51,046 bases of DNA from Promethearchaeia archaeon (GCA_029856105.1 JAHQWH010000035.1:1-51046), one strand, 5' to 3'; shown: positions 1-51,046, counted from the first letter of the stretch. Notes: generated from the letters alone by a model not told the origin. A program made the numbers and translations.

Positions 1-730
1 CTTTTCGATATTTAGTATGAAATCTTTTATTTAGTCTAGGGGAGGAATATTTAAAAAGAAAAAGAGTAGGCGCGGTTCCAACAGGGAGTTTAAGAGAAGT
101 ACTAATAATCTGTTGCGTTTCAAGGATATGGGCTAAGCTTTCGATGTCAATTACCCCTCCATCGACCCAAATGTTCTCTATGCCAATTTTTTTCAAACCA
201 TCAATAATATTTGTATTTCCCGGTTGGTTGTTTTCGGTAATATAAGAATATCTTTGTGTAGAGGTCATATTACTTGAGGCGAGGATTAAAACCACAGCAG
301 AAGTTATTTTGTTCTTTTGGAGAAGTTCAATTTCTTTCTTATTTTTTAGGTTTGATACGGCGTTATATATAAATTCATTTGGCTTAACCCCATTTTCCGA
401 AAGCCATTCAAGACCCGCAACTCTAGCCCCAAAAGTCCCCCCTAAAACAAAAGGGGGTTCAAATTTATCAAAATAAAACTCTAAATATTTTTCCATGGCT
501 CCAGGTGTAACTGCTGAAATCTCAACCAAATCAGGAATTTTATATTTTTTGGCTAAATCTTTTTGAGTGTTAATTCTTTTAGCAGCTTTTTCTTCGTCAA
601 AATTTTCTTCGTTTTTACGATCAACCAAAGTTTGACTTTGATAAAACATCGTTCCAATCATTATGGGCGGTAAATCATAACCACCATAACCTAATTTGAT
701 ATCACCATATGAAAAATATTCTTGCGGCAT
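1..730 (-). CDS. mtrH: MtrH-like tetrahydromethanopterin/pterin-dependent methyltransferase (3' end runs off the window)
   Basis: Not in the ORF track. Manual translation from ATG at 730 gives MPQEYFSYGDIKLGYGGYDLPPIMIGTMFYQSQTLVDRKNEENFDEEKAAKRINTQKDLA..., matching the MtrH N-terminal pattern P..IGTxFY...V.D....FD...A...I..Q..L. Confidence 0.7.
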   Translation of the reverse strand, partial: MPQEYFSYGDIKLGYGGYDLPPIMIGTMFYQSQTLVDRKNEENFDEEKAAKRINTQKDLAKKYKIPDLVEISAVTPGAMEKYLEFYFDKFEPPFVLGGTFGARVAGLEWLSENGVKPNEFIYNAVSNLKNKKEIELLQKNKITSAVVLILASSNMTSTQRYSYITENNQPGNTNIIDGLKKIGIENIWVDGGVIDIESLAHILETQQIISTSLKLPVGTAPTLFLFKYSSPRLNKRFHTKYRK

Positions 731-835
731 ATTTGGATCATTTTAAAAATTTAATAATAAGATAATATCTTTTATAACACTAACACTATTTAAAATTAAT
801 ATTTATAGAAATATAATTAAGTAAGATAGATTTAA

Positions 836-2029
836 TCAGTAAAGATGTAATTTTACACCACAATTTTTACATCGATTATTTCTTAAATCTTTAAAGCATT
901 TTTCATGGTACAAGGTTTTACAGTTGTCACACCTTAAAATTTCTTGTCCTTCTTCAAATATGAAATTACATACGGGGCACGAGTTAAACATTTCGTCAGA
1001 ATCTAAATCCTTAAAATGCACTTTGTCTGCGTGAGATATTTCTGGTTCTTCAGGAGCAGATTTTTGTTTTATTCGTGGTTTAATCAAAGAAGTTAATTTT
1101 TGAGCCTGAGATACTTCAGTAGGAATTTTTAATAGATAATAACAATGTGGACACCTTACGGTCCCGGCCAGTCTCATTTTTTTATCTTTTTGTGCGTCTG
1201 CCCATGAATTTAAACAATGAATATGAAACGGTGTCTGACAGTTAGGGCAATATCGTCCACTAATGTAAAATGAACTTTTTGTATATGGGTTTGTGTCGGA
1301 AAAACAAATCGAACATTTCTTATAATCTCCTAAACCCCTGATTTGCAATAATCGCTGTTCTTGATCTTTCGTTAAATCTTGAACTCTTAATAAATCAGCA
1401 GCTATTTTCCTTAGAAATGCCGGATTTTCAATCAGCGAACTATCTCCACCACCATAAGTTTTGACGTTAGAACTCGCTAGATCGTGAGCTGATTGCAATA
1501 AAGTTTGAGCATCGTTATTGTAGTAATAATTACCACCAGTTATGTCTGACATTCTTTTTAAAACGTTAAGAGTAGAGAGCTCTCCTAAACGAAAGGAATC
1601 TATTTTAATGGTTAATCCTTGAGCAAGGCGAGCCATTTTCAAAGGATCTATTGACATTTTTGTGTAGTTTCCGTCAGAAATAACAAGGATTCGAGGAATT
1701 TTAGCTGCTATTTTACGTAATTCTGAAATAATAAGTTTTATTGAAAGACCTAAAGCTTCTCCCATTGATGACTTACCTGAAAGTTCTAAAGAATCTAAAG
1801 CGTCAAAGAGTTGACCCTTAATGTTTGTAAAATCAATTATTTTCTTTGGTTTATCAGAAAAAGCAATAATCGCGAAGGCACTCGAAGTATCTTCAGCAAA
1901 CCTTTCGCTGATTAGCTTCTTTATGGCATCAATGCTACATTTCATTCGGTTTGGTTGATAATCTGTTCGATACATAGATCTAGAAGTATCAATACAAATA
2001 ACAATGTTCTCAGGAGTTCGTTCAGACAA
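836..2029 (-). CDS. VWA domain protein with two C-terminal RING-like zinc fingers
   Basis: MIDAS DTSRS, DYQPNR, ISDG and TGG.Y; then CxxC..CxxC..FHxxCL..W..CPxC and CPVC..CDNC..YHEKC..CKNC. Confidence 0.85.
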   Translation of the reverse strand: MSERTPENIVICIDTSRSMYRTDYQPNRMKCSIDAIKKLISERFAEDTSSAFAIIAFSDKPKKIIDFTNIKGQLFDALDSLELSGKSSMGEALGLSIKLIISELRKIAAKIPRILVISDGNYTKMSIDPLKMARLAQGLTIKIDSFRLGELSTLNVLKRMSDITGGNYYYNNDAQTLLQSAHDLASSNVKTYGGGDSSLIENPAFLRKIAADLLRVQDLTKDQEQRLLQIRGLGDYKKCSICFSDTNPYTKSSFYISGRYCPNCQTPFHIHCLNSWADAQKDKKMRLAGTVRCPHCYYLLKIPTEVSQAQKLTSLIKPRIKQKSAPEEPEISHADKVHFKDLDSDEMFNSCPVCNFIFEEGQEILRCDNCKTLYHEKCFKDLRNNRCKNCGVKLHLY

Positions 2030-2221
2030 TGTTTAAATACCCTTACTACTTGTAGATATACCCTTAATTACTTTCTAAACTTTATATGAAACAATAAGAA
2101 TAAATATTTATGTGTTTTATGTGTTTTTCACAAAACTAAAGTTTTATTAATTAGATCTTTTACTATAAAAATATCTTTTACTATTAAAAAGCATAATTGA
2201 TATTAGATTCGTTGACAAAAA

Positions 2222-3430
2222 ATGTCTGAAGAGGAGCCAAGAAAGGTTGTAATTAAAGACTTCTTTAAAAGTTCTATTATTATTAATGAACTAGATGAAG
2301 CATTGAAGTTCAAGCCAAATAGTCTTATTGGGATTGATCAGATTTCTAGCGAAAAATTAATTGAACATAATATAAAAAATATTGAAGCGTTAGCCAAAGT
2401 TCAATTAGAAAATCTTCCCAAAATAGAAGAAATTCCTATAAACATTCTTACAAAATGGGTCAAGATAGCTCAAGTGTTAGAGAAAGCGATTAGAGAAAAG
2501 TTAAAAACTCATAAAAAATTATTAATGATTGGGCTCGATAATGGCGGGAAGACCAGTATTTTGGCAGTGCTTCAGGATAAGTATTCTATAATTAAGTCTT
2601 TGATGCCAACAAGAGGGGTCAAACGCGAAAAATTAGATTTTTTCGGTTATCCAATACTTTCATGGGATTTAGGTGGTCAAGTTCAGTATAGAGAGAAACT
2701 ATACTTTAATAAACCTGAGTTATTTTTTACTGAAGCTGATTTAATTTTGTACGTTGTCGACACCCAAGAGACTGAACGATTTACAGAATCAGCTAATTAC
2801 TTCCGTCAAGTATTGAAAGCTTTAAAACAATTAAATGAGTTTCCCCCCATTTTAATTGTACTTTCAAAAAGCGATCAGGATGTTCGCACCTCGCTCGAAT
2901 GGCAGAATAATGTATCTACTATAAAATCTAAATTTAATCACATTGTTGGGGAATTTGAGAAATTCTCTGTTAGCTATTCAGATACAACAATATATCAGAA
3001 AGAAACGATAATGCAGATGTTTAGTGAGGCGTTAAAAAAGGTCTCTGAAACATCTGAAATTATCGAAAACATCCTCGAAGATTTCGCCCAGATAATTGAA
3101 GGCAAAGCTGCAACTTTGATTTCCATGGATGGATTAATTTTTGGAAACTTCACAGACTCAGAGATTGACAAAGCATTGTTAAATAATACCGCTTTAATTA
3201 TGCAAACTCTCTCAAACTTCCACAATTCAGTAGGATTAATTAGAGAGCCTTCGATGACGCTTAATTTTCCACTAAATGGGTTTACTATTCGAGGAGAAAA
3301 ACTATTTGAATATTCAGAATTGAACATCCCCGTTTATTTATGGATTTTATCTGAAAATGTCGAGCTTCTTTACGAAAAAATCGATTACTTCAAGCAACAA
3401 CTCTTACCCTTAATTAACTTATTCCTTTAA
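2222..3430 (+). CDS. Rag/Gtr-like small GTPase with N-terminal HhH-like domain and C-terminal roadblock-like domain
   Basis: G1 GLDNGGKTS, G2 PT, G3 WDLGGQ, G4 SKSD, G5 TTIY. The C-terminus has LEDFAQIIE..A.LISMDGL (roadblock pattern). The N-terminus LIGIDQISSEKL..HNI.NIEALA resembles a HhH_5/RadA-N fold. Confidence 0.8.
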   Translation: MSEEEPRKVVIKDFFKSSIIINELDEALKFKPNSLIGIDQISSEKLIEHNIKNIEALAKVQLENLPKIEEIPINILTKWVKIAQVLEKAIREKLKTHKKLLMIGLDNGGKTSILAVLQDKYSIIKSLMPTRGVKREKLDFFGYPILSWDLGGQVQYREKLYFNKPELFFTEADLILYVVDTQETERFTESANYFRQVLKALKQLNEFPPILIVLSKSDQDVRTSLEWQNNVSTIKSKFNHIVGEFEKFSVSYSDTTIYQKETIMQMFSEALKKVSETSEIIENILEDFAQIIEGKAATLISMDGLIFGNFTDSEIDKALLNNTALIMQTLSNFHNSVGLIREPSMTLNFPLNGFTIRGEKLFEYSELNIPVYLWILSENVELLYEKIDYFKQQLLPLINLFL

Positions 3431-3502
3431 TTATTTTTCTTTTTAATTCTAACGATTAAATAACGAATTCCTTAAGTTTGAAAAATAAAAAAAGTTAGAA
3501 AA

Positions 3503-3721
3503 TTAAAATTCTTTTAAAGAAGTAGCTTCTTTTGCCGAAAGTAAGTATTCGGTGCATTTGTCCATCATTTCAATCGCGTTGTTTAAATTTTCAACAACTG
3601 AAGTTAGATTTTTTTCCTTTGCGATGTCTCTCCATTTTACAAAACTTTCTTTATGAGATTCGTTGTGATTTGCCCAATGCTCGCATAATTTTGAAAGCTT
3701 TAATAATTGTTTATCAACCAT
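3503..3721 (-). CDS. Small helical His-motif protein (EHWANHNESH), possibly metal-binding
   Basis: ATG at 3721 (the track extends it to 3742). Helical protein with an HWxxHNxxH motif, directly downstream of cdhA. Confidence 0.7.
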   Translation of the reverse strand: MVDKQLLKLSKLCEHWANHNESHKESFVKWRDIAKEKNLTSVVENLNNAIEMMDKCTEYLLSAKEATSLKEF

Positions 3722-3860
3722 ATTTTTTAAGCCTGAAATCAATCAATTAGATTCAATTTATAATTTAATTAATCAATAAAAATTAATATGCAATTTTAAA
3801 TTCTGTGTTCTAAATTTTTAATAAATTAAAAAAAAGAGATAAAAAAAAATAAAAATTAAA

Positions 3861-6212
3861 TTACTCTCTACATAATCGCTTTAGTAAGGTAGGATCAACA
3901 ATCTCTCTTGGTTGCCAACCTTTCTCCTTAAGAAATTCCTGAATTTCTGTTTTCATACTGATTGGAATGTCCGTTTCTACTCGAATAAATCTTTCTAAAT
4001 CGTTTGGAAATTGTACGCCCTTATATTTTCGTTCAAGGTCAATCCAATGAGATAGTTTAATCATCCTTCCTTTTGAGTTGTCCGCAGGTCTTAAAGCTAA
4101 TTTTGCAACCAAGCAAATTGCTTGCTCTATGGTTTCTGCGGGTGTGAGCAAATGTTCTGGTCCTGGTCCAATCAAATGGTCGCCAGTACCGTCTCTTGCG
4201 TTATAGACTTTCCAAGTATCTTCGTCGTCAGATCGTCCTATATACATACGACGATATTCCGCTGCGTGAGGTCCAACAATTGCTGGAATTCCAATCCCAT
4301 TAGCACTACTTGCAATACTTGCGGCTTTCTGACTCATTGCACCCCAAGCTACTCCGACAGCTCCAACTCTATTTAAGACGTAATCAGCAATTTCTTCAAA
4401 GTTGCCTCTAATTGGACGACGTGCGAAAATACTAGCTACTTTAACTGCCGCTCCTGTTATGTGAGGGTTCGAAACGCAACTTCCTACATTTACTAGACCG
4501 CCACGATCGAAATCGCCTGGGAATCTGTCATATAAAGTTTGTCCTTCTTCGTCTTTAACGAGCCCTATATCCATCGCAGCACAACCAGAAACAACTACGA
4601 TATAACCTCTCACACAGAATTCTTCAGCAAGTAGATACAATTCCTGAATTTCTTTACCGTAATTTGCACAACCAATAATAGCAACGATTCCTGGAATTTC
4701 ACCAAGCACTATTGGAGCACCAACATTACGGATTTCAGTATCTTGAATTGGTCCTCGCCCTGCTCTCATGTTATATTTCTCATTTCTAATTTTATCTCGT
4801 CCAGCATACATTATTAGAGTGAGAGGTGACACATTTTTCATACAGTCAGCCTCACATCGACCACAATCCAAGCATGAGTCATAACATTGCTCTGCTAATA
4901 CAGAAAAGTCTCCTTCTTTGGCTAATCTTACACCTTCTACTAAGGGTAAATCGTTGGGACAGTTTCGTTGACAATTTCCGCACCCGTTGCAATTCATCGC
5001 CATAGTTATACAACCGTCTTCGTCTGGAACCGCACTTCTACCTTTTCTTATAGGCCTTACTTTAACCGCAACTTCAGCAATAACTTTTCCTGCTTTTATT
5101 GGGTCTAAAATTAATACGCCAGGGGCTTTACCACTAACTAAATCGTCAATAATTTCTTCTGCGGGATCATCAGTTCTGTCCGGTAAACCTGCCATTATCT
5201 TTTCATTCGTGGCAATAAAGGGAGCACCAACAAGTTTTGCTTGCTCAAAAGCGCGAAGATGTACGCACTGTTCATCTACAACTACAACATCGGCTAAGCC
5301 CGAACGGATGTAAAACATCTGGCGGGAAAGCGAACCAACGATTTTTGCACCGCTGTAATACCTTGTTAAATCGATCGCTGTGCAACAAATTGCTCCTACA
5401 TCCACTTTATCTTGTAAACCTTTTTCTCTTAAATAATCGACTAATTCAATCCCTGGAGCTACATTGTGCCCAATCAACAAGATAGTTGCCTTGTTTTCGA
5501 AATCCATTGTACCCATGCCTAGTTCGACGATTGGGACATCAGGATCTCCGCAAGGAAATCCATAAGCAGCAATTTGAACGGCATCGCTTATTTCCATTCC
5601 TACATTGTCGCAAAGACCAGCTAGAAAAGATTTTGATTCGTAGTCTAAGTAAGAAGCTTCTTGGCCTGTGTGCCCCGATGCTAGAAGATGTGTAATATTA
5701 AATTGAACCCATTTCATAGCCTCTTCTAAGTCTTCTAAAGTTTCTGGCTTCATTCCAACGATTAATCGGGTCATAGGCATTTCAAGTGCGATATTGTTCC
5801 CGAAATCTATTGGAACGTTACCAAACTTTTCTTTTAGCCAATGAAGTAGATGGTCTCCGTGTGCAGAATGGCAACTAGCGCCTATGCAGCAAGCAATTTC
5901 TACAATCTTTGCACATGCTCCTTCCATATTAATTCCACAAGCCCCAGTTCGGCCCTTGGAAAGATTACACTTACCGAATGTGCATAAGCAACACATATCA
6001 CAAATCGGCATGTAAAAAGGCTTATACCTTTCCATGAGTTTAAAGAACCAGCTTCTAAGCGTGGGAATGTGAGGCTTCATGTGAGGGCCTTCTGGTTCCC
6101 ACTCCGTCTCATCACCGTAAGATACTCTACCCGTAGTCAATTCAAATCCTTTTATTTGCCCGAGTGGACCCGAGTAGCTATCAATCTTTAATTTTGCGCC
6201 TTTCCTACTCAT
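3861..6212 (-). CDS. cdhA: CO dehydrogenase/acetyl-CoA synthase complex alpha subunit (archaeal CODH)
   Basis: PICDMCCLCTFGKC, HSAHGDH, GHNV, ICCTA, two extra 4Fe-4S motifs (CNGCGNCQRNCP and CLDCGRCEADC), SGCAA, GSCVSN and GAMSQKA. ATG at 6212 (the track starts at 6221). Confidence 0.96.
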   Translation of the reverse strand: MSRKGAKLKIDSYSGPLGQIKGFELTTGRVSYGDETEWEPEGPHMKPHIPTLRSWFFKLMERYKPFYMPICDMCCLCTFGKCNLSKGRTGACGINMEGACAKIVEIACCIGASCHSAHGDHLLHWLKEKFGNVPIDFGNNIALEMPMTRLIVGMKPETLEDLEEAMKWVQFNITHLLASGHTGQEASYLDYESKSFLAGLCDNVGMEISDAVQIAAYGFPCGDPDVPIVELGMGTMDFENKATILLIGHNVAPGIELVDYLREKGLQDKVDVGAICCTAIDLTRYYSGAKIVGSLSRQMFYIRSGLADVVVVDEQCVHLRAFEQAKLVGAPFIATNEKIMAGLPDRTDDPAEEIIDDLVSGKAPGVLILDPIKAGKVIAEVAVKVRPIRKGRSAVPDEDGCITMAMNCNGCGNCQRNCPNDLPLVEGVRLAKEGDFSVLAEQCYDSCLDCGRCEADCMKNVSPLTLIMYAGRDKIRNEKYNMRAGRGPIQDTEIRNVGAPIVLGEIPGIVAIIGCANYGKEIQELYLLAEEFCVRGYIVVVSGCAAMDIGLVKDEEGQTLYDRFPGDFDRGGLVNVGSCVSNPHITGAAVKVASIFARRPIRGNFEEIADYVLNRVGAVGVAWGAMSQKAASIASSANGIGIPAIVGPHAAEYRRMYIGRSDDEDTWKVYNARDGTGDHLIGPGPEHLLTPAETIEQAICLVAKLALRPADNSKGRMIKLSHWIDLERKYKGVQFPNDLERFIRVETDIPISMKTEIQEFLKEKGWQPREIVDPTLLKRLCRE

Positions 6213-6461
6213 ATTTTTCACTTATTTATGCAATATTTTTTTTTGAATAATTATTTATTCTAATGATAAATAAAATTATATTTGGTATTATTTTAAAATT
6301 TATATTTTCTATTGAGAGAATAATTTAGTGAATTTAAAGGTATTTAGAAGATTGTAAAATAGAAATTGGTTAATTGATTTCAAAAAATTAGTGTGAAATT
6401 CCATTTAGTGAGATAATTCACTTCAATTAAGTAAAGTAATTGAGTTTGAAAAGTTATTTTA

Positions 6462-7058
6462 TTACAATGAGGCTAAAAATTCTGATACTGTCTCATCAGA
6501 AAGATCTGCATCTACTAAGCGGGCCTCTATTTCTTCTGTGAGTAAATCGAATCTAAAAGAACATTTTTTTCCCCCAGTCAGAACACATTCTACCTCTTTG
6601 CCATCAACATCGATACCTAACTCTTCAAGAATGCCGCTGAATATTCCGAGATAAAGTAGACACAAATTTTTCGCCATAATATTATCTTTTTCTTGAACGG
6701 CTAAAGATTCGTACGCGTTTATAATAATATAATCTTTTTTAAACATACCAGCTAACCCACCATATCCCATGAGCATCAATGCTTCAAGAGTGCCAAAAAC
6801 TACTTCTTTTTTAGTAGCCATTATTTCTTTGGTCCAATCTTTATGATAGAAGAACTTTTCCATAAATAATTTACCTAAAGACTTTCCGGTCCAAATTAGG
6901 ATGTCGTCCGCATTTGTTCCGGCAAATTCACAGAATTCCATGATTTCGTTTGGACGTAGCATTACTAAACGCATGTCTTTATTTTTTTCGCCTAAAAATA
7001 ACTGTCCGTCTTTTTCTTCAACATTAATTTCGAGCTCTTTTTTTAGTCGCTTGAACAT
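6462..7058 (-). CDS. V4R domain protein (Bet3/TRAPP-related fold)
   Basis: RLVMLR start, G..LG helix, MGYG, C....G.F.G.L and the EVECVLTGGKKCSF V4R signature. Confidence 0.85.
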   Translation of the reverse strand: MFKRLKKELEINVEEKDGQLFLGEKNKDMRLVMLRPNEIMEFCEFAGTNADDILIWTGKSLGKLFMEKFFYHKDWTKEIMATKKEVVFGTLEALMLMGYGGLAGMFKKDYIIINAYESLAVQEKDNIMAKNLCLLYLGIFSGILEELGIDVDGKEVECVLTGGKKCSFRFDLLTEEIEARLVDADLSDETVSEFLASL

Positions 7059-7088
7059 AATTTTACCTACTCGATATAATCAATAGTT

Positions 7089-7109
7089 TATTGTAATAAA
7101 ATTACAATA
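7089..7109. promoter_or_regulatory. Perfect 9-bp inverted repeat, putative operator upstream of the V4R gene
   Basis: TATTGTAAT-AAA-ATTACAATA lies between a TATA-like AT tract (about 7113-7120) and the V4R start. Confidence 0.45.
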
Positions 7110-7180
7110 TCTTATATATTTAATATAATAGAAATTTATTTGGTTAAGTTATAAATTTAATGATGATACAATTAGATTAA

Positions 7181-8218
7181 TTAAGGTGAAATTAAGGTGA
7201 AAATTGAATTTATTAATTTTTCAATATTATAATTTGTTTTAACAGAAGTAAATAAAAATTCCCACTTTCTATTAGCAAATTTATCAAACTCAAAAAATTC
7301 AATAATTTCTTTCTTTGTCCTCTCAAGCGGTTCTTTCTTTTCTTGATTCAGGTTATTAATTAAATCGACTTTATTGCCTAAAATCAAGAGTGGGATGTCT
7401 TTTATTCCATTTCGCGTTATAATGTTCCAAAATTCTTTTTTAGACTCCTCAAATCGCAATTGATTTGCTATATCTATCATGTAAACGATGATATTTGAGT
7501 CTTGTAGGCCAATTAGCCATCTTTTTCTGAATAAAGATTGTCCAGGCATATCCCACCAAGACATCGAACCTTGCTTTTTTTGAAGGTATTCTATATTGAA
7601 CTTTCTTGTTGGAGTAAAAAAATTATCGTTAAATTGACCGGTTTTTAATCTCCTTGTTAAGGAAGTTTTTCCGACTTCGTCAATTCCAAATAGGAATACT
7701 TTTGTAAATAATCCTGCCGGTCGGAAGGAAGTTTCTGTAACTTTTTCAAGAATTTCATCTCCGTATCTTTTTATATCGATGAATAGTGTTATCAAAAAAT
7801 TCTCAATTTCCATATCATCTTCGAAAGAGCAACTTTTCTCCGTATTTAATAACTCATTTGACAAATCTTCAAAAATTTCTTTGTAATCAAAAGGGTTATC
7901 TTCTTTTTCAAACATTAATCCAATTAGCATTTCTGAATTAATACAAATAGTATATATGTTCTGGTCGCCAATAATTTGCGGAACAGGGCTGCCAATTTCA
8001 AACGGTTTAGAACTTTTGTTTATACCATTAGAGTCATCTAATTTTTTAATGCTTTCACTACAAGGTTCTACTAGAGAGCCGTGATCGTGACCATAGATGA
8101 TTTTTGAAACGATATCTTTGTTATCTTTTTTCACGATATCTTCTGGATAGCTAAAAATATCGAAACGATTTAGATCATGGGAATTTTTACGTTTTAACAA
8201 AAATATTTTAGATAGCAA
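7181..8218 (-). CDS. Arf/Rab-like small GTPase with N-terminal longin/uDENN-like domain
   Basis: GIDEVGKTS, FTPT, WDMPGQ, NKVD and TSVK. The N-terminal ~165 aa have a beta-beta-alpha-beta-beta-beta-alpha pattern (domain call inferred). Confidence 0.8.
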   Translation of the reverse strand: MLSKIFLLKRKNSHDLNRFDIFSYPEDIVKKDNKDIVSKIIYGHDHGSLVEPCSESIKKLDDSNGINKSSKPFEIGSPVPQIIGDQNIYTICINSEMLIGLMFEKEDNPFDYKEIFEDLSNELLNTEKSCSFEDDMEIENFLITLFIDIKRYGDEILEKVTETSFRPAGLFTKVFLFGIDEVGKTSLTRRLKTGQFNDNFFTPTRKFNIEYLQKKQGSMSWWDMPGQSLFRKRWLIGLQDSNIIVYMIDIANQLRFEESKKEFWNIITRNGIKDIPLLILGNKVDLINNLNQEKKEPLERTKKEIIEFFEFDKFANRKWEFLFTSVKTNYNIEKLINSIFTLISP

Positions 8219-8392
8219 AAAATCTTCCTAATCATTTATTTAAGGATTAAATTAATTATGTTAATAAAAAATGCTTAAAAAAAGTTTGGAATTAAGCGGA
8301 TATCCTTTCTTATAAACTTTATCCTTTTAAGCCCTTAATAAATAGACAGAAAAAAGTATTTTATAATAATTTATATTATTTTAAGGAAATAT

Positions 8393-9829
8393 TTATAGAT
8401 CGGGATCATCTTCCTTAGTCTCTGGTTCTTGGTTTTTATCTTCGGTTTGATTTTCATCCGATGGTCCCTCTAGTTCCTCTAGTTCCTCTGGTTCCTCTAG
8501 TTCCTCTAGTTCCTCTTTAACTTGTTCAGAAGGTTTTTCTCCAACAGGAGTATCGCAAACAGGACATTTCGCCCAACCAGGTCTCAAACTATATCCACAG
8601 TTAGAACATTCTGTCATGTCTTGGTCGGGTTGCCATTCAGGTATATTCAATCCTCCGCTTCGTCTTTTTTCGGCTAACTCTACCAACTCATCTTCTTTCC
8701 AAACTTCCATACCTTCAGGAATTCCGGATCCACGACTATCAGCAAATTTAGTTAATTCTTCTTCTGACCAGGAAGGGATATTTGGTTGCGTCGCTAACCT
8801 TTTTTGAGCTTCATTAGCGAGGTCTTCTGCCGTCCAAACTTTTAATTCTTGTCCTCCAGGGGTTCTAACCGGCCCTTCTGTTTGTCCAGGGGTAGAACCC
8901 GCTTGAGGCGTAGCTTCTTGGCTTGGTGAAGGCACTTGACAACTTGCAGCGGAAAATTTTAACAAAGCTTCGAAACAATTACCAAATCGACTATCTCCCT
9001 GACCTTCTTCAGTAGTAATAATTAAACTTCTCTTATCGGAGGGTAAAGGAACAGCAATGCTGCATACTGCGATATCTGACTTACTTCTTTCTGATTCTAA
9101 AGCAGTAGTAATTTTTCCCATGGAAGCAAGCAATTCATCATCTTTCATTAAGAAATCGCATATTGGATCTCCATGTCTTTGGTATCCTTCGTGATACTTA
9201 ACTAATTGGCTTTTAGTTATTGCGGAATCTAATGAATTAATTATAGCGTTGACATAAGAAAACACTTGAGACTTAGGCTTATCTTGAGATTCTTCTAATT
9301 TATATCCTCCTAAATCAAGATTTCCCATAAAAGGGGCAAAGAGCGGTTCACTAGAAGGATCTTTCATCTTTCCAAAGATAGTTGTTCTACCAATGAAACA
9401 ATTAATTTCTCCATAGTAGGCAATTGCGTTATCTAAGAAGTGAATTTTGTCATCGAATGTAATCCGTGGAATAGTTCGAAAAACAACATCGCCCCATGGC
9501 AATTCTTTTACTGGAATGATTGCAACACAGGTTTTAATAATTAATTCTGATAGTTTTTTAAGGTAATCCTTTAAATTCTTCTTAATATCTTTGTACTTAT
9601 CTTTCTCTAGTTCTAGTTCAGCTTGTTTCATTAATTCCTTGAACTTTTCCTCATTTTTTTTAACAGAACCTCCAAATGAAATGATATCTCCTACGATGTT
9701 TTCTTTTAGAATGAAACTTGCATCGTCAACGATTTTTTTTTGAAGTTCTGTAAGTTCTTCGACTAAATATTCGCTCACATCGAAGTTAAGGCTATTTACA
9801 AAGATTTCAAACAATTTTATTTCAGACAA
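8393..9829 (-). CDS. Hypothetical protein with Trp-containing repeats, zinc ribbon and acidic tail
   Basis: 478-aa ORF. Repeats VWTAEDL/SWSEEEL/VWKEDEL/EWQPD; CSNC..CPVC zinc ribbon; EEL tail. Confidence 0.8.
   Translation of the reverse strand: MSEIKLFEIFVNSLNFDVSEYLVEELTELQKKIVDDASFILKENIVGDIISFGGSVKKNEEKFKELMKQAELELEKDKYKDIKKNLKDYLKKLSELIIKTCVAIIPVKELPWGDVVFRTIPRITFDDKIHFLDNAIAYYGEINCFIGRTTIFGKMKDPSSEPLFAPFMGNLDLGGYKLEESQDKPKSQVFSYVNAIINSLDSAITKSQLVKYHEGYQRHGDPICDFLMKDDELLASMGKITTALESERSKSDIAVCSIAVPLPSDKRSLIITTEEGQGDSRFGNCFEALLKFSAASCQVPSPSQEATPQAGSTPGQTEGPVRTPGGQELKVWTAEDLANEAQKRLATQPNIPSWSEEELTKFADSRGSGIPEGMEVWKEDELVELAEKRRSGGLNIPEWQPDQDMTECSNCGYSLRPGWAKCPVCDTPVGEKPSEQVKEELEELEEPEELEELEGPSDENQTEDKNQEPETKEDDPDL
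8467..8516. repeat. 9-bp coding tandem repeat (CCTCTAGTT x5.5, encoding EEL/EEP)
   Basis: Read directly; one unit is the variant CCTCTGGTT. Confidence 0.95.
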
Positions 9830-9964
9830 TTTCTAAACCTACCTATTTTGATAAAATTCTTCTATAAATATATCAACGAAATGAATATAAAAATTTATTT
9901 AAAACATAGTCATTTCACTAGTAGTTATTACAAATCATTAATTTAAGATTAATGTGAAGATTAA

Positions 9965-10990
9965 TTGAATGCAAATAATATTACTGTCTGTTTTATTTCT
10001 AACGTATCTGAAGAAGTTCAAAATTACTTAACAGAGAATTTAAAAAACCTTTTAAATGTTAAGATTATATTTCCTAAAAATACTTCCGAAGAATATTTAG
10101 AAAAAATAGTTCCAGACGCGGAAGTTCTAATTGGATGGAGACCTTCGAAAAAAATTTTAAATCACGCAACTAATCTAAAAGTATTCATTAATCCTGGTGC
10201 TGGTGTAAACCATCTTTTAGATTTATTTAATGACTTAAATAAAACAAGAAAAATATCACTGATTAATGGCCATGGAAATTCCTATCTTGTCGCTCAACAT
10301 GCTGTTGCTTTACTTTTAACTCTTATGAATAAAACAGTCCCCCATCATAATTGGATGAAAAAAGGAAGATGGCGGACTGGTGATGATGATGCGACGTCAA
10401 TTCCCCTGCGTTTTAGGGAAATAGGACTTTTAGGTTATGGTGCGATTAATCGGAAGGTACATCGATTTCTCTCGGGTTTCGATGTAAAATTCCATATCTT
10501 AAGAAATAATTGGAATAAACAAAAGGATGATTTACCAACTCCAGCAAAGAAATATAAATATAACCAACTTTATGAATTTTTGAAAGAAATAGATATTTTA
10601 ATAATAGCTGTTCCAGTAACTTCTTTAACATCTGGATTAATAAAAGCCAAAGAAATAAGTTTATTAGAACCAAATGGACTGATTGTCAATGTTGCAAGAG
10701 GAGAAATTATTAACCAAAAAGATCTTTATAATGCTTTGAAAAATAGAATAATATCGGGAGCAGCCATAGATGTATGGTATGATTATCATCCAAATCCAGA
10801 TAAAGACGGCGTTAAGCGCCCTTATAAATTTCCTTTTCATACGCTTGATAACATTATCTTATCCCCTCATAGAGGATACTCTCCTTTCAGTGATTTGTTC
10901 AGGTGGAATGAAGTAATAGAAAATATTACTCGTATGGCAAAGGGGCGCGAAAGGTTAATTAATGTTGTTAGGTTCGAAGAAGAGTATTAA
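9965..10990 (+). CDS. D-isomer-specific 2-hydroxyacid dehydrogenase
   Basis: GAGVNH, GYGAIN Rossmann motif, NVARG, AIDVW and SPHRG. Confidence 0.92.
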   Translation: MNANNITVCFISNVSEEVQNYLTENLKNLLNVKIIFPKNTSEEYLEKIVPDAEVLIGWRPSKKILNHATNLKVFINPGAGVNHLLDLFNDLNKTRKISLINGHGNSYLVAQHAVALLLTLMNKTVPHHNWMKKGRWRTGDDDATSIPLRFREIGLLGYGAINRKVHRFLSGFDVKFHILRNNWNKQKDDLPTPAKKYKYNQLYEFLKEIDILIIAVPVTSLTSGLIKAKEISLLEPNGLIVNVARGEIINQKDLYNALKNRIISGAAIDVWYDYHPNPDKDGVKRPYKFPFHTLDNIILSPHRGYSPFSDLFRWNEVIENITRMAKGRERLINVVRFEEEY

Positions 10991-11541
10991 GTTTTGCATT
11001 GCACTAAAAATAATTAGCTTCAATAATTTTCAAAAATAGAAAAGCGCTATAACATTTTAACTAAAAACAAATTTTTGGTTGAGATTTAATGTTTTATAAA
11101 ACAATTTTTTAATTCTTAGAGATTTTATATTAAATACATGCATATCATTTAATAGTTTAAGATTTTGCGCATACATTCGCGTTGTTTAATGATTTCCAAA
11201 TATTCTTGTGAAAAAAAAGATATGTAATTTTTTTTTCAAATTTAAAAATTAACTATTTTTTATTTTTACTTACTTTTAATTTTTATAAAAAATTTTCAGA
11301 TACTTTAAAGAATTTTCAAAAATATTTTCATAAAAAGGATTAAAATTGAGAATAATCAATTTTCTTCTTTATTTACACCTAAAACGAGAGATTGGTGGTG
11401 ATTTTCTCTTTAATTTATAATCGGGTAAAAATTATATTTATGAAAATATATTAACCCACTAAAAAACAATGTTTAAATATCAGTTAGCAATAAATAATTA
11501 TATAAAGTAAAATCTAAAAAAATAAAGGTTAAGGCGATTGG

Positions 11542-11832
11542 ATGAAGATTGTAACCGTTAATGTACCTGAAAGTTATATAGGTGCTATAAATAAATTGAT
11601 AGGGGAAAATGGATTGTATCCCAGCCGCTCAGAATTGATTAGATGTGCCGTCCGAGATTTCCTTTTAAAAGAACTTAAAATGGCTAACAACATGGCTAAA
11701 TATAATGAAGCTGAAATTGATGATTTTGACGATAAAAATTTTGTACGCGTACCAATAGAAAGCAGAAATGAAAAGTCTGAACCGGTTCGCGAATTTAAAA
11801 CTTACAAAATTATAAAGAGGTTAGAACACTAA
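11542..11832 (+). CDS. Ribbon-helix-helix (CopG/MetJ-type) transcription regulator
   Basis: MKIVTVNVP..Y...I..L...GLYPSRSELIR.AVRDFL. Confidence 0.88.
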   Translation: MKIVTVNVPESYIGAINKLIGENGLYPSRSELIRCAVRDFLLKELKMANNMAKYNEAEIDDFDDKNFVRVPIESRNEKSEPVREFKTYKIIKRLEH

Positions 11833-12154
11833 CATTATTCAATAAATTGTATTGTAAAATATTTATTTAACCATTAGCAGAATAGAGTTCTTATTTTTTT
11901 TTTTCTTTTTTTAAATAACTGGTTTTAAAATGGATTAAAATAAAATAGATTCATTACGTTTTTGTATAATAATTGAATGGTGTTAGATTGAACAAATTTT
12001 AACATTTACTCAACATTATTGTAATTTATATAAATATGTTTTTAACTAATTAATTTTGATGAATTAATACGCGAATAAAGTGATAAATTAATATGAAGTT
12101 ATAAGTTAAATATTTAATAATAGTATAATCTAGTCAAAATATGATCAAGAAACT

Positions 12155-13435
12155 ATGGGTGTTGATATAATTTCAAACAAAAAAAGTTTTCCAGATTTTA
12201 TGGAATGGGGAATCATAAACAAGGAAAATTTTAAAGGTAAAACCACTTACGATGTACCTATAAAGAGATGGGACCCTCTATCTACGGTCACCATTCAAAC
12301 CAAGGGTTTTGGTCTTAGAAAAGAACGAGTAAGATACTATGGTCACTATGCTTACTTATCACCAATCAGAAGTGATAGACCTAAAGGTTTTAAAACTGAA
12401 GAAGAGAAAAAACAATTTTATGATTGTTCAAGGAAAATAAAATCTAATTATAAGGATGTTTTTACCTCGGTAACAGAGGGAAAACCAATATACGATGATT
12501 GGGAAAAACAGATTGGTGACGGTTTTACAATAATTATTACTGAAGATGAAAAAAAGAGAGACAATCCCTTTTTAGAAACACCGCATCAAATAGAAAGAAT
12601 TCCCGATTCATGCAAAGCACTAACATTAATAAATAGATACCCTTCTATGGCTCGAATAGTGGATTCTGATATTGAAAAAAAGATTAAGGACAATATGCCT
12701 TCTCATTTAAAGCTCTCACGGGGTATTAATTTAGTTACGCTCTCAAGGCATTTTTATCCTGCATTGTGTTTTAATTTAATTCCTGAAGATGTTTTAGCGT
12801 GTATTTTTTTATCTATGAAGGCGGCAATTCTCTATTGTGTCCAAGAAGCTATTGATAAAGACTATTACGATATTCCCGTTTCACCGTTTTTTAACATAGG
12901 AACTAAGGTTGGTGGTTCTCAACCTCGTATTCACGGTCAGGCATATATCGATTTAAACATGGACGGTCATGGAAGCCGATTAGAAGGATACCTCGAAGCT
13001 TTTAAAGAAATGGGGGATAATTGTCGTTTATGCCAAACCACTCATGGGGATAGTGATCGGATAATTTTAAAGACTGAATTTTGGACGTTTTATGCAACGG
13101 GAAGTCCTGTAAGAAATTATCACATTCGCGCGTATCCACACGAACATATTAGACGGTTTACTCAATTGAAAATAAACCAAATCAACGATTTTGCAAATGC
13201 GATCAAGATGGTCTTCCAAGCTTTAGATGATAATTCAATTGATAAGAACAGAAATATTTTATTTAATTGTTGTCCGTATGGTTATGATGCGGATTTTCAC
13301 ATGTTTGTCGATATAATTCCACACGAAATTATTGGTGGGGCAGAAATGGCAGATGACATGAGAGTTGCAAGAAAATTACCCCATATAGCGGCAGCAGAAG
13401 TTAGGAAATCGTTAGAAAAATATCTAAAGAAATAA
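12155..13435 (+). CDS. GalT-like HIT-superfamily sugar-1-phosphate nucleotidyl transferase/phosphorylase
   Basis: RWDPL, RSDRP, NRYP, FFNIGTKVGGSQPRIHGQ (GalT HxHxQ variant), CxxC and P..H. Confidence 0.8.
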   Translation: MGVDIISNKKSFPDFMEWGIINKENFKGKTTYDVPIKRWDPLSTVTIQTKGFGLRKERVRYYGHYAYLSPIRSDRPKGFKTEEEKKQFYDCSRKIKSNYKDVFTSVTEGKPIYDDWEKQIGDGFTIIITEDEKKRDNPFLETPHQIERIPDSCKALTLINRYPSMARIVDSDIEKKIKDNMPSHLKLSRGINLVTLSRHFYPALCFNLIPEDVLACIFLSMKAAILYCVQEAIDKDYYDIPVSPFFNIGTKVGGSQPRIHGQAYIDLNMDGHGSRLEGYLEAFKEMGDNCRLCQTTHGDSDRIILKTEFWTFYATGSPVRNYHIRAYPHEHIRRFTQLKINQINDFANAIKMVFQALDDNSIDKNRNILFNCCPYGYDADFHMFVDIIPHEIIGGAEMADDMRVARKLPHIAAAEVRKSLEKYLKK

Positions 13436-13588
13436 GGATAATCTATATTTCATCTTCCTGTCTTTTACTTTAATATAACCCAAATATTCATTTTTGTAAA
13501 TAATCTCAATATTTAAATTTCAATTAAAACTAGATTTATATCTATTACGCAACATATAATGAATGAGTAATTTTGTGAGAGATTCAAC

Positions 13589-14737
13589 ATGCGAGAATGG
13601 TCTGCCATAATATTAGCGGGAGGAAAGGGGTCGAGGTTGATGCCTTTAACATCACTCGTTCCAAAACCGCTTGTAAAAGTAACTAATAAAGCTATGGTGG
13701 ATTATTCTATTGCTCACTTAATATTTGCCGATATTAAGCATATTATTCTTGCTTTAGCTTATATGGGTCAAGAATTAAAAGAATACGTGGAAAAAACATG
13801 GACTCCCGATAAGTTAGGAGATGTTGAACTTGAATGCGTAATTCAAGAGAGCAAGGGTACGGCCGATGCTTACCGATTATTGACTAATAATATTGATTCC
13901 GAAAAGATTGTTGTTAGCATGGCAGACATCGTAACAAATCTCCCAATGAGGGAATTTATGGATTTCCATTCGGAAAAAGTGGGGACAGCTACTATTTCCA
14001 TGAAAACCAGCGAAAGTCATACGAGTCAATATGGCGTTGTGCTTCTCGATCAGAATAGAAAAATTTATCTCTTCTTAGAAAAACCAGCTCCTATGGAACT
14101 GTATTTAAGTAGTATGGCTCAAAGAACCGATTTATTTTTGCATACAAACATAATAAACACAGGAATTTATTGTTTTAATAAAGAGATTGGTAGTATCTTA
14201 CAAGAAACAGGCTTAATGGATTTTGGGGGGGAAGTTTTCCCTTATCTCCTAGATAATAATTACGATTTATATGGATTTGTTAAAAATTATTATTGGCTTG
14301 ACTGTGGAAACGCTGAAACTTATTTGTGGGCAAATTGGGACTTATTACGTAAATATTCTTGGCCGATCACCCCAAATGGTGAGGAATACGATGGAATTTA
14401 CGTAACGGGCGTTATTCATTCGGGACAAAATGTATCTATCGAAAAACCGTCTTGTTTTGGGGAACTTGTAGAATTACTTAATCGAGTTAAAATAAAACCG
14501 TTATGTTCAATTGGAGCTCGTGTTAAAATTGGAGAGGATACGGTAATCGAGAAAAGCGTTATCTGGGACAACGTAAATATTGGAGCAGGTTGTCATATTG
14601 ATAGTTCGATCGTTTGTAATAATTGTGAAATAGGCGATAATGTCGTTCTACATAATGCGATAATTGCCCCAAATTGCAAAATTAGTGATGACATTCAAAT
14701 CCGAGATAAAACTCTTGATCTTGGTACTATTATGTAA
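13589..14737 (+). CDS. NDP-sugar pyrophosphorylase (mannose/glucose-1-phosphate nucleotidyltransferase) with left-handed beta-helix
   Basis: ILAGGKGSRLMPLT..PKPL, GTAD, FLEKP, INTGIY, W.D.G and hexapeptide repeats. Confidence 0.92.
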   Translation: MREWSAIILAGGKGSRLMPLTSLVPKPLVKVTNKAMVDYSIAHLIFADIKHIILALAYMGQELKEYVEKTWTPDKLGDVELECVIQESKGTADAYRLLTNNIDSEKIVVSMADIVTNLPMREFMDFHSEKVGTATISMKTSESHTSQYGVVLLDQNRKIYLFLEKPAPMELYLSSMAQRTDLFLHTNIINTGIYCFNKEIGSILQETGLMDFGGEVFPYLLDNNYDLYGFVKNYYWLDCGNAETYLWANWDLLRKYSWPITPNGEEYDGIYVTGVIHSGQNVSIEKPSCFGELVELLNRVKIKPLCSIGARVKIGEDTVIEKSVIWDNVNIGAGCHIDSSIVCNNCEIGDNVVLHNAIIAPNCKISDDIQIRDKTLDLGTIM

Positions 14738-14927
14738 TTAAAAGCATGTCTATTTTCTATGATGATATTAATATCTATTTCGTTAAATTTGAGCAGAAAA
14801 CCGCACATAGACAAATAAATATTGAAAAAATAAGAGAAAATCATCAATTATTATTTAATTATTAAAATAATTTTTCACTAATTTTAACTAAAAAATAATA
14901 AAAAAAGGGAGATAAATATTTAGTATT

Positions 14928-16130
14928 ATGGTTGTATATTTTGCGTTTTTATTTCATATCTATCAACCACCAGTACAATTACCCTTTGTAATCAAACAAA
15001 TTGCAAATGAATCTTATAGACCAATAATTGAAGCTTTAAGAAAACATCCCTCTGCGAAAATAACTTTGAATATTAATGGTACCTTGACTGAACAATTAAA
15101 TGATTTTGGATATATGGATATCTTAGAAGGTATAACAGCACTTGCATCTAGAGGTCAAGTAGAATTTACGGGTTCTGGAAAATTCCATCCTCTATTACCT
15201 CTTATTCCATCGCCAGAAATTAGACGACAAATTGAATTGAATTATGAAACGAATCAAAAATTTTTTGGAGAATTATTTAAACCGAGAGGTTTTTTTCCTC
15301 CTGAAATGGCAGTTTCTGAAGAAGTATTTTCGGTTGTAAAAGAAATGGGTTATGATTGGATTATTAACAGCGGTATAGCAAATACTTTACCCGAATTTCC
15401 TACAACTTTTATATCACAACATCCTAACGGTTTAAATTTACTATTTAGAGATGATTATATCTCTATTGATTGTGCATTTGATAAAATTAATACTGTTGAT
15501 GCGTTTATAAATCGATTATATTATAAACAAACATCAGAGGACTATTATATTATTCTAGCAATGGATGGTGAAACTTTTGGACACCACGTAAAACATGCTA
15601 TAAATAATTTTTTGATACCTCTTTTTGGTGTTCTCCCTCATCGTAATGATGTTAAATTATGTAATGTTTCAGAAATCATAGACAAGTTCCCTAAAATTAA
15701 TATACAGAATCCACGGGCATCTTCTTGGTCAACTATGCCTTATGATTTAGCTCATGATGTTCCTTTTCCTCTTTGGTTTGATCCTAATAATGAAATTCAC
15801 ATTGAACAGCACCGGTTTTTTATGTATGCTCTGACTTTAATCCATTTATCGAGTAAATATCGAGATAGTATGGATGACGAAAAAAAATCAATTTTTGACA
15901 ATGCGAGAAATTTATTAGATCGAGGAATCCATTCGTGTCAGCAATGGTGGGCCTCTAAAAGGCCTTGGTATTCCCCAGATATGATTCTACGGGGGTTAAA
16001 CGAAGTATTAATGGCGAGTATCAATGCTAAGAGAAGTATTCCAGACAGTGCGCCAGATATTCAAGACGCTATGGAACTAATTATGGAGGATATGTTAAAA
16101 GCTCAAAATAGAATTATTTTATCGTTATAA
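14928..16130 (+). CDS. Glycoside hydrolase family 57
   Basis: HIYQP, HPLLPL, FFPPEMA (nucleophile), LAMDGETFGHH (acid/base) and SSWS. Confidence 0.92.
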   Translation: MVVYFAFLFHIYQPPVQLPFVIKQIANESYRPIIEALRKHPSAKITLNINGTLTEQLNDFGYMDILEGITALASRGQVEFTGSGKFHPLLPLIPSPEIRRQIELNYETNQKFFGELFKPRGFFPPEMAVSEEVFSVVKEMGYDWIINSGIANTLPEFPTTFISQHPNGLNLLFRDDYISIDCAFDKINTVDAFINRLYYKQTSEDYYIILAMDGETFGHHVKHAINNFLIPLFGVLPHRNDVKLCNVSEIIDKFPKINIQNPRASSWSTMPYDLAHDVPFPLWFDPNNEIHIEQHRFFMYALTLIHLSSKYRDSMDDEKKSIFDNARNLLDRGIHSCQQWWASKRPWYSPDMILRGLNEVLMASINAKRSIPDSAPDIQDAMELIMEDMLKAQNRIILSL

Positions 16131-16237
16131 AAAATAGTAATCTATAGGTGTAACCATCTATTTTTTCCTTGGAATGTGTTTTACTGAAGGTTTTTATTTA
16201 TTTACTCCTTTCTAGATTAAGCTTAAAGTAAAGACTC

Positions 16238-19200
16238 CTATGATAAACTTTGCAGACTTTCTAGAAACTTATTAACTTGATATTTCGAGGTTTCCGCGAT
16301 TTTTATAAGTTTTTGATAATCTTTTAATAACCTTTCCATTTCAATAACTACGCTTTCTTTAGATTGCGCTATCTTATCTATTACAGCAATTAAATACATC
16401 CATCTTACGAACGTGTCAAATGATTCTGCGCTAAACCATAAAAGATTGTGATACCTATTGACATTTAGATATTGTTGTACTTCGGGCTCACTGAAAAATG
16501 ATTGGAAGATAGAATACAAGTTTTTTTCGGTATATTTATTTGAAGCAGCCCAGTTTTGTAGATTTACCATCAGTTTAATAATAGAAATTCCATCTTGCGT
16601 TTTCTCTTCTTCTTTTATGGATAACTCTTCTAGTATATTTTTAATAAATTTGGAGAGCCGCCATTCGTCAAACCAACTGCGACTTTGCAGTTCATAATTC
16701 TTATCTGAAACTACCCTTCCTAATTGATGAATAAATAGCCAAGATAAGAGTATTCCCCATTCAGATTCAGAATTAGGAAGCATTTTTTCATAAATGCGTG
16801 TTAATTCCGGATTTATTTTTATAGTTTTTAATCTTTGTTCCAATCTTGATATTACTTTTAGTTTTTCAATTATTTCTTTTTTAACTCTTGTAACGTCTTT
16901 TTTACTCGAAGAATAGTTTTTAACTTCTATTAAAAATGAATTTAACTTATCGCTAATAGCTTCTACTACCTGTTCTGCTTTTTTAGTGTTTAATAAATTT
17001 TTAAAATTAGGGGTATTAACTATTTCTCTAAATTTCTCGTGTAATGGTTGATAAATTATCTCGTGCAGAGTTTCATTAATATTATAAACTCCTTTTCCCC
17101 CTAAGAAATCATATAATTGAGCATAGTGAAAAAATTCATTATCTTGGACTATTTGAAAATCCATAAATAAAAACATTTGATATGCTTGAAGCTCTAGATA
17201 CAACCCTTGTTCGTGTAGGTCTCTATTTCGTCTAATATATTCTAACCCCGTTAGATAATCTTTAAAGATGCAATATCCCTCTTTAGGTAAGGTTAAACCG
17301 TCTATTAAAGACTTTTGAATTACAACTTTATCTTCTGTTAGCTTATTAGCAAAACCAACTGAATTCTTAATAAAACCTTTTGTTTCAGCAAACTTATTGT
17401 GATAAAGAACCAAAGCTCGTTCATTATTAACTCTGTTTGAGTAAGCAAAAACATCTTCATTAACCACATTACCACTCCAAAAATCATATAGTAAAAAATT
17501 ATTCGCGTTAGCAAATAAGTAGCGTTTCTTCATTATAGGAAAAATTATATCTTCGTGCCGTTGAAGTAAGTCCGAATTAATCTTTTCATCCCAATAAGCA
17601 CGTCTATATTCCATGCCGTATTTTTCACTAAATCCTTCTATTTGACCGTGTCCAAACATGGGTAAGCCAGGCATAGTTATGAGCATTAAGCAAACACCGA
17701 AATATTTACCTCCATCTCCAAATTGTTTAATAGCAGTTTCTTCATCTGGATTATTCATGAAATTAACAAATCGTTTAAGAATTTCAGGATCAAATTCTAA
17801 AGTGTTTTTTAAGACTAATCGGTACATAGCATTATCTTCGTCACGGAGCATATTCATAAAGGCAGAATTATATACACGATGCATTCCTAGAGTTCTCACA
17901 AAGAATCCTTCAAGCAGCCAAAATGCTTCTGCTAATAATAAAGTGTCTGGATTTTCTTTATTAATCCTATCTACCACTTCACGCCAAAACTCCTTCGGCA
18001 TTGCTTTATAGAAATCCTCTTTTGATATGCCTTGTTCAGCTCTTGAAGGAATAGCCCCTCCAGTTCCCGGTTCTGGAAACCACAAACGTTGAAAATGCTT
18101 TCTAGTAAGTGTCATAGCAGCATCAAAACGAATAATTGGAAACATTCTGGAAACATGAAGTATGGTTTGTATAACTGCCTCTCTCACTTCAGGGTTCAAA
18201 AAATTCAATTGAGCAGTATCATTCCATGGAAAGCTAGTTCCGTCATTACCGTGGTAAATATATTTCTCTTCTCCCGTTCTAAAGTCTATATGTTTAAAAG
18301 TAACCGCAGCATCAGTTCTAGAAAAATATTTGTCTTCTAAAAATATCCCTTTATTAGGATCACCAGATAAATTTTCTCCAGAATAACTATAAGAAGGAAA
18401 TGGAGGATAGTGTAAAGAAACATACCACTCAGGATGTTCTATTATCCATTTTGAAACGATGCCCGTATGGTTTGGAACCATATCACAAGCAAGACGGATG
18501 CCCCTCGCCATTGCTCTATCTCTTAGATTTTCATAGGATTCGTTACCACCTAAGTCGTGCGCGATTGCATAATCGTACGTTGAATAAGCGCTAGCTTCCG
18601 CTTCTGGATTACCACACCAACGTTTAATTGTTTTTGATGCTTGACTTCTTTCCCATAATCCAATAAGCCAAAGTCCTGTAAACCCCCATTCCTTTAATTG
18701 AGCTAATTCTTCATTTGGTATTTCATATAGCTTTGTTATTGATTTTTTATACTTCTTAGAAAGTTGGTCCATCCAAACATAAACATTCTTAGCGATCATA
18801 ACAACTTTGGGCATCCATTCTTTGTCGCTAGTATAATTTTCAAGTTCCATTATGTCGTATTCATAAGCTTTTGACTTACCAGGGCCTAATCCTCTTAACA
18901 TCTCTTCTTCGCGTATAATATCGATGGCGACCAAGATTCTAAACATATATTTCCCTAATTTTTCGCCCCAATGTTCATGTATATATTCTAATTGATCGCG
19001 AATTGAATGTGGATATTTGAGTGTAGGCTCATTTAACATTTCAATTAAATTTTGATTATTTGGACCAAATTTAGATTTACCATTGAAAAATTCTTTTGTT
19101 TCATCAATTATTTCCCTGTATACCGTCCTCTTTTCTAGCAAACCATCATCAAATAGTTCAATGTATGGTGAGAAAGAAGGGTTTGTGTTTCCAAGCCAAA

Positions 19201-19645
19201 GATTTAAAAATTCCTCTACAAATTGGATTTCATTTTCATTACCATCGATTTTTTCTTTCAAGAATTGATCGATATCAACTTTTTCTTGATAAACACTTTC
19301 GGGAGGAAATTCTTCGATTAATGAATAAATAGCACTATTAAGTTTAGGAACCTCAATTCTTTTTTTCAAATAATCAAAAAGTTCACGGTTTAAAGACGGA
19401 TCCTTTGTTTCTTCTTTGTACAAATCAAGCAAATACTTTTTAATTTCATATATTAATGCCATCCCGTTAAATTCTCCTATTCGGATTGCCATTTCTGGAT
19501 AATTCACTAAGTCTTTTTTTTGATTCAATTTCTGCACAAATAATCTTACTAAATGTATATCACCGTCAAATTCAATACTTCCATTTTCAGAAAATTTGAA
19601 TTCATCAAATACATATCTATTTCTTGCATCTCTCGAAATTTTCAT
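16238..19645 (-). CDS. Large GH13 alpha-amylase family protein
   Basis: DMVPNH, WNDTAQL, RFDAAM, LAEAFW and NNPDE conserved regions. Confidence 0.9.
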   Translation of the reverse strand: MKISRDARNRYVFDEFKFSENGSIEFDGDIHLVRLFVQKLNQKKDLVNYPEMAIRIGEFNGMALIYEIKKYLLDLYKEETKDPSLNRELFDYLKKRIEVPKLNSAIYSLIEEFPPESVYQEKVDIDQFLKEKIDGNENEIQFVEEFLNLWLGNTNPSFSPYIELFDDGLLEKRTVYREIIDETKEFFNGKSKFGPNNQNLIEMLNEPTLKYPHSIRDQLEYIHEHWGEKLGKYMFRILVAIDIIREEEMLRGLGPGKSKAYEYDIMELENYTSDKEWMPKVVMIAKNVYVWMDQLSKKYKKSITKLYEIPNEELAQLKEWGFTGLWLIGLWERSQASKTIKRWCGNPEAEASAYSTYDYAIAHDLGGNESYENLRDRAMARGIRLACDMVPNHTGIVSKWIIEHPEWYVSLHYPPFPSYSYSGENLSGDPNKGIFLEDKYFSRTDAAVTFKHIDFRTGEEKYIYHGNDGTSFPWNDTAQLNFLNPEVREAVIQTILHVSRMFPIIRFDAAMTLTRKHFQRLWFPEPGTGGAIPSRAEQGISKEDFYKAMPKEFWREVVDRINKENPDTLLLAEAFWLLEGFFVRTLGMHRVYNSAFMNMLRDEDNAMYRLVLKNTLEFDPEILKRFVNFMNNPDEETAIKQFGDGGKYFGVCLMLITMPGLPMFGHGQIEGFSEKYGMEYRRAYWDEKINSDLLQRHEDIIFPIMKKRYLFANANNFLLYDFWSGNVVNEDVFAYSNRVNNERALVLYHNKFAETKGFIKNSVGFANKLTEDKVVIQKSLIDGLTLPKEGYCIFKDYLTGLEYIRRNRDLHEQGLYLELQAYQMFLFMDFQIVQDNEFFHYAQLYDFLGGKGVYNINETLHEIIYQPLHEKFREIVNTPNFKNLLNTKKAEQVVEAISDKLNSFLIEVKNYSSSKKDVTRVKKEIIEKLKVISRLEQRLKTIKINPELTRIYEKMLPNSESEWGILLSWLFIHQLGRVVSDKNYELQSRSWFDEWRLSKFIKNILEELSIKEEEKTQDGISIIKLMVNLQNWAASNKYTEKNLYSIFQSFFSEPEVQQYLNVNRYHNLLWFSAESFDTFVRWMYLIAVIDKIAQSKESVVIEMERLLKDYQKLIKIAETSKYQVNKFLESLQSLS

Positions 19646-19901
19646 AGGTATTTCACTTTTTTGTTTCAGAATTTTTTTATTTTCTATTAATATTAATTAT
19701 CTAATGAACAGGTTTTAAAATATTTCATTCCAAAAGAGAGTGATAATCGCGTTTAAGTAATTCGAAATTACTAATTTTTTGATAATATTTAATAACATAA
19801 ATCATTCCTAGTTTTTAACAGTTAAAGTTATTAAATCAAAACTAGCTATATTAATTAGGCTTCTAATTATTTTTTACAATAAGAAATTATAATGATTTGA
19901 A

Positions 19902-21287
19902 ATGTGTGCGCGCGTCCAAAATCTAGATGAATTGAATAAAAATGGACGGATTTTAGGAAGAGCAAATTATATATTTACTCCTGAAATAGCCAGCTCTATT
20001 GGATCTATTCACGGAAGTTCATTCCAATTAGATGAGACAATCGTAATTGGACGCGATTACCATAACGACAGCCGCATGTTAAAAAGAGCATATACTTCGG
20101 GTGTTATGAGTACGGGAGTAAATGTTTTAAATCTTTCCGATTGCACATTTCCTTTATTAGAATTTACGATTAGAAGATTTGGAGCGAGTGGAGGGGCATA
20201 TTTTTCAGGAGGGCACCTATATAGCGAAGATGTGGGTATTAGATTTGTAGACGCTGGAGGAATTGAGTTATCCCTTGTCGAAATAAAAAAAATCATTGAT
20301 TCATACCGCAATTTCCCCACACATATTAGGCGGGCAGAACCGCGAAAGATAGGACGCATTATTGCTATCCCTCAAACTCAAGATGTCTACATTAAATCAT
20401 TAGAACAATTTGTTAATAAAAAACAAATAAAAGAAGCGCGTTTAAAGATAGTAGTTGATTGCTCATTTAGTCCAACTGGAAGCATTACTCCAATATTAAT
20501 TAACGAGATAGGAGTTGAAGTAATTGCGTTAAACACTCATTACCGGGAAAGAACTGCAGTACCCGTACCAAGTATTAATACCATAAAAAATACTGCGGAC
20601 ATCGTAAAAGCCTCAAAAAGCCATTTAGGTGTGTGCTTTGACGTCGATGGATCAAGGATATTACTAGTGGATGAAAATGGATTAGAAATTAGCTATGAAA
20701 ATTTATTAATGTTATTTGTCGCATATGATGAGAGAATTCAAAAATCTAGAAATAGTACTGTTATTCTAACACCCTCGATTTCTCCCGTCGTTAAAAGTTT
20801 TATAGAAGAAAGTGGACATCCAACTAAACTTGTAGAGAATCATCCAGGAGAGCTTTCAAGGCAAATTAGACAAGAGAGAGCTTGTCTTGCCGCCTCTGAG
20901 TCTTTGAAATTTTATTTTCCACATTATGCACCTATAAGTGATGGCAACTATATTTTACTCAAAATTTTAGAAATCATGGCAAAGCAAAAAGATTTAATTA
21001 GTTCTCTTACAATTGGTTTTCCTAATGGGATAAAAGTTAATAAAACAATACCAGTATCAGCAGAAATCATAGAAACAATTCATAATAGGTTAATTGAATT
21101 CGCCGATGAACACGAATTAAAGTACCAAGATATCATAAATGAGCTAAAAATAATTGGTGAAGACGTGTACGTCAACATCAAAGCAGCTTTAAACAGAAAT
21201 GCAATCCTGTTATCGGCAGAGTCAGATGATAAGAGCAAATCAGTAAAAATGGTAAACGATTTATCTAAAATAATTTCGAAACTATAA
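19902..21287 (+). CDS. Phosphomannomutase/phosphoglucomutase-like protein with degenerate catalytic motifs
   Basis: G..N...TPE.A, IGRD...SRML and KIVVD are present. TASHN is replaced by SGGHL and DxDxD by DVDGS. Confidence 0.85.
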   Translation: MCARVQNLDELNKNGRILGRANYIFTPEIASSIGSIHGSSFQLDETIVIGRDYHNDSRMLKRAYTSGVMSTGVNVLNLSDCTFPLLEFTIRRFGASGGAYFSGGHLYSEDVGIRFVDAGGIELSLVEIKKIIDSYRNFPTHIRRAEPRKIGRIIAIPQTQDVYIKSLEQFVNKKQIKEARLKIVVDCSFSPTGSITPILINEIGVEVIALNTHYRERTAVPVPSINTIKNTADIVKASKSHLGVCFDVDGSRILLVDENGLEISYENLLMLFVAYDERIQKSRNSTVILTPSISPVVKSFIEESGHPTKLVENHPGELSRQIRQERACLAASESLKFYFPHYAPISDGNYILLKILEIMAKQKDLISSLTIGFPNGIKVNKTIPVSAEIIETIHNRLIEFADEHELKYQDIINELKIIGEDVYVNIKAALNRNAILLSAESDDKSKSVKMVNDLSKIISKL

Positions 21288-21439
21288 ACAGTTGAAACAA
21301 TAAATTAATAGGAGAAAAAACAAACTATTTTAAAACTTAAATCCTTTCTAATTGAAATTTAGGAATTATATTTAAAATAATATGTCGTTATATACTTATT
21401 AATAAAATTAAAATAATTAATTAAAAGGAAGTTTTTATA

Positions 21440-22129
21440 GTGGCTGATTTTGAACTAATTAATTCTATAATAATTGTAGCAACTCTTTTCATAATATATG
21501 GTGTTTTTTTATTTTTTGATCTATTCAAGAGAAACGAAAGATATGGTTATCTAGCTTACACCGTGGCTCTAATACCTATTAATGTTTTATGGTTTCTTCA
21601 ATTTGATGTTCTTGGCGTATATTTAATTTTGTTTATTCTTTGGATTTTCTGTTTATTGCGAGATTTATATGGTGTAACAAAAGAGAAAAAGGAAATTAAT
21701 GACATTGTTTTATACTTAGTTTTAGCAATTATAATTCAATTAATTTTAACTGCGATTTTACCAGTATCTATTCCTACAATGCAAACTAACACTACTCTCT
21801 ATTGGTTTTTTTATTTACCAGACACTTACACAAGTGCTTTTGCAATTGAAAGTTGGGTAAACTCCACCATGCTGTTTGCTTTTAGAGTTACAACATCTAT
21901 TTTGATTGGTTTAGTAATTGTTCCATTATTCGTAGATCTAAAGGGTGAGGATGTGCCTTTACCAGTTTTTATTATCATAATTGGTTTATTTATCCCCCCT
22001 TTTCTCTATTTAAGCTACGTTTGGTTGCCTGGAGCGATGCCAATGTTGACATTTCTTATGAGTGTGCTATTATTTATTCTACTACTACTAATGACTAAGA
22101 GCGGCAAGGAAGTTCAGAAAAAGAAATAA
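21440..22129 (+). CDS. Polytopic membrane protein of unknown function
   Basis: About 7 hydrophobic segments; GTG start. Confidence 0.8.
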   Translation: MADFELINSIIIVATLFIIYGVFLFFDLFKRNERYGYLAYTVALIPINVLWFLQFDVLGVYLILFILWIFCLLRDLYGVTKEKKEINDIVLYLVLAIIIQLILTAILPVSIPTMQTNTTLYWFFYLPDTYTSAFAIESWVNSTMLFAFRVTTSILIGLVIVPLFVDLKGEDVPLPVFIIIIGLFIPPFLYLSYVWLPGAMPMLTFLMSVLLFILLLLMTKSGKEVQKKK

Positions 22130-22230
22130 CTTTATATTTTTTATTTTTTTGTTATTATTTTTATAAATATTGGACAATAAATTATTGACATTACAATTAA
22201 AATTAAACTAATTTTGTGTTTGGTAAAATC

Positions 22231-23229
22231 ATGGCAAAAAAAAAAGTTGATTTAGAAGAAAATAGCAGTGAAGACGCAATAAAAACGGAAGTAAAATACG
22301 AACTAAAGGATTTACCGGGAGTAGGAGATGTTACGATAAAAAAGTTAAAGGACGCAGGAATTATCTCGATCAAATATCTTGCAATTTATCCAATTGCTAA
22401 GTTAATGGAGAAAGCGGGAATTGGAGAAAAAACAGCTCAAAAAATTGTTAAAGCTGCTCAAGACATTGAAAAAATGGGATTTAAAAGCGCTGACATTATT
22501 TGGGAAAAAAGAAAGCATTTGAATCGGTTAACCACAAGTAGTCATACGTTAGACGAATTATTAGCAGGGGGGCTTGAACCAGGTGCTTTGACGGAGTTTT
22601 ATGGAGAATATAGGACGGGAAAAACCCAAATAGCGCACCAACTCTGTGTAAACGTTCAATTACCATACGAAGAAGGGGGTCTTGAAGGTAATGCCCTTTA
22701 TATCGATTCGGAAGGAACTTTTAGACCTGAAAGAATAGTCCAAATGGCCGAAGCTAAAGATTTAGATCATAATCAAGTTTTACGGAATATTACTGTTGGG
22801 AGAGCTTATAATTCCGATCACCAAGTCCTGCTAGCACAAGAAGCATCAAAGATAATTAAAGAAAAGAATATCAAACTAATCGTTGTAGATTCAATAATTG
22901 GGCACTTTCGGAGCGAATATGTAGGAAGGGGCACTTTAGCAAATCGTCAACAAATACTCAACACTCACATACATGATTTGTTAAGGTTAACAGAAATATT
23001 TGACGAATTGGCAATAATGATTACAAACCAAGTTTCTTCGAAACCAGATGTATTCTATGGAAACCCAACAACTCATACTGGAGGGCATATAATGGCCCAC
23101 GGTGCTACGATAAGAGTTTATTTAAGAAAGGGAAAAGGAGAACAGAGAGTAGCAAAAATGGTTGACGCCCCCCATTTACCCGAAGGAGAAGCTGTATTCT
23201 CAATAACTGATGGTGGCATAAACGATTAA
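22231..23229 (+). CDS. radA: DNA repair and recombination protein RadA
   Basis: N-terminal HhH (LPGVG), GEYRTGKTQ, YIDSEGTFRPER, RAYNSDHQ, FRSEYVGRGTLANRQ and VDAPHLPEGEA. ATG at 22231 (the track starts at 22216). Confidence 0.97.
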   Translation: MAKKKVDLEENSSEDAIKTEVKYELKDLPGVGDVTIKKLKDAGIISIKYLAIYPIAKLMEKAGIGEKTAQKIVKAAQDIEKMGFKSADIIWEKRKHLNRLTTSSHTLDELLAGGLEPGALTEFYGEYRTGKTQIAHQLCVNVQLPYEEGGLEGNALYIDSEGTFRPERIVQMAEAKDLDHNQVLRNITVGRAYNSDHQVLLAQEASKIIKEKNIKLIVVDSIIGHFRSEYVGRGTLANRQQILNTHIHDLLRLTEIFDELAIMITNQVSSKPDVFYGNPTTHTGGHIMAHGATIRVYLRKGKGEQRVAKMVDAPHLPEGEAVFSITDGGIND

Positions 23230-23308
23230 ATCATGCACTTAAATTATTATTTGAAAAATCTAATTTATATACACATTAAAAAAGTTATAAAAGAAATAAT
23301 AAATAAAA

Positions 23309-23746
23309 CTAATAATTAACATTCACTTCAACATCAATACCTTCTCGAACGGCCTGAGTTACAACACAGTATTCTTCGAACATCTTTCTACATTGATCTG
23401 CTCTTTTACGAGCGTCAGGATCGCTAATTATAATATCAAGATCGACATCGATCTTTTTAACTCTCCAGAAACCTTTTTTGTTTCGAGCGATTGTTAGTTC
23501 TGCTTCAGCTTTCAAATCGTCTAAAGTAAGATTTCTCTTTTTTAAACAAAAGATAAAACTTGCGCTCAAACATCCTAATAAGGCTAATCCTAACATTCTT
23601 GTAGGGTTAGGGCCAAGCATGTCAACTTCATCTTTATTTGTATCGTCCACATAGCAATCTTTTACTTTCATATCCCCAAGGTCGCACGAAAATATCATTT
23701 CTTGTTCTAAAGACAATCCAACTTTGGTTTTCATTCCTTCAGACAT
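23309..23746 (-). CDS. OsmC-like family protein
   Basis: GPNP..ML..AL.GC and EEYCVVTQAV two-Cys signature. Confidence 0.88.
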   Translation of the reverse strand: MSEGMKTKVGLSLEQEMIFSCDLGDMKVKDCYVDDTNKDEVDMLGPNPTRMLGLALLGCLSASFIFCLKKRNLTLDDLKAEAELTIARNKKGFWRVKKIDVDLDIIISDPDARKRADQCRKMFEEYCVVTQAVREGIDVEVNVNY

Positions 23747-23894
23747 ATAAGATCACATTTATATTAATTTTTTTAGGTATAAATAGTTTAATTTGCATCT
23801 ACTTTGTAGGATATAATTTAAAACTAACATCTAACTCTTAAATTTATTTCATTTAATTTATAAGATGTAGGAATCGATTATATTCTGGCTAAAT

Positions 23895-24488
23895 TTAATC
23901 TGAAGATTCAATTCTTTTTAATAGAAAGTGTCTATACAAATGGAAACATAAAAATATAAAATATATGAATATAAAAAAAATATATTGAAACGCAAAAATA
24001 ATCGTAAATATCACCATAAGTACAAATAAAATAACTTCAATTCCTAAACAAATCTTACTACTATAATATTTTTCATCAAAAAAGGATTCGGGTTTCTTAT
24101 ATTTAGTTAAGTATTTGGGAAGATTGTTAAATTCTTTTTTTGATATTAATAGTTTTAATCCAACTTGTTTTTTTTGAAAGTAGAAAAAGTTAGTACCCCA
24201 ATCAAAAGTATCTATAATAATATGTGTAGAATATGCGATACCACTGAATAACAATGCGGGCCAATTAGAAATGATTCCAATTACTATGACAAAGAGACTA
24301 GGAATTATTGAATGAGAAATAAGCATTCTGTGATTATGCTCTTTAGCGTATTGGGAAAAAAAGACATCGAAATCACAGATAAAAGAAAGTAAAAGGATGA
24401 GGAAATATTCAAACAAAGAAAAGCTGTAGAAATAGTTTAAAATTGAAGTAAATATTACACCTGCGGCAAAATGACTGTTTATGTGCAT
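23895..24488 (-). CDS. YdjM-like membrane metal-dependent hydrolase
   Basis: SH, DFD, HR..SHS and H...D motifs between TM helices. Confidence 0.75.
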   Translation of the reverse strand: MHINSHFAAGVIFTSILNYFYSFSLFEYFLILLLSFICDFDVFFSQYAKEHNHRMLISHSIIPSLFVIVIGIISNWPALLFSGIAYSTHIIIDTFDWGTNFFYFQKKQVGLKLLISKKEFNNLPKYLTKYKKPESFFDEKYYSSKICLGIEVILFVLMVIFTIIFAFQYIFFIFIYFIFLCFHLYRHFLLKRIESSD

Positions 24489-24508
24489 TATTTTAACCTA
24501 AAAAAGAT

Positions 24509-25519
24509 TTAATTGATATAATTTCTACTTTCTAACCTTTTTATAACTTTATTTTTCGTTTCGAATCCCGTTGGACCTTTCTTTTCAATTAGAAAAGATG
24601 CTGCCGCTGATGCGACGTATCCTGCACTTTCAACGGCATTCCATGACTTATCAGAATTGATTAGTTCATATAAAAAGATTGCTAAATATATATCACCTGC
24701 TCCAGTTTCATCCACAACAGTTTTTGGTTTAAAAGCCGGGATTTTTAATAGTTTTTCTCCATTCTTTAATATCATTGATCCTCCTTCTCCCAGTGTCATG
24801 ATGTATATAGCCTTATTTTCAAATCTCTTAAAAGATTCCATTACTTTTTGTAAGTCTGTTTCACCAGATAATAGTTTCATTTCAATCTCAGACCCTTTTA
24901 GAATTAATCGATCACCTATTAAGCTAATTATTTTTTTCATGTTAGCAATAATTGCTTCATCTGAGATGTAAGATATTTTCCCATCATCATCAATATTTCT
25001 AATAAATCCTTGTAAATCAATTCCTATAAAAGCATTTGGAAATTCTACTAATATTTTTGATACATAATCATAAGAAACTTCATTACACAAAGGAACTAAC
25101 ACGATAATATTCGGAATGTTTGTTTTATAAAATTCAGGGATATCTTTAAATCTTAGATTAGGACTTCTAGATTTGAGGGTTAGTGTTCTTGAATGATTTG
25201 AATAATCTAATACAAAATTAGTGTTCTCAGTTTCAAACGATTTCACACCGCTAATATTTATAGACTTGTTATCAAAATGTTTTAATAAGGATTTATCAAA
25301 ATTTATAATCCCTAAATTTGAGATAATACCAATCTTCGTTGATTTTGTGTATTTTCTAAGCCCTAACGAGCCAAAAGTAACACTTCCACCTAAAGAGGGT
25401 TTCCGTTTTTGTTTAAATCGAATAATACTGTCGATAGCTATGTGTCCAATGAATAAAACTGATAACGAATTTTTCATATGAATAGCCATCTTTTCTTCAT
25501 TTAATTTCTTATCGCACAA
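24509..25519 (-). CDS. PfkB-family carbohydrate kinase
   Basis: GHIAID, GGS, TLGEGG and VVDETGAGD. The exact start is uncertain. Confidence 0.92.
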   Translation of the reverse strand: MCDKKLNEEKMAIHMKNSLSVLFIGHIAIDSIIRFKQKRKPSLGGSVTFGSLGLRKYTKSTKIGIISNLGIINFDKSLLKHFDNKSINISGVKSFETENTNFVLDYSNHSRTLTLKSRSPNLRFKDIPEFYKTNIPNIIVLVPLCNEVSYDYVSKILVEFPNAFIGIDLQGFIRNIDDDGKISYISDEAIIANMKKIISLIGDRLILKGSEIEMKLLSGETDLQKVMESFKRFENKAIYIMTLGEGGSMILKNGEKLLKIPAFKPKTVVDETGAGDIYLAIFLYELINSDKSWNAVESAGYVASAAASFLIEKKGPTGFETKNKVIKRLESRNYIN

Positions 25520-25641
25520 AGAACTTACTTAATTATATTATTTGAAACTTTTGGTTATGATTTAAAATAAAATCTATTTAAGAAAGTACTTCATTCTTAA
25601 AAATGAGAAAAGACTTAATAAATTTGCAAAAAATCAATTAA

Positions 25642-26763
25642 CTACATTTGATTAACTTGTTTATTTAATTCTGAAATTATATTATCTTTCTCAGTAATAA
25701 TTGATTTTAATTTGTTTATATTTTTCTGTAGATTTTCGACTAATTCTGGCATTGATCCAGCAGAAACCGCAGTTGGGGCCAACTTTGATAATTTTAAGTC
25801 TGTTATTATAGCTTCTTTTTCTCGTATTTTACTTTCAAGGTCTATTATTTTTTGTTCGATGTTTTGGGTGGCAATCTTCGTTGCTTCTATATCCCTAACA
25901 ACAAGAGAACTTTGTATTTCTTCAAGATCTTTCTTAAGGGATTTGTTTTCTTCTTTCAATGATTCCAAATCTTGAGAGCTAAATTGGAATCCTTTTTCTT
26001 CTAAAGCATTCTTAAGTTGCGATTTCTCTTCGGTTAATTTTTCAATCACTCGTTTGTATTTGGTTAAATCCGATTGTAGATCTTTACATAAAATTTCAAG
26101 TGGCATTGACGACGGTTCATGAGGGAGTGGTTTGATAACGGTAGGTTCGGGGGTTTTAGGAGGTTCTACTTGGAGTACATAGTCTACAGGATCTTCTTTC
26201 ATTTTTTCAACTAATTGCTTATTTAGTGAGTTAATCTCTTCCGATAATGCTGAAATTTTTGACTCTAGATTTGTTGCGTTAGATTTCCTTTTATTTAAAT
26301 CAGATTGCAGCTCCTCAACCAACGCGCTATTTATCGGAGTAGTTGGTCCTGATGTAGAAATCCCCGTTGTTTGCAGTTGAGATATTAGACTATCCTTGGC
26401 TTTAATTTCTTCGTCCTTTTCTAACAAGAGCTTTATCATACTTGTTGCTTTACTACTAAGCTCTGAATTTTCGACCTCTAATTCGTTCATTTTTATGCTT
26501 ATTTCAGCTACCGCCTCTTCTTTCTCTACTTTTAATTTTTCTTTTTCATTAACAACACTTTTAAGGATTTCCTCAGACCGGGTTATCAAATTAATATTAG
26601 CAGAAATTTTTTTTCTTAAATCTTCGTTTTCTTTTTGTAAAGATTCTATTTTTTTTATTGACTCTCCTATTAACGAAGAAGTATTTTCTGTTGTGATTTT
26701 TTTTTTCCACAAAGAGATGAAGTCAACTTTCTCATCGGGTTGAATTTTTTTATTTTCTGACAT
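25642..26763 (-). CDS. Long coiled-coil protein
   Basis: Heptad-rich in E/K/L, interrupted by Pro/Ser/Thr linkers. Confidence 0.8.
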   Translation of the reverse strand: MSENKKIQPDEKVDFISLWKKKITTENTSSLIGESIKKIESLQKENEDLRKKISANINLITRSEEILKSVVNEKEKLKVEKEEAVAEISIKMNELEVENSELSSKATSMIKLLLEKDEEIKAKDSLISQLQTTGISTSGPTTPINSALVEELQSDLNKRKSNATNLESKISALSEEINSLNKQLVEKMKEDPVDYVLQVEPPKTPEPTVIKPLPHEPSSMPLEILCKDLQSDLTKYKRVIEKLTEEKSQLKNALEEKGFQFSSQDLESLKEENKSLKKDLEEIQSSLVVRDIEATKIATQNIEQKIIDLESKIREKEAIITDLKLSKLAPTAVSAGSMPELVENLQKNINKLKSIITEKDNIISELNKQVNQM

Positions 26764-27109
26764 AAACCTTTTTATTATTATAATTATTGTTAATATAATT
26801 TTTTTAATTATTAATTTTTCTCTTTCTAAGAGAAAAATCTTCCTAATTCGATATTTGACCTTTTTCAGTCTCTTTCTCGGGAGCTTTTGGTTTTAGATTT
26901 TAATTTTAACAACAAAAATAACGACAATAAAAAAAACAAAAAAATGGAGTTAGAATTATAAAAAAAAAATACAGGTAGATGCTATGAATTTTCTACTTCT
27001 GAATTTTGTAAAAACTTTTTGAAAAATTTACTTGAGGAATGTGGTGACTTGCTTAGAAGTCTCAAAACAAAATAATAAAAAAAGAAAATCTACAAAAAAA
27101 ATAGATTAA

Positions 27110-27832
27110 TTATAGATATTTAAAATAGGTAGAAGCGTCGAACTTCTTGTAAAGTTCGTAAACTTCTTTGAGGATGTCCTTTTCGTTGGGTTTTGGCTTC
27201 TTTACGTAAGAGATTTTGACGTTATGGTTCTTGTACAATACGATTTTAAGGTTTTTTGCGATGGCGTAAGGTTCATAGCGTTCAATTTGCTTAAAATCAA
27301 TATCCTCTTGTTTACGGATCGGATAGTCCAAGTAAGAAAACAGCTCTCTTAAATTAGATACGAGGCTTCTTACGTCATATATGTGGTATAAGTGAAATTT
27401 AAGAAATCCAGAATATGACTGCAAGTGCAATCTGTTTGCGTTTTTTCCCGTGAGCTTTCTGATCTCCTCAGCGTTTTCTATCGTTTTATAGTTCTGCAGG
27501 TGTCTCGAGTTGACGATCTGTGTTATCCTATCTTCTATTGTTTTGCTTGAAAAGTAGTTCTTATAGCGTTCTTCTATGGTTTCTATTGAATCGCGGTAAA
27601 TATCTATTTCTAGTTCCCTTATTTTAGTAGTATCGAGGTTAAACTTGTTGTATTTCTCTTTAAGTTGATAGGACTTCTCCCTCCGTATTTTAGATAACAT
27701 TTTAGAGATGTTGTTGTATTCGAAATCGTATTTTTTTAGCAATTGCTCAAATTCTCCTGTAAATTCTTCTAACATGCCTTTAGCCTTAACTTTTTCAACA
27801 ACTGTCATAGTGATATATAAACATCTACTCAA
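27110..27832 (-). CDS. Hypothetical protein
   Basis: 240-aa ORF with no motif recognised. Confidence 0.65.
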   Translation of the reverse strand: MSRCLYITMTVVEKVKAKGMLEEFTGEFEQLLKKYDFEYNNISKMLSKIRREKSYQLKEKYNKFNLDTTKIRELEIDIYRDSIETIEERYKNYFSSKTIEDRITQIVNSRHLQNYKTIENAEEIRKLTGKNANRLHLQSYSGFLKFHLYHIYDVRSLVSNLRELFSYLDYPIRKQEDIDFKQIERYEPYAIAKNLKIVLYKNHNVKISYVKKPKPNEKDILKEVYELYKKFDASTYFKYL

Positions 27833-28389
27833 GAAATTAAAAATAAGGTGGCTAAAGATTTACTGAATTATATAACCCTTCTAAGTTAGCTCTAAACAGT
27901 ATTGATAAGCCATTTAACCATAACTACCCCTGATTCGCTTTATTAAAGGTCTGGAACTTGTTATATCTCTGAAAATAGTTAGCTTTACTCACGCTTAGAA
28001 AAAGTAAATGTGGTGACTTTCGATAGTGCACTTTTATCTCGGCAATTTTTCCCGTCCTGAACTAATGGATTTAACTTAATGTTTTGAATTCGCATGTTAA
28101 AATTTAAAAGAAAAAAAAGTATCAGGTAAAAAATCGAATATTAAATTTTATTGGATGATAATGTGCTAACTCTTGTTCCGATTAGATAAGGATTAACATA
28201 ATAATTTGAAGAAAATTTTGGTTTGGTCTTTGTAAACAAAACGTAAACGCTTAAATAGCGATGTTTTCTTTTATTCTATTGTAGACAAAGCGTTTACTGG
28301 GCAAAAAAAATAAAAATAAAAAATAAAAGAGCGAAATAAAAACGATTTTCGATTATATCAACGATAGAACCGGATTTGCCGAAGGAGAT

Positions 28390-28641
28390 TTGTTTGAAAA
28401 CGACGAGGAGCTTAAAGCCTATTTTACGGTTGGCAACGTGAAAGCGAAGTTTGGGGCGGATTACGAAATAACTCAAGCCGAATTAGACGAAATGGTTAGG
28501 CTGGTAATTTCAAACAAATGGCACGTGAAAAAAGATAAGTCCCGCGTGTTTTCTGTCAGAATTTCCCAAAACGCGACTCAAGAAGCCACTAAGAACAAGT
28601 TAAAGGAGCTCGTTAAGCGAATCAAAGAGTTTCAAAACTAA
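28390..28641 (+). CDS. Small hypothetical protein, start uncertain
   Basis: The frame stays open about 20 codons upstream of the TTG without an ATG, so the 5' end may be degraded. Confidence 0.5.
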   Translation: MFENDEELKAYFTVGNVKAKFGADYEITQAELDEMVRLVISNKWHVKKDKSRVFSVRISQNATQEATKNKLKELVKRIKEFQN

Positions 28642-28672
28642 AGGTCTAAGACGATAGAATAAGGTATAAAAG

Positions 28673-29166
28673 ATGGAAGACAAACCGGAAAAGCCTGAAA
28701 AGCCTGAAAAGCCTGAAAAGCGAACAAAAGTTTGCGAACACTGCGGGAAAGTTTTTACCCCGAACGCAAACAATCAAAAATTCTGCAAAGAAAGTTGTAA
28801 GAGCGCTAAATATCGAATAGAAAACAAAGAAAAAATAGCCAAGCGCGTTAAGAAGTATCGAGAAGCCAACAAAGAAAAGATTGCTGCTCAAAAAAAAAGG
28901 TATTATCAAGACAATAAAAACAAATTTGCTGAGCGTACTAAAAAGTACCGAGAAAAAAAAAAGGCAAAGTAGCTGAGCTAAATAAAAAGCAGGCGAGAAT
29001 TTGCGAATATTGCGAGGAGTTATTCCTTCCAAATAGCGCTAAGCAAAGGTTCTGCAAAAATCTCTGTAGTAGGACCAAAAATCGAATAGAAAACCAAGAA
29101 AAAATCGCTGAGTATAATAGAAGTTACTACGAAAAAAACAAAAAAAAAGGATCGGATAGCATGTAA
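28673..29166 (+). CDS. Tandem CxxC-CxxxC zinc finger + basic helical repeat protein, split by a -1 frameshift
   Basis: ORF 28673-28972 encodes CEHC..FCKESC + YREANKEKI repeats. A second homologous unit (CEYC..FCKNLC..ENQEKIAEYNRSYYEKN) continues in the -1 frame after the A10 run at 28953-28962, ending at TAA 29164-29166. Confidence 0.7.
28685..28720. repeat. 9-bp coding tandem repeat (CCTGAAAAG x4, encoding PEK)
   Basis: Read directly; the first unit is CCGGAAAAG. Confidence 0.95.
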
Positions 29167-29191
29167 ACTAAAGAAAAAAGGGAAAATAGTT

Positions 29192-30043
29192 TTATTTTAT
29201 AAAATTATGTTTCTTCAATCTTTTTTGCGAACAATATTGAGCGATTTCTTTAGGGGGTTTGCCTAGTAATAGAAACCCTGCTAAGTCGGCAAATCTAGCA
29301 AAAACGCCACGATGTTTGTTTGAGTAACATACTAAGATATCTAATAGATTTTTAAAACGAGAAACAAAAAGATCTCCAGAAAACGCATACTCAAGTAGAT
29401 CGGGATCAGAGTAACCTTGCCCAACGAAGAAGAATTCTTCTAATTGTTCAATAAGTTTTTTTACTATACTTGGACTTACGCTAACGAGTCCGATACTGGT
29501 TACTGGTTTTTCAGATTTAAAGGCTCTCAGTACTTGGTCAATAGTCCCGCCGTCATCAAATATATCTAGATAATTACCAAGAACTCTTTCTAATTCTTTA
29601 ATTCGTTCTGGTGAACAGTATTTTGCTACGTCTTTAAGAGGTTTTCCAGACAAAACACGTGATAAATCGGAAAATCTATCAAACTGACCGTTATATCTTT
29701 TTGCGTAATATGTTGCGACGTCGAGGAGGTCTTTAAATCGAGAGACAAGTATTACTCCGAATAGTTTAGATTCTTTGGGCTCAGAGTAAAAATAAACTTC
29801 TCCAACAAAGAAAAAATCTTCTAAAGCTTCTATAAGTTTTGTCCTTCGCTCTGTTTTTCTATCGTATAGTTTGACATATGCTACTGGTATTTTAAAATTA
29901 AACGATTTTATTATCTGGTCTTTCAATTTAGGCTCTTTAAGCAAGTCAAGATAGTTATCGAGAGCAATTCCTAAACTTCTAACCCTCTCCTCGCTTATAG
30001 AAAAAGTTTTCAGAAGTTTCTTGACTTCAGACTTACATTTCAT
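29192..30043 (-). CDS. Hypothetical protein made of two tandem ~130-aa repeats
   Basis: Duplicated S.ER...L.NYLD...KLIE.LE.FFFVG...VSRFK.LLD...F.RF.DL...GKP.K..A.YC. ATG at 30043 (the track starts at 30091). Confidence 0.8.
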   Translation of the reverse strand: MKCKSEVKKLLKTFSISEERVRSLGIALDNYLDLLKEPKLKDQIIKSFNFKIPVAYVKLYDRKTERRTKLIEALEDFFFVGEVYFYSEPKESKLFGVILVSRFKDLLDVATYYAKRYNGQFDRFSDLSRVLSGKPLKDVAKYCSPERIKELERVLGNYLDIFDDGGTIDQVLRAFKSEKPVTSIGLVSVSPSIVKKLIEQLEEFFFVGQGYSDPDLLEYAFSGDLFVSRFKNLLDILVCYSNKHRGVFARFADLAGFLLLGKPPKEIAQYCSQKRLKKHNFIK

Positions 30044-30509
30044 AGCAATAAAAAGGCAGAAAGCATCGAATTTAAACGAGGTCGGATGCATGGATTAGTT
30101 ATTTGTGGGGTATTCTAAGTTAAAAACTTTGATATTTCTATAATTTTTAAAATAAAACGATAATTCAGAAAAAAAAGGTTTTTAAAATCGGACATACTAT
30201 TTTTATCGGACTTTTTCGCGTAAGCCATAACTCCCATTAGTTAAGGATTAATAACAAAAGTCTGAAAATTTTCGATCGAGAAAACGATATTATATAAAAA
30301 GGAAAAATTCCGGCGATATAGTAAACCGGCTAAGTGAAAAGATTTAAATAGTCGCCAAATAATAGTTATTTCAAAGAAAGATAAAATTCGACCGATTTGA
30401 TCAAGTCTTTTGAGTTTTAATCTGTCGCTAAGTTAAATTTGAAGGATAAGATAAGGTAAGTTAAAATAATAAAAATAAGATAGGGAAAAAATAACAAAAC
30501 AAAAAAAAT

Positions 30510-30629
30510 GACTCCTGCCCCACCCTGGATTTTTGTCTTTTGGTAGTGCGCGAAGCACTCTATACTCCCCCTATTTTGTTTTTGACCTTCTTATTAGGTC
30601 GAGGCGGCAGGAGTTTCCTTTCTACTCCT
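30510..30629. ncRNA. Putative structured RNA / cis element (about 105-120 nt)
   Basis: Closing stem ACTCCTGCC (30511-19)/GGCAGGAGT (30606-14), with inner hairpins AGTGC-GCGAA-GCACT (30545-59) and GACCT-N7-AGGTC (30584-600). It is a GC-rich patch between divergent genes. Strand not determined. Confidence 0.5.
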
Positions 30630-30762
30630 TTTTTGTTTCTTGCTTGTTTAAAATTTTTTATCCTGATACAATCAAATTTAGAATTTTTATCGGTGGGTAC
30701 CAAAGCGTTACTAACCGAAAATATTTCTTTTTCTTTATATAGGTTAAACTTTAGTAGTAGTT

Positions 30763-31038
30763 ATGATAGAAAATTCAAAAGCTATTATTAAGATAAAGTA
30801 CGAACGAGACGGAGTTAGGAGGGCTATCTACGGGGAGATCGGCAAAAACAAGTTAGAAGGGCTGTTCGCGGAAGAGGAGAGTTTTATATGCCTTCAAAAC
30901 GATGGCGAGATAAGGTGGGTAGACAAAGAAGCTATTTTGAGCGTTTCCGAGCTCGAAGCAAAATCGCTCTTGTACGAAAAAGACGAGTTAGAAAACAAAT
31001 CTTTCGCAGTAAAAAAAGAATCTAGAATCGCGCCTTAG
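30763..31038 (+). CDS. Small protein with putative Sm/Hfq-like fold
   Basis: IKIKYERDG..AIYGEI resembles Sm1 and FICLQNDGEIRWVDKEAILSV resembles Sm2/Hfq YKHAI. The fold is inferred by eye. Confidence 0.5.
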   Translation: MIENSKAIIKIKYERDGVRRAIYGEIGKNKLEGLFAEEESFICLQNDGEIRWVDKEAILSVSELEAKSLLYEKDELENKSFAVKKESRIAP

Positions 31039-31081
31039 TTACGGTTAGACAAATTGATTTTCGAATAAGTCGAATAAGCGA

Positions 31082-32476
31082 TCATTTCTTTAATGGTTCG
31101 CCACAGATTCTGCAAAACTTTAAATTGGCGGGGCACATAGAGCTACAGTGAGGACAGATTATTCTTTTTACTTTTGCGTCTTTTATACCTATCGAGCGTA
31201 TTCTTTGAGCCACAATCTCCTTCGCTTTGGCAGAATTTTTGCTGTCTATTAATTCTGGGTGATCGGTAAGGTCAACCCTTTCAGGCGATAAAATTACGCT
31301 TCCATACTTTCCAACGTGAATTTCGGTCCCTGCTCTGCTCTTCTTTGCGTATCCGTTTAAAATTTTTACAAGCTCGTTCACGTTAAATTCGTTTTTCTTT
31401 AAAATTTTCGAATGTTTGCCCCATAATATTACTCTAATATCGCCCGTAGGATCGTGGAGCAAAAAAGAAGCTCCTTGCCCCTCGTTCCCATCGTCTCTTT
31501 CAAACTTAAACTTGCTGTAAATCTCTTTAATTCTCCCGTATATCGTAATGGAGTTCATGTTAGGTTCGATGTCATTGATTCTTAATTGAGAGTTTTCGAG
31601 AGCGAAGTTAAAATCCTCGTCTTCCGAAACTCGTAATTTTCTAGCGAAACGGACCAAATACGCTAACCCGCTAAAGCTAGTGCTTAACAGTTTGATTAAT
31701 TCAGTTCTGCTCATTTTCTCGCGCACGGGACCGTTTTCTAACGAAGAGAAAGCGAACTTAACGAAATCGTCCCTTAACGATTCAAATTCGCTCTTAAATT
31801 GGGAAGTCATTCGATAGATCGCGGCTTCCTCGAGGTAAGTGTTAGCAATACTATCGATCTTATCGCTTGAAACTAGTAATTTTATCTTTTCGGCGATTCT
31901 GATTAAGGAAGTAAAGCGAAACTGTTGATCGAAGTAAATACAAAGATAAAAGCCGAACTTAAAGACTCCCTTCGTAAATTCTCGCATAGCTTTTGGCGTA
32001 ATTCCCTCCTTAAAGCTATTGTTGAGGTGATAAAAACTGCGGATAAGAACATTATCGTAATCAAATTGGATCGAGCTTATTTTTGGTAATTCGTCTCGAA
32101 CGTTCCGACCGTAAAGAAGGATTGAATTTTCCGGAAGTCTTAGCTCGAGCAAACTCCACTCGTAATTTGCAAAAGACTCCTTTTTAAATTGCTCCCGATC
32201 TTTGAATCCTTTTAGGCTATTAAATCCTATCCAGATTTCTTTATCCTCTACCTGCTTTTTCTCGAACCTCACTTCGGTCCAGTCTTGCTTTGGGATACTT
32301 TCTAAAGAATCGACTATTACGACCAAATCTACATCGTTTTTTATCCAATTGGGAGGGAGGTTCTCGTCGAAATAGCTTCCAATTCCGAACACGCTTACGC
32401 TGTGGTCCGAAAATCGCGATTCGAGGTCGCCTAAAACTTCTTTGATCAAGGGATCGCGCAAGTATTTTTGGCTCAA
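31082..32476 (-). CDS. Pol-beta-superfamily nucleotidyltransferase + helical domain fused to RPA-like OB fold and zinc ribbon
   Basis: GIGSY...NDVDLVVIV and LLYG; OB segment ITIYGRI...FERDDG.EG....LHDPTGDIRVILWG...VKILNGYAK...EIHVG; C-terminal CPHC..CRIC. TTG start. Confidence 0.85.
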   Translation of the reverse strand: MSQKYLRDPLIKEVLGDLESRFSDHSVSVFGIGSYFDENLPPNWIKNDVDLVVIVDSLESIPKQDWTEVRFEKKQVEDKEIWIGFNSLKGFKDREQFKKESFANYEWSLLELRLPENSILLYGRNVRDELPKISSIQFDYDNVLIRSFYHLNNSFKEGITPKAMREFTKGVFKFGFYLCIYFDQQFRFTSLIRIAEKIKLLVSSDKIDSIANTYLEEAAIYRMTSQFKSEFESLRDDFVKFAFSSLENGPVREKMSRTELIKLLSTSFSGLAYLVRFARKLRVSEDEDFNFALENSQLRINDIEPNMNSITIYGRIKEIYSKFKFERDDGNEGQGASFLLHDPTGDIRVILWGKHSKILKKNEFNVNELVKILNGYAKKSRAGTEIHVGKYGSVILSPERVDLTDHPELIDSKNSAKAKEIVAQRIRSIGIKDAKVKRIICPHCSSMCPANLKFCRICGEPLKK

Positions 32477-32616
32477 AACGAGAACGCTATTTTTTTTTAT
32501 ATGGATTAATAACTAGAATGCCGATATCATTTAAATATTAGATATTAAAATATGTAAGTATAAGAGAAAAATTGTAAACCATCTAGAAATATATAAAAAA
32601 CATAAAAATTAAAAAC

Positions 32617-33840
32617 CTAAAACTTATTTTCTAACTCTTCTAACTTTTTTAACATCCAACCTTTAAACTTTGAAAAATTTTCTATTGGCGGTATAGAATC
32701 CGATCCTACGCGTTTAATTTTCTTTACTTGCTTACTTTTCTTAACGGGGGAGGGAAGCGTTTTAGGACCTTCATTTTTTCGAACGAATTGGGTCGAAGAC
32801 CCTGGCTTCAAACGCAAAGAACTCACCGCTTCAGGTTCGCTTTTCCTCTCTGCGTCAAATTCTGGGAGGGAGTAAGGTAAATCAAGCTTGTTTAGCATCG
32901 TCTGGAACTCCACGTGATCGTCTTCGGTTAGAGAGGAATCGTCGCTCGTCGCTCGAAACCACTTCAACGCGAATTCTTGGGGGATCCCTTTTTCCCAGTG
33001 GTGGTTCCGCAAGTAATTATACAGCTTTTTAGGGTAGAAGAGCTGCGGTACTTCTAAATTGGCGGAGTTCACTTTTTCGAACCTGTAATCGTGAATTAAT
33101 TGTACGAATTTCTGGCCGATCTTTCGGTTGACTTTCATTATAATTTCGTACTCGGCAGAATAGTCTATTTCTGATTCGGGGCTCGCGTCTTTTATTTTTT
33201 TTCTAAGTCGTTTCGGTCTATCGAAGCTTGGAATCTCGATATCGTAGTACAATCGGGTAAAATTTAATATCTTGTCCCAATTGATCTGGTCGTAATCCCG
33301 GAGGATCTCAGGGAGCTTATCGGCGTCGTTTTTCTCGTTAAGCTGGAGGAATACTTTAGTTGCTACGCTCTTTATCTTTATCAACTCGTCTAACAACAAC
33401 TGCTTGTCGGGAAACGAGCTAATTAAGTGCCTTTCGAAAGATAAGTCTTGTTTTTCGGGCTCGTAATTTAAGAAAGTCATGCTTTTCTTGTTGTAAAAAA
33501 CGAATCTGGTACCGTTGGCTAAACTTCCGACGTTTTCGTGGGTGTTTACTACGCAACGGACTTTAGGAGAGTCGATTAACCTCTCGATCTCTTCGGTTTT
33601 AGGGTTTAAAACGAAGTAGAAAGTAGGTTGCTGCGAATAACTACTGGCTTCGTACTCGATTATCTCGCTTAAATTATGCACAACAGCAGAGTCGATGTCT
33701 ACTACGTCGTACCCGACAGCAAAAACTTGAAGAGATCTAAGGTGCTTCAAATCTACGTAGGGAAATATCACCAAGTTTTTCTGCTGGAAAAACAACAAGT
33801 TCAAAAATTCAGGAGTAATGAAATCGTATTGGGTATCCAT
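32617..33840 (-). CDS. Hypothetical protein
   Basis: 407-aa ORF 16 bp downstream of mglA. No family recognised. Confidence 0.8.
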   Translation of the reverse strand: MDTQYDFITPEFLNLLFFQQKNLVIFPYVDLKHLRSLQVFAVGYDVVDIDSAVVHNLSEIIEYEASSYSQQPTFYFVLNPKTEEIERLIDSPKVRCVVNTHENVGSLANGTRFVFYNKKSMTFLNYEPEKQDLSFERHLISSFPDKQLLLDELIKIKSVATKVFLQLNEKNDADKLPEILRDYDQINWDKILNFTRLYYDIEIPSFDRPKRLRKKIKDASPESEIDYSAEYEIIMKVNRKIGQKFVQLIHDYRFEKVNSANLEVPQLFYPKKLYNYLRNHHWEKGIPQEFALKWFRATSDDSSLTEDDHVEFQTMLNKLDLPYSLPEFDAERKSEPEAVSSLRLKPGSSTQFVRKNEGPKTLPSPVKKSKQVKKIKRVGSDSIPPIENFSKFKGWMLKKLEELENKF

Positions 33841-33856
33841 ATTTTTTAACCCTTTT

Positions 33857-34540
33857 TTAACTTTTTAATTCTCCCCTTAAAAAATTGAATATTACTTGTA
33901 CCATCAAATCCTCGAAGCACCGTCTGACGCTCTCGCCTTCTAACGCCACGGTGGGGTAAATTACTAGCGTTCCGTCCTCGTACGCCTCGAACTGAGGTAG
34001 ACCGAGCTCTTTTTTAAAGTCTTCTACGGATATCGGCTCGTCCAAATCTCTTTTGTTGAGCTGTATAACGTACGGAATTTGTTGGTCCCGCGTGAAGCTC
34101 GATAGCTCTCGGAAACTGCGTTTGTTTTGTTCCATCTTTTCGGGGTCGGAATCCGCAACGAACACGACTCCGTCGGCACCGTCAAGCACGTACTCGCGGG
34201 TGGATAAAAAGCGTTCTTGCCCCGTAGCCGTTACTATCTGGGTAATTACGTTGTACTTTATTTTTGCGAGGTTTAGGTAAAAAGACAGGCGGACGGAGTC
34301 TTGCCAGAGGGTTCTGCCATCGGTCGTCTCGATCGAATAACCCCTATTTAACTTCACGGCGTCGAACTTCTCGCGTAGCCTAAAGTAATTGGTGGTTTTG
34401 CCTGATTCGCCAGGGCCCCAGTAAACTACTTTGAACTGAAGCACTTTTTTTAAGGAGTTCGAACACGACTTACCGCTCAGACCTAACTCTTCTCCTTCCT
34501 TTTGCGCTTCTTTTCCTTTTCTTTTCGAATCTACGGTCAC
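33857..34540 (-). CDS. mglA: MglA-type small GTPase
   Basis: KVVYWGPGESGKTTN, DGRTL (intrinsic Arg), TGQ....TR..VL.GADGVVFVADS and QLNKRD. Confidence 0.9.
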   Translation of the reverse strand: MTVDSKRKGKEAQKEGEELGLSGKSCSNSLKKVLQFKVVYWGPGESGKTTNYFRLREKFDAVKLNRGYSIETTDGRTLWQDSVRLSFYLNLAKIKYNVITQIVTATGQERFLSTREYVLDGADGVVFVADSDPEKMEQNKRSFRELSSFTRDQQIPYVIQLNKRDLDEPISVEDFKKELGLPQFEAYEDGTLVIYPTVALEGESVRRCFEDLMVQVIFNFLRGELKS

Positions 34541-34563
34541 TTTTTTAATCGCCTCGCTTTAAA

Positions 34564-35097
34564 TTAAGTGGATTGAAACACTTTCCGCTTCAATTCTTTG
34601 AGGTGGGTCTTTAGCTCTTGCTCGGTCATCTTCAACTTGGTCATGATCTCCTGATCTTTAACGATGGCTTCTTTGATTTTTACTGAGAACTTTCTCATCT
34701 GCAAAATGAGAACTCCGATGTTAACCTCGTTGTCTACGAGAAGAACTACTAAAATCTCCCTTTTGCCTTTTTTATTGAGCACGACGTCCCCTATAGACTT
34801 GACGTAAAGCTGTAAATCTTTGTAGATTAAAGTCGCCCTGGTTAAAGAGTCGGTCTCGAAAAAATCTTGAGCTTGCCTCGCCACCCCGTACAGAGCGGCG
34901 CCGATCGAGCTTAAGTCCCAGTAATTCAACTTACGGTCGAACCGGGAGTCGATCGCTATTATTTTTGCGTCTTGGTCGATGGCAATTAGCCCGTAAATGT
35001 AGCCCCTTCGAGTTAGCATCCCGTAATTGTACCTAACTTCGTCTAACACCACCGCTATTTCGTTCTCGTATAAGGCTTTTGGCACGAATAACGTCAT
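34564..35097 (-). CDS. Roadblock/LC7 (MglB-like) protein
   Basis: GLIAIDQDAKII, SSIGAALYGVA and LVVL....VNIG.L..QMRK. Lies directly upstream of mglA. Confidence 0.8.
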   Translation of the reverse strand: MTLFVPKALYENEIAVVLDEVRYNYGMLTRRGYIYGLIAIDQDAKIIAIDSRFDRKLNYWDLSSIGAALYGVARQAQDFFETDSLTRATLIYKDLQLYVKSIGDVVLNKKGKREILVVLLVDNEVNIGVLILQMRKFSVKIKEAIVKDQEIMTKLKMTEQELKTHLKELKRKVFQST

Positions 35098-35296
35098 TTT
35101 TTATTTTATCACCAAAATTTTATAGTTTTAAAGTTAGAGAACGAAATAATCCTCGACTATTTAAAGGAAAAAGTGCGAAAAAAACTTCCCTTAAACACAA
35201 AATTGCCCAACCCTTATAGTTTTAAAACGAAGGGCGTAATTTTTCTTTAAATAGTTAGAAAAAAATCTGATAGTAAGATTATTTAAACGAAACTAC

Positions 35297-35815
35297 ATGA
35301 ACGTAATGGAACGATTAGGTAAAACCTTTCTATTGGTTATCGAACCTCTTGACTTTAGTATTAAGGAGGATTCGTTTAACTGTAGCGAATTTGGGTTCAT
35401 GGTTGGGACTGAATCGTCTTGGTATCTTGAAAATATATTTCAATTCTGCAGGGATTATTACAAGAACCGAAGCGATTATCTGAAATCAAACGCGTTAGGT
35501 TCCTTAAAGGAAGAGATCAAAAAAAGTCTGGAACAAATTATTGATAAAGATGTTAAAAACGACGAGGATTTACTTCGATTAATAGGAACATTTGTTGACA
35601 TATCGTGTTATACCACTCATTCTCACTGTAAAACCACGTATTTAACCGTATTTACCATGGACGTTGAATCTCAACTTCTTTATTGCTGCTATGTCGGGTC
35701 TAACGAATATAAAGATCAGGAGGAGCTTTCCAAACAATTCTTTAAAAAGATAAAGAGACCTAGCACAGAGAAATATGATGGGTCTTGTTTTGAAATCTAC
35801 CAATTTCTAAATTAA
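35297..35815 (+). CDS. Hypothetical protein
   Basis: 172-aa ATG ORF divergent from the roadblock gene. Confidence 0.7.
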   Translation: MNVMERLGKTFLLVIEPLDFSIKEDSFNCSEFGFMVGTESSWYLENIFQFCRDYYKNRSDYLKSNALGSLKEEIKKSLEQIIDKDVKNDEDLLRLIGTFVDISCYTTHSHCKTTYLTVFTMDVESQLLYCCYVGSNEYKDQEELSKQFFKKIKRPSTEKYDGSCFEIYQFLN

Positions 35816-35925
35816 CTTTAAAAAAGAAATAGAACATCTTGAAATTTTTAGAGCGGTCTAATATTGAGGAAAGCATAACTTGCTCAAAATTTTCCTTTTA
35901 AAATTAAATTAAAGGAGTTTCTCAA

Positions 35926-36021
35926 ATGAAAAAACTAGAGGAGATAGGCACCTGCCCCAGTTGCGAGTGCAATTATTTATCCTTTTTTGAACTTTCGAAG
36001 CAATATAAAAAAAAATACTAA
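35926..36021 (+). pseudogene. Probable truncated zinc-ribbon gene start
   Basis: AAGGAG then ATG: MKKLEEIGTCPSCECNYLSFFELSKQYKKKY*. Only one CxxC knuckle precedes low-complexity sequence. Confidence 0.4.
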
Positions 36022-36446
36022 AAAGATTAGGTTTCGACCTGTAAAATTATTCAAAAAATTGGGGTTTACCATTTTATTGGGGTTTAAATAGATCAATTTT
36101 CACAACAATTCAAACCGAAAAATTAGAAAATATTTCGAAAAATCTTAAAAAATCGCAAAAACCCAACTTTGATCGAAAAATTTGTTTCGCAAGATTAAAA
36201 CCCTAGTTAAAGACTCTTGCAGAATAAGGTATTCAAGATTTAGATAAATTCTTCATTAAGAGCCCCTGAAATAAAATTTATAAAAATAACTATGATGTTT
36301 GTCCATAGTTGATTTTTAATTTTCAAAGATAATTTCTTATTAGCGAACTAATTGAATATCTAAAAAAGTATAAATTTTTAATGATGAAAAATATATTGAT
36401 AAAAAATGTAAATATCTATATAAAATAATAATTTTAAGTTTTTGTT

Positions 36447-37193
36447 ATGAAGAGAATAGTATATTTTGGAAAGAGAACATTAGATACTTTCATAATTAAT
36501 TTAACCTATGAAAGATTGCTTCCTGGAATAAAACTTGATAAAGTTAATCCTTTTGCAGAAGCCATTCAAGCGTATTATCCTACAAAACCACTATTAGGTT
36601 TACTCAAAAGCCGTTTTACAGAAATTCATTTAGCCCCTCTTACTTTCTGGGATACAAATAAAAAAAATCGAGTGGAACTTGGGCAAGATTATCTTTTATT
36701 TACTTTTTCTGACTATTCTAAATGGGAAAAAGAATTATCTAAAGTATTGGAGGTATTTAATGCTTTAGGTGATATCTTAGACCTTCCAAAAATTAGTAAA
36801 ATAGTGTTAACATATGTTGATATTTTTCCTATTCCAAAGGAGTCGTTTATGTATAATAATTTTTTTACTATGCCGAATTTCAACTTTGAACACGAGTGGG
36901 ATATAAATTTCTATGACGCTAATTTAGGATTTGTACCTTTTGAAGAGGAATCTGAAGAGGGAAAGAGAAAAGTTGTTATAAGATTTAAATCTATCCCCCA
37001 AAATCATAACGAGATAAACTATAATTTTAGATTAGAGACAGTAGGAAGTGTAGATAATACTAGTATAATCCAAGATCCTGAAATTCTTAAAAGTCATTTA
37101 GATGATTGTCATGATAGAATTGAAGATTATTTTGTAAATTTTTTGACAGATGAATATAGGAATTATCTCGAACTTGAAGTAGATGATTATTGA
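36447..37193 (+). CDS. TIGR04255-like family protein
   Basis: YP, DYSKWE, ISKIVLTYVDIF (corresponds to I.RIGLRYIN) and the C-terminal L...HD.I...F...LTDEYR pattern. Confidence 0.7.
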   Translation: MKRIVYFGKRTLDTFIINLTYERLLPGIKLDKVNPFAEAIQAYYPTKPLLGLLKSRFTEIHLAPLTFWDTNKKNRVELGQDYLLFTFSDYSKWEKELSKVLEVFNALGDILDLPKISKIVLTYVDIFPIPKESFMYNNFFTMPNFNFEHEWDINFYDANLGFVPFEEESEEGKRKVVIRFKSIPQNHNEINYNFRLETVGSVDNTSIIQDPEILKSHLDDCHDRIEDYFVNFLTDEYRNYLELEVDDY

Positions 37194-37825
37194 GAGGGGT
37201 TGAAATGAGTAATAGGATTGAGGAAAGTTTCCAATCACCTGATTTAAGAAAATTTGAAGTTGAAATTCAAGATTGGATTATCGAAAACGCGTCTATTATT
37301 ATAGACTGGTATACTGATGATGCAACATCTGCTAGAAGTGAGGAGGAATTGGAGGAAGATCCGTATGCAGAATTTAAAAAGAAAATTAAAGAAATTAAAG
37401 AGAAAATAAAAAATCTGGTCAATAAAGAGACTTCTGAAAAAATTCCACACATTTTTCACCACTTAATTATGACAGTCCTTCGACTCTTAAGAGATCCTGA
37501 GATTAGAAATTCGATAATCTTAAATTCAATAACGCTAATTTACATTTCTGTTTTATATGAATTGAAAATTTATGATCCGGATACATACTCAAGTTTAGAA
37601 CCTTATGACCAATTTTCTCCAGACACATTCTATTTCGTTAGTAATGAATTATCAAGAGATAATGATCTAGTTGAAATTATTGATGAGGAATTTTGGAAGG
37701 ATAAGATTTTTGAGAGGATTATAGAGAAGGAAGAAAACAAATTATTGAAACATTCCTTAAGATCATTAATATTGTATTCTAATACTATTCAGAATAGAAA
37801 GGAAAGGTTGTTGAAATTAAAATAA
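37190..37825 (+). CDS. Hypothetical acidic helical protein
   Basis: Coupled to the upstream gene. Alternative ATG at 37204. Confidence 0.7.
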   Translation: MRGVEMSNRIEESFQSPDLRKFEVEIQDWIIENASIIIDWYTDDATSARSEEELEEDPYAEFKKKIKEIKEKIKNLVNKETSEKIPHIFHHLIMTVLRLLRDPEIRNSIILNSITLIYISVLYELKIYDPDTYSSLEPYDQFSPDTFYFVSNELSRDNDLVEIIDEEFWKDKIFERIIEKEENKLLKHSLRSLILYSNTIQNRKERLLKLK

Positions 37826-37843
37826 AAAATTTGGATCTTAATC

Positions 37844-38986
37844 ATGGAAAAGACAATTTATAAATACCGGGATATGATTAAGAGTGAACTTGCAATTTCT
37901 CAAGGAGACATTTTTTGTAATTTACCTTATTTAATGTACGACTACTTAATTCGATCGAGTCCTAATATTCTAGATAAGTTCCAAAATGAAAAAGATGAGA
38001 TTTTTACAATAATATTAAAAAATGGAGGTCAATTGCAAGTGGAAGGGTTCATAGATGCTCACTGGGGCATTTTAGCTAGTCAAGATTGTGACATCCGCCC
38101 TAAAAAGGACTTAATTTTTTTTCCACTTGAACCTACAAAGATTCTCTATCATTCACAAAATATTATTAAAGCTATTGATGAAAATATAAAGGATACAACG
38201 AGAAAATTATATTTGCCAAGAATTTCTCCTCCAAATGGTAATAGAACATATGGTCCATTTGAAATTATTTTTCATAATCCATTTAATGTTCCCTATAATT
38301 TAATAATTGATAATTTAGAACATTGTTGGAAGGCAAGGATTATAGAACAAGCACGTAAAATATTTATTGGAAAATTATCTCATTTCTATTCAAGAATTCC
38401 AATAGAAGAAATCATTTTTCTTGAAAATAAAGAGATAACAAAATATTTTAATAAAGGTTGGAAGAATTTTTGGGGAGTTAAAAGGGATTCAGAAGAAATA
38501 TTTCAAGAAAGAATAACTAGGATAAAACAAGTTAGAGATGTTCTAAGACTTGTGAAAAGAGAACAAGACCTGCAAAATATCTTCTATTATGATCTTAACT
38601 TACTAACTAATATAAAAAAATTTCTTGAATATATCTCCTGGTTTGAAAATGCTGAAGAATTAATAAAAAAATGTAAAACGGCTGAATTAAATGTAAGAGA
38701 AAGACCAGATGTCGCAAACTTCATGTTTAAAGATATTATCAATGTATTTATTATTCAAGAGGACTCCTTTCTGGATAAATGGAAAGAATTTTTCAAAGCA
38801 AATGAATCTAACATAAAAAAAATTAGAAAAGATAAAGTAGAAATTTCAGGTATATTTCCAGATGACTTATTAGAATCGCATCAAGATTTTGTAGATTGTG
38901 CTAACAATGCAATTAAAACAAAAAATTTACTCGATATATTTCCTGCTTACCTTAGAAGATATTCTGAATTATTTAACAATTCTTAG
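37844..38986 (+). CDS. QGD...SQDCD family protein (PemK/MazF-like pattern) with helical C-terminal extension
   Basis: SQGDIF, GILASQDCDI, FFPL, LYLP and L.HFYSR. Confidence 0.6.
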   Translation: MEKTIYKYRDMIKSELAISQGDIFCNLPYLMYDYLIRSSPNILDKFQNEKDEIFTIILKNGGQLQVEGFIDAHWGILASQDCDIRPKKDLIFFPLEPTKILYHSQNIIKAIDENIKDTTRKLYLPRISPPNGNRTYGPFEIIFHNPFNVPYNLIIDNLEHCWKARIIEQARKIFIGKLSHFYSRIPIEEIIFLENKEITKYFNKGWKNFWGVKRDSEEIFQERITRIKQVRDVLRLVKREQDLQNIFYYDLNLLTNIKKFLEYISWFENAEELIKKCKTAELNVRERPDVANFMFKDIINVFIIQEDSFLDKWKEFFKANESNIKKIRKDKVEISGIFPDDLLESHQDFVDCANNAIKTKNLLDIFPAYLRRYSELFNNS

Positions 38987-39118
38987 ATATAAGAATTTTT
39001 AAAATAGAAGCTGGCTAATTTTTTAAGAAAATTAAAAGATATGCTTGTATACCTTAGGATTTCAATACCGGAATAAAAAATAAAAACTAGTTCATAAAAA
39101 ATTAATGCAGTATAATTA

Positions 39119-42100
39119 TTATTTTTCGATCTTTTCTATCCAATCTAATTGTTTCATAGATTCAATTTTTTGATTAATGACATCTTTATTTAGTTTTTCG
39201 TAAATTTCTTTGATTACTTCATTAATAGAGTCTTCAAGAGTAAGCAATTGATTCATTTCATTATCTTTCAACTTGTATTTCAATTTTAATTTGATCCAAG
39301 TCTCAAAAGCAATCTTTTTAAATTCTTTTTTAACAAAAGTTAAAAGATCTTGGTATAATCCTTCTTTTTCTAATTTCTCTTTAAAATAAATCTCATAGAC
39401 TATGAAATTTAATAAACTATCATCAAAAAATTTAATGATTTCTCTATTTCCATCTGATTGGTATAAAAAATGTAAAATGTTTACAAAATCTACAAAAAAA
39501 GTCTGATCTTTTAAGTGTTTTATCGGTAACTTACGAAAATCATCTGGATAAAAAGTATTAGGAAGTTTATGGACTCTGATTCCATTTAAGTATACATTTA
39601 TGAATTTAGAATTCAAAATTGCTAAAATAAATTCATATGTATAATTATTAGAAATTTCTTCTAATTGCTCTCTTGTTTTATCAAAATTATTTTTTTTTAG
39701 ACTGTTTTTAATACTATTATTTTCTACACCATTTAAATCAATAAACCTTCTAAAAACATAAAGGCTATCGTTATTAATTACATCTAATACCGCAATTAGA
39801 CCTTCAGTTTGTCTACCTCTCAAAATTTTTTTTCCCTTATAAAGTTCTGGAAAGGTTGGTCTTCTTAGCTTATTAGGAGATCTATCAGTATCCCATTCTA
39901 AATATTTAATTTCATTGATTTTAAATCTACTCGTATATTTTCCTTCAATATACTTTTTTTTATAAATTTCTGATGGTATATCTGAAATCAGATCATCTTT
40001 AGTAAATTCACCTTTAGCTATTTTCTCATTTGCATTTGGTACTATTCCTACACTGATATAACAAATATTTCCCAATCTCTCGTTTTTTCCTAAATCATAA
40101 CTTAAGATATCTGGAATATTCTTTTTCCATAAAAATTCTGAATTTTGATCTATAACATAACTTTCAGAAATTTTCTTAAAAGAACCTGAATGAATTACTT
40201 TTTTTGTTTCTGTAATATCATTTAATTTTTTGACAAATAATAAAATTGGATTTATTCCTATTCCTTTAAATACGTTGAAGTCTTCAAAATAATCTATTAA
40301 AGGAATTTTATAATTCTCTTGTATCCAATTTCTTAATTTTTTTGAATATTTTACTGTACAAATGGCATCAGATACTACAAAACTAAAATATCCTTTATTT
40401 TTCAATAAATCTTTCACACTTCTTTCTATAAATGCAACAAATATATCCCATTTTTCCCATAGATTTTCATATGATGGTAACTGTTCGAGTAAATTTCGTT
40501 GAGTTAAAAACCATTCATCCGCTGTATCAGCTCTTACAAAGGGAGGATTTCCAATAACAATATCAAAACCTTTAAATTCTGGTTTCCTAAAAAACACATC
40601 AGGAAATTCCATAATCCAATAAAAGGGATTTAATTGCAGTATATCCTTTATTCCAATTCTTTTTTTTAATTCAATATTATTTATATTTTCCCAATTAATA
40701 TCTAAACTCAAAAGAAATTTAGAGAATGGGTTCTTTCCATATTCTGAATAATATTTAAAGTTAAAGTTACTAGTTGGATAAATGGATATAACCATTTCAG
40801 TATTCCTCTTAAGTGAACATGTTAATCCATTAATACTTCTGATTTTTTTATAATCAATGGCAACTGGTTCTTTAAAGTTAATTTTAAAATAAATCAAATC
40901 GTTATTTTTGTTTAGCTCACTCATTAAATCTTGAAATATTTTTCTAAAATTCTTTTTATTTACATAATTATTCATATAAATTGGCGTCAAAGGTATGATA
41001 ATCTTTTGATTTTGAAAATCAGAAGCTATTAATTTATTTAAATTGTCTTTAAAATCATCAATAATATTATTAATATCCTTCCTAATTTGGATTTTCCTTG
41101 ATTCCTCAATTCTTTCGTCCTTTCCATAATAACAACTAATAAGTTGTTGTTTTTGTTGTAAAATATCCCTTATGGCAGATCCACTCTCGCTCAAATATTT
41201 TTCATCAATTCTCTGAAATTTTTCTGTTCCAATTGTACTTAATCTTTCTTTTTCATGATAACCAATTAAACTATTGCCACATCGTATATTATATTCAATA
41301 TTCGGCAATACTGGTAATTGTGTGTACTCTAATGCTCCTTCAAGTTCTTCTGGTAGTTTTATTGCCCAAAGCCATAGTCTAAGCTCACAAATTTCAATAG
41401 CATTAATATTAATATCAACACCATAAAGATTATCTTGTAAAATATGTCTTTTAATTGAATATCTGTCTGGAAATGGCATTTGGCTATCAGGAATTTCATC
41501 TTCTCCTAAATGATGTTTTAAAAATCTTCCACAACCGGCATAGCATTTCTCATATAAATATAACAATTTATCAGCCGCTTTTTCTAAAAATGCTCCTGAA
41601 CCACATGCAGGATCGCATATCTTTATATTAGGTAATATTTTTTTCAATAAATAGAAATAAACTTCAGTTTTATTAGCTAAATTATCAATATCTGTTATTT
41701 TTTTTATTGGTAGTATATCTTTAAATTCGTTGTTTATCCTTTCAATAGTATAAGGCATAATAGTGTTATTAGCAATATATTCAGTAATAGTCTCAGGAGT
41801 ATAATAAGCTCCTGTTTTCTTTCTTTCAACACCAATTGTTCTTTCTAAAATATATCCTAATATCTCTGGTTTAATAGTGTTAACTCCAATCGCGTTGTTA
41901 TTATTTTCATCAATATTAGCTTTTGTAAAATCGAATTTTTTAAAAAATTCCCATATATCCTCTGCTGCTTCTGGATTTAAATGAACTCTTGTTAAATTGC
42001 CTACATCATCGATTTCTATACCATTTGGTCTAAATAATCCGCCATTTAAATAAGGCATATCCTTAAAAATTTCCATAATATCTTTTGAACGATCTTTAGG

Positions 42101-43039
42101 TCTTTTATTGAATACTTCAAAAAAAAGAGAATTCAATTCATTTATCCAATATCTTTTTTCAGTCTTTAAAATACCATCGCTTATAGGATCCGATTTCAAT
42201 CTCTTCCATGAAATAATTATTTTTATAAAAAGTAATCGAGAAAAGATCTTCCGATAATAATTTATAATATTCTGTTCATATTCCTCTTGAGTTAAGTCAG
42301 TAGGTTTTTCATAATTTATGATTCTAATTGGTGTTTTTATCTTAGATTTTAATCCTAATATCTTCTTTATTCGTTCTTGAAATTGATTATAAAATCTTGA
42401 AGTGATTTCTTGTTTTTGATCATCATGTTCCTCTAAAATGTATTGACGACCTCTCCCTAGTTTAATATTTTTAATGATTTCCAGTATTTCCCATGGTTTA
42501 TATTCTTCGATTTCAAAGCTTCCTTTACCATCTGGTTTAATATAATACCATTCTATGAAATTAGTAACAACCGAATCACATACATTATATAATCGCCTAT
42601 CAAGGTTATACCATTCTAATGCTTGTTCAATTCCTTCTCCATCTCCTTTTGTTGTAAGCGATTTGTTTAGATGTTCTATTTCAAATAAAAGGTCATGAAT
42701 CTCTGGATCTGAACTTCTAATTTGAAAATCTGGTTTCTTAATTTTTACTTTTCTTTTTTGTTCCTTTTCGAATTTATTTAAATAGGCTTTTCCTTTAATG
42801 TGTATTTGTCTTGTTATTTCTAAAGGATTTACTTCCAATTCTCTAAACATTTCTTTTATTATATCTTCTGTAAGAGGTTCGGGCTCTCCTCCTTCTTTTG
42901 TATGAGCTGTCGTTAAATCTATATTTTTAGTTTTATCCTTATTAAATAAAGAACCTATATATTCATCCTTAATTTTTTTTTTAAAGATCTGAAGATACTT
43001 ATTGTAAAGCTCTTTAAACGTAGTTATTTGGCTAACCAT
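39119..43039 (-). CDS. Type IIG restriction-modification enzyme (Eco57I-like fused REase-MTase-TRD)
   Basis: PD..ExE nuclease variant, YLNGGLF, GAYYTP, DPACGSGAF, YGVDIN, DIVIGNPPF and C-terminal ILNS...LPI TRD. Confidence 0.92.
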   Translation of the reverse strand: MVSQITTFKELYNKYLQIFKKKIKDEYIGSLFNKDKTKNIDLTTAHTKEGGEPEPLTEDIIKEMFRELEVNPLEITRQIHIKGKAYLNKFEKEQKRKVKIKKPDFQIRSSDPEIHDLLFEIEHLNKSLTTKGDGEGIEQALEWYNLDRRLYNVCDSVVTNFIEWYYIKPDGKGSFEIEEYKPWEILEIIKNIKLGRGRQYILEEHDDQKQEITSRFYNQFQERIKKILGLKSKIKTPIRIINYEKPTDLTQEEYEQNIINYYRKIFSRLLFIKIIISWKRLKSDPISDGILKTEKRYWINELNSLFFEVFNKRPKDRSKDIMEIFKDMPYLNGGLFRPNGIEIDDVGNLTRVHLNPEAAEDIWEFFKKFDFTKANIDENNNNAIGVNTIKPEILGYILERTIGVERKKTGAYYTPETITEYIANNTIMPYTIERINNEFKDILPIKKITDIDNLANKTEVYFYLLKKILPNIKICDPACGSGAFLEKAADKLLYLYEKCYAGCGRFLKHHLGEDEIPDSQMPFPDRYSIKRHILQDNLYGVDININAIEICELRLWLWAIKLPEELEGALEYTQLPVLPNIEYNIRCGNSLIGYHEKERLSTIGTEKFQRIDEKYLSESGSAIRDILQQKQQLISCYYGKDERIEESRKIQIRKDINNIIDDFKDNLNKLIASDFQNQKIIIPLTPIYMNNYVNKKNFRKIFQDLMSELNKNNDLIYFKINFKEPVAIDYKKIRSINGLTCSLKRNTEMVISIYPTSNFNFKYYSEYGKNPFSKFLLSLDINWENINNIELKKRIGIKDILQLNPFYWIMEFPDVFFRKPEFKGFDIVIGNPPFVRADTADEWFLTQRNLLEQLPSYENLWEKWDIFVAFIERSVKDLLKNKGYFSFVVSDAICTVKYSKKLRNWIQENYKIPLIDYFEDFNVFKGIGINPILLFVKKLNDITETKKVIHSGSFKKISESYVIDQNSEFLWKKNIPDILSYDLGKNERLGNICYISVGIVPNANEKIAKGEFTKDDLISDIPSEIYKKKYIEGKYTSRFKINEIKYLEWDTDRSPNKLRRPTFPELYKGKKILRGRQTEGLIAVLDVINNDSLYVFRRFIDLNGVENNSIKNSLKKNNFDKTREQLEEISNNYTYEFILAILNSKFINVYLNGIRVHKLPNTFYPDDFRKLPIKHLKDQTFFVDFVNILHFLYQSDGNREIIKFFDDSLLNFIVYEIYFKEKLEKEGLYQDLLTFVKKEFKKIAFETWIKLKLKYKLKDNEMNQLLTLEDSINEVIKEIYEKLNKDVINQKIESMKQLDWIEKIEK

Positions 43040-43427
43040 ATTTGTACCATCTCTATGAAAGAAAGTTGCTAAATATTCTAATCATGCTTTCCCATCTTAA
43101 TCTGTTAACTTTTGATTAAGATTATTTCCTTGTTTATTATTTTTATTAATGAATATTTTGAATTAGGTTTTTAATGTTACTATTAAAGAATAATTAATCC
43201 TAAAACATTCTAGATTTCCAAACAATATAAATAAAAGATGTGTTTAGATTTTTACTTTCCGATAAAAGCATATATCAAATCATTCTTCAACATATATATT
43301 ATTTTGGATTGTTGTCCTTGAGAGAGGTTCGGATCGACATAATTCTAACAAAACTTAGAAAAATTTAGGTTAGTCTTTTAATCAGTTAGTAACTCACACA
43401 TATAAAAAGAAATCTCGATTAGCTTTT

Positions 43428-43724
43428 ATGTTTTTAGGGTGTTTTCTAATGCAATATAAAAGTAAAATAACAGAAGAACTTAAGCATGAAATTCTTAAAT
43501 ACTCTGATTGGGAACACGAAAAAGATCAGCTGAAAAATGAGAAAAATTGTGGGGAACGGAAGAGTTTTTTAGATGAATTTCGTGAGAAAATAAAAAATAA
43601 CAACGGAACAAAGATCGTGAAAATCTCTTTATATACTCTTACTCGTATTATCGACGAGAAGAAAGAAAAAGGGGATACGACACCAATTTGGAGCCAAAAC
43701 ATTGATGATTCGATTAACAATTGA
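43428..43724 (+). CDS. Small hypothetical protein or remnant
   Basis: 98-aa ORF with plausible composition; likely ATG at 43449. Confidence 0.45.
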   Translation: MFLGCFLMQYKSKITEELKHEILKYSDWEHEKDQLKNEKNCGERKSFLDEFREKIKNNNGTKIVKISLYTLTRIIDEKKEKGDTTPIWSQNIDDSINN

Positions 43725-43737
43725 GCAAAAGTAACAC

Positions 43738-44175
43738 TCACGATGTATGTAATTCTTGCGTTTCAATTTTCTTAAGAACGGGCTCCATTTCTTTAAAGGA
43801 TTTACGGATTTTATGGAAATAATAACCCAACTTATACCCTTTGGAGCAATTAGTAAATAGCATGAAGTTATTGTCTGAATCTCCAACTAAAATAATAGTA
43901 TAACCTTTTACCCCTCTAATTACAATTTCTCTTAAATCTCCTTGTCCCAAACCTCTACTAATTTTTTCACCCAACGAAATTAATGTGGCAGGGCTCGCAC
44001 TATAAATATCTGCTACAATATCTGCAGTTTCAGAGCTAGCTATTCTCAATCCCGTTTTTGATACGATTGCAGAACCCTCCAAATCTGTGGAACTTTCTAA
44101 CTTCTCTAAATTTTGCATAATTTCCCCCAATATTTCTAGATCGATGTTTATTTCTGATATTTCAATTTTTTCCAT
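43738..44175 (-). CDS. Roadblock/LC7 domain protein
   Basis: LEGSAIVSKTGLRIAS, ATLISLGEKI...L.QG.L.EI.IRG..G..I and LG. Confidence 0.9.
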   Translation of the reverse strand: MEKIEISEINIDLEILGEIMQNLEKLESSTDLEGSAIVSKTGLRIASSETADIVADIYSASPATLISLGEKISRGLGQGDLREIVIRGVKGYTIILVGDSDNNFMLFTNCSKGYKLGYYFHKIRKSFKEMEPVLKKIETQELHTS

Positions 44176-44227
44176 TTTAACAACCTCACTTAATAATATT
44201 AATCAATTCAGCAAATTTAAATCTTTT

Positions 44228-44635
44228 TTAGATTTCAATGTAAAACTCCTTAATTCCTTTAACGTTAAAGGAATTTAACTCATCGGCTAAATAATCCGCG
44301 GTATCTATATATCTTGTAAATATAATTATTTTATTTCCTTCTTCAATTAAATCTTGAAGCACATTATTGTAAAAGTAATTAAGATTAACATCATTGGAAT
44401 AACCGAGTAGTTCCTCCGTAGATTTTTCGATCTCCCGTAACTTCTTTACAATATTGGGAGCTAGTTTTTTACGTCCAAGTTCAGTATCAATATTTCTATC
44501 GATCTCATGTTCATCATAGGAATCTTCATTACTAATATCAGTTTTGTTTTCCAACTTGCCGTCAAGGATGAACTCGCCTATCTTCGTTTTGATTTTAATA
44601 GTCCGCTCCGAAGCGTCGTATAATTGCACCTCCAA
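44228..44635 (-). pseudogene. Fragment of SNF2-like helicase (motif IV region)
   Basis: GNKIIIFTRYIDTADYLADEL is present, but the other helicase motifs are absent and the ORF ends right after it. Confidence 0.65.
44252..44275. repeat. Perfect 24-bp palindrome
   Basis: AATTCCTTTAACGTTAAAGGAATT. Confidence 0.9.
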
Positions 44636-44821
44636 GGATCTTACAAATAAATATTTATTCAGAGATCATCACCAGAGATTATCTCAATTTAACCTATATA
44701 ATAACTAATAATACTGGATCTGATGTGGAGGTTGATAAGCTAAGAAAGTGTGTTTAAAGACCGTCCCGTATACGAGAGGATGATGGAGAACTTAATAGAT
44801 GGTGATGTAGGATAATCAAAC

Positions 44822-45025
44822 TTGATCGACTTGCATTTTTTTAAGGCTTTCAAGAGATATCCAGAAGAAAGTAAAAATATGGAACTATTAACCCTTTTTA
44901 AAAGTTTACACGAAGAGCATCCTATACAAATAGTCGAAGAATCTGAAATCCCAGAAGATTTTCAAGAAAATATTTCTATTCTGATTTTAGATTTTTTTAT
45001 ATCATTATTTATATGGTTTGAGTAA
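44822..45025 (+). pseudogene. Short ORF, probable gene remnant
   Basis: 67 aa with TTG start; convergent with and abutting gmrSD. Confidence 0.3.
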
Positions 45026-45028
45026 AAT

Positions 45029-46801
45029 CTACTTACTTCCAACCCAAATTTCAGATGCTCTATTTACAAAATAAATATGCCGCTTTTCCAACTCCTTTAA
45101 ATTCCAATTAGATAGTTTAGTAACCTGATCTGTGATGAAAAAGTCGCCTTTTTTCATATTGATATAATCTTTGATTTTTTGAGGGAAAGGTTTTCGACCA
45201 GCTTTAGAGTTTTTAATTGAATTTAAAAGAATTAAATTTCCCAAACTATGTGTCCAATCCTTCCTTACATCTTCAGAGAAGCGATCTAGCCAATATAAAT
45301 CGATAGGATTTTGAGGTAAGATATGTTCTACACTAATTTTTCCTTTATATAAAATGATAACATTATCTTGGTCTCTTTCCTTTAAATCCAATCCTAAAAG
45401 CAAATATTTAGCAATTCCCCCATGAGCTCTTCTGTATATATTACTTTCATCTATTTTATTATCAAACGATTTTTTATTTTCAATAATTTCTTTATTAAAA
45501 AGAGGATCATTAATGACATCAATTGGATTTGAATTTTTTTCAATTAATACAATAATTCTATAAATTTGTGTGAGTCTTTGAGTAAAACTTAAGCCATATA
45601 CCCAATCAACAATAATCTTTCTTTCTATTTTTATTAAAAATTCAAGAATGAACTTCTCATCATTATATTTTATACAATAGATTATTAGGGCTGACATCCA
45701 ATCATTAAATGGTAAAAAATCCCTCATTAAAGATATTAAATTAGAATATCTGACATCATTTTCTGTTTTTCCCGTGTTAATTTTAGCGTCGATAATTTTG
45801 TCTTGGTATACTTTCCATACTTTTTCTAAATATTTAATAAAGTTTTCGCCTAAAAAGTCAGGTTCTTTTTTGAATATCAATTTCTTATACTCATCATATA
45901 TATTTTCTCGAGCTTTTTGCTTAATTTTAATATTTCTTATAAATCTGATTAAAATATCAAGTCCTCCTTCCTCTTCCATAGTCTCTTCAATATCTTCCCA
46001 AATTCGTCTATATTTTTCATGTTTAGATTCTGTTATTTTCCCAAAATTAATGCTTTTAAGTAAATCAGCATTGGTAAGTTTCATTCCTCTAGTATTAATT
46101 ACATTAAAAAGTCTAAAAGCAGAAGATAAGGTATGGGTCTTTACAACTACTAAAACAACCTTTTGTGAAAGATAAGCACTGAATTTTTCAACCAACTCTA
46201 AGTCAAAATCTTTAATATCCTTATTATAAAAACAACTTTGGTATATGCTAATCGCATCTTTTATATTATTTTCAGCATTCCTTTTAATATCTTTTTCAAT
46301 TAACGAAAGATCGCTAGTACCACCGCCCATAAGAACAAATTTTTCAAAAAAATCTTTCTCTTTTTCTCTGATCATAATACGAATGCTTTCAGGTGTGCCT
46401 TTAATTTTATTTGCCTTCTGATATATGTATTCTTGCATTGTGTTGCGAGTTTCACTATTCTTCGTAATATCTCTAATAGTCGCCATTAATATTGCTAAAG
46501 ATATCAAGCGCTGTTGACCATCAATAATAGAAAATTTTCCTGATTTATCATCTTTTATGCCTTTTGTCACTAATATTATAGCACCTAAAAAATAAGGTTC
46601 GTAATCAATAATTTTTGTTCCATGCTTTAGTTCATTATTTTGGAGAGAATCATTAATATCATCAAATAATTGCTGAAAATTATCTTCTTCCCAAGAAAAA
46701 GGTCTTTGAAAGATTGGAATTTCAAATAAGAATTTATCGCTAAACAAATCTTTAATATAATAATGATTAGCATCGATTTTTTCAATTATGGTTTCTGTCA
46801 T
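45029..46801 (-). CDS. gmrSD: GmrSD-family (DUF262 + DUF1524/HNH) type IV restriction-like enzyme
   Basis: IPIFQRPFSW, IIDGQQRL, FNVINTRG..L, VEHILPQ and LGNL.LL...KNS. Confidence 0.9.
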   Translation of the reverse strand: MTETIIEKIDANHYYIKDLFSDKFLFEIPIFQRPFSWEEDNFQQLFDDINDSLQNNELKHGTKIIDYEPYFLGAIILVTKGIKDDKSGKFSIIDGQQRLISLAILMATIRDITKNSETRNTMQEYIYQKANKIKGTPESIRIMIREKEKDFFEKFVLMGGGTSDLSLIEKDIKRNAENNIKDAISIYQSCFYNKDIKDFDLELVEKFSAYLSQKVVLVVVKTHTLSSAFRLFNVINTRGMKLTNADLLKSINFGKITESKHEKYRRIWEDIEETMEEEGGLDILIRFIRNIKIKQKARENIYDEYKKLIFKKEPDFLGENFIKYLEKVWKVYQDKIIDAKINTGKTENDVRYSNLISLMRDFLPFNDWMSALIIYCIKYNDEKFILEFLIKIERKIIVDWVYGLSFTQRLTQIYRIIVLIEKNSNPIDVINDPLFNKEIIENKKSFDNKIDESNIYRRAHGGIAKYLLLGLDLKERDQDNVIILYKGKISVEHILPQNPIDLYWLDRFSEDVRKDWTHSLGNLILLNSIKNSKAGRKPFPQKIKDYINMKKGDFFITDQVTKLSNWNLKELEKRHIYFVNRASEIWVGSK

Positions 46802-47342
46802 CGAAAATTAACTCTTTAAAAATTGTCATCTTAGATAGTATTTGATAATAATAATTGTTATTATAAATTATTTAAGTTTTAATTTGGAACCTATTTGGGA
46901 CTAAAAAACACATTCCCTAAAAAATCCTTAACATCCACCACAGAATTATTGGGTATATGCATAAATTCATTTTTAAAAAGCTATTTTATTGAGACACGCC
47001 CATTTCAGTTGTAAATGTTCTAATTCTTTTTTAAAAGTTTTTAGAAATGTAAAAATAAAAAAAGGGTAGTGAATATTTTAAAACACTGAATAAATTCCAT
47101 TATTTCATAAGTTTCAGAAAATCTTCATATTTCTCCGAATCTAATTCACCAAATCCTCTTAATATTGGATTAAAAAAATTCTTTGAGATTTCAATTTTAT
47201 ACTCTGGATTATTTAATTTTATTATTTCTTCTAAGATTTGCTAAAGACAATTTAATAAAGATTATAATGTTATTTTAACTAACAAAATTCTAAAATCTAG
47301 AATTTAATTCAGGGCAATAAAAATACATAAAAAAGATGTAAA

Positions 47343-48059
47343 TTGAGAGAGATCACACATAAAGGTTTAGCTCGATTAGTAGGATTATACGGATCTCATG
47401 CTATAGATTCCGATAACTTGCAAATACTCGTGTCTAAATCAGTACAACCGGACGAAATAGAAAGAGAGGGGTTACGCAAGGGTATGTTCGAAGCGGTAAT
47501 GACCTCAATCAGATGGTTTGCTGACCATACTGATAGAGCGAAGGAATTGTCGATCCAAAACATTAATAAAACCTCTGAAGCTTATAATTCTGGTGATCAG
47601 TCTTGGTCTCGTTGGCTCGGATGGGTTTTTCATTTTATTACTGATTGGGCAACGCCGTACCATTCTTTAAAAACAATGTCTAAATATATTTTAGACTCAA
47701 AAAGTGATATATTTAATAATGAGTCTGAAAAGGGTGGCGTGTCTTCTTGGACTAGATTATTTGAGAAATTTCTTAACGCTGTCAAATTCAAAGCAGAACA
47801 TGACAAGTTTGAAAATATATGCGAAGAACGTTGGCAGCAAAACTATTCTATTATTAAAGACAATTTTATCAAATTCAAGGAAAATAGCATATCTTTCGTA
47901 GATTTAGAAATATTTAGCGAAAAAATGGATGGATTACGGGCTAAATACGAGAATAAACTCCTTGATTGGATTACAGATTGCTCGGATCAAGAATTTTCAC
48001 TGTATATGACGGATATAGCAAAAGTAATGGATGTTGCCTGCCGGATAGTTTTAGGATAA
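47343..48059 (+). CDS. Zinc-dependent phospholipase C / S1-P1 nuclease-like protein
   Basis: N-terminal TH, S..PD, DH, G...HFITD.ATPYH and H..FE. Confidence 0.75.
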   Translation: MREITHKGLARLVGLYGSHAIDSDNLQILVSKSVQPDEIEREGLRKGMFEAVMTSIRWFADHTDRAKELSIQNINKTSEAYNSGDQSWSRWLGWVFHFITDWATPYHSLKTMSKYILDSKSDIFNNESEKGGVSSWTRLFEKFLNAVKFKAEHDKFENICEERWQQNYSIIKDNFIKFKENSISFVDLEIFSEKMDGLRAKYENKLLDWITDCSDQEFSLYMTDIAKVMDVACRIVLG

Positions 48060-48632
48060 AATTTAAAGATAATTCTTTAACCTTCTCGAATTGTAGCATT
48101 TCTAACTTTTTGAAATCCAGCCTGTTTTATTTTTATTTCTTTAAAAATTCTTTATAAACATGTTTATAAATTAGATATGCTGTTCCTAGACCAACTATAG
48201 CACAAATGATAAATAAGAGACCTATAATAAAAGATCTTTCTAATAGTATAGCTGTTGTTTCTGGTAAAGGATCAATTGGATTATTCCAATTGCGTTCCTC
48301 ATGGAATATGAATATTTACCGTTTACAAATCTAACGGGACGCCCCTTATATAACTATTTAATGAAAAATAGTAAAAAGAAAAATGTAGGGTATAAAACCC
48401 TTGAAGACAATCGAATATTTATTCAAACCGTTCTAAGCACATACGAGTAAAAATTTAAATTCTTTGATCACCTAAAAGGCATTATACCCTAAATTAAGTC
48501 AAAGTCTTATGTTTTTTATTTACCTAAAATCTAATAAAGCATTATGTAAATAATTTCATTATAGGAAACGAAGAGATAGAAAACCAAAGAAACCTAATTA
48601 AATGCATAATATATAAACAAAAAAAGATTTAA

Positions 48633-49691
48633 ATGGTAATCTCTAAGGAATTAAAAAGAGAACTAGATAAACAAGTAAAGAATTTAATCAATGTTTTTAA
48701 AAAAGAATTTTTACTAATTAAAAGTAGAGCGGAATACAACGATGATAGAAGCGTTTATTTTATAAGTTCAAAGAAAGGGCCACCAACTAAATTCTTTTTT
48801 GGAGAGGAGGAGGAAGAAAAAGATAACTTTCCCAAAGACATGCGTGAATTCGTTTCAGTTATTTATAATTCTGACAAAATTGTTATTTCAATTAATTATA
48901 AGGAAATTTATCAAGGTGGATTTTTTCGTACAACACCAAAAATATTCCTAAAAAACCTGAAGTTTTATGAAAATGTAGTTATGCAAATTGCTCGGCACGA
49001 ATACGGTCATAGTTTTTTGAATAAATCAGATTTTGACGCGTATCCTAAGATAGTTAGGACTTTTCTAAAAGAAATTAATTGTGATGATATCTTTGAGGTA
49101 CCTGAAAGTCAAATGGAAGATCTAAAGGAAAGTTTTAAGAACTCTGATTATGGAAAGACTGATAAATTTTTAGAAACTATTCAGCTTAATTTTGTCGAGA
49201 AGATTTTAAGAGAATTTCATGCAGATTACTCAGTTTGTAATAGAATTGATAGTTCCACACCGACGGAGGCTTTAAACTTATCTCTCTTTGCTTTTCAAGA
49301 AGGCTTAAGAGATCTTCCCAAATGGGAAGCTGATTTTTATTCAAGCGATAATTTTGGTGTAAAAGAATTGAGTAATTATTTCTTCTTTTTATTAATTCTT
49401 ACTCAAATTTTTTTTGTCTATAACGCGTGGAACATGCTCAAGGAAATCTTTAAAAAACATAATCTTGAAAAACTTTTAGGAGTGTTTCATCTGATTAATG
49501 GAATTTTAAAAAAAATTATTCTTATAAGCGAAAATTTTGATGGAATGAGAAAACATTTGTATGAGTTAGCTAAAATTTTAGATTCATTTCAATTTGAAAA
49601 ACTTTTCTTCGAGAATGATCTGGATCAGGAAAAGTTAGCTTTAATAAGAAATTATATTCAAATCCTAAAAATTAAATCTCATCGGGGATAG
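48633..49691 (+). CDS. Putative zincin metallopeptidase (HExxH)
   Basis: IARHEYGHS with a downstream EFHAD third-ligand motif. Confidence 0.7.
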   Translation: MVISKELKRELDKQVKNLINVFKKEFLLIKSRAEYNDDRSVYFISSKKGPPTKFFFGEEEEEKDNFPKDMREFVSVIYNSDKIVISINYKEIYQGGFFRTTPKIFLKNLKFYENVVMQIARHEYGHSFLNKSDFDAYPKIVRTFLKEINCDDIFEVPESQMEDLKESFKNSDYGKTDKFLETIQLNFVEKILREFHADYSVCNRIDSSTPTEALNLSLFAFQEGLRDLPKWEADFYSSDNFGVKELSNYFFFLLILTQIFFVYNAWNMLKEIFKKHNLEKLLGVFHLINGILKKIILISENFDGMRKHLYELAKILDSFQFEKLFFENDLDQEKLALIRNYIQILKIKSHRG

Positions 49692-49705
49692 GCAAGGTAA
49701 ACGGT

Positions 49706-50794
49706 ATGAACAATTACAAAAAAACGCTAAAAAACAGACGTGATCATTATGTGCAACAAGCATATTTAAGAAATTTTTCATGTAATAAGAAAAAAACGCA
49801 TATATGGATGATGGATAAGAGGGAAAAGAAAATTTTCAGAGAACCTCAAAAGATTAGAGAGTGTGCCCAATATCGACTTTTTTATCCTATTGAATTAGAA
49901 GAGTGGTTAGCTAAAAACATCGAAAATGATGGAATAAGTGCTATTAAAAAATTATTATATTATCAAGATTACGATAAACTTTCTAATTTTGACAAGGAAA
50001 AATTATTTGAATGGCTTTATACGCAATATATTCGAACACCTGCTTTTATCAGTCTAACCATAGATTTATTTAACAAAATGTTAAGTCAAATATCTCAGAG
50101 GAAAGAATTTCTTTTACCTAAGGATATTTTAGAAGTATACAAATCAGATAATCCAGATATACAATCATTGAAGAAATACTATTATCGAATTGTAAAGTTA
50201 ATATTTGAGAGTATTCAGAAAAAAACGCTGTATGATTACACTTGGTTGGAAAAAGAGTGGATATTGTTTAAAAATAAGACTTTACTTCCTTATTTTACTT
50301 CGGATAATCCTGTAATATTATGGAAGGCTGGAGACAAACACATTCACAGTAAAACTGAGTTCAAGTGGATTGCAAGTAAATACAAATTTCTTCCCCAATC
50401 GTTTACTATTAGTCTTGAACGAGGAATTATGTATTTTGTAACATTAAATCCCTATACTTTATTACTTTTAAGCGAGGATAATCCGTTTCAGACATCAATA
50501 ATAGAACAAAGAAAAGTTTCCCAAATATTTAATATGAATAAAATGATAACTGCGCAATCAAATAGATTTATATTTTCTAATGAAAACTTCTTTGAACACG
50601 CGTTCAAAACTATTGAAGAAATACCTGAATGCGTTTCAAAAGGTAAGAGGATTGACAACGCTAGGGAAGAAACCTTGGATTATGAAATATTCGAAGTTAA
50701 AAATAAGGAATTATTGGAAAAAATAATTAAACATTATGACGAAATTGATGACGAAAGAAAAGAAACAATCTTTGATTCTGGTTTTAACCTATGA
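49706..50794 (+). CDS. DUF4238 domain protein
   Basis: HYVQQAYLRNF, E..LA..IE, Q..RTP and FTSDNPV. Confidence 0.85.
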   Translation: MNNYKKTLKNRRDHYVQQAYLRNFSCNKKKTHIWMMDKREKKIFREPQKIRECAQYRLFYPIELEEWLAKNIENDGISAIKKLLYYQDYDKLSNFDKEKLFEWLYTQYIRTPAFISLTIDLFNKMLSQISQRKEFLLPKDILEVYKSDNPDIQSLKKYYYRIVKLIFESIQKKTLYDYTWLEKEWILFKNKTLLPYFTSDNPVILWKAGDKHIHSKTEFKWIASKYKFLPQSFTISLERGIMYFVTLNPYTLLLLSEDNPFQTSIIEQRKVSQIFNMNKMITAQSNRFIFSNENFFEHAFKTIEEIPECVSKGKRIDNAREETLDYEIFEVKNKELLEKIIKHYDEIDDERKETIFDSGFNL

Positions 50795-50979
50795 TAGATT
50801 ATCTTGACTAATCAAATAAAAATAAGACAAAAATTAATTAAAATTGATTATTTTCGACATTGAAGTAAAGATTTAAATTTTGTCGGTATGATTATTATGT
50901 CGAGACGTTTATAGAAAGATCTATAAAAATAATATTTTAGCTAAATTACTGAATGCACTCAAAACAAAAGGTGTAAGAA

Positions 50980-51046
50980 ATGAACAAGGAGTTAATCTAC
51001 AAAATATGTATTTTTGGAGATAGAAATGTTGGAAAAAATTCATTAA
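50980..51046 (+). CDS. 5' end of a Rab/Ras-like small GTPase (partial)
   Basis: MNKELIYKICIFGDRNVGKNSL..., a P-loop after a KI.IFG strand (atypical N after GK). Confidence 0.65.
   Translation, partial: MNKELIYKICIFGDRNVGKNSL

What the first reader, a model, noticed from the sequence alone, without database searches (positions are those of the whole stretch)
31082..35097. Candidate new system: MglB-MglA GTPase switch, unknown protein and a nucleotidyltransferase fused to an RPA-like OB fold
Seen: four co-oriented genes in a GC/CpG-shifted block, namely roadblock, MglA, a 407-aa orphan (gaps of 23 and 16 bp) and, after 140 bp, an NTase-OB-Zn ribbon gene. Known: MglA/MglB form a GTPase/GAP switch, and Pol-beta-fold NTases act in TA systems and in cGAS/OAS-type signalling. 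Inference: a horizontally mobile Asgard signalling or defence module in which nucleic-acid sensing drives NMPylation or nucleotide synthesis coupled to a GTPase switch. It also sits beside a defence island. I know no described system with this composition. The 140-bp gap contains a TATA-like tract, so the last gene may be independent.
Basis: partly seen in the sequence, partly recalled or inferred. Interest (0 to 1): 0.82.

Follow-up and report, generated by a model that had tools for sequence, protein, structure and literature searches.

The report
Known Asgard GTPase operon plus NTase-OB gene
The four genes are real, but the first three are a horizontally acquired second copy of an already published Asgard roadblock / MglA-type GTPase / DENN-like operon, and the fourth, a nucleotidyltransferase fused to a single-strand-DNA-binding fold, looks like a separately transcribed gene linked to that operon in only one sub-lineage.

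Summary
Four intact co-oriented minus-strand genes lie at 31082-35097, with gaps of 23, 16 and 140 bp, in a block whose GC is at the 99.8th percentile of the genome.

- Genes 1-3 are a divergent roadblock protein, an MglA-family GTPase and a 407-aa protein.
- The 407-aa protein is not an orphan. It has more than 470 homologues and a DENN/folliculin-like predicted fold.
- These three genes stayed together, in the same order, in every locus long enough to show them (41 with all three full-length, of 44 examined).
- The trio very probably corresponds to the roadblock + small GTPase + DENN operon predicted by Liu et al. (bioRxiv 2020). This scan has reached that trio many times on other DNA.
- This genome also has its own canonical copy on another contig. 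The window copy is a recent intragenus transfer, 94.7% nucleotide identity to a metagenomic contig whose flanks are unrelated.

Gene 4 combines an ANT/KNTase/HalB-like nucleotidyltransferase, a HEPN-like helical domain, an RPA-type OB fold and a C4 zinc ribbon.
- Its family is patchy and often pseudogenised.
- Outside the window's sub-clade it never shares a contig with the trio.
- It lacks the trio's conserved promoter.
- It survives in a locus where the trio has decayed.

No known defence family matched any of the four. Function remains untested.

The parts
34564..35097 (-). Gene A: 177-aa divergent roadblock/LC7 (MglB-like) protein with a C-terminal helix
   Evidence: hhalign against this genome's own Robl_LC7 proteins gives probability 90.7%, E 1.3e-6. 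The top PDB profile hit is a roadblock protein, 9jue_D, at E 0.36, which is not significant on its own. Atlas features point to Robl_LC7 / MAPKK1_Int clusters. The protein is 67-99% identical across 42 loci.
33857..34540 (-). Gene B: 227-aa MglA-family small GTPase
   Evidence: It matches M. xanthus and T. thermophilus MglA at E 1e-22 to 6e-21, against 6e-6 for the best Arf/Arl hit. The sequence shows the P-loop GPGESGKT, switch-I Arg-Thr, G3 TATGQ (Thr in place of Asp) and NKRD.
32617..33840 (-). Gene C: 407-aa DENN/folliculin-like protein without a longin domain, followed by a helical domain, a disordered linker and a conserved C-terminal helix
31082..32476 (-). Gene D: 464-aa NTase (about 8-130) + HEPN-like helical domain (about 138-280) + RPA-type OB fold (295-405) + C4 zinc ribbon (441-458)
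35153..35174 (-). Conserved promoter-like motif (TTTTTCC-TTTAAATA-GTC), 56 nt upstream of gene A
   Evidence: The same motif sits about 44-56 nt upstream of gene A in loci of most genera examined. A PWM scan finds it before A only, not before D, in the window, L005 and L006.
32477..32616 (-). C-D intergenic gap: oligo-T runs straight after the stop of C, then an A/T-rich TATA-like tract about 15-27 nt before the TTG start of D
   Evidence: Read directly from the sequence. That this means a separate transcript for D is an inference.
35297..35815 (+). Divergent 172-aa ORF of unknown function, inside the transferred segment, preceded by a copy of the same promoter-like motif at 35240-35254
   Evidence: The regex motif hit lies 43 nt upstream of the ORF. 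The segment 31092-35854 is 94.7% identical to L005. There is no Pfam, NCBIfam or PADLOC hit.
30269..31038 (+). Far edge of the shared segment: a non-coding stretch 30269-30621 (88.9% identity to L005) and a 91-aa ORF at 30763-31038 preceded by the motif at 30728
   Evidence: blastn and the motif scan. The ORF has no family hit.

Best explanation
The region holds two things that travelled together, not one four-part system.

(1) Genes A-B-C are a copy of a conserved Asgard small-GTPase switch operon. B is an MglA-type GTPase with its own catalytic Arg and Gln. A is a roadblock protein that, by analogy with MglB, should bind B-GTP as a dimer and stimulate hydrolysis. C is a DENN/folliculin-fold protein without a longin domain that most likely acts as exchange factor, co-regulator or effector adaptor for B. 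The three are transcribed from one conserved promoter about 50 nt upstream of A. The output is unknown.

(2) Gene D is a separately transcribed nucleotidyltransferase of the ANT/KNTase/HalB structural type. Its C-terminal RPA-type OB fold and zinc ribbon most likely tether it to single-stranded nucleic acid, as primer, substrate or activator. It belongs to a patchy, frequently decayed accessory family of this GTDB family (Lokiarchaeia-type, by the submitters' names).

The segment entered this genome recently from a higher-GC member of the same genus, as a block of about 4.8 kb plus a shorter shared stretch beyond D. The genome keeps its own canonical A-B-C copy on contig C45.

Shown: the domain identities, the conservation of A-B-C, the lack of a C-D linkage outside one sub-clade, the composition shift and the near-identity to L005. 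Inferred: GAP and GEF roles, co-transcription, nucleic-acid binding by D, and the direction of the transfer.
For: Identities.

A-B-C invariance:
- B and C are present in 44 loci and A in 42. All three are full-length in 41. The shortfalls are loci cut by a contig end.
- The concatenated tree follows the genera.
- A distant trio keeps the same order, with A 45%, B 54% and C 21% identical.

Second copy and transfer:
- The canonical copy is on G000:C45.
- The window block has GC3 of 45-60% against 27-35% for the C45 copy.
- It is 94.7% identical in nucleotides to L005 over 4.8 kb, with unrelated flanks.
- The window clade nests inside genus g1, away from the genome's own copy.

Independence of D:
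- The D family was found in 20 of 68 sampled genomes of the GTDB family. Some matches are fragments carrying stop codons.
- In about 15 genomes that hold both families, the matches to C and D, some of them fragments, lie on different contigs.
- In genus g1, D has its own conserved site with no A, B or C within 8 kb.
- Elsewhere its neighbours are HD, UvrD and DUF4037, or a TPR gene with Nmad2/3 and SLFN genes.
- A TPR gene separates C from D in L006 and L074.
- In L076, B is truncated and C is frameshifted while TPR and D are intact.
- The promoter motif is absent before D, and the gap shows a T-tract and a TATA-like tract.
Against: Within the window's sub-clade the C-D adjacency is stable. 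It is seen directly in L005, L006/L007 and L074. Equal contig lengths suggest about ten further metagenomic contigs carry both genes, so selection for the linkage in that lineage cannot be excluded.

All four genes share the same compositional anomaly and moved together.

The canonical trio sits co-directionally just downstream of an RPA-like two-OB gene. An OB fold next to the trio is therefore a recurring theme, which could mean a functional tie to ssDNA-binding proteins.

I could not verify that Liu et al.'s protein families are the same as these.
Confidence: 0.7

Rival explanations
1. One reading: all four genes form one signalling or defence system, in which the NTase-OB protein senses single-stranded nucleic acid and its NMPylation or nucleotide synthesis is coupled to the MglA/MglB switch.
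Against: There is no co-occurrence outside one intragenus sub-clade. D lacks the trio's promoter and has its own TATA-like tract. A TPR gene is inserted between C and D in relatives. TPR-D stays intact where B and C are decayed. No significant PADLOC hit was found: the best are E 0.011 for D and 7.5e-4 over 56 residues for A. The trio is vertically inherited like a housekeeping module.
Confidence: 0.12
2. The trio is a GTPase switch serving DNA replication, repair or recombination in this family of Lokiarchaeia, not membrane traffic. In the window's lineage, D supplies the ssDNA-binding partner that the RPA-like gene supplies at the canonical locus.
For: The canonical order FEN1/XPG > 202-aa > RPA-like (two OB folds, about 310 aa) > A > B > C is co-directional in genera g1, g2, g3, g5 and g7, and partly kept in g6. 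FEN1 and the RPA-like gene are each present in 31 of 44 loci. The RPA-to-A gaps are only about 75-90 bp in several loci. Seven of 13 long C proteins end in a Zc3h12a-type NYN nuclease domain. A divergent C-like protein again lies beside RPA-like and FEN1 genes in L072. A Top1-type zinc-ribbon gene precedes the distant trio in L071. Two earlier follow-up reports of this scan reached the same idea on other DNA.
Against: Synteny within one taxonomic family can be inherited without any function. L071 has no RPA or FEN1 gene nearby. The OB fold of D is closer to the genome's main RPA on contig C34 (44-48%) than to the locus RPA-like gene (36%), so it is not a relocated copy. The promoter motif is found only sporadically before the RPA-like gene, once in 12 loci scanned. 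There is no experimental evidence.
Confidence: 0.15
3. The high-GC block is an assembly or binning artefact (a chimeric contig) and not part of this organism's genome.
For: The MAG has 6% estimated contamination and 238 contigs. The block's composition differs sharply from both flanks.
Against: The block is internal to a 51-kb contig, with host-like composition on both sides. A chimera would give one junction, not an insertion with two. The genes are intact.
Confidence: 0.03

Closest known systems
Asgard operon of a 'LAMTOR1-like' roadblock protein, a small GTPase and a DENN-domain protein, predicted by Liu, Makarova et al. (bioRxiv 10.1101/2020.10.19.343400; read)
   Same: The three components are the same, they are tightly linked in an operon-like way, and the order is conserved across lineages. 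The third protein has the DENN/folliculin fold and no fused longin domain, and the roadblock is a separate gene.
   Different: The paper calls the GTPase Rab-like, whereas here it is clearly MglA-type. With HMMER, the C family was found only in the window's own GTDB family and one other family of the same order, not in 'most Asgard'. Identity with the paper's protein clusters could not be checked. This copy is a horizontally acquired second copy with an NTase-OB gene appended.
MglA/MglB polarity switch of Myxococcus xanthus and Thermus thermophilus (PDB 6hjh, 3t12)
   Same: B has the GTPase sequence hallmarks: TxxGQ, switch-I Arg, NKxD. The roadblock partner is encoded immediately upstream and carries a C-terminal helix, as MglB does.
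   Different: A is too divergent for Pfam Robl_LC7. The third gene is DENN-like and not RomR/RomX. GAP activity and polarity function are untested. The organism is an archaeon with no known gliding machinery.
Eukaryotic DENN-module regulators (FLCN-FNIP for RagC/D, C9orf72-SMCR8, DENND1 for Rab35, DENND10)
   Different: C has no N-terminal longin (u-DENN) domain and no sequence-level match to Pfam DENN. It carries an extra helical domain and a C-terminal helix. Some family members carry a NYN nuclease tail. The client GTPase is MglA-type.
ANT/KNTase-type nucleotidyltransferases (ANT(3'')(9) 7uy4, AAD(9) 6sxj) and the Hailong defence NTase HalB (9dbh; described in PMC13434031)
   Same: D shares the two-domain module of a Pol-beta NTase plus a HEPN-like helical bundle. 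The GS...DxD catalytic signature is conserved. HalB makes template-independent oligo-dA, which would suit a nucleic-acid-binding appendage.
   Different: D adds an RPA-type OB fold and a C4 zinc ribbon. No HalA-like channel gene is nearby. There is no evidence for an aminoglycoside substrate. The partners seen elsewhere are HD or TPR proteins.
Archaeal RPA (Pyrococcus abyssi Rpa1 OB-1, 8aa9)
   Different: D has a single OB fold fused to an enzyme, not a multi-OB ssDNA-coating protein.

Membership tests
MglA family of small GTPases | Sequence closer to MglA than to any other Ras-superfamily group | tested here: met
   phmmer against PDB gives MglA at E 1e-22 to 6e-21. The next family, Arl8, is at 6e-6.
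MglA family of small GTPases | G3 motif TxxGQ (Thr replaces the Asp of DxxGQ) and an intrinsic switch-I arginine | tested here: met
   TATGQ and the G-R-T-L stretch align with TVPGQ and D-R-T-L of M. xanthus MglA.
MglA family of small GTPases | Adjacent roadblock (MglB-type) partner gene | tested here: met
   Gene A lies 23 bp upstream in the window. A and B are both present in 42 of 44 loci, and the two without A are cut by a contig end.
Roadblock/LC7 (MglB-like) | Roadblock fold or profile similarity | tested here: met
   hhalign of the family alignment A1 against this genome's Robl_LC7 proteins gives probability 90.7%, E 1.3e-6, over 111 columns. Pfam alone gives no hit, and the PDB profile hit is only E 0.36.
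Roadblock/LC7 (MglB-like) | GAP activity towards the cognate GTPase | not testable with these tools
   This needs biochemistry.
DENN domain (core DENN + d-DENN) | Alpha/beta core followed by a helical d-DENN lobe that superposes on solved DENN proteins | tested here: inconclusive
DENN domain (core DENN + d-DENN) | Match to Pfam DENN, Folliculin or C9orf72 sequence models | tested here: not met
   None of the 41 family members, nor the 10 distant relatives scanned, hit these models.
DENN domain (core DENN + d-DENN) | N-terminal longin (u-DENN) domain of the tripartite module | tested here: not met
   The DENN-like lobe begins at residue 1 of the model. The roadblock domain is a separate protein.
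Liu et al. roadblock / small GTPase / DENN operon | Three linked genes with these domains, conserved across Asgard lineages | tested here: met
   The trio keeps the same order in every locus long enough to show it and in a distant trio. The text of the prediction was read.
Liu et al. roadblock / small GTPase / DENN operon | Identity with the paper's own protein clusters and accessions | not testable with these tools
   No supplementary files are held for the paper.
Pol-beta-fold nucleotidyltransferase (ANT/KNTase type) | hG[GS]x9-13Dh[DE]h catalytic signature | tested here: met
   G33-S34 are at least 90% conserved among 66 aligned sequences. D48 and D50 are invariant in the 63 that have those columns. 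Thirteen residues lie between GS and DVD.
Pol-beta-fold nucleotidyltransferase (ANT/KNTase type) | Fold match over the NTase plus helical domains | tested here: met
cGAS/OAS/CD-NTase signalling enzymes | Sequence or fold match to CD-NTase-type cyclases | tested here: inconclusive
   PADLOC 'Cyclase' gives E 0.011 over 47 residues only. No CD-NTase appears among the top 50 structural rows, but the OB fold fills that list.
Hailong (HalA-HalB) defence system | HalB-like NTase fold | tested here: met
Hailong (HalA-HalB) defence system | Adjacent HalA transmembrane effector gene | tested here: not met
   The neighbours are gene C and a 91-aa ORF. PADLOC finds no Hailong component.
MNT-HEPN toxin-antitoxin modules | HEPN domain with the Rx4-6H motif | tested here: not met
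RPA-type OB fold | Sequence and fold match to archaeal RPA OB domains | tested here: met
Known anti-phage defence systems (PADLOC-DB 2.0) | Significant match of any of the four proteins | tested here: not met
   There are only weak partial hits: A at E 7.5e-4 over 56 residues to PDC-M16B, and D at E 0.011. B and C have none.

The most novel reading that the evidence does not exclude
In this family of Lokiarchaeia the roadblock / MglA / DENN-like switch, a relative of eukaryotic trafficking regulators, controls transactions on single-stranded nucleic acid and not membranes. That would explain why it recurs next to ssDNA-binding or nuclease modules in independent arrangements: the RPA-like and FEN1 genes at the canonical locus, a NYN nuclease fused to the DENN-like protein, and the NTase-OB-zinc-ribbon gene appended in the window's lineage. 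On this reading the NTase-OB protein is a lineage-specific output or sensor arm.
Probability: 0.18. Interest if true: 0.75.

Novelty: new variant of a known kind. Interest (0 to 1): 0.36.

Why it matters
The trio bears on how eukaryotic GTPase regulators (DENN, folliculin, Ragulator) arose. It has been in print as a prediction since 2020 and this scan has met it many times, so this copy adds little by itself.

Three things are new here:
1. There is a clear case of recent intragenus transfer that gives one genome two diverged copies of the switch.
2. D belongs to an apparently undescribed architecture, ANT/HalB-like NTase + HEPN-like domain + RPA OB fold + zinc ribbon. Sister forms are fused to SNase or TFIIB-type domains. 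It is a good candidate for a nucleic-acid-tethered, template-independent nucleotidyltransferase.
3. There is more circumstantial evidence that in this archaeal family the switch keeps company with ssDNA-binding and nuclease modules. If that link is functional, it would change the usual 'proto-trafficking' reading of these proteins.

Tried and rejected
- Pfam, NCBIfam and PADLOC on gene C and on ten distant C relatives gave no DENN or other informative hit.
- The PDB profile search with C gave only a marginal ARIH1 hit at E 0.01, judged noise.
- Foldseek and Atlas searches with the C model returned AAA+/clamp-loader-like folds for residues 1-120 only. A degenerate AAA+ reading was considered. 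C has no Walker A motif, and the DENN matches cover about 50 more residues, so DENN-like is preferred but not proven.
- A 433-aa gene downstream of C in L009 was tested as a hidden D homologue and is not one.
- A possible OB fold inside the 658-aa C-like protein P0390 (blastp E 0.019) was not confirmed by NCBIfam.
- No att-like flanking repeats were found, no tRNA gene anywhere in the window, and no integrase family among the genes scanned next to the block.
- The search for related loci with the distant-C alignment failed because no stretch was conserved enough.
- The supplementary tables of Liu et al. are not held.


Full report
**1. What is there**

The window is the whole 51-kb contig C35 of a 3.66-Mb, 92%-complete MAG. 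Four intact minus-strand ORFs lie at 34564-35097 (A, 177 aa), 33857-34540 (B, 227 aa), 32617-33840 (C, 407 aa) and 31082-32476 (D, 464 aa). The gaps are 23, 16 and 140 bp.

The compositional shift is real.
- The block has 41.2% GC against a genome mean of 31.8%. That is the 99.8th percentile of 4-kb windows, and CpG o/e is at the same percentile.
- GC3 of the four genes is 45-60% against a genome median of 26%.

**2. Gene identities**

B matches solved MglA structures at E 1e-22, far better than any Arf, Rab or Ras. It carries the MglA hallmarks: the P-loop GPGESGKT, the switch-I Arg-Thr, G3 TATGQ and NKRD.

A has no Pfam hit. An alignment of 14 orthologues aligns to this genome's own Robl_LC7 proteins with hhalign probability 90.7% (E 1.3e-6, 111 columns). 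The best PDB profile hit is a roadblock protein, though at E 0.36, and language-model neighbours point to roadblock/MAPKK1_Int clusters. A is therefore a divergent roadblock protein with a C-terminal helix, as MglB has.

C is not an orphan.
- It has 477 homologues at E <= 1e-3.
- The full HMMER scan with a family profile found 146 50%-identity cluster representatives.
- Its AF2 model (pLDDT 79) has an alpha/beta domain (1-125), helices to about residue 320, a disordered linker and a conserved C-terminal helix.
- AAA+/STAND hits of similar Z cover only residues 1-120.
- Foldseek and the Atlas see only the AAA-like core.
- C has no Walker A motif, and no Pfam DENN model matches.

I read C as DENN-like without a longin domain, with moderate confidence.

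D's model (pLDDT 83) has three parts.
- A zinc ribbon.

G33-S34 are nearly invariant. D48 and D50 and the four ribbon cysteines are invariant across the family alignment. The enzyme is probably active.

**3. The trio is a conserved, published operon**

I fetched 44 loci around C homologues. B and C were present in all 44 and A in 42, always in the order A-B-C on one strand. All three were full-length in 41. The shortfalls are loci cut by a contig end.

C was found in 48-49 of 68 sampled genomes of the window's GTDB family. With a profile of distant relatives it was also found in 2 of 7 genomes of a second family of the same order, and nowhere else among the 300 Asgard genomes sampled.

A concatenated A+B+C tree follows the genera, so inheritance is mostly vertical.

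A much more distant metagenomic trio keeps the same order, with A 45%, B 54% and C 21% identical.

A conserved promoter-like motif (TTTTTTC(C)TTTAAATA) lies about 44-56 nt upstream of A in most genera.

Liu et al. (bioRxiv 10.1101/2020.10.19.343400) predicted an operon 'conserved in most Asgard archaea' that encodes a roadblock-superfamily protein, a small GTPase and a DENN-domain protein, and proposed a folliculin-like regulatory role. The composition matches. They call the GTPase Rab-like whereas it is MglA-type here, and I could not check their accessions.

Earlier follow-ups of this scan reached the same identification on other genomes. I got there independently, from the fold search and the paper, before consulting them.

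**4. This copy is a recent import**

The genome has a second, canonical trio on contig C45. Its A, B and C are 88%, 74% and 56% identical to the window's copies, and its composition is host-like, with GC3 of 27-35%.

Window 31092-35854 is 94.7% identical at nucleotide level to metagenomic contig L005, and 30269-30621 is 88.9% identical. Nothing else in the window matches L005 apart from a 69-nt stretch at 30684-30752 with 78% identity.

In the tree the window, L005 and L006 form a clade nested in genus g1, apart from the genome's own copy. L005 has about 38% GC overall.

The simplest reading is a recent transfer from a higher-GC congener. The transferred piece is the 4.8-kb block plus the shorter shared stretch beyond D, and it carries A-B-C-D and a divergent 172-aa ORF.

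I found no integrase, tRNA gene or flanking repeats.

**5. D is not a conserved partner**

The N-terminal 290 residues of D define a patchy family.
- It was found in 20 of 68 sampled genomes of the GTDB family. Several genomes hold only fragments with stop codons, and others hold multiple copies.
- Stand-alone forms of about 294 aa dominate. Others are fused to an OB fold, to micrococcal nuclease, or to TFIIB plus nuclease.
- In about 15 sampled genomes that contain both families, the matches to C and D, some of them fragments, are on different contigs.
- In genus g1 the stand-alone form has its own conserved site, with no A, B or C within 8 kb.
- Elsewhere D follows an HD-domain gene in three loci from different lineages. 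In one of them it also lies near UvrD, DUF4037 and Rad50-Mre11-HerA-NurA genes.

Only the window's sub-clade has D after C.
- This is seen in L005, L006/L007 and Loki_b31 L074.
- About ten further contigs are inferred to carry both genes from equal contig lengths.
- In L006 and L074 a TPR gene lies between C and D.
- In L076, B is a fragment and C is frameshifted, yet TPR and an OB-less D are intact, beside Nmad2/3 and SLFN/AlbA_2 genes.

D has no copy of the trio's promoter motif in the window, L005 or L006. The 140-bp gap shows oligo-T runs straight after the stop of C and a TATA-like tract about 15-27 nt before D's TTG.

**6. Defence reading**

None of the four proteins has a significant PADLOC hit.

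A type IIG R-M enzyme at 39119-43039 and a TIGR04255-family gene are nearby, so 'beside defence genes' is fair.

D's likeness to HalB is an interesting lead. HalB is a template-independent oligo-dA synthase that holds the Hailong channel shut (PMC13434031). No HalA-like partner is present here.

**7. A thread that stays open**

The canonical locus reads FEN1/XPG > 202-aa > RPA-like (two OB folds) > A > B > C, co-directional across most genera. In several loci the RPA-to-A gap is only 75-90 bp.

Seven of 13 long C proteins end in a NYN nuclease domain. A divergent C-like protein again lies beside RPA-like and FEN1 genes in L072.

Together with D's RPA-type OB fold, this makes a recurring link between the switch and single-strand-nucleic-acid modules. 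It may be inherited synteny. I give a functional link about 0.15-0.2.

**8. Verdict**

The trio is already known as a prediction. D's architecture and its lineage-specific attachment are a new variant. Nothing here has been tested experimentally.

Noticed in passing
G000:C45 (locus L011: A 10179-10712, B 9499-10152, C 8314-9468, RPA-like 13381-14310, all minus strand): The same genome carries a second, canonical copy of the roadblock / MglA / DENN-like trio with host-like composition, downstream of an RPA-like two-OB gene. Among the 300 genomes sampled, only one other (G228) showed two full-length copies of C.
   Followed up: yes
window 35240-35254 (+) and 30728-30742 (+); also 35158-35172 (-): Three copies of the promoter-like motif TTTTTC(C)TTTA(A/T)ATA lie within the transferred segment. 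They sit before gene A, before the divergent 172-aa ORF (35297-35815) and before the 91-aa ORF (30763-31038). The regex has 38 hits genome-wide against about 4.5 expected from base composition alone.
   Followed up: partly
window 30269-30621: This non-coding stretch is 88.9% identical to L005:11785-12140 although the surrounding DNA is unrelated.
   Followed up: no
loci L017, L018, L024, L039, L047, L049, L050 (C orthologues of 502-556 aa): The DENN-like protein carries a C-terminal Zc3h12a-type NYN ribonuclease domain in genera g2 and g7 (Pfam E 6e-14 for P0255). Two other unrelated tails of about 190-200 aa occur in further long forms.
   Followed up: partly
L076 (ENA ERZ4220937 NODE_585): This is a decayed copy of the island. 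It holds a fragment of B, a frameshifted C, an intact TPR gene and an OB-less NTase, plus fragments of FEN1 and of the NTase, next to Nmad2/Nmad3 and SLFN/AlbA_2 genes.
   Followed up: partly
L008 (GCA_048941405.1), genes at 3820-9359 and 9395-15531: An NTase-OB homologue 42% identical to D follows DUF4037-like, UvrD-helicase and HD-domain genes. It abuts a Rad50-Mre11-HerA-NurA cluster on the other strand.
   Followed up: no
window 31082-32476, protein residues 146-150: R146 and H150 (R-x3-H) are at least 90% conserved in the HEPN-like helical domain of the NTase family. The spacing is one residue short of the HEPN Rx4-6H RNase motif, and its meaning is unknown.
   Followed up: no
window 43738-44175 (-) and 44228-44635 (-): The 145-aa ORF at 43738-44175 is another roadblock/LC7 gene (Pfam Robl_LC7 E 5.7e-12 at 43888-44112). 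A 135-aa ORF sits next to it. This genome has about 15 Robl_LC7 genes above the Pfam cut-off.
   Followed up: no
window 36447-43039: A TIGR04255-family gene (E 3e-15) heads a three-gene run. Beyond it lies a 1306-aa type IIG restriction-modification enzyme (PADLOC REase_MTase_IIG, E 7e-49). The 373-aa coiled-coil protein at 25642-26763 has a weak LmuB-like hit (E 1.5e-8).
   Followed up: partly
L074 (Loki_b31, NJBI01000025.1) 714-2213 and 6512-7921: A group II intron reverse transcriptase lies just upstream of the trio. The NTase-OB gene aligns full-length by tblastn but is annotated as two genes of 118 and 308 aa. This suggests an internal stop or a mis-call.
   Followed up: no
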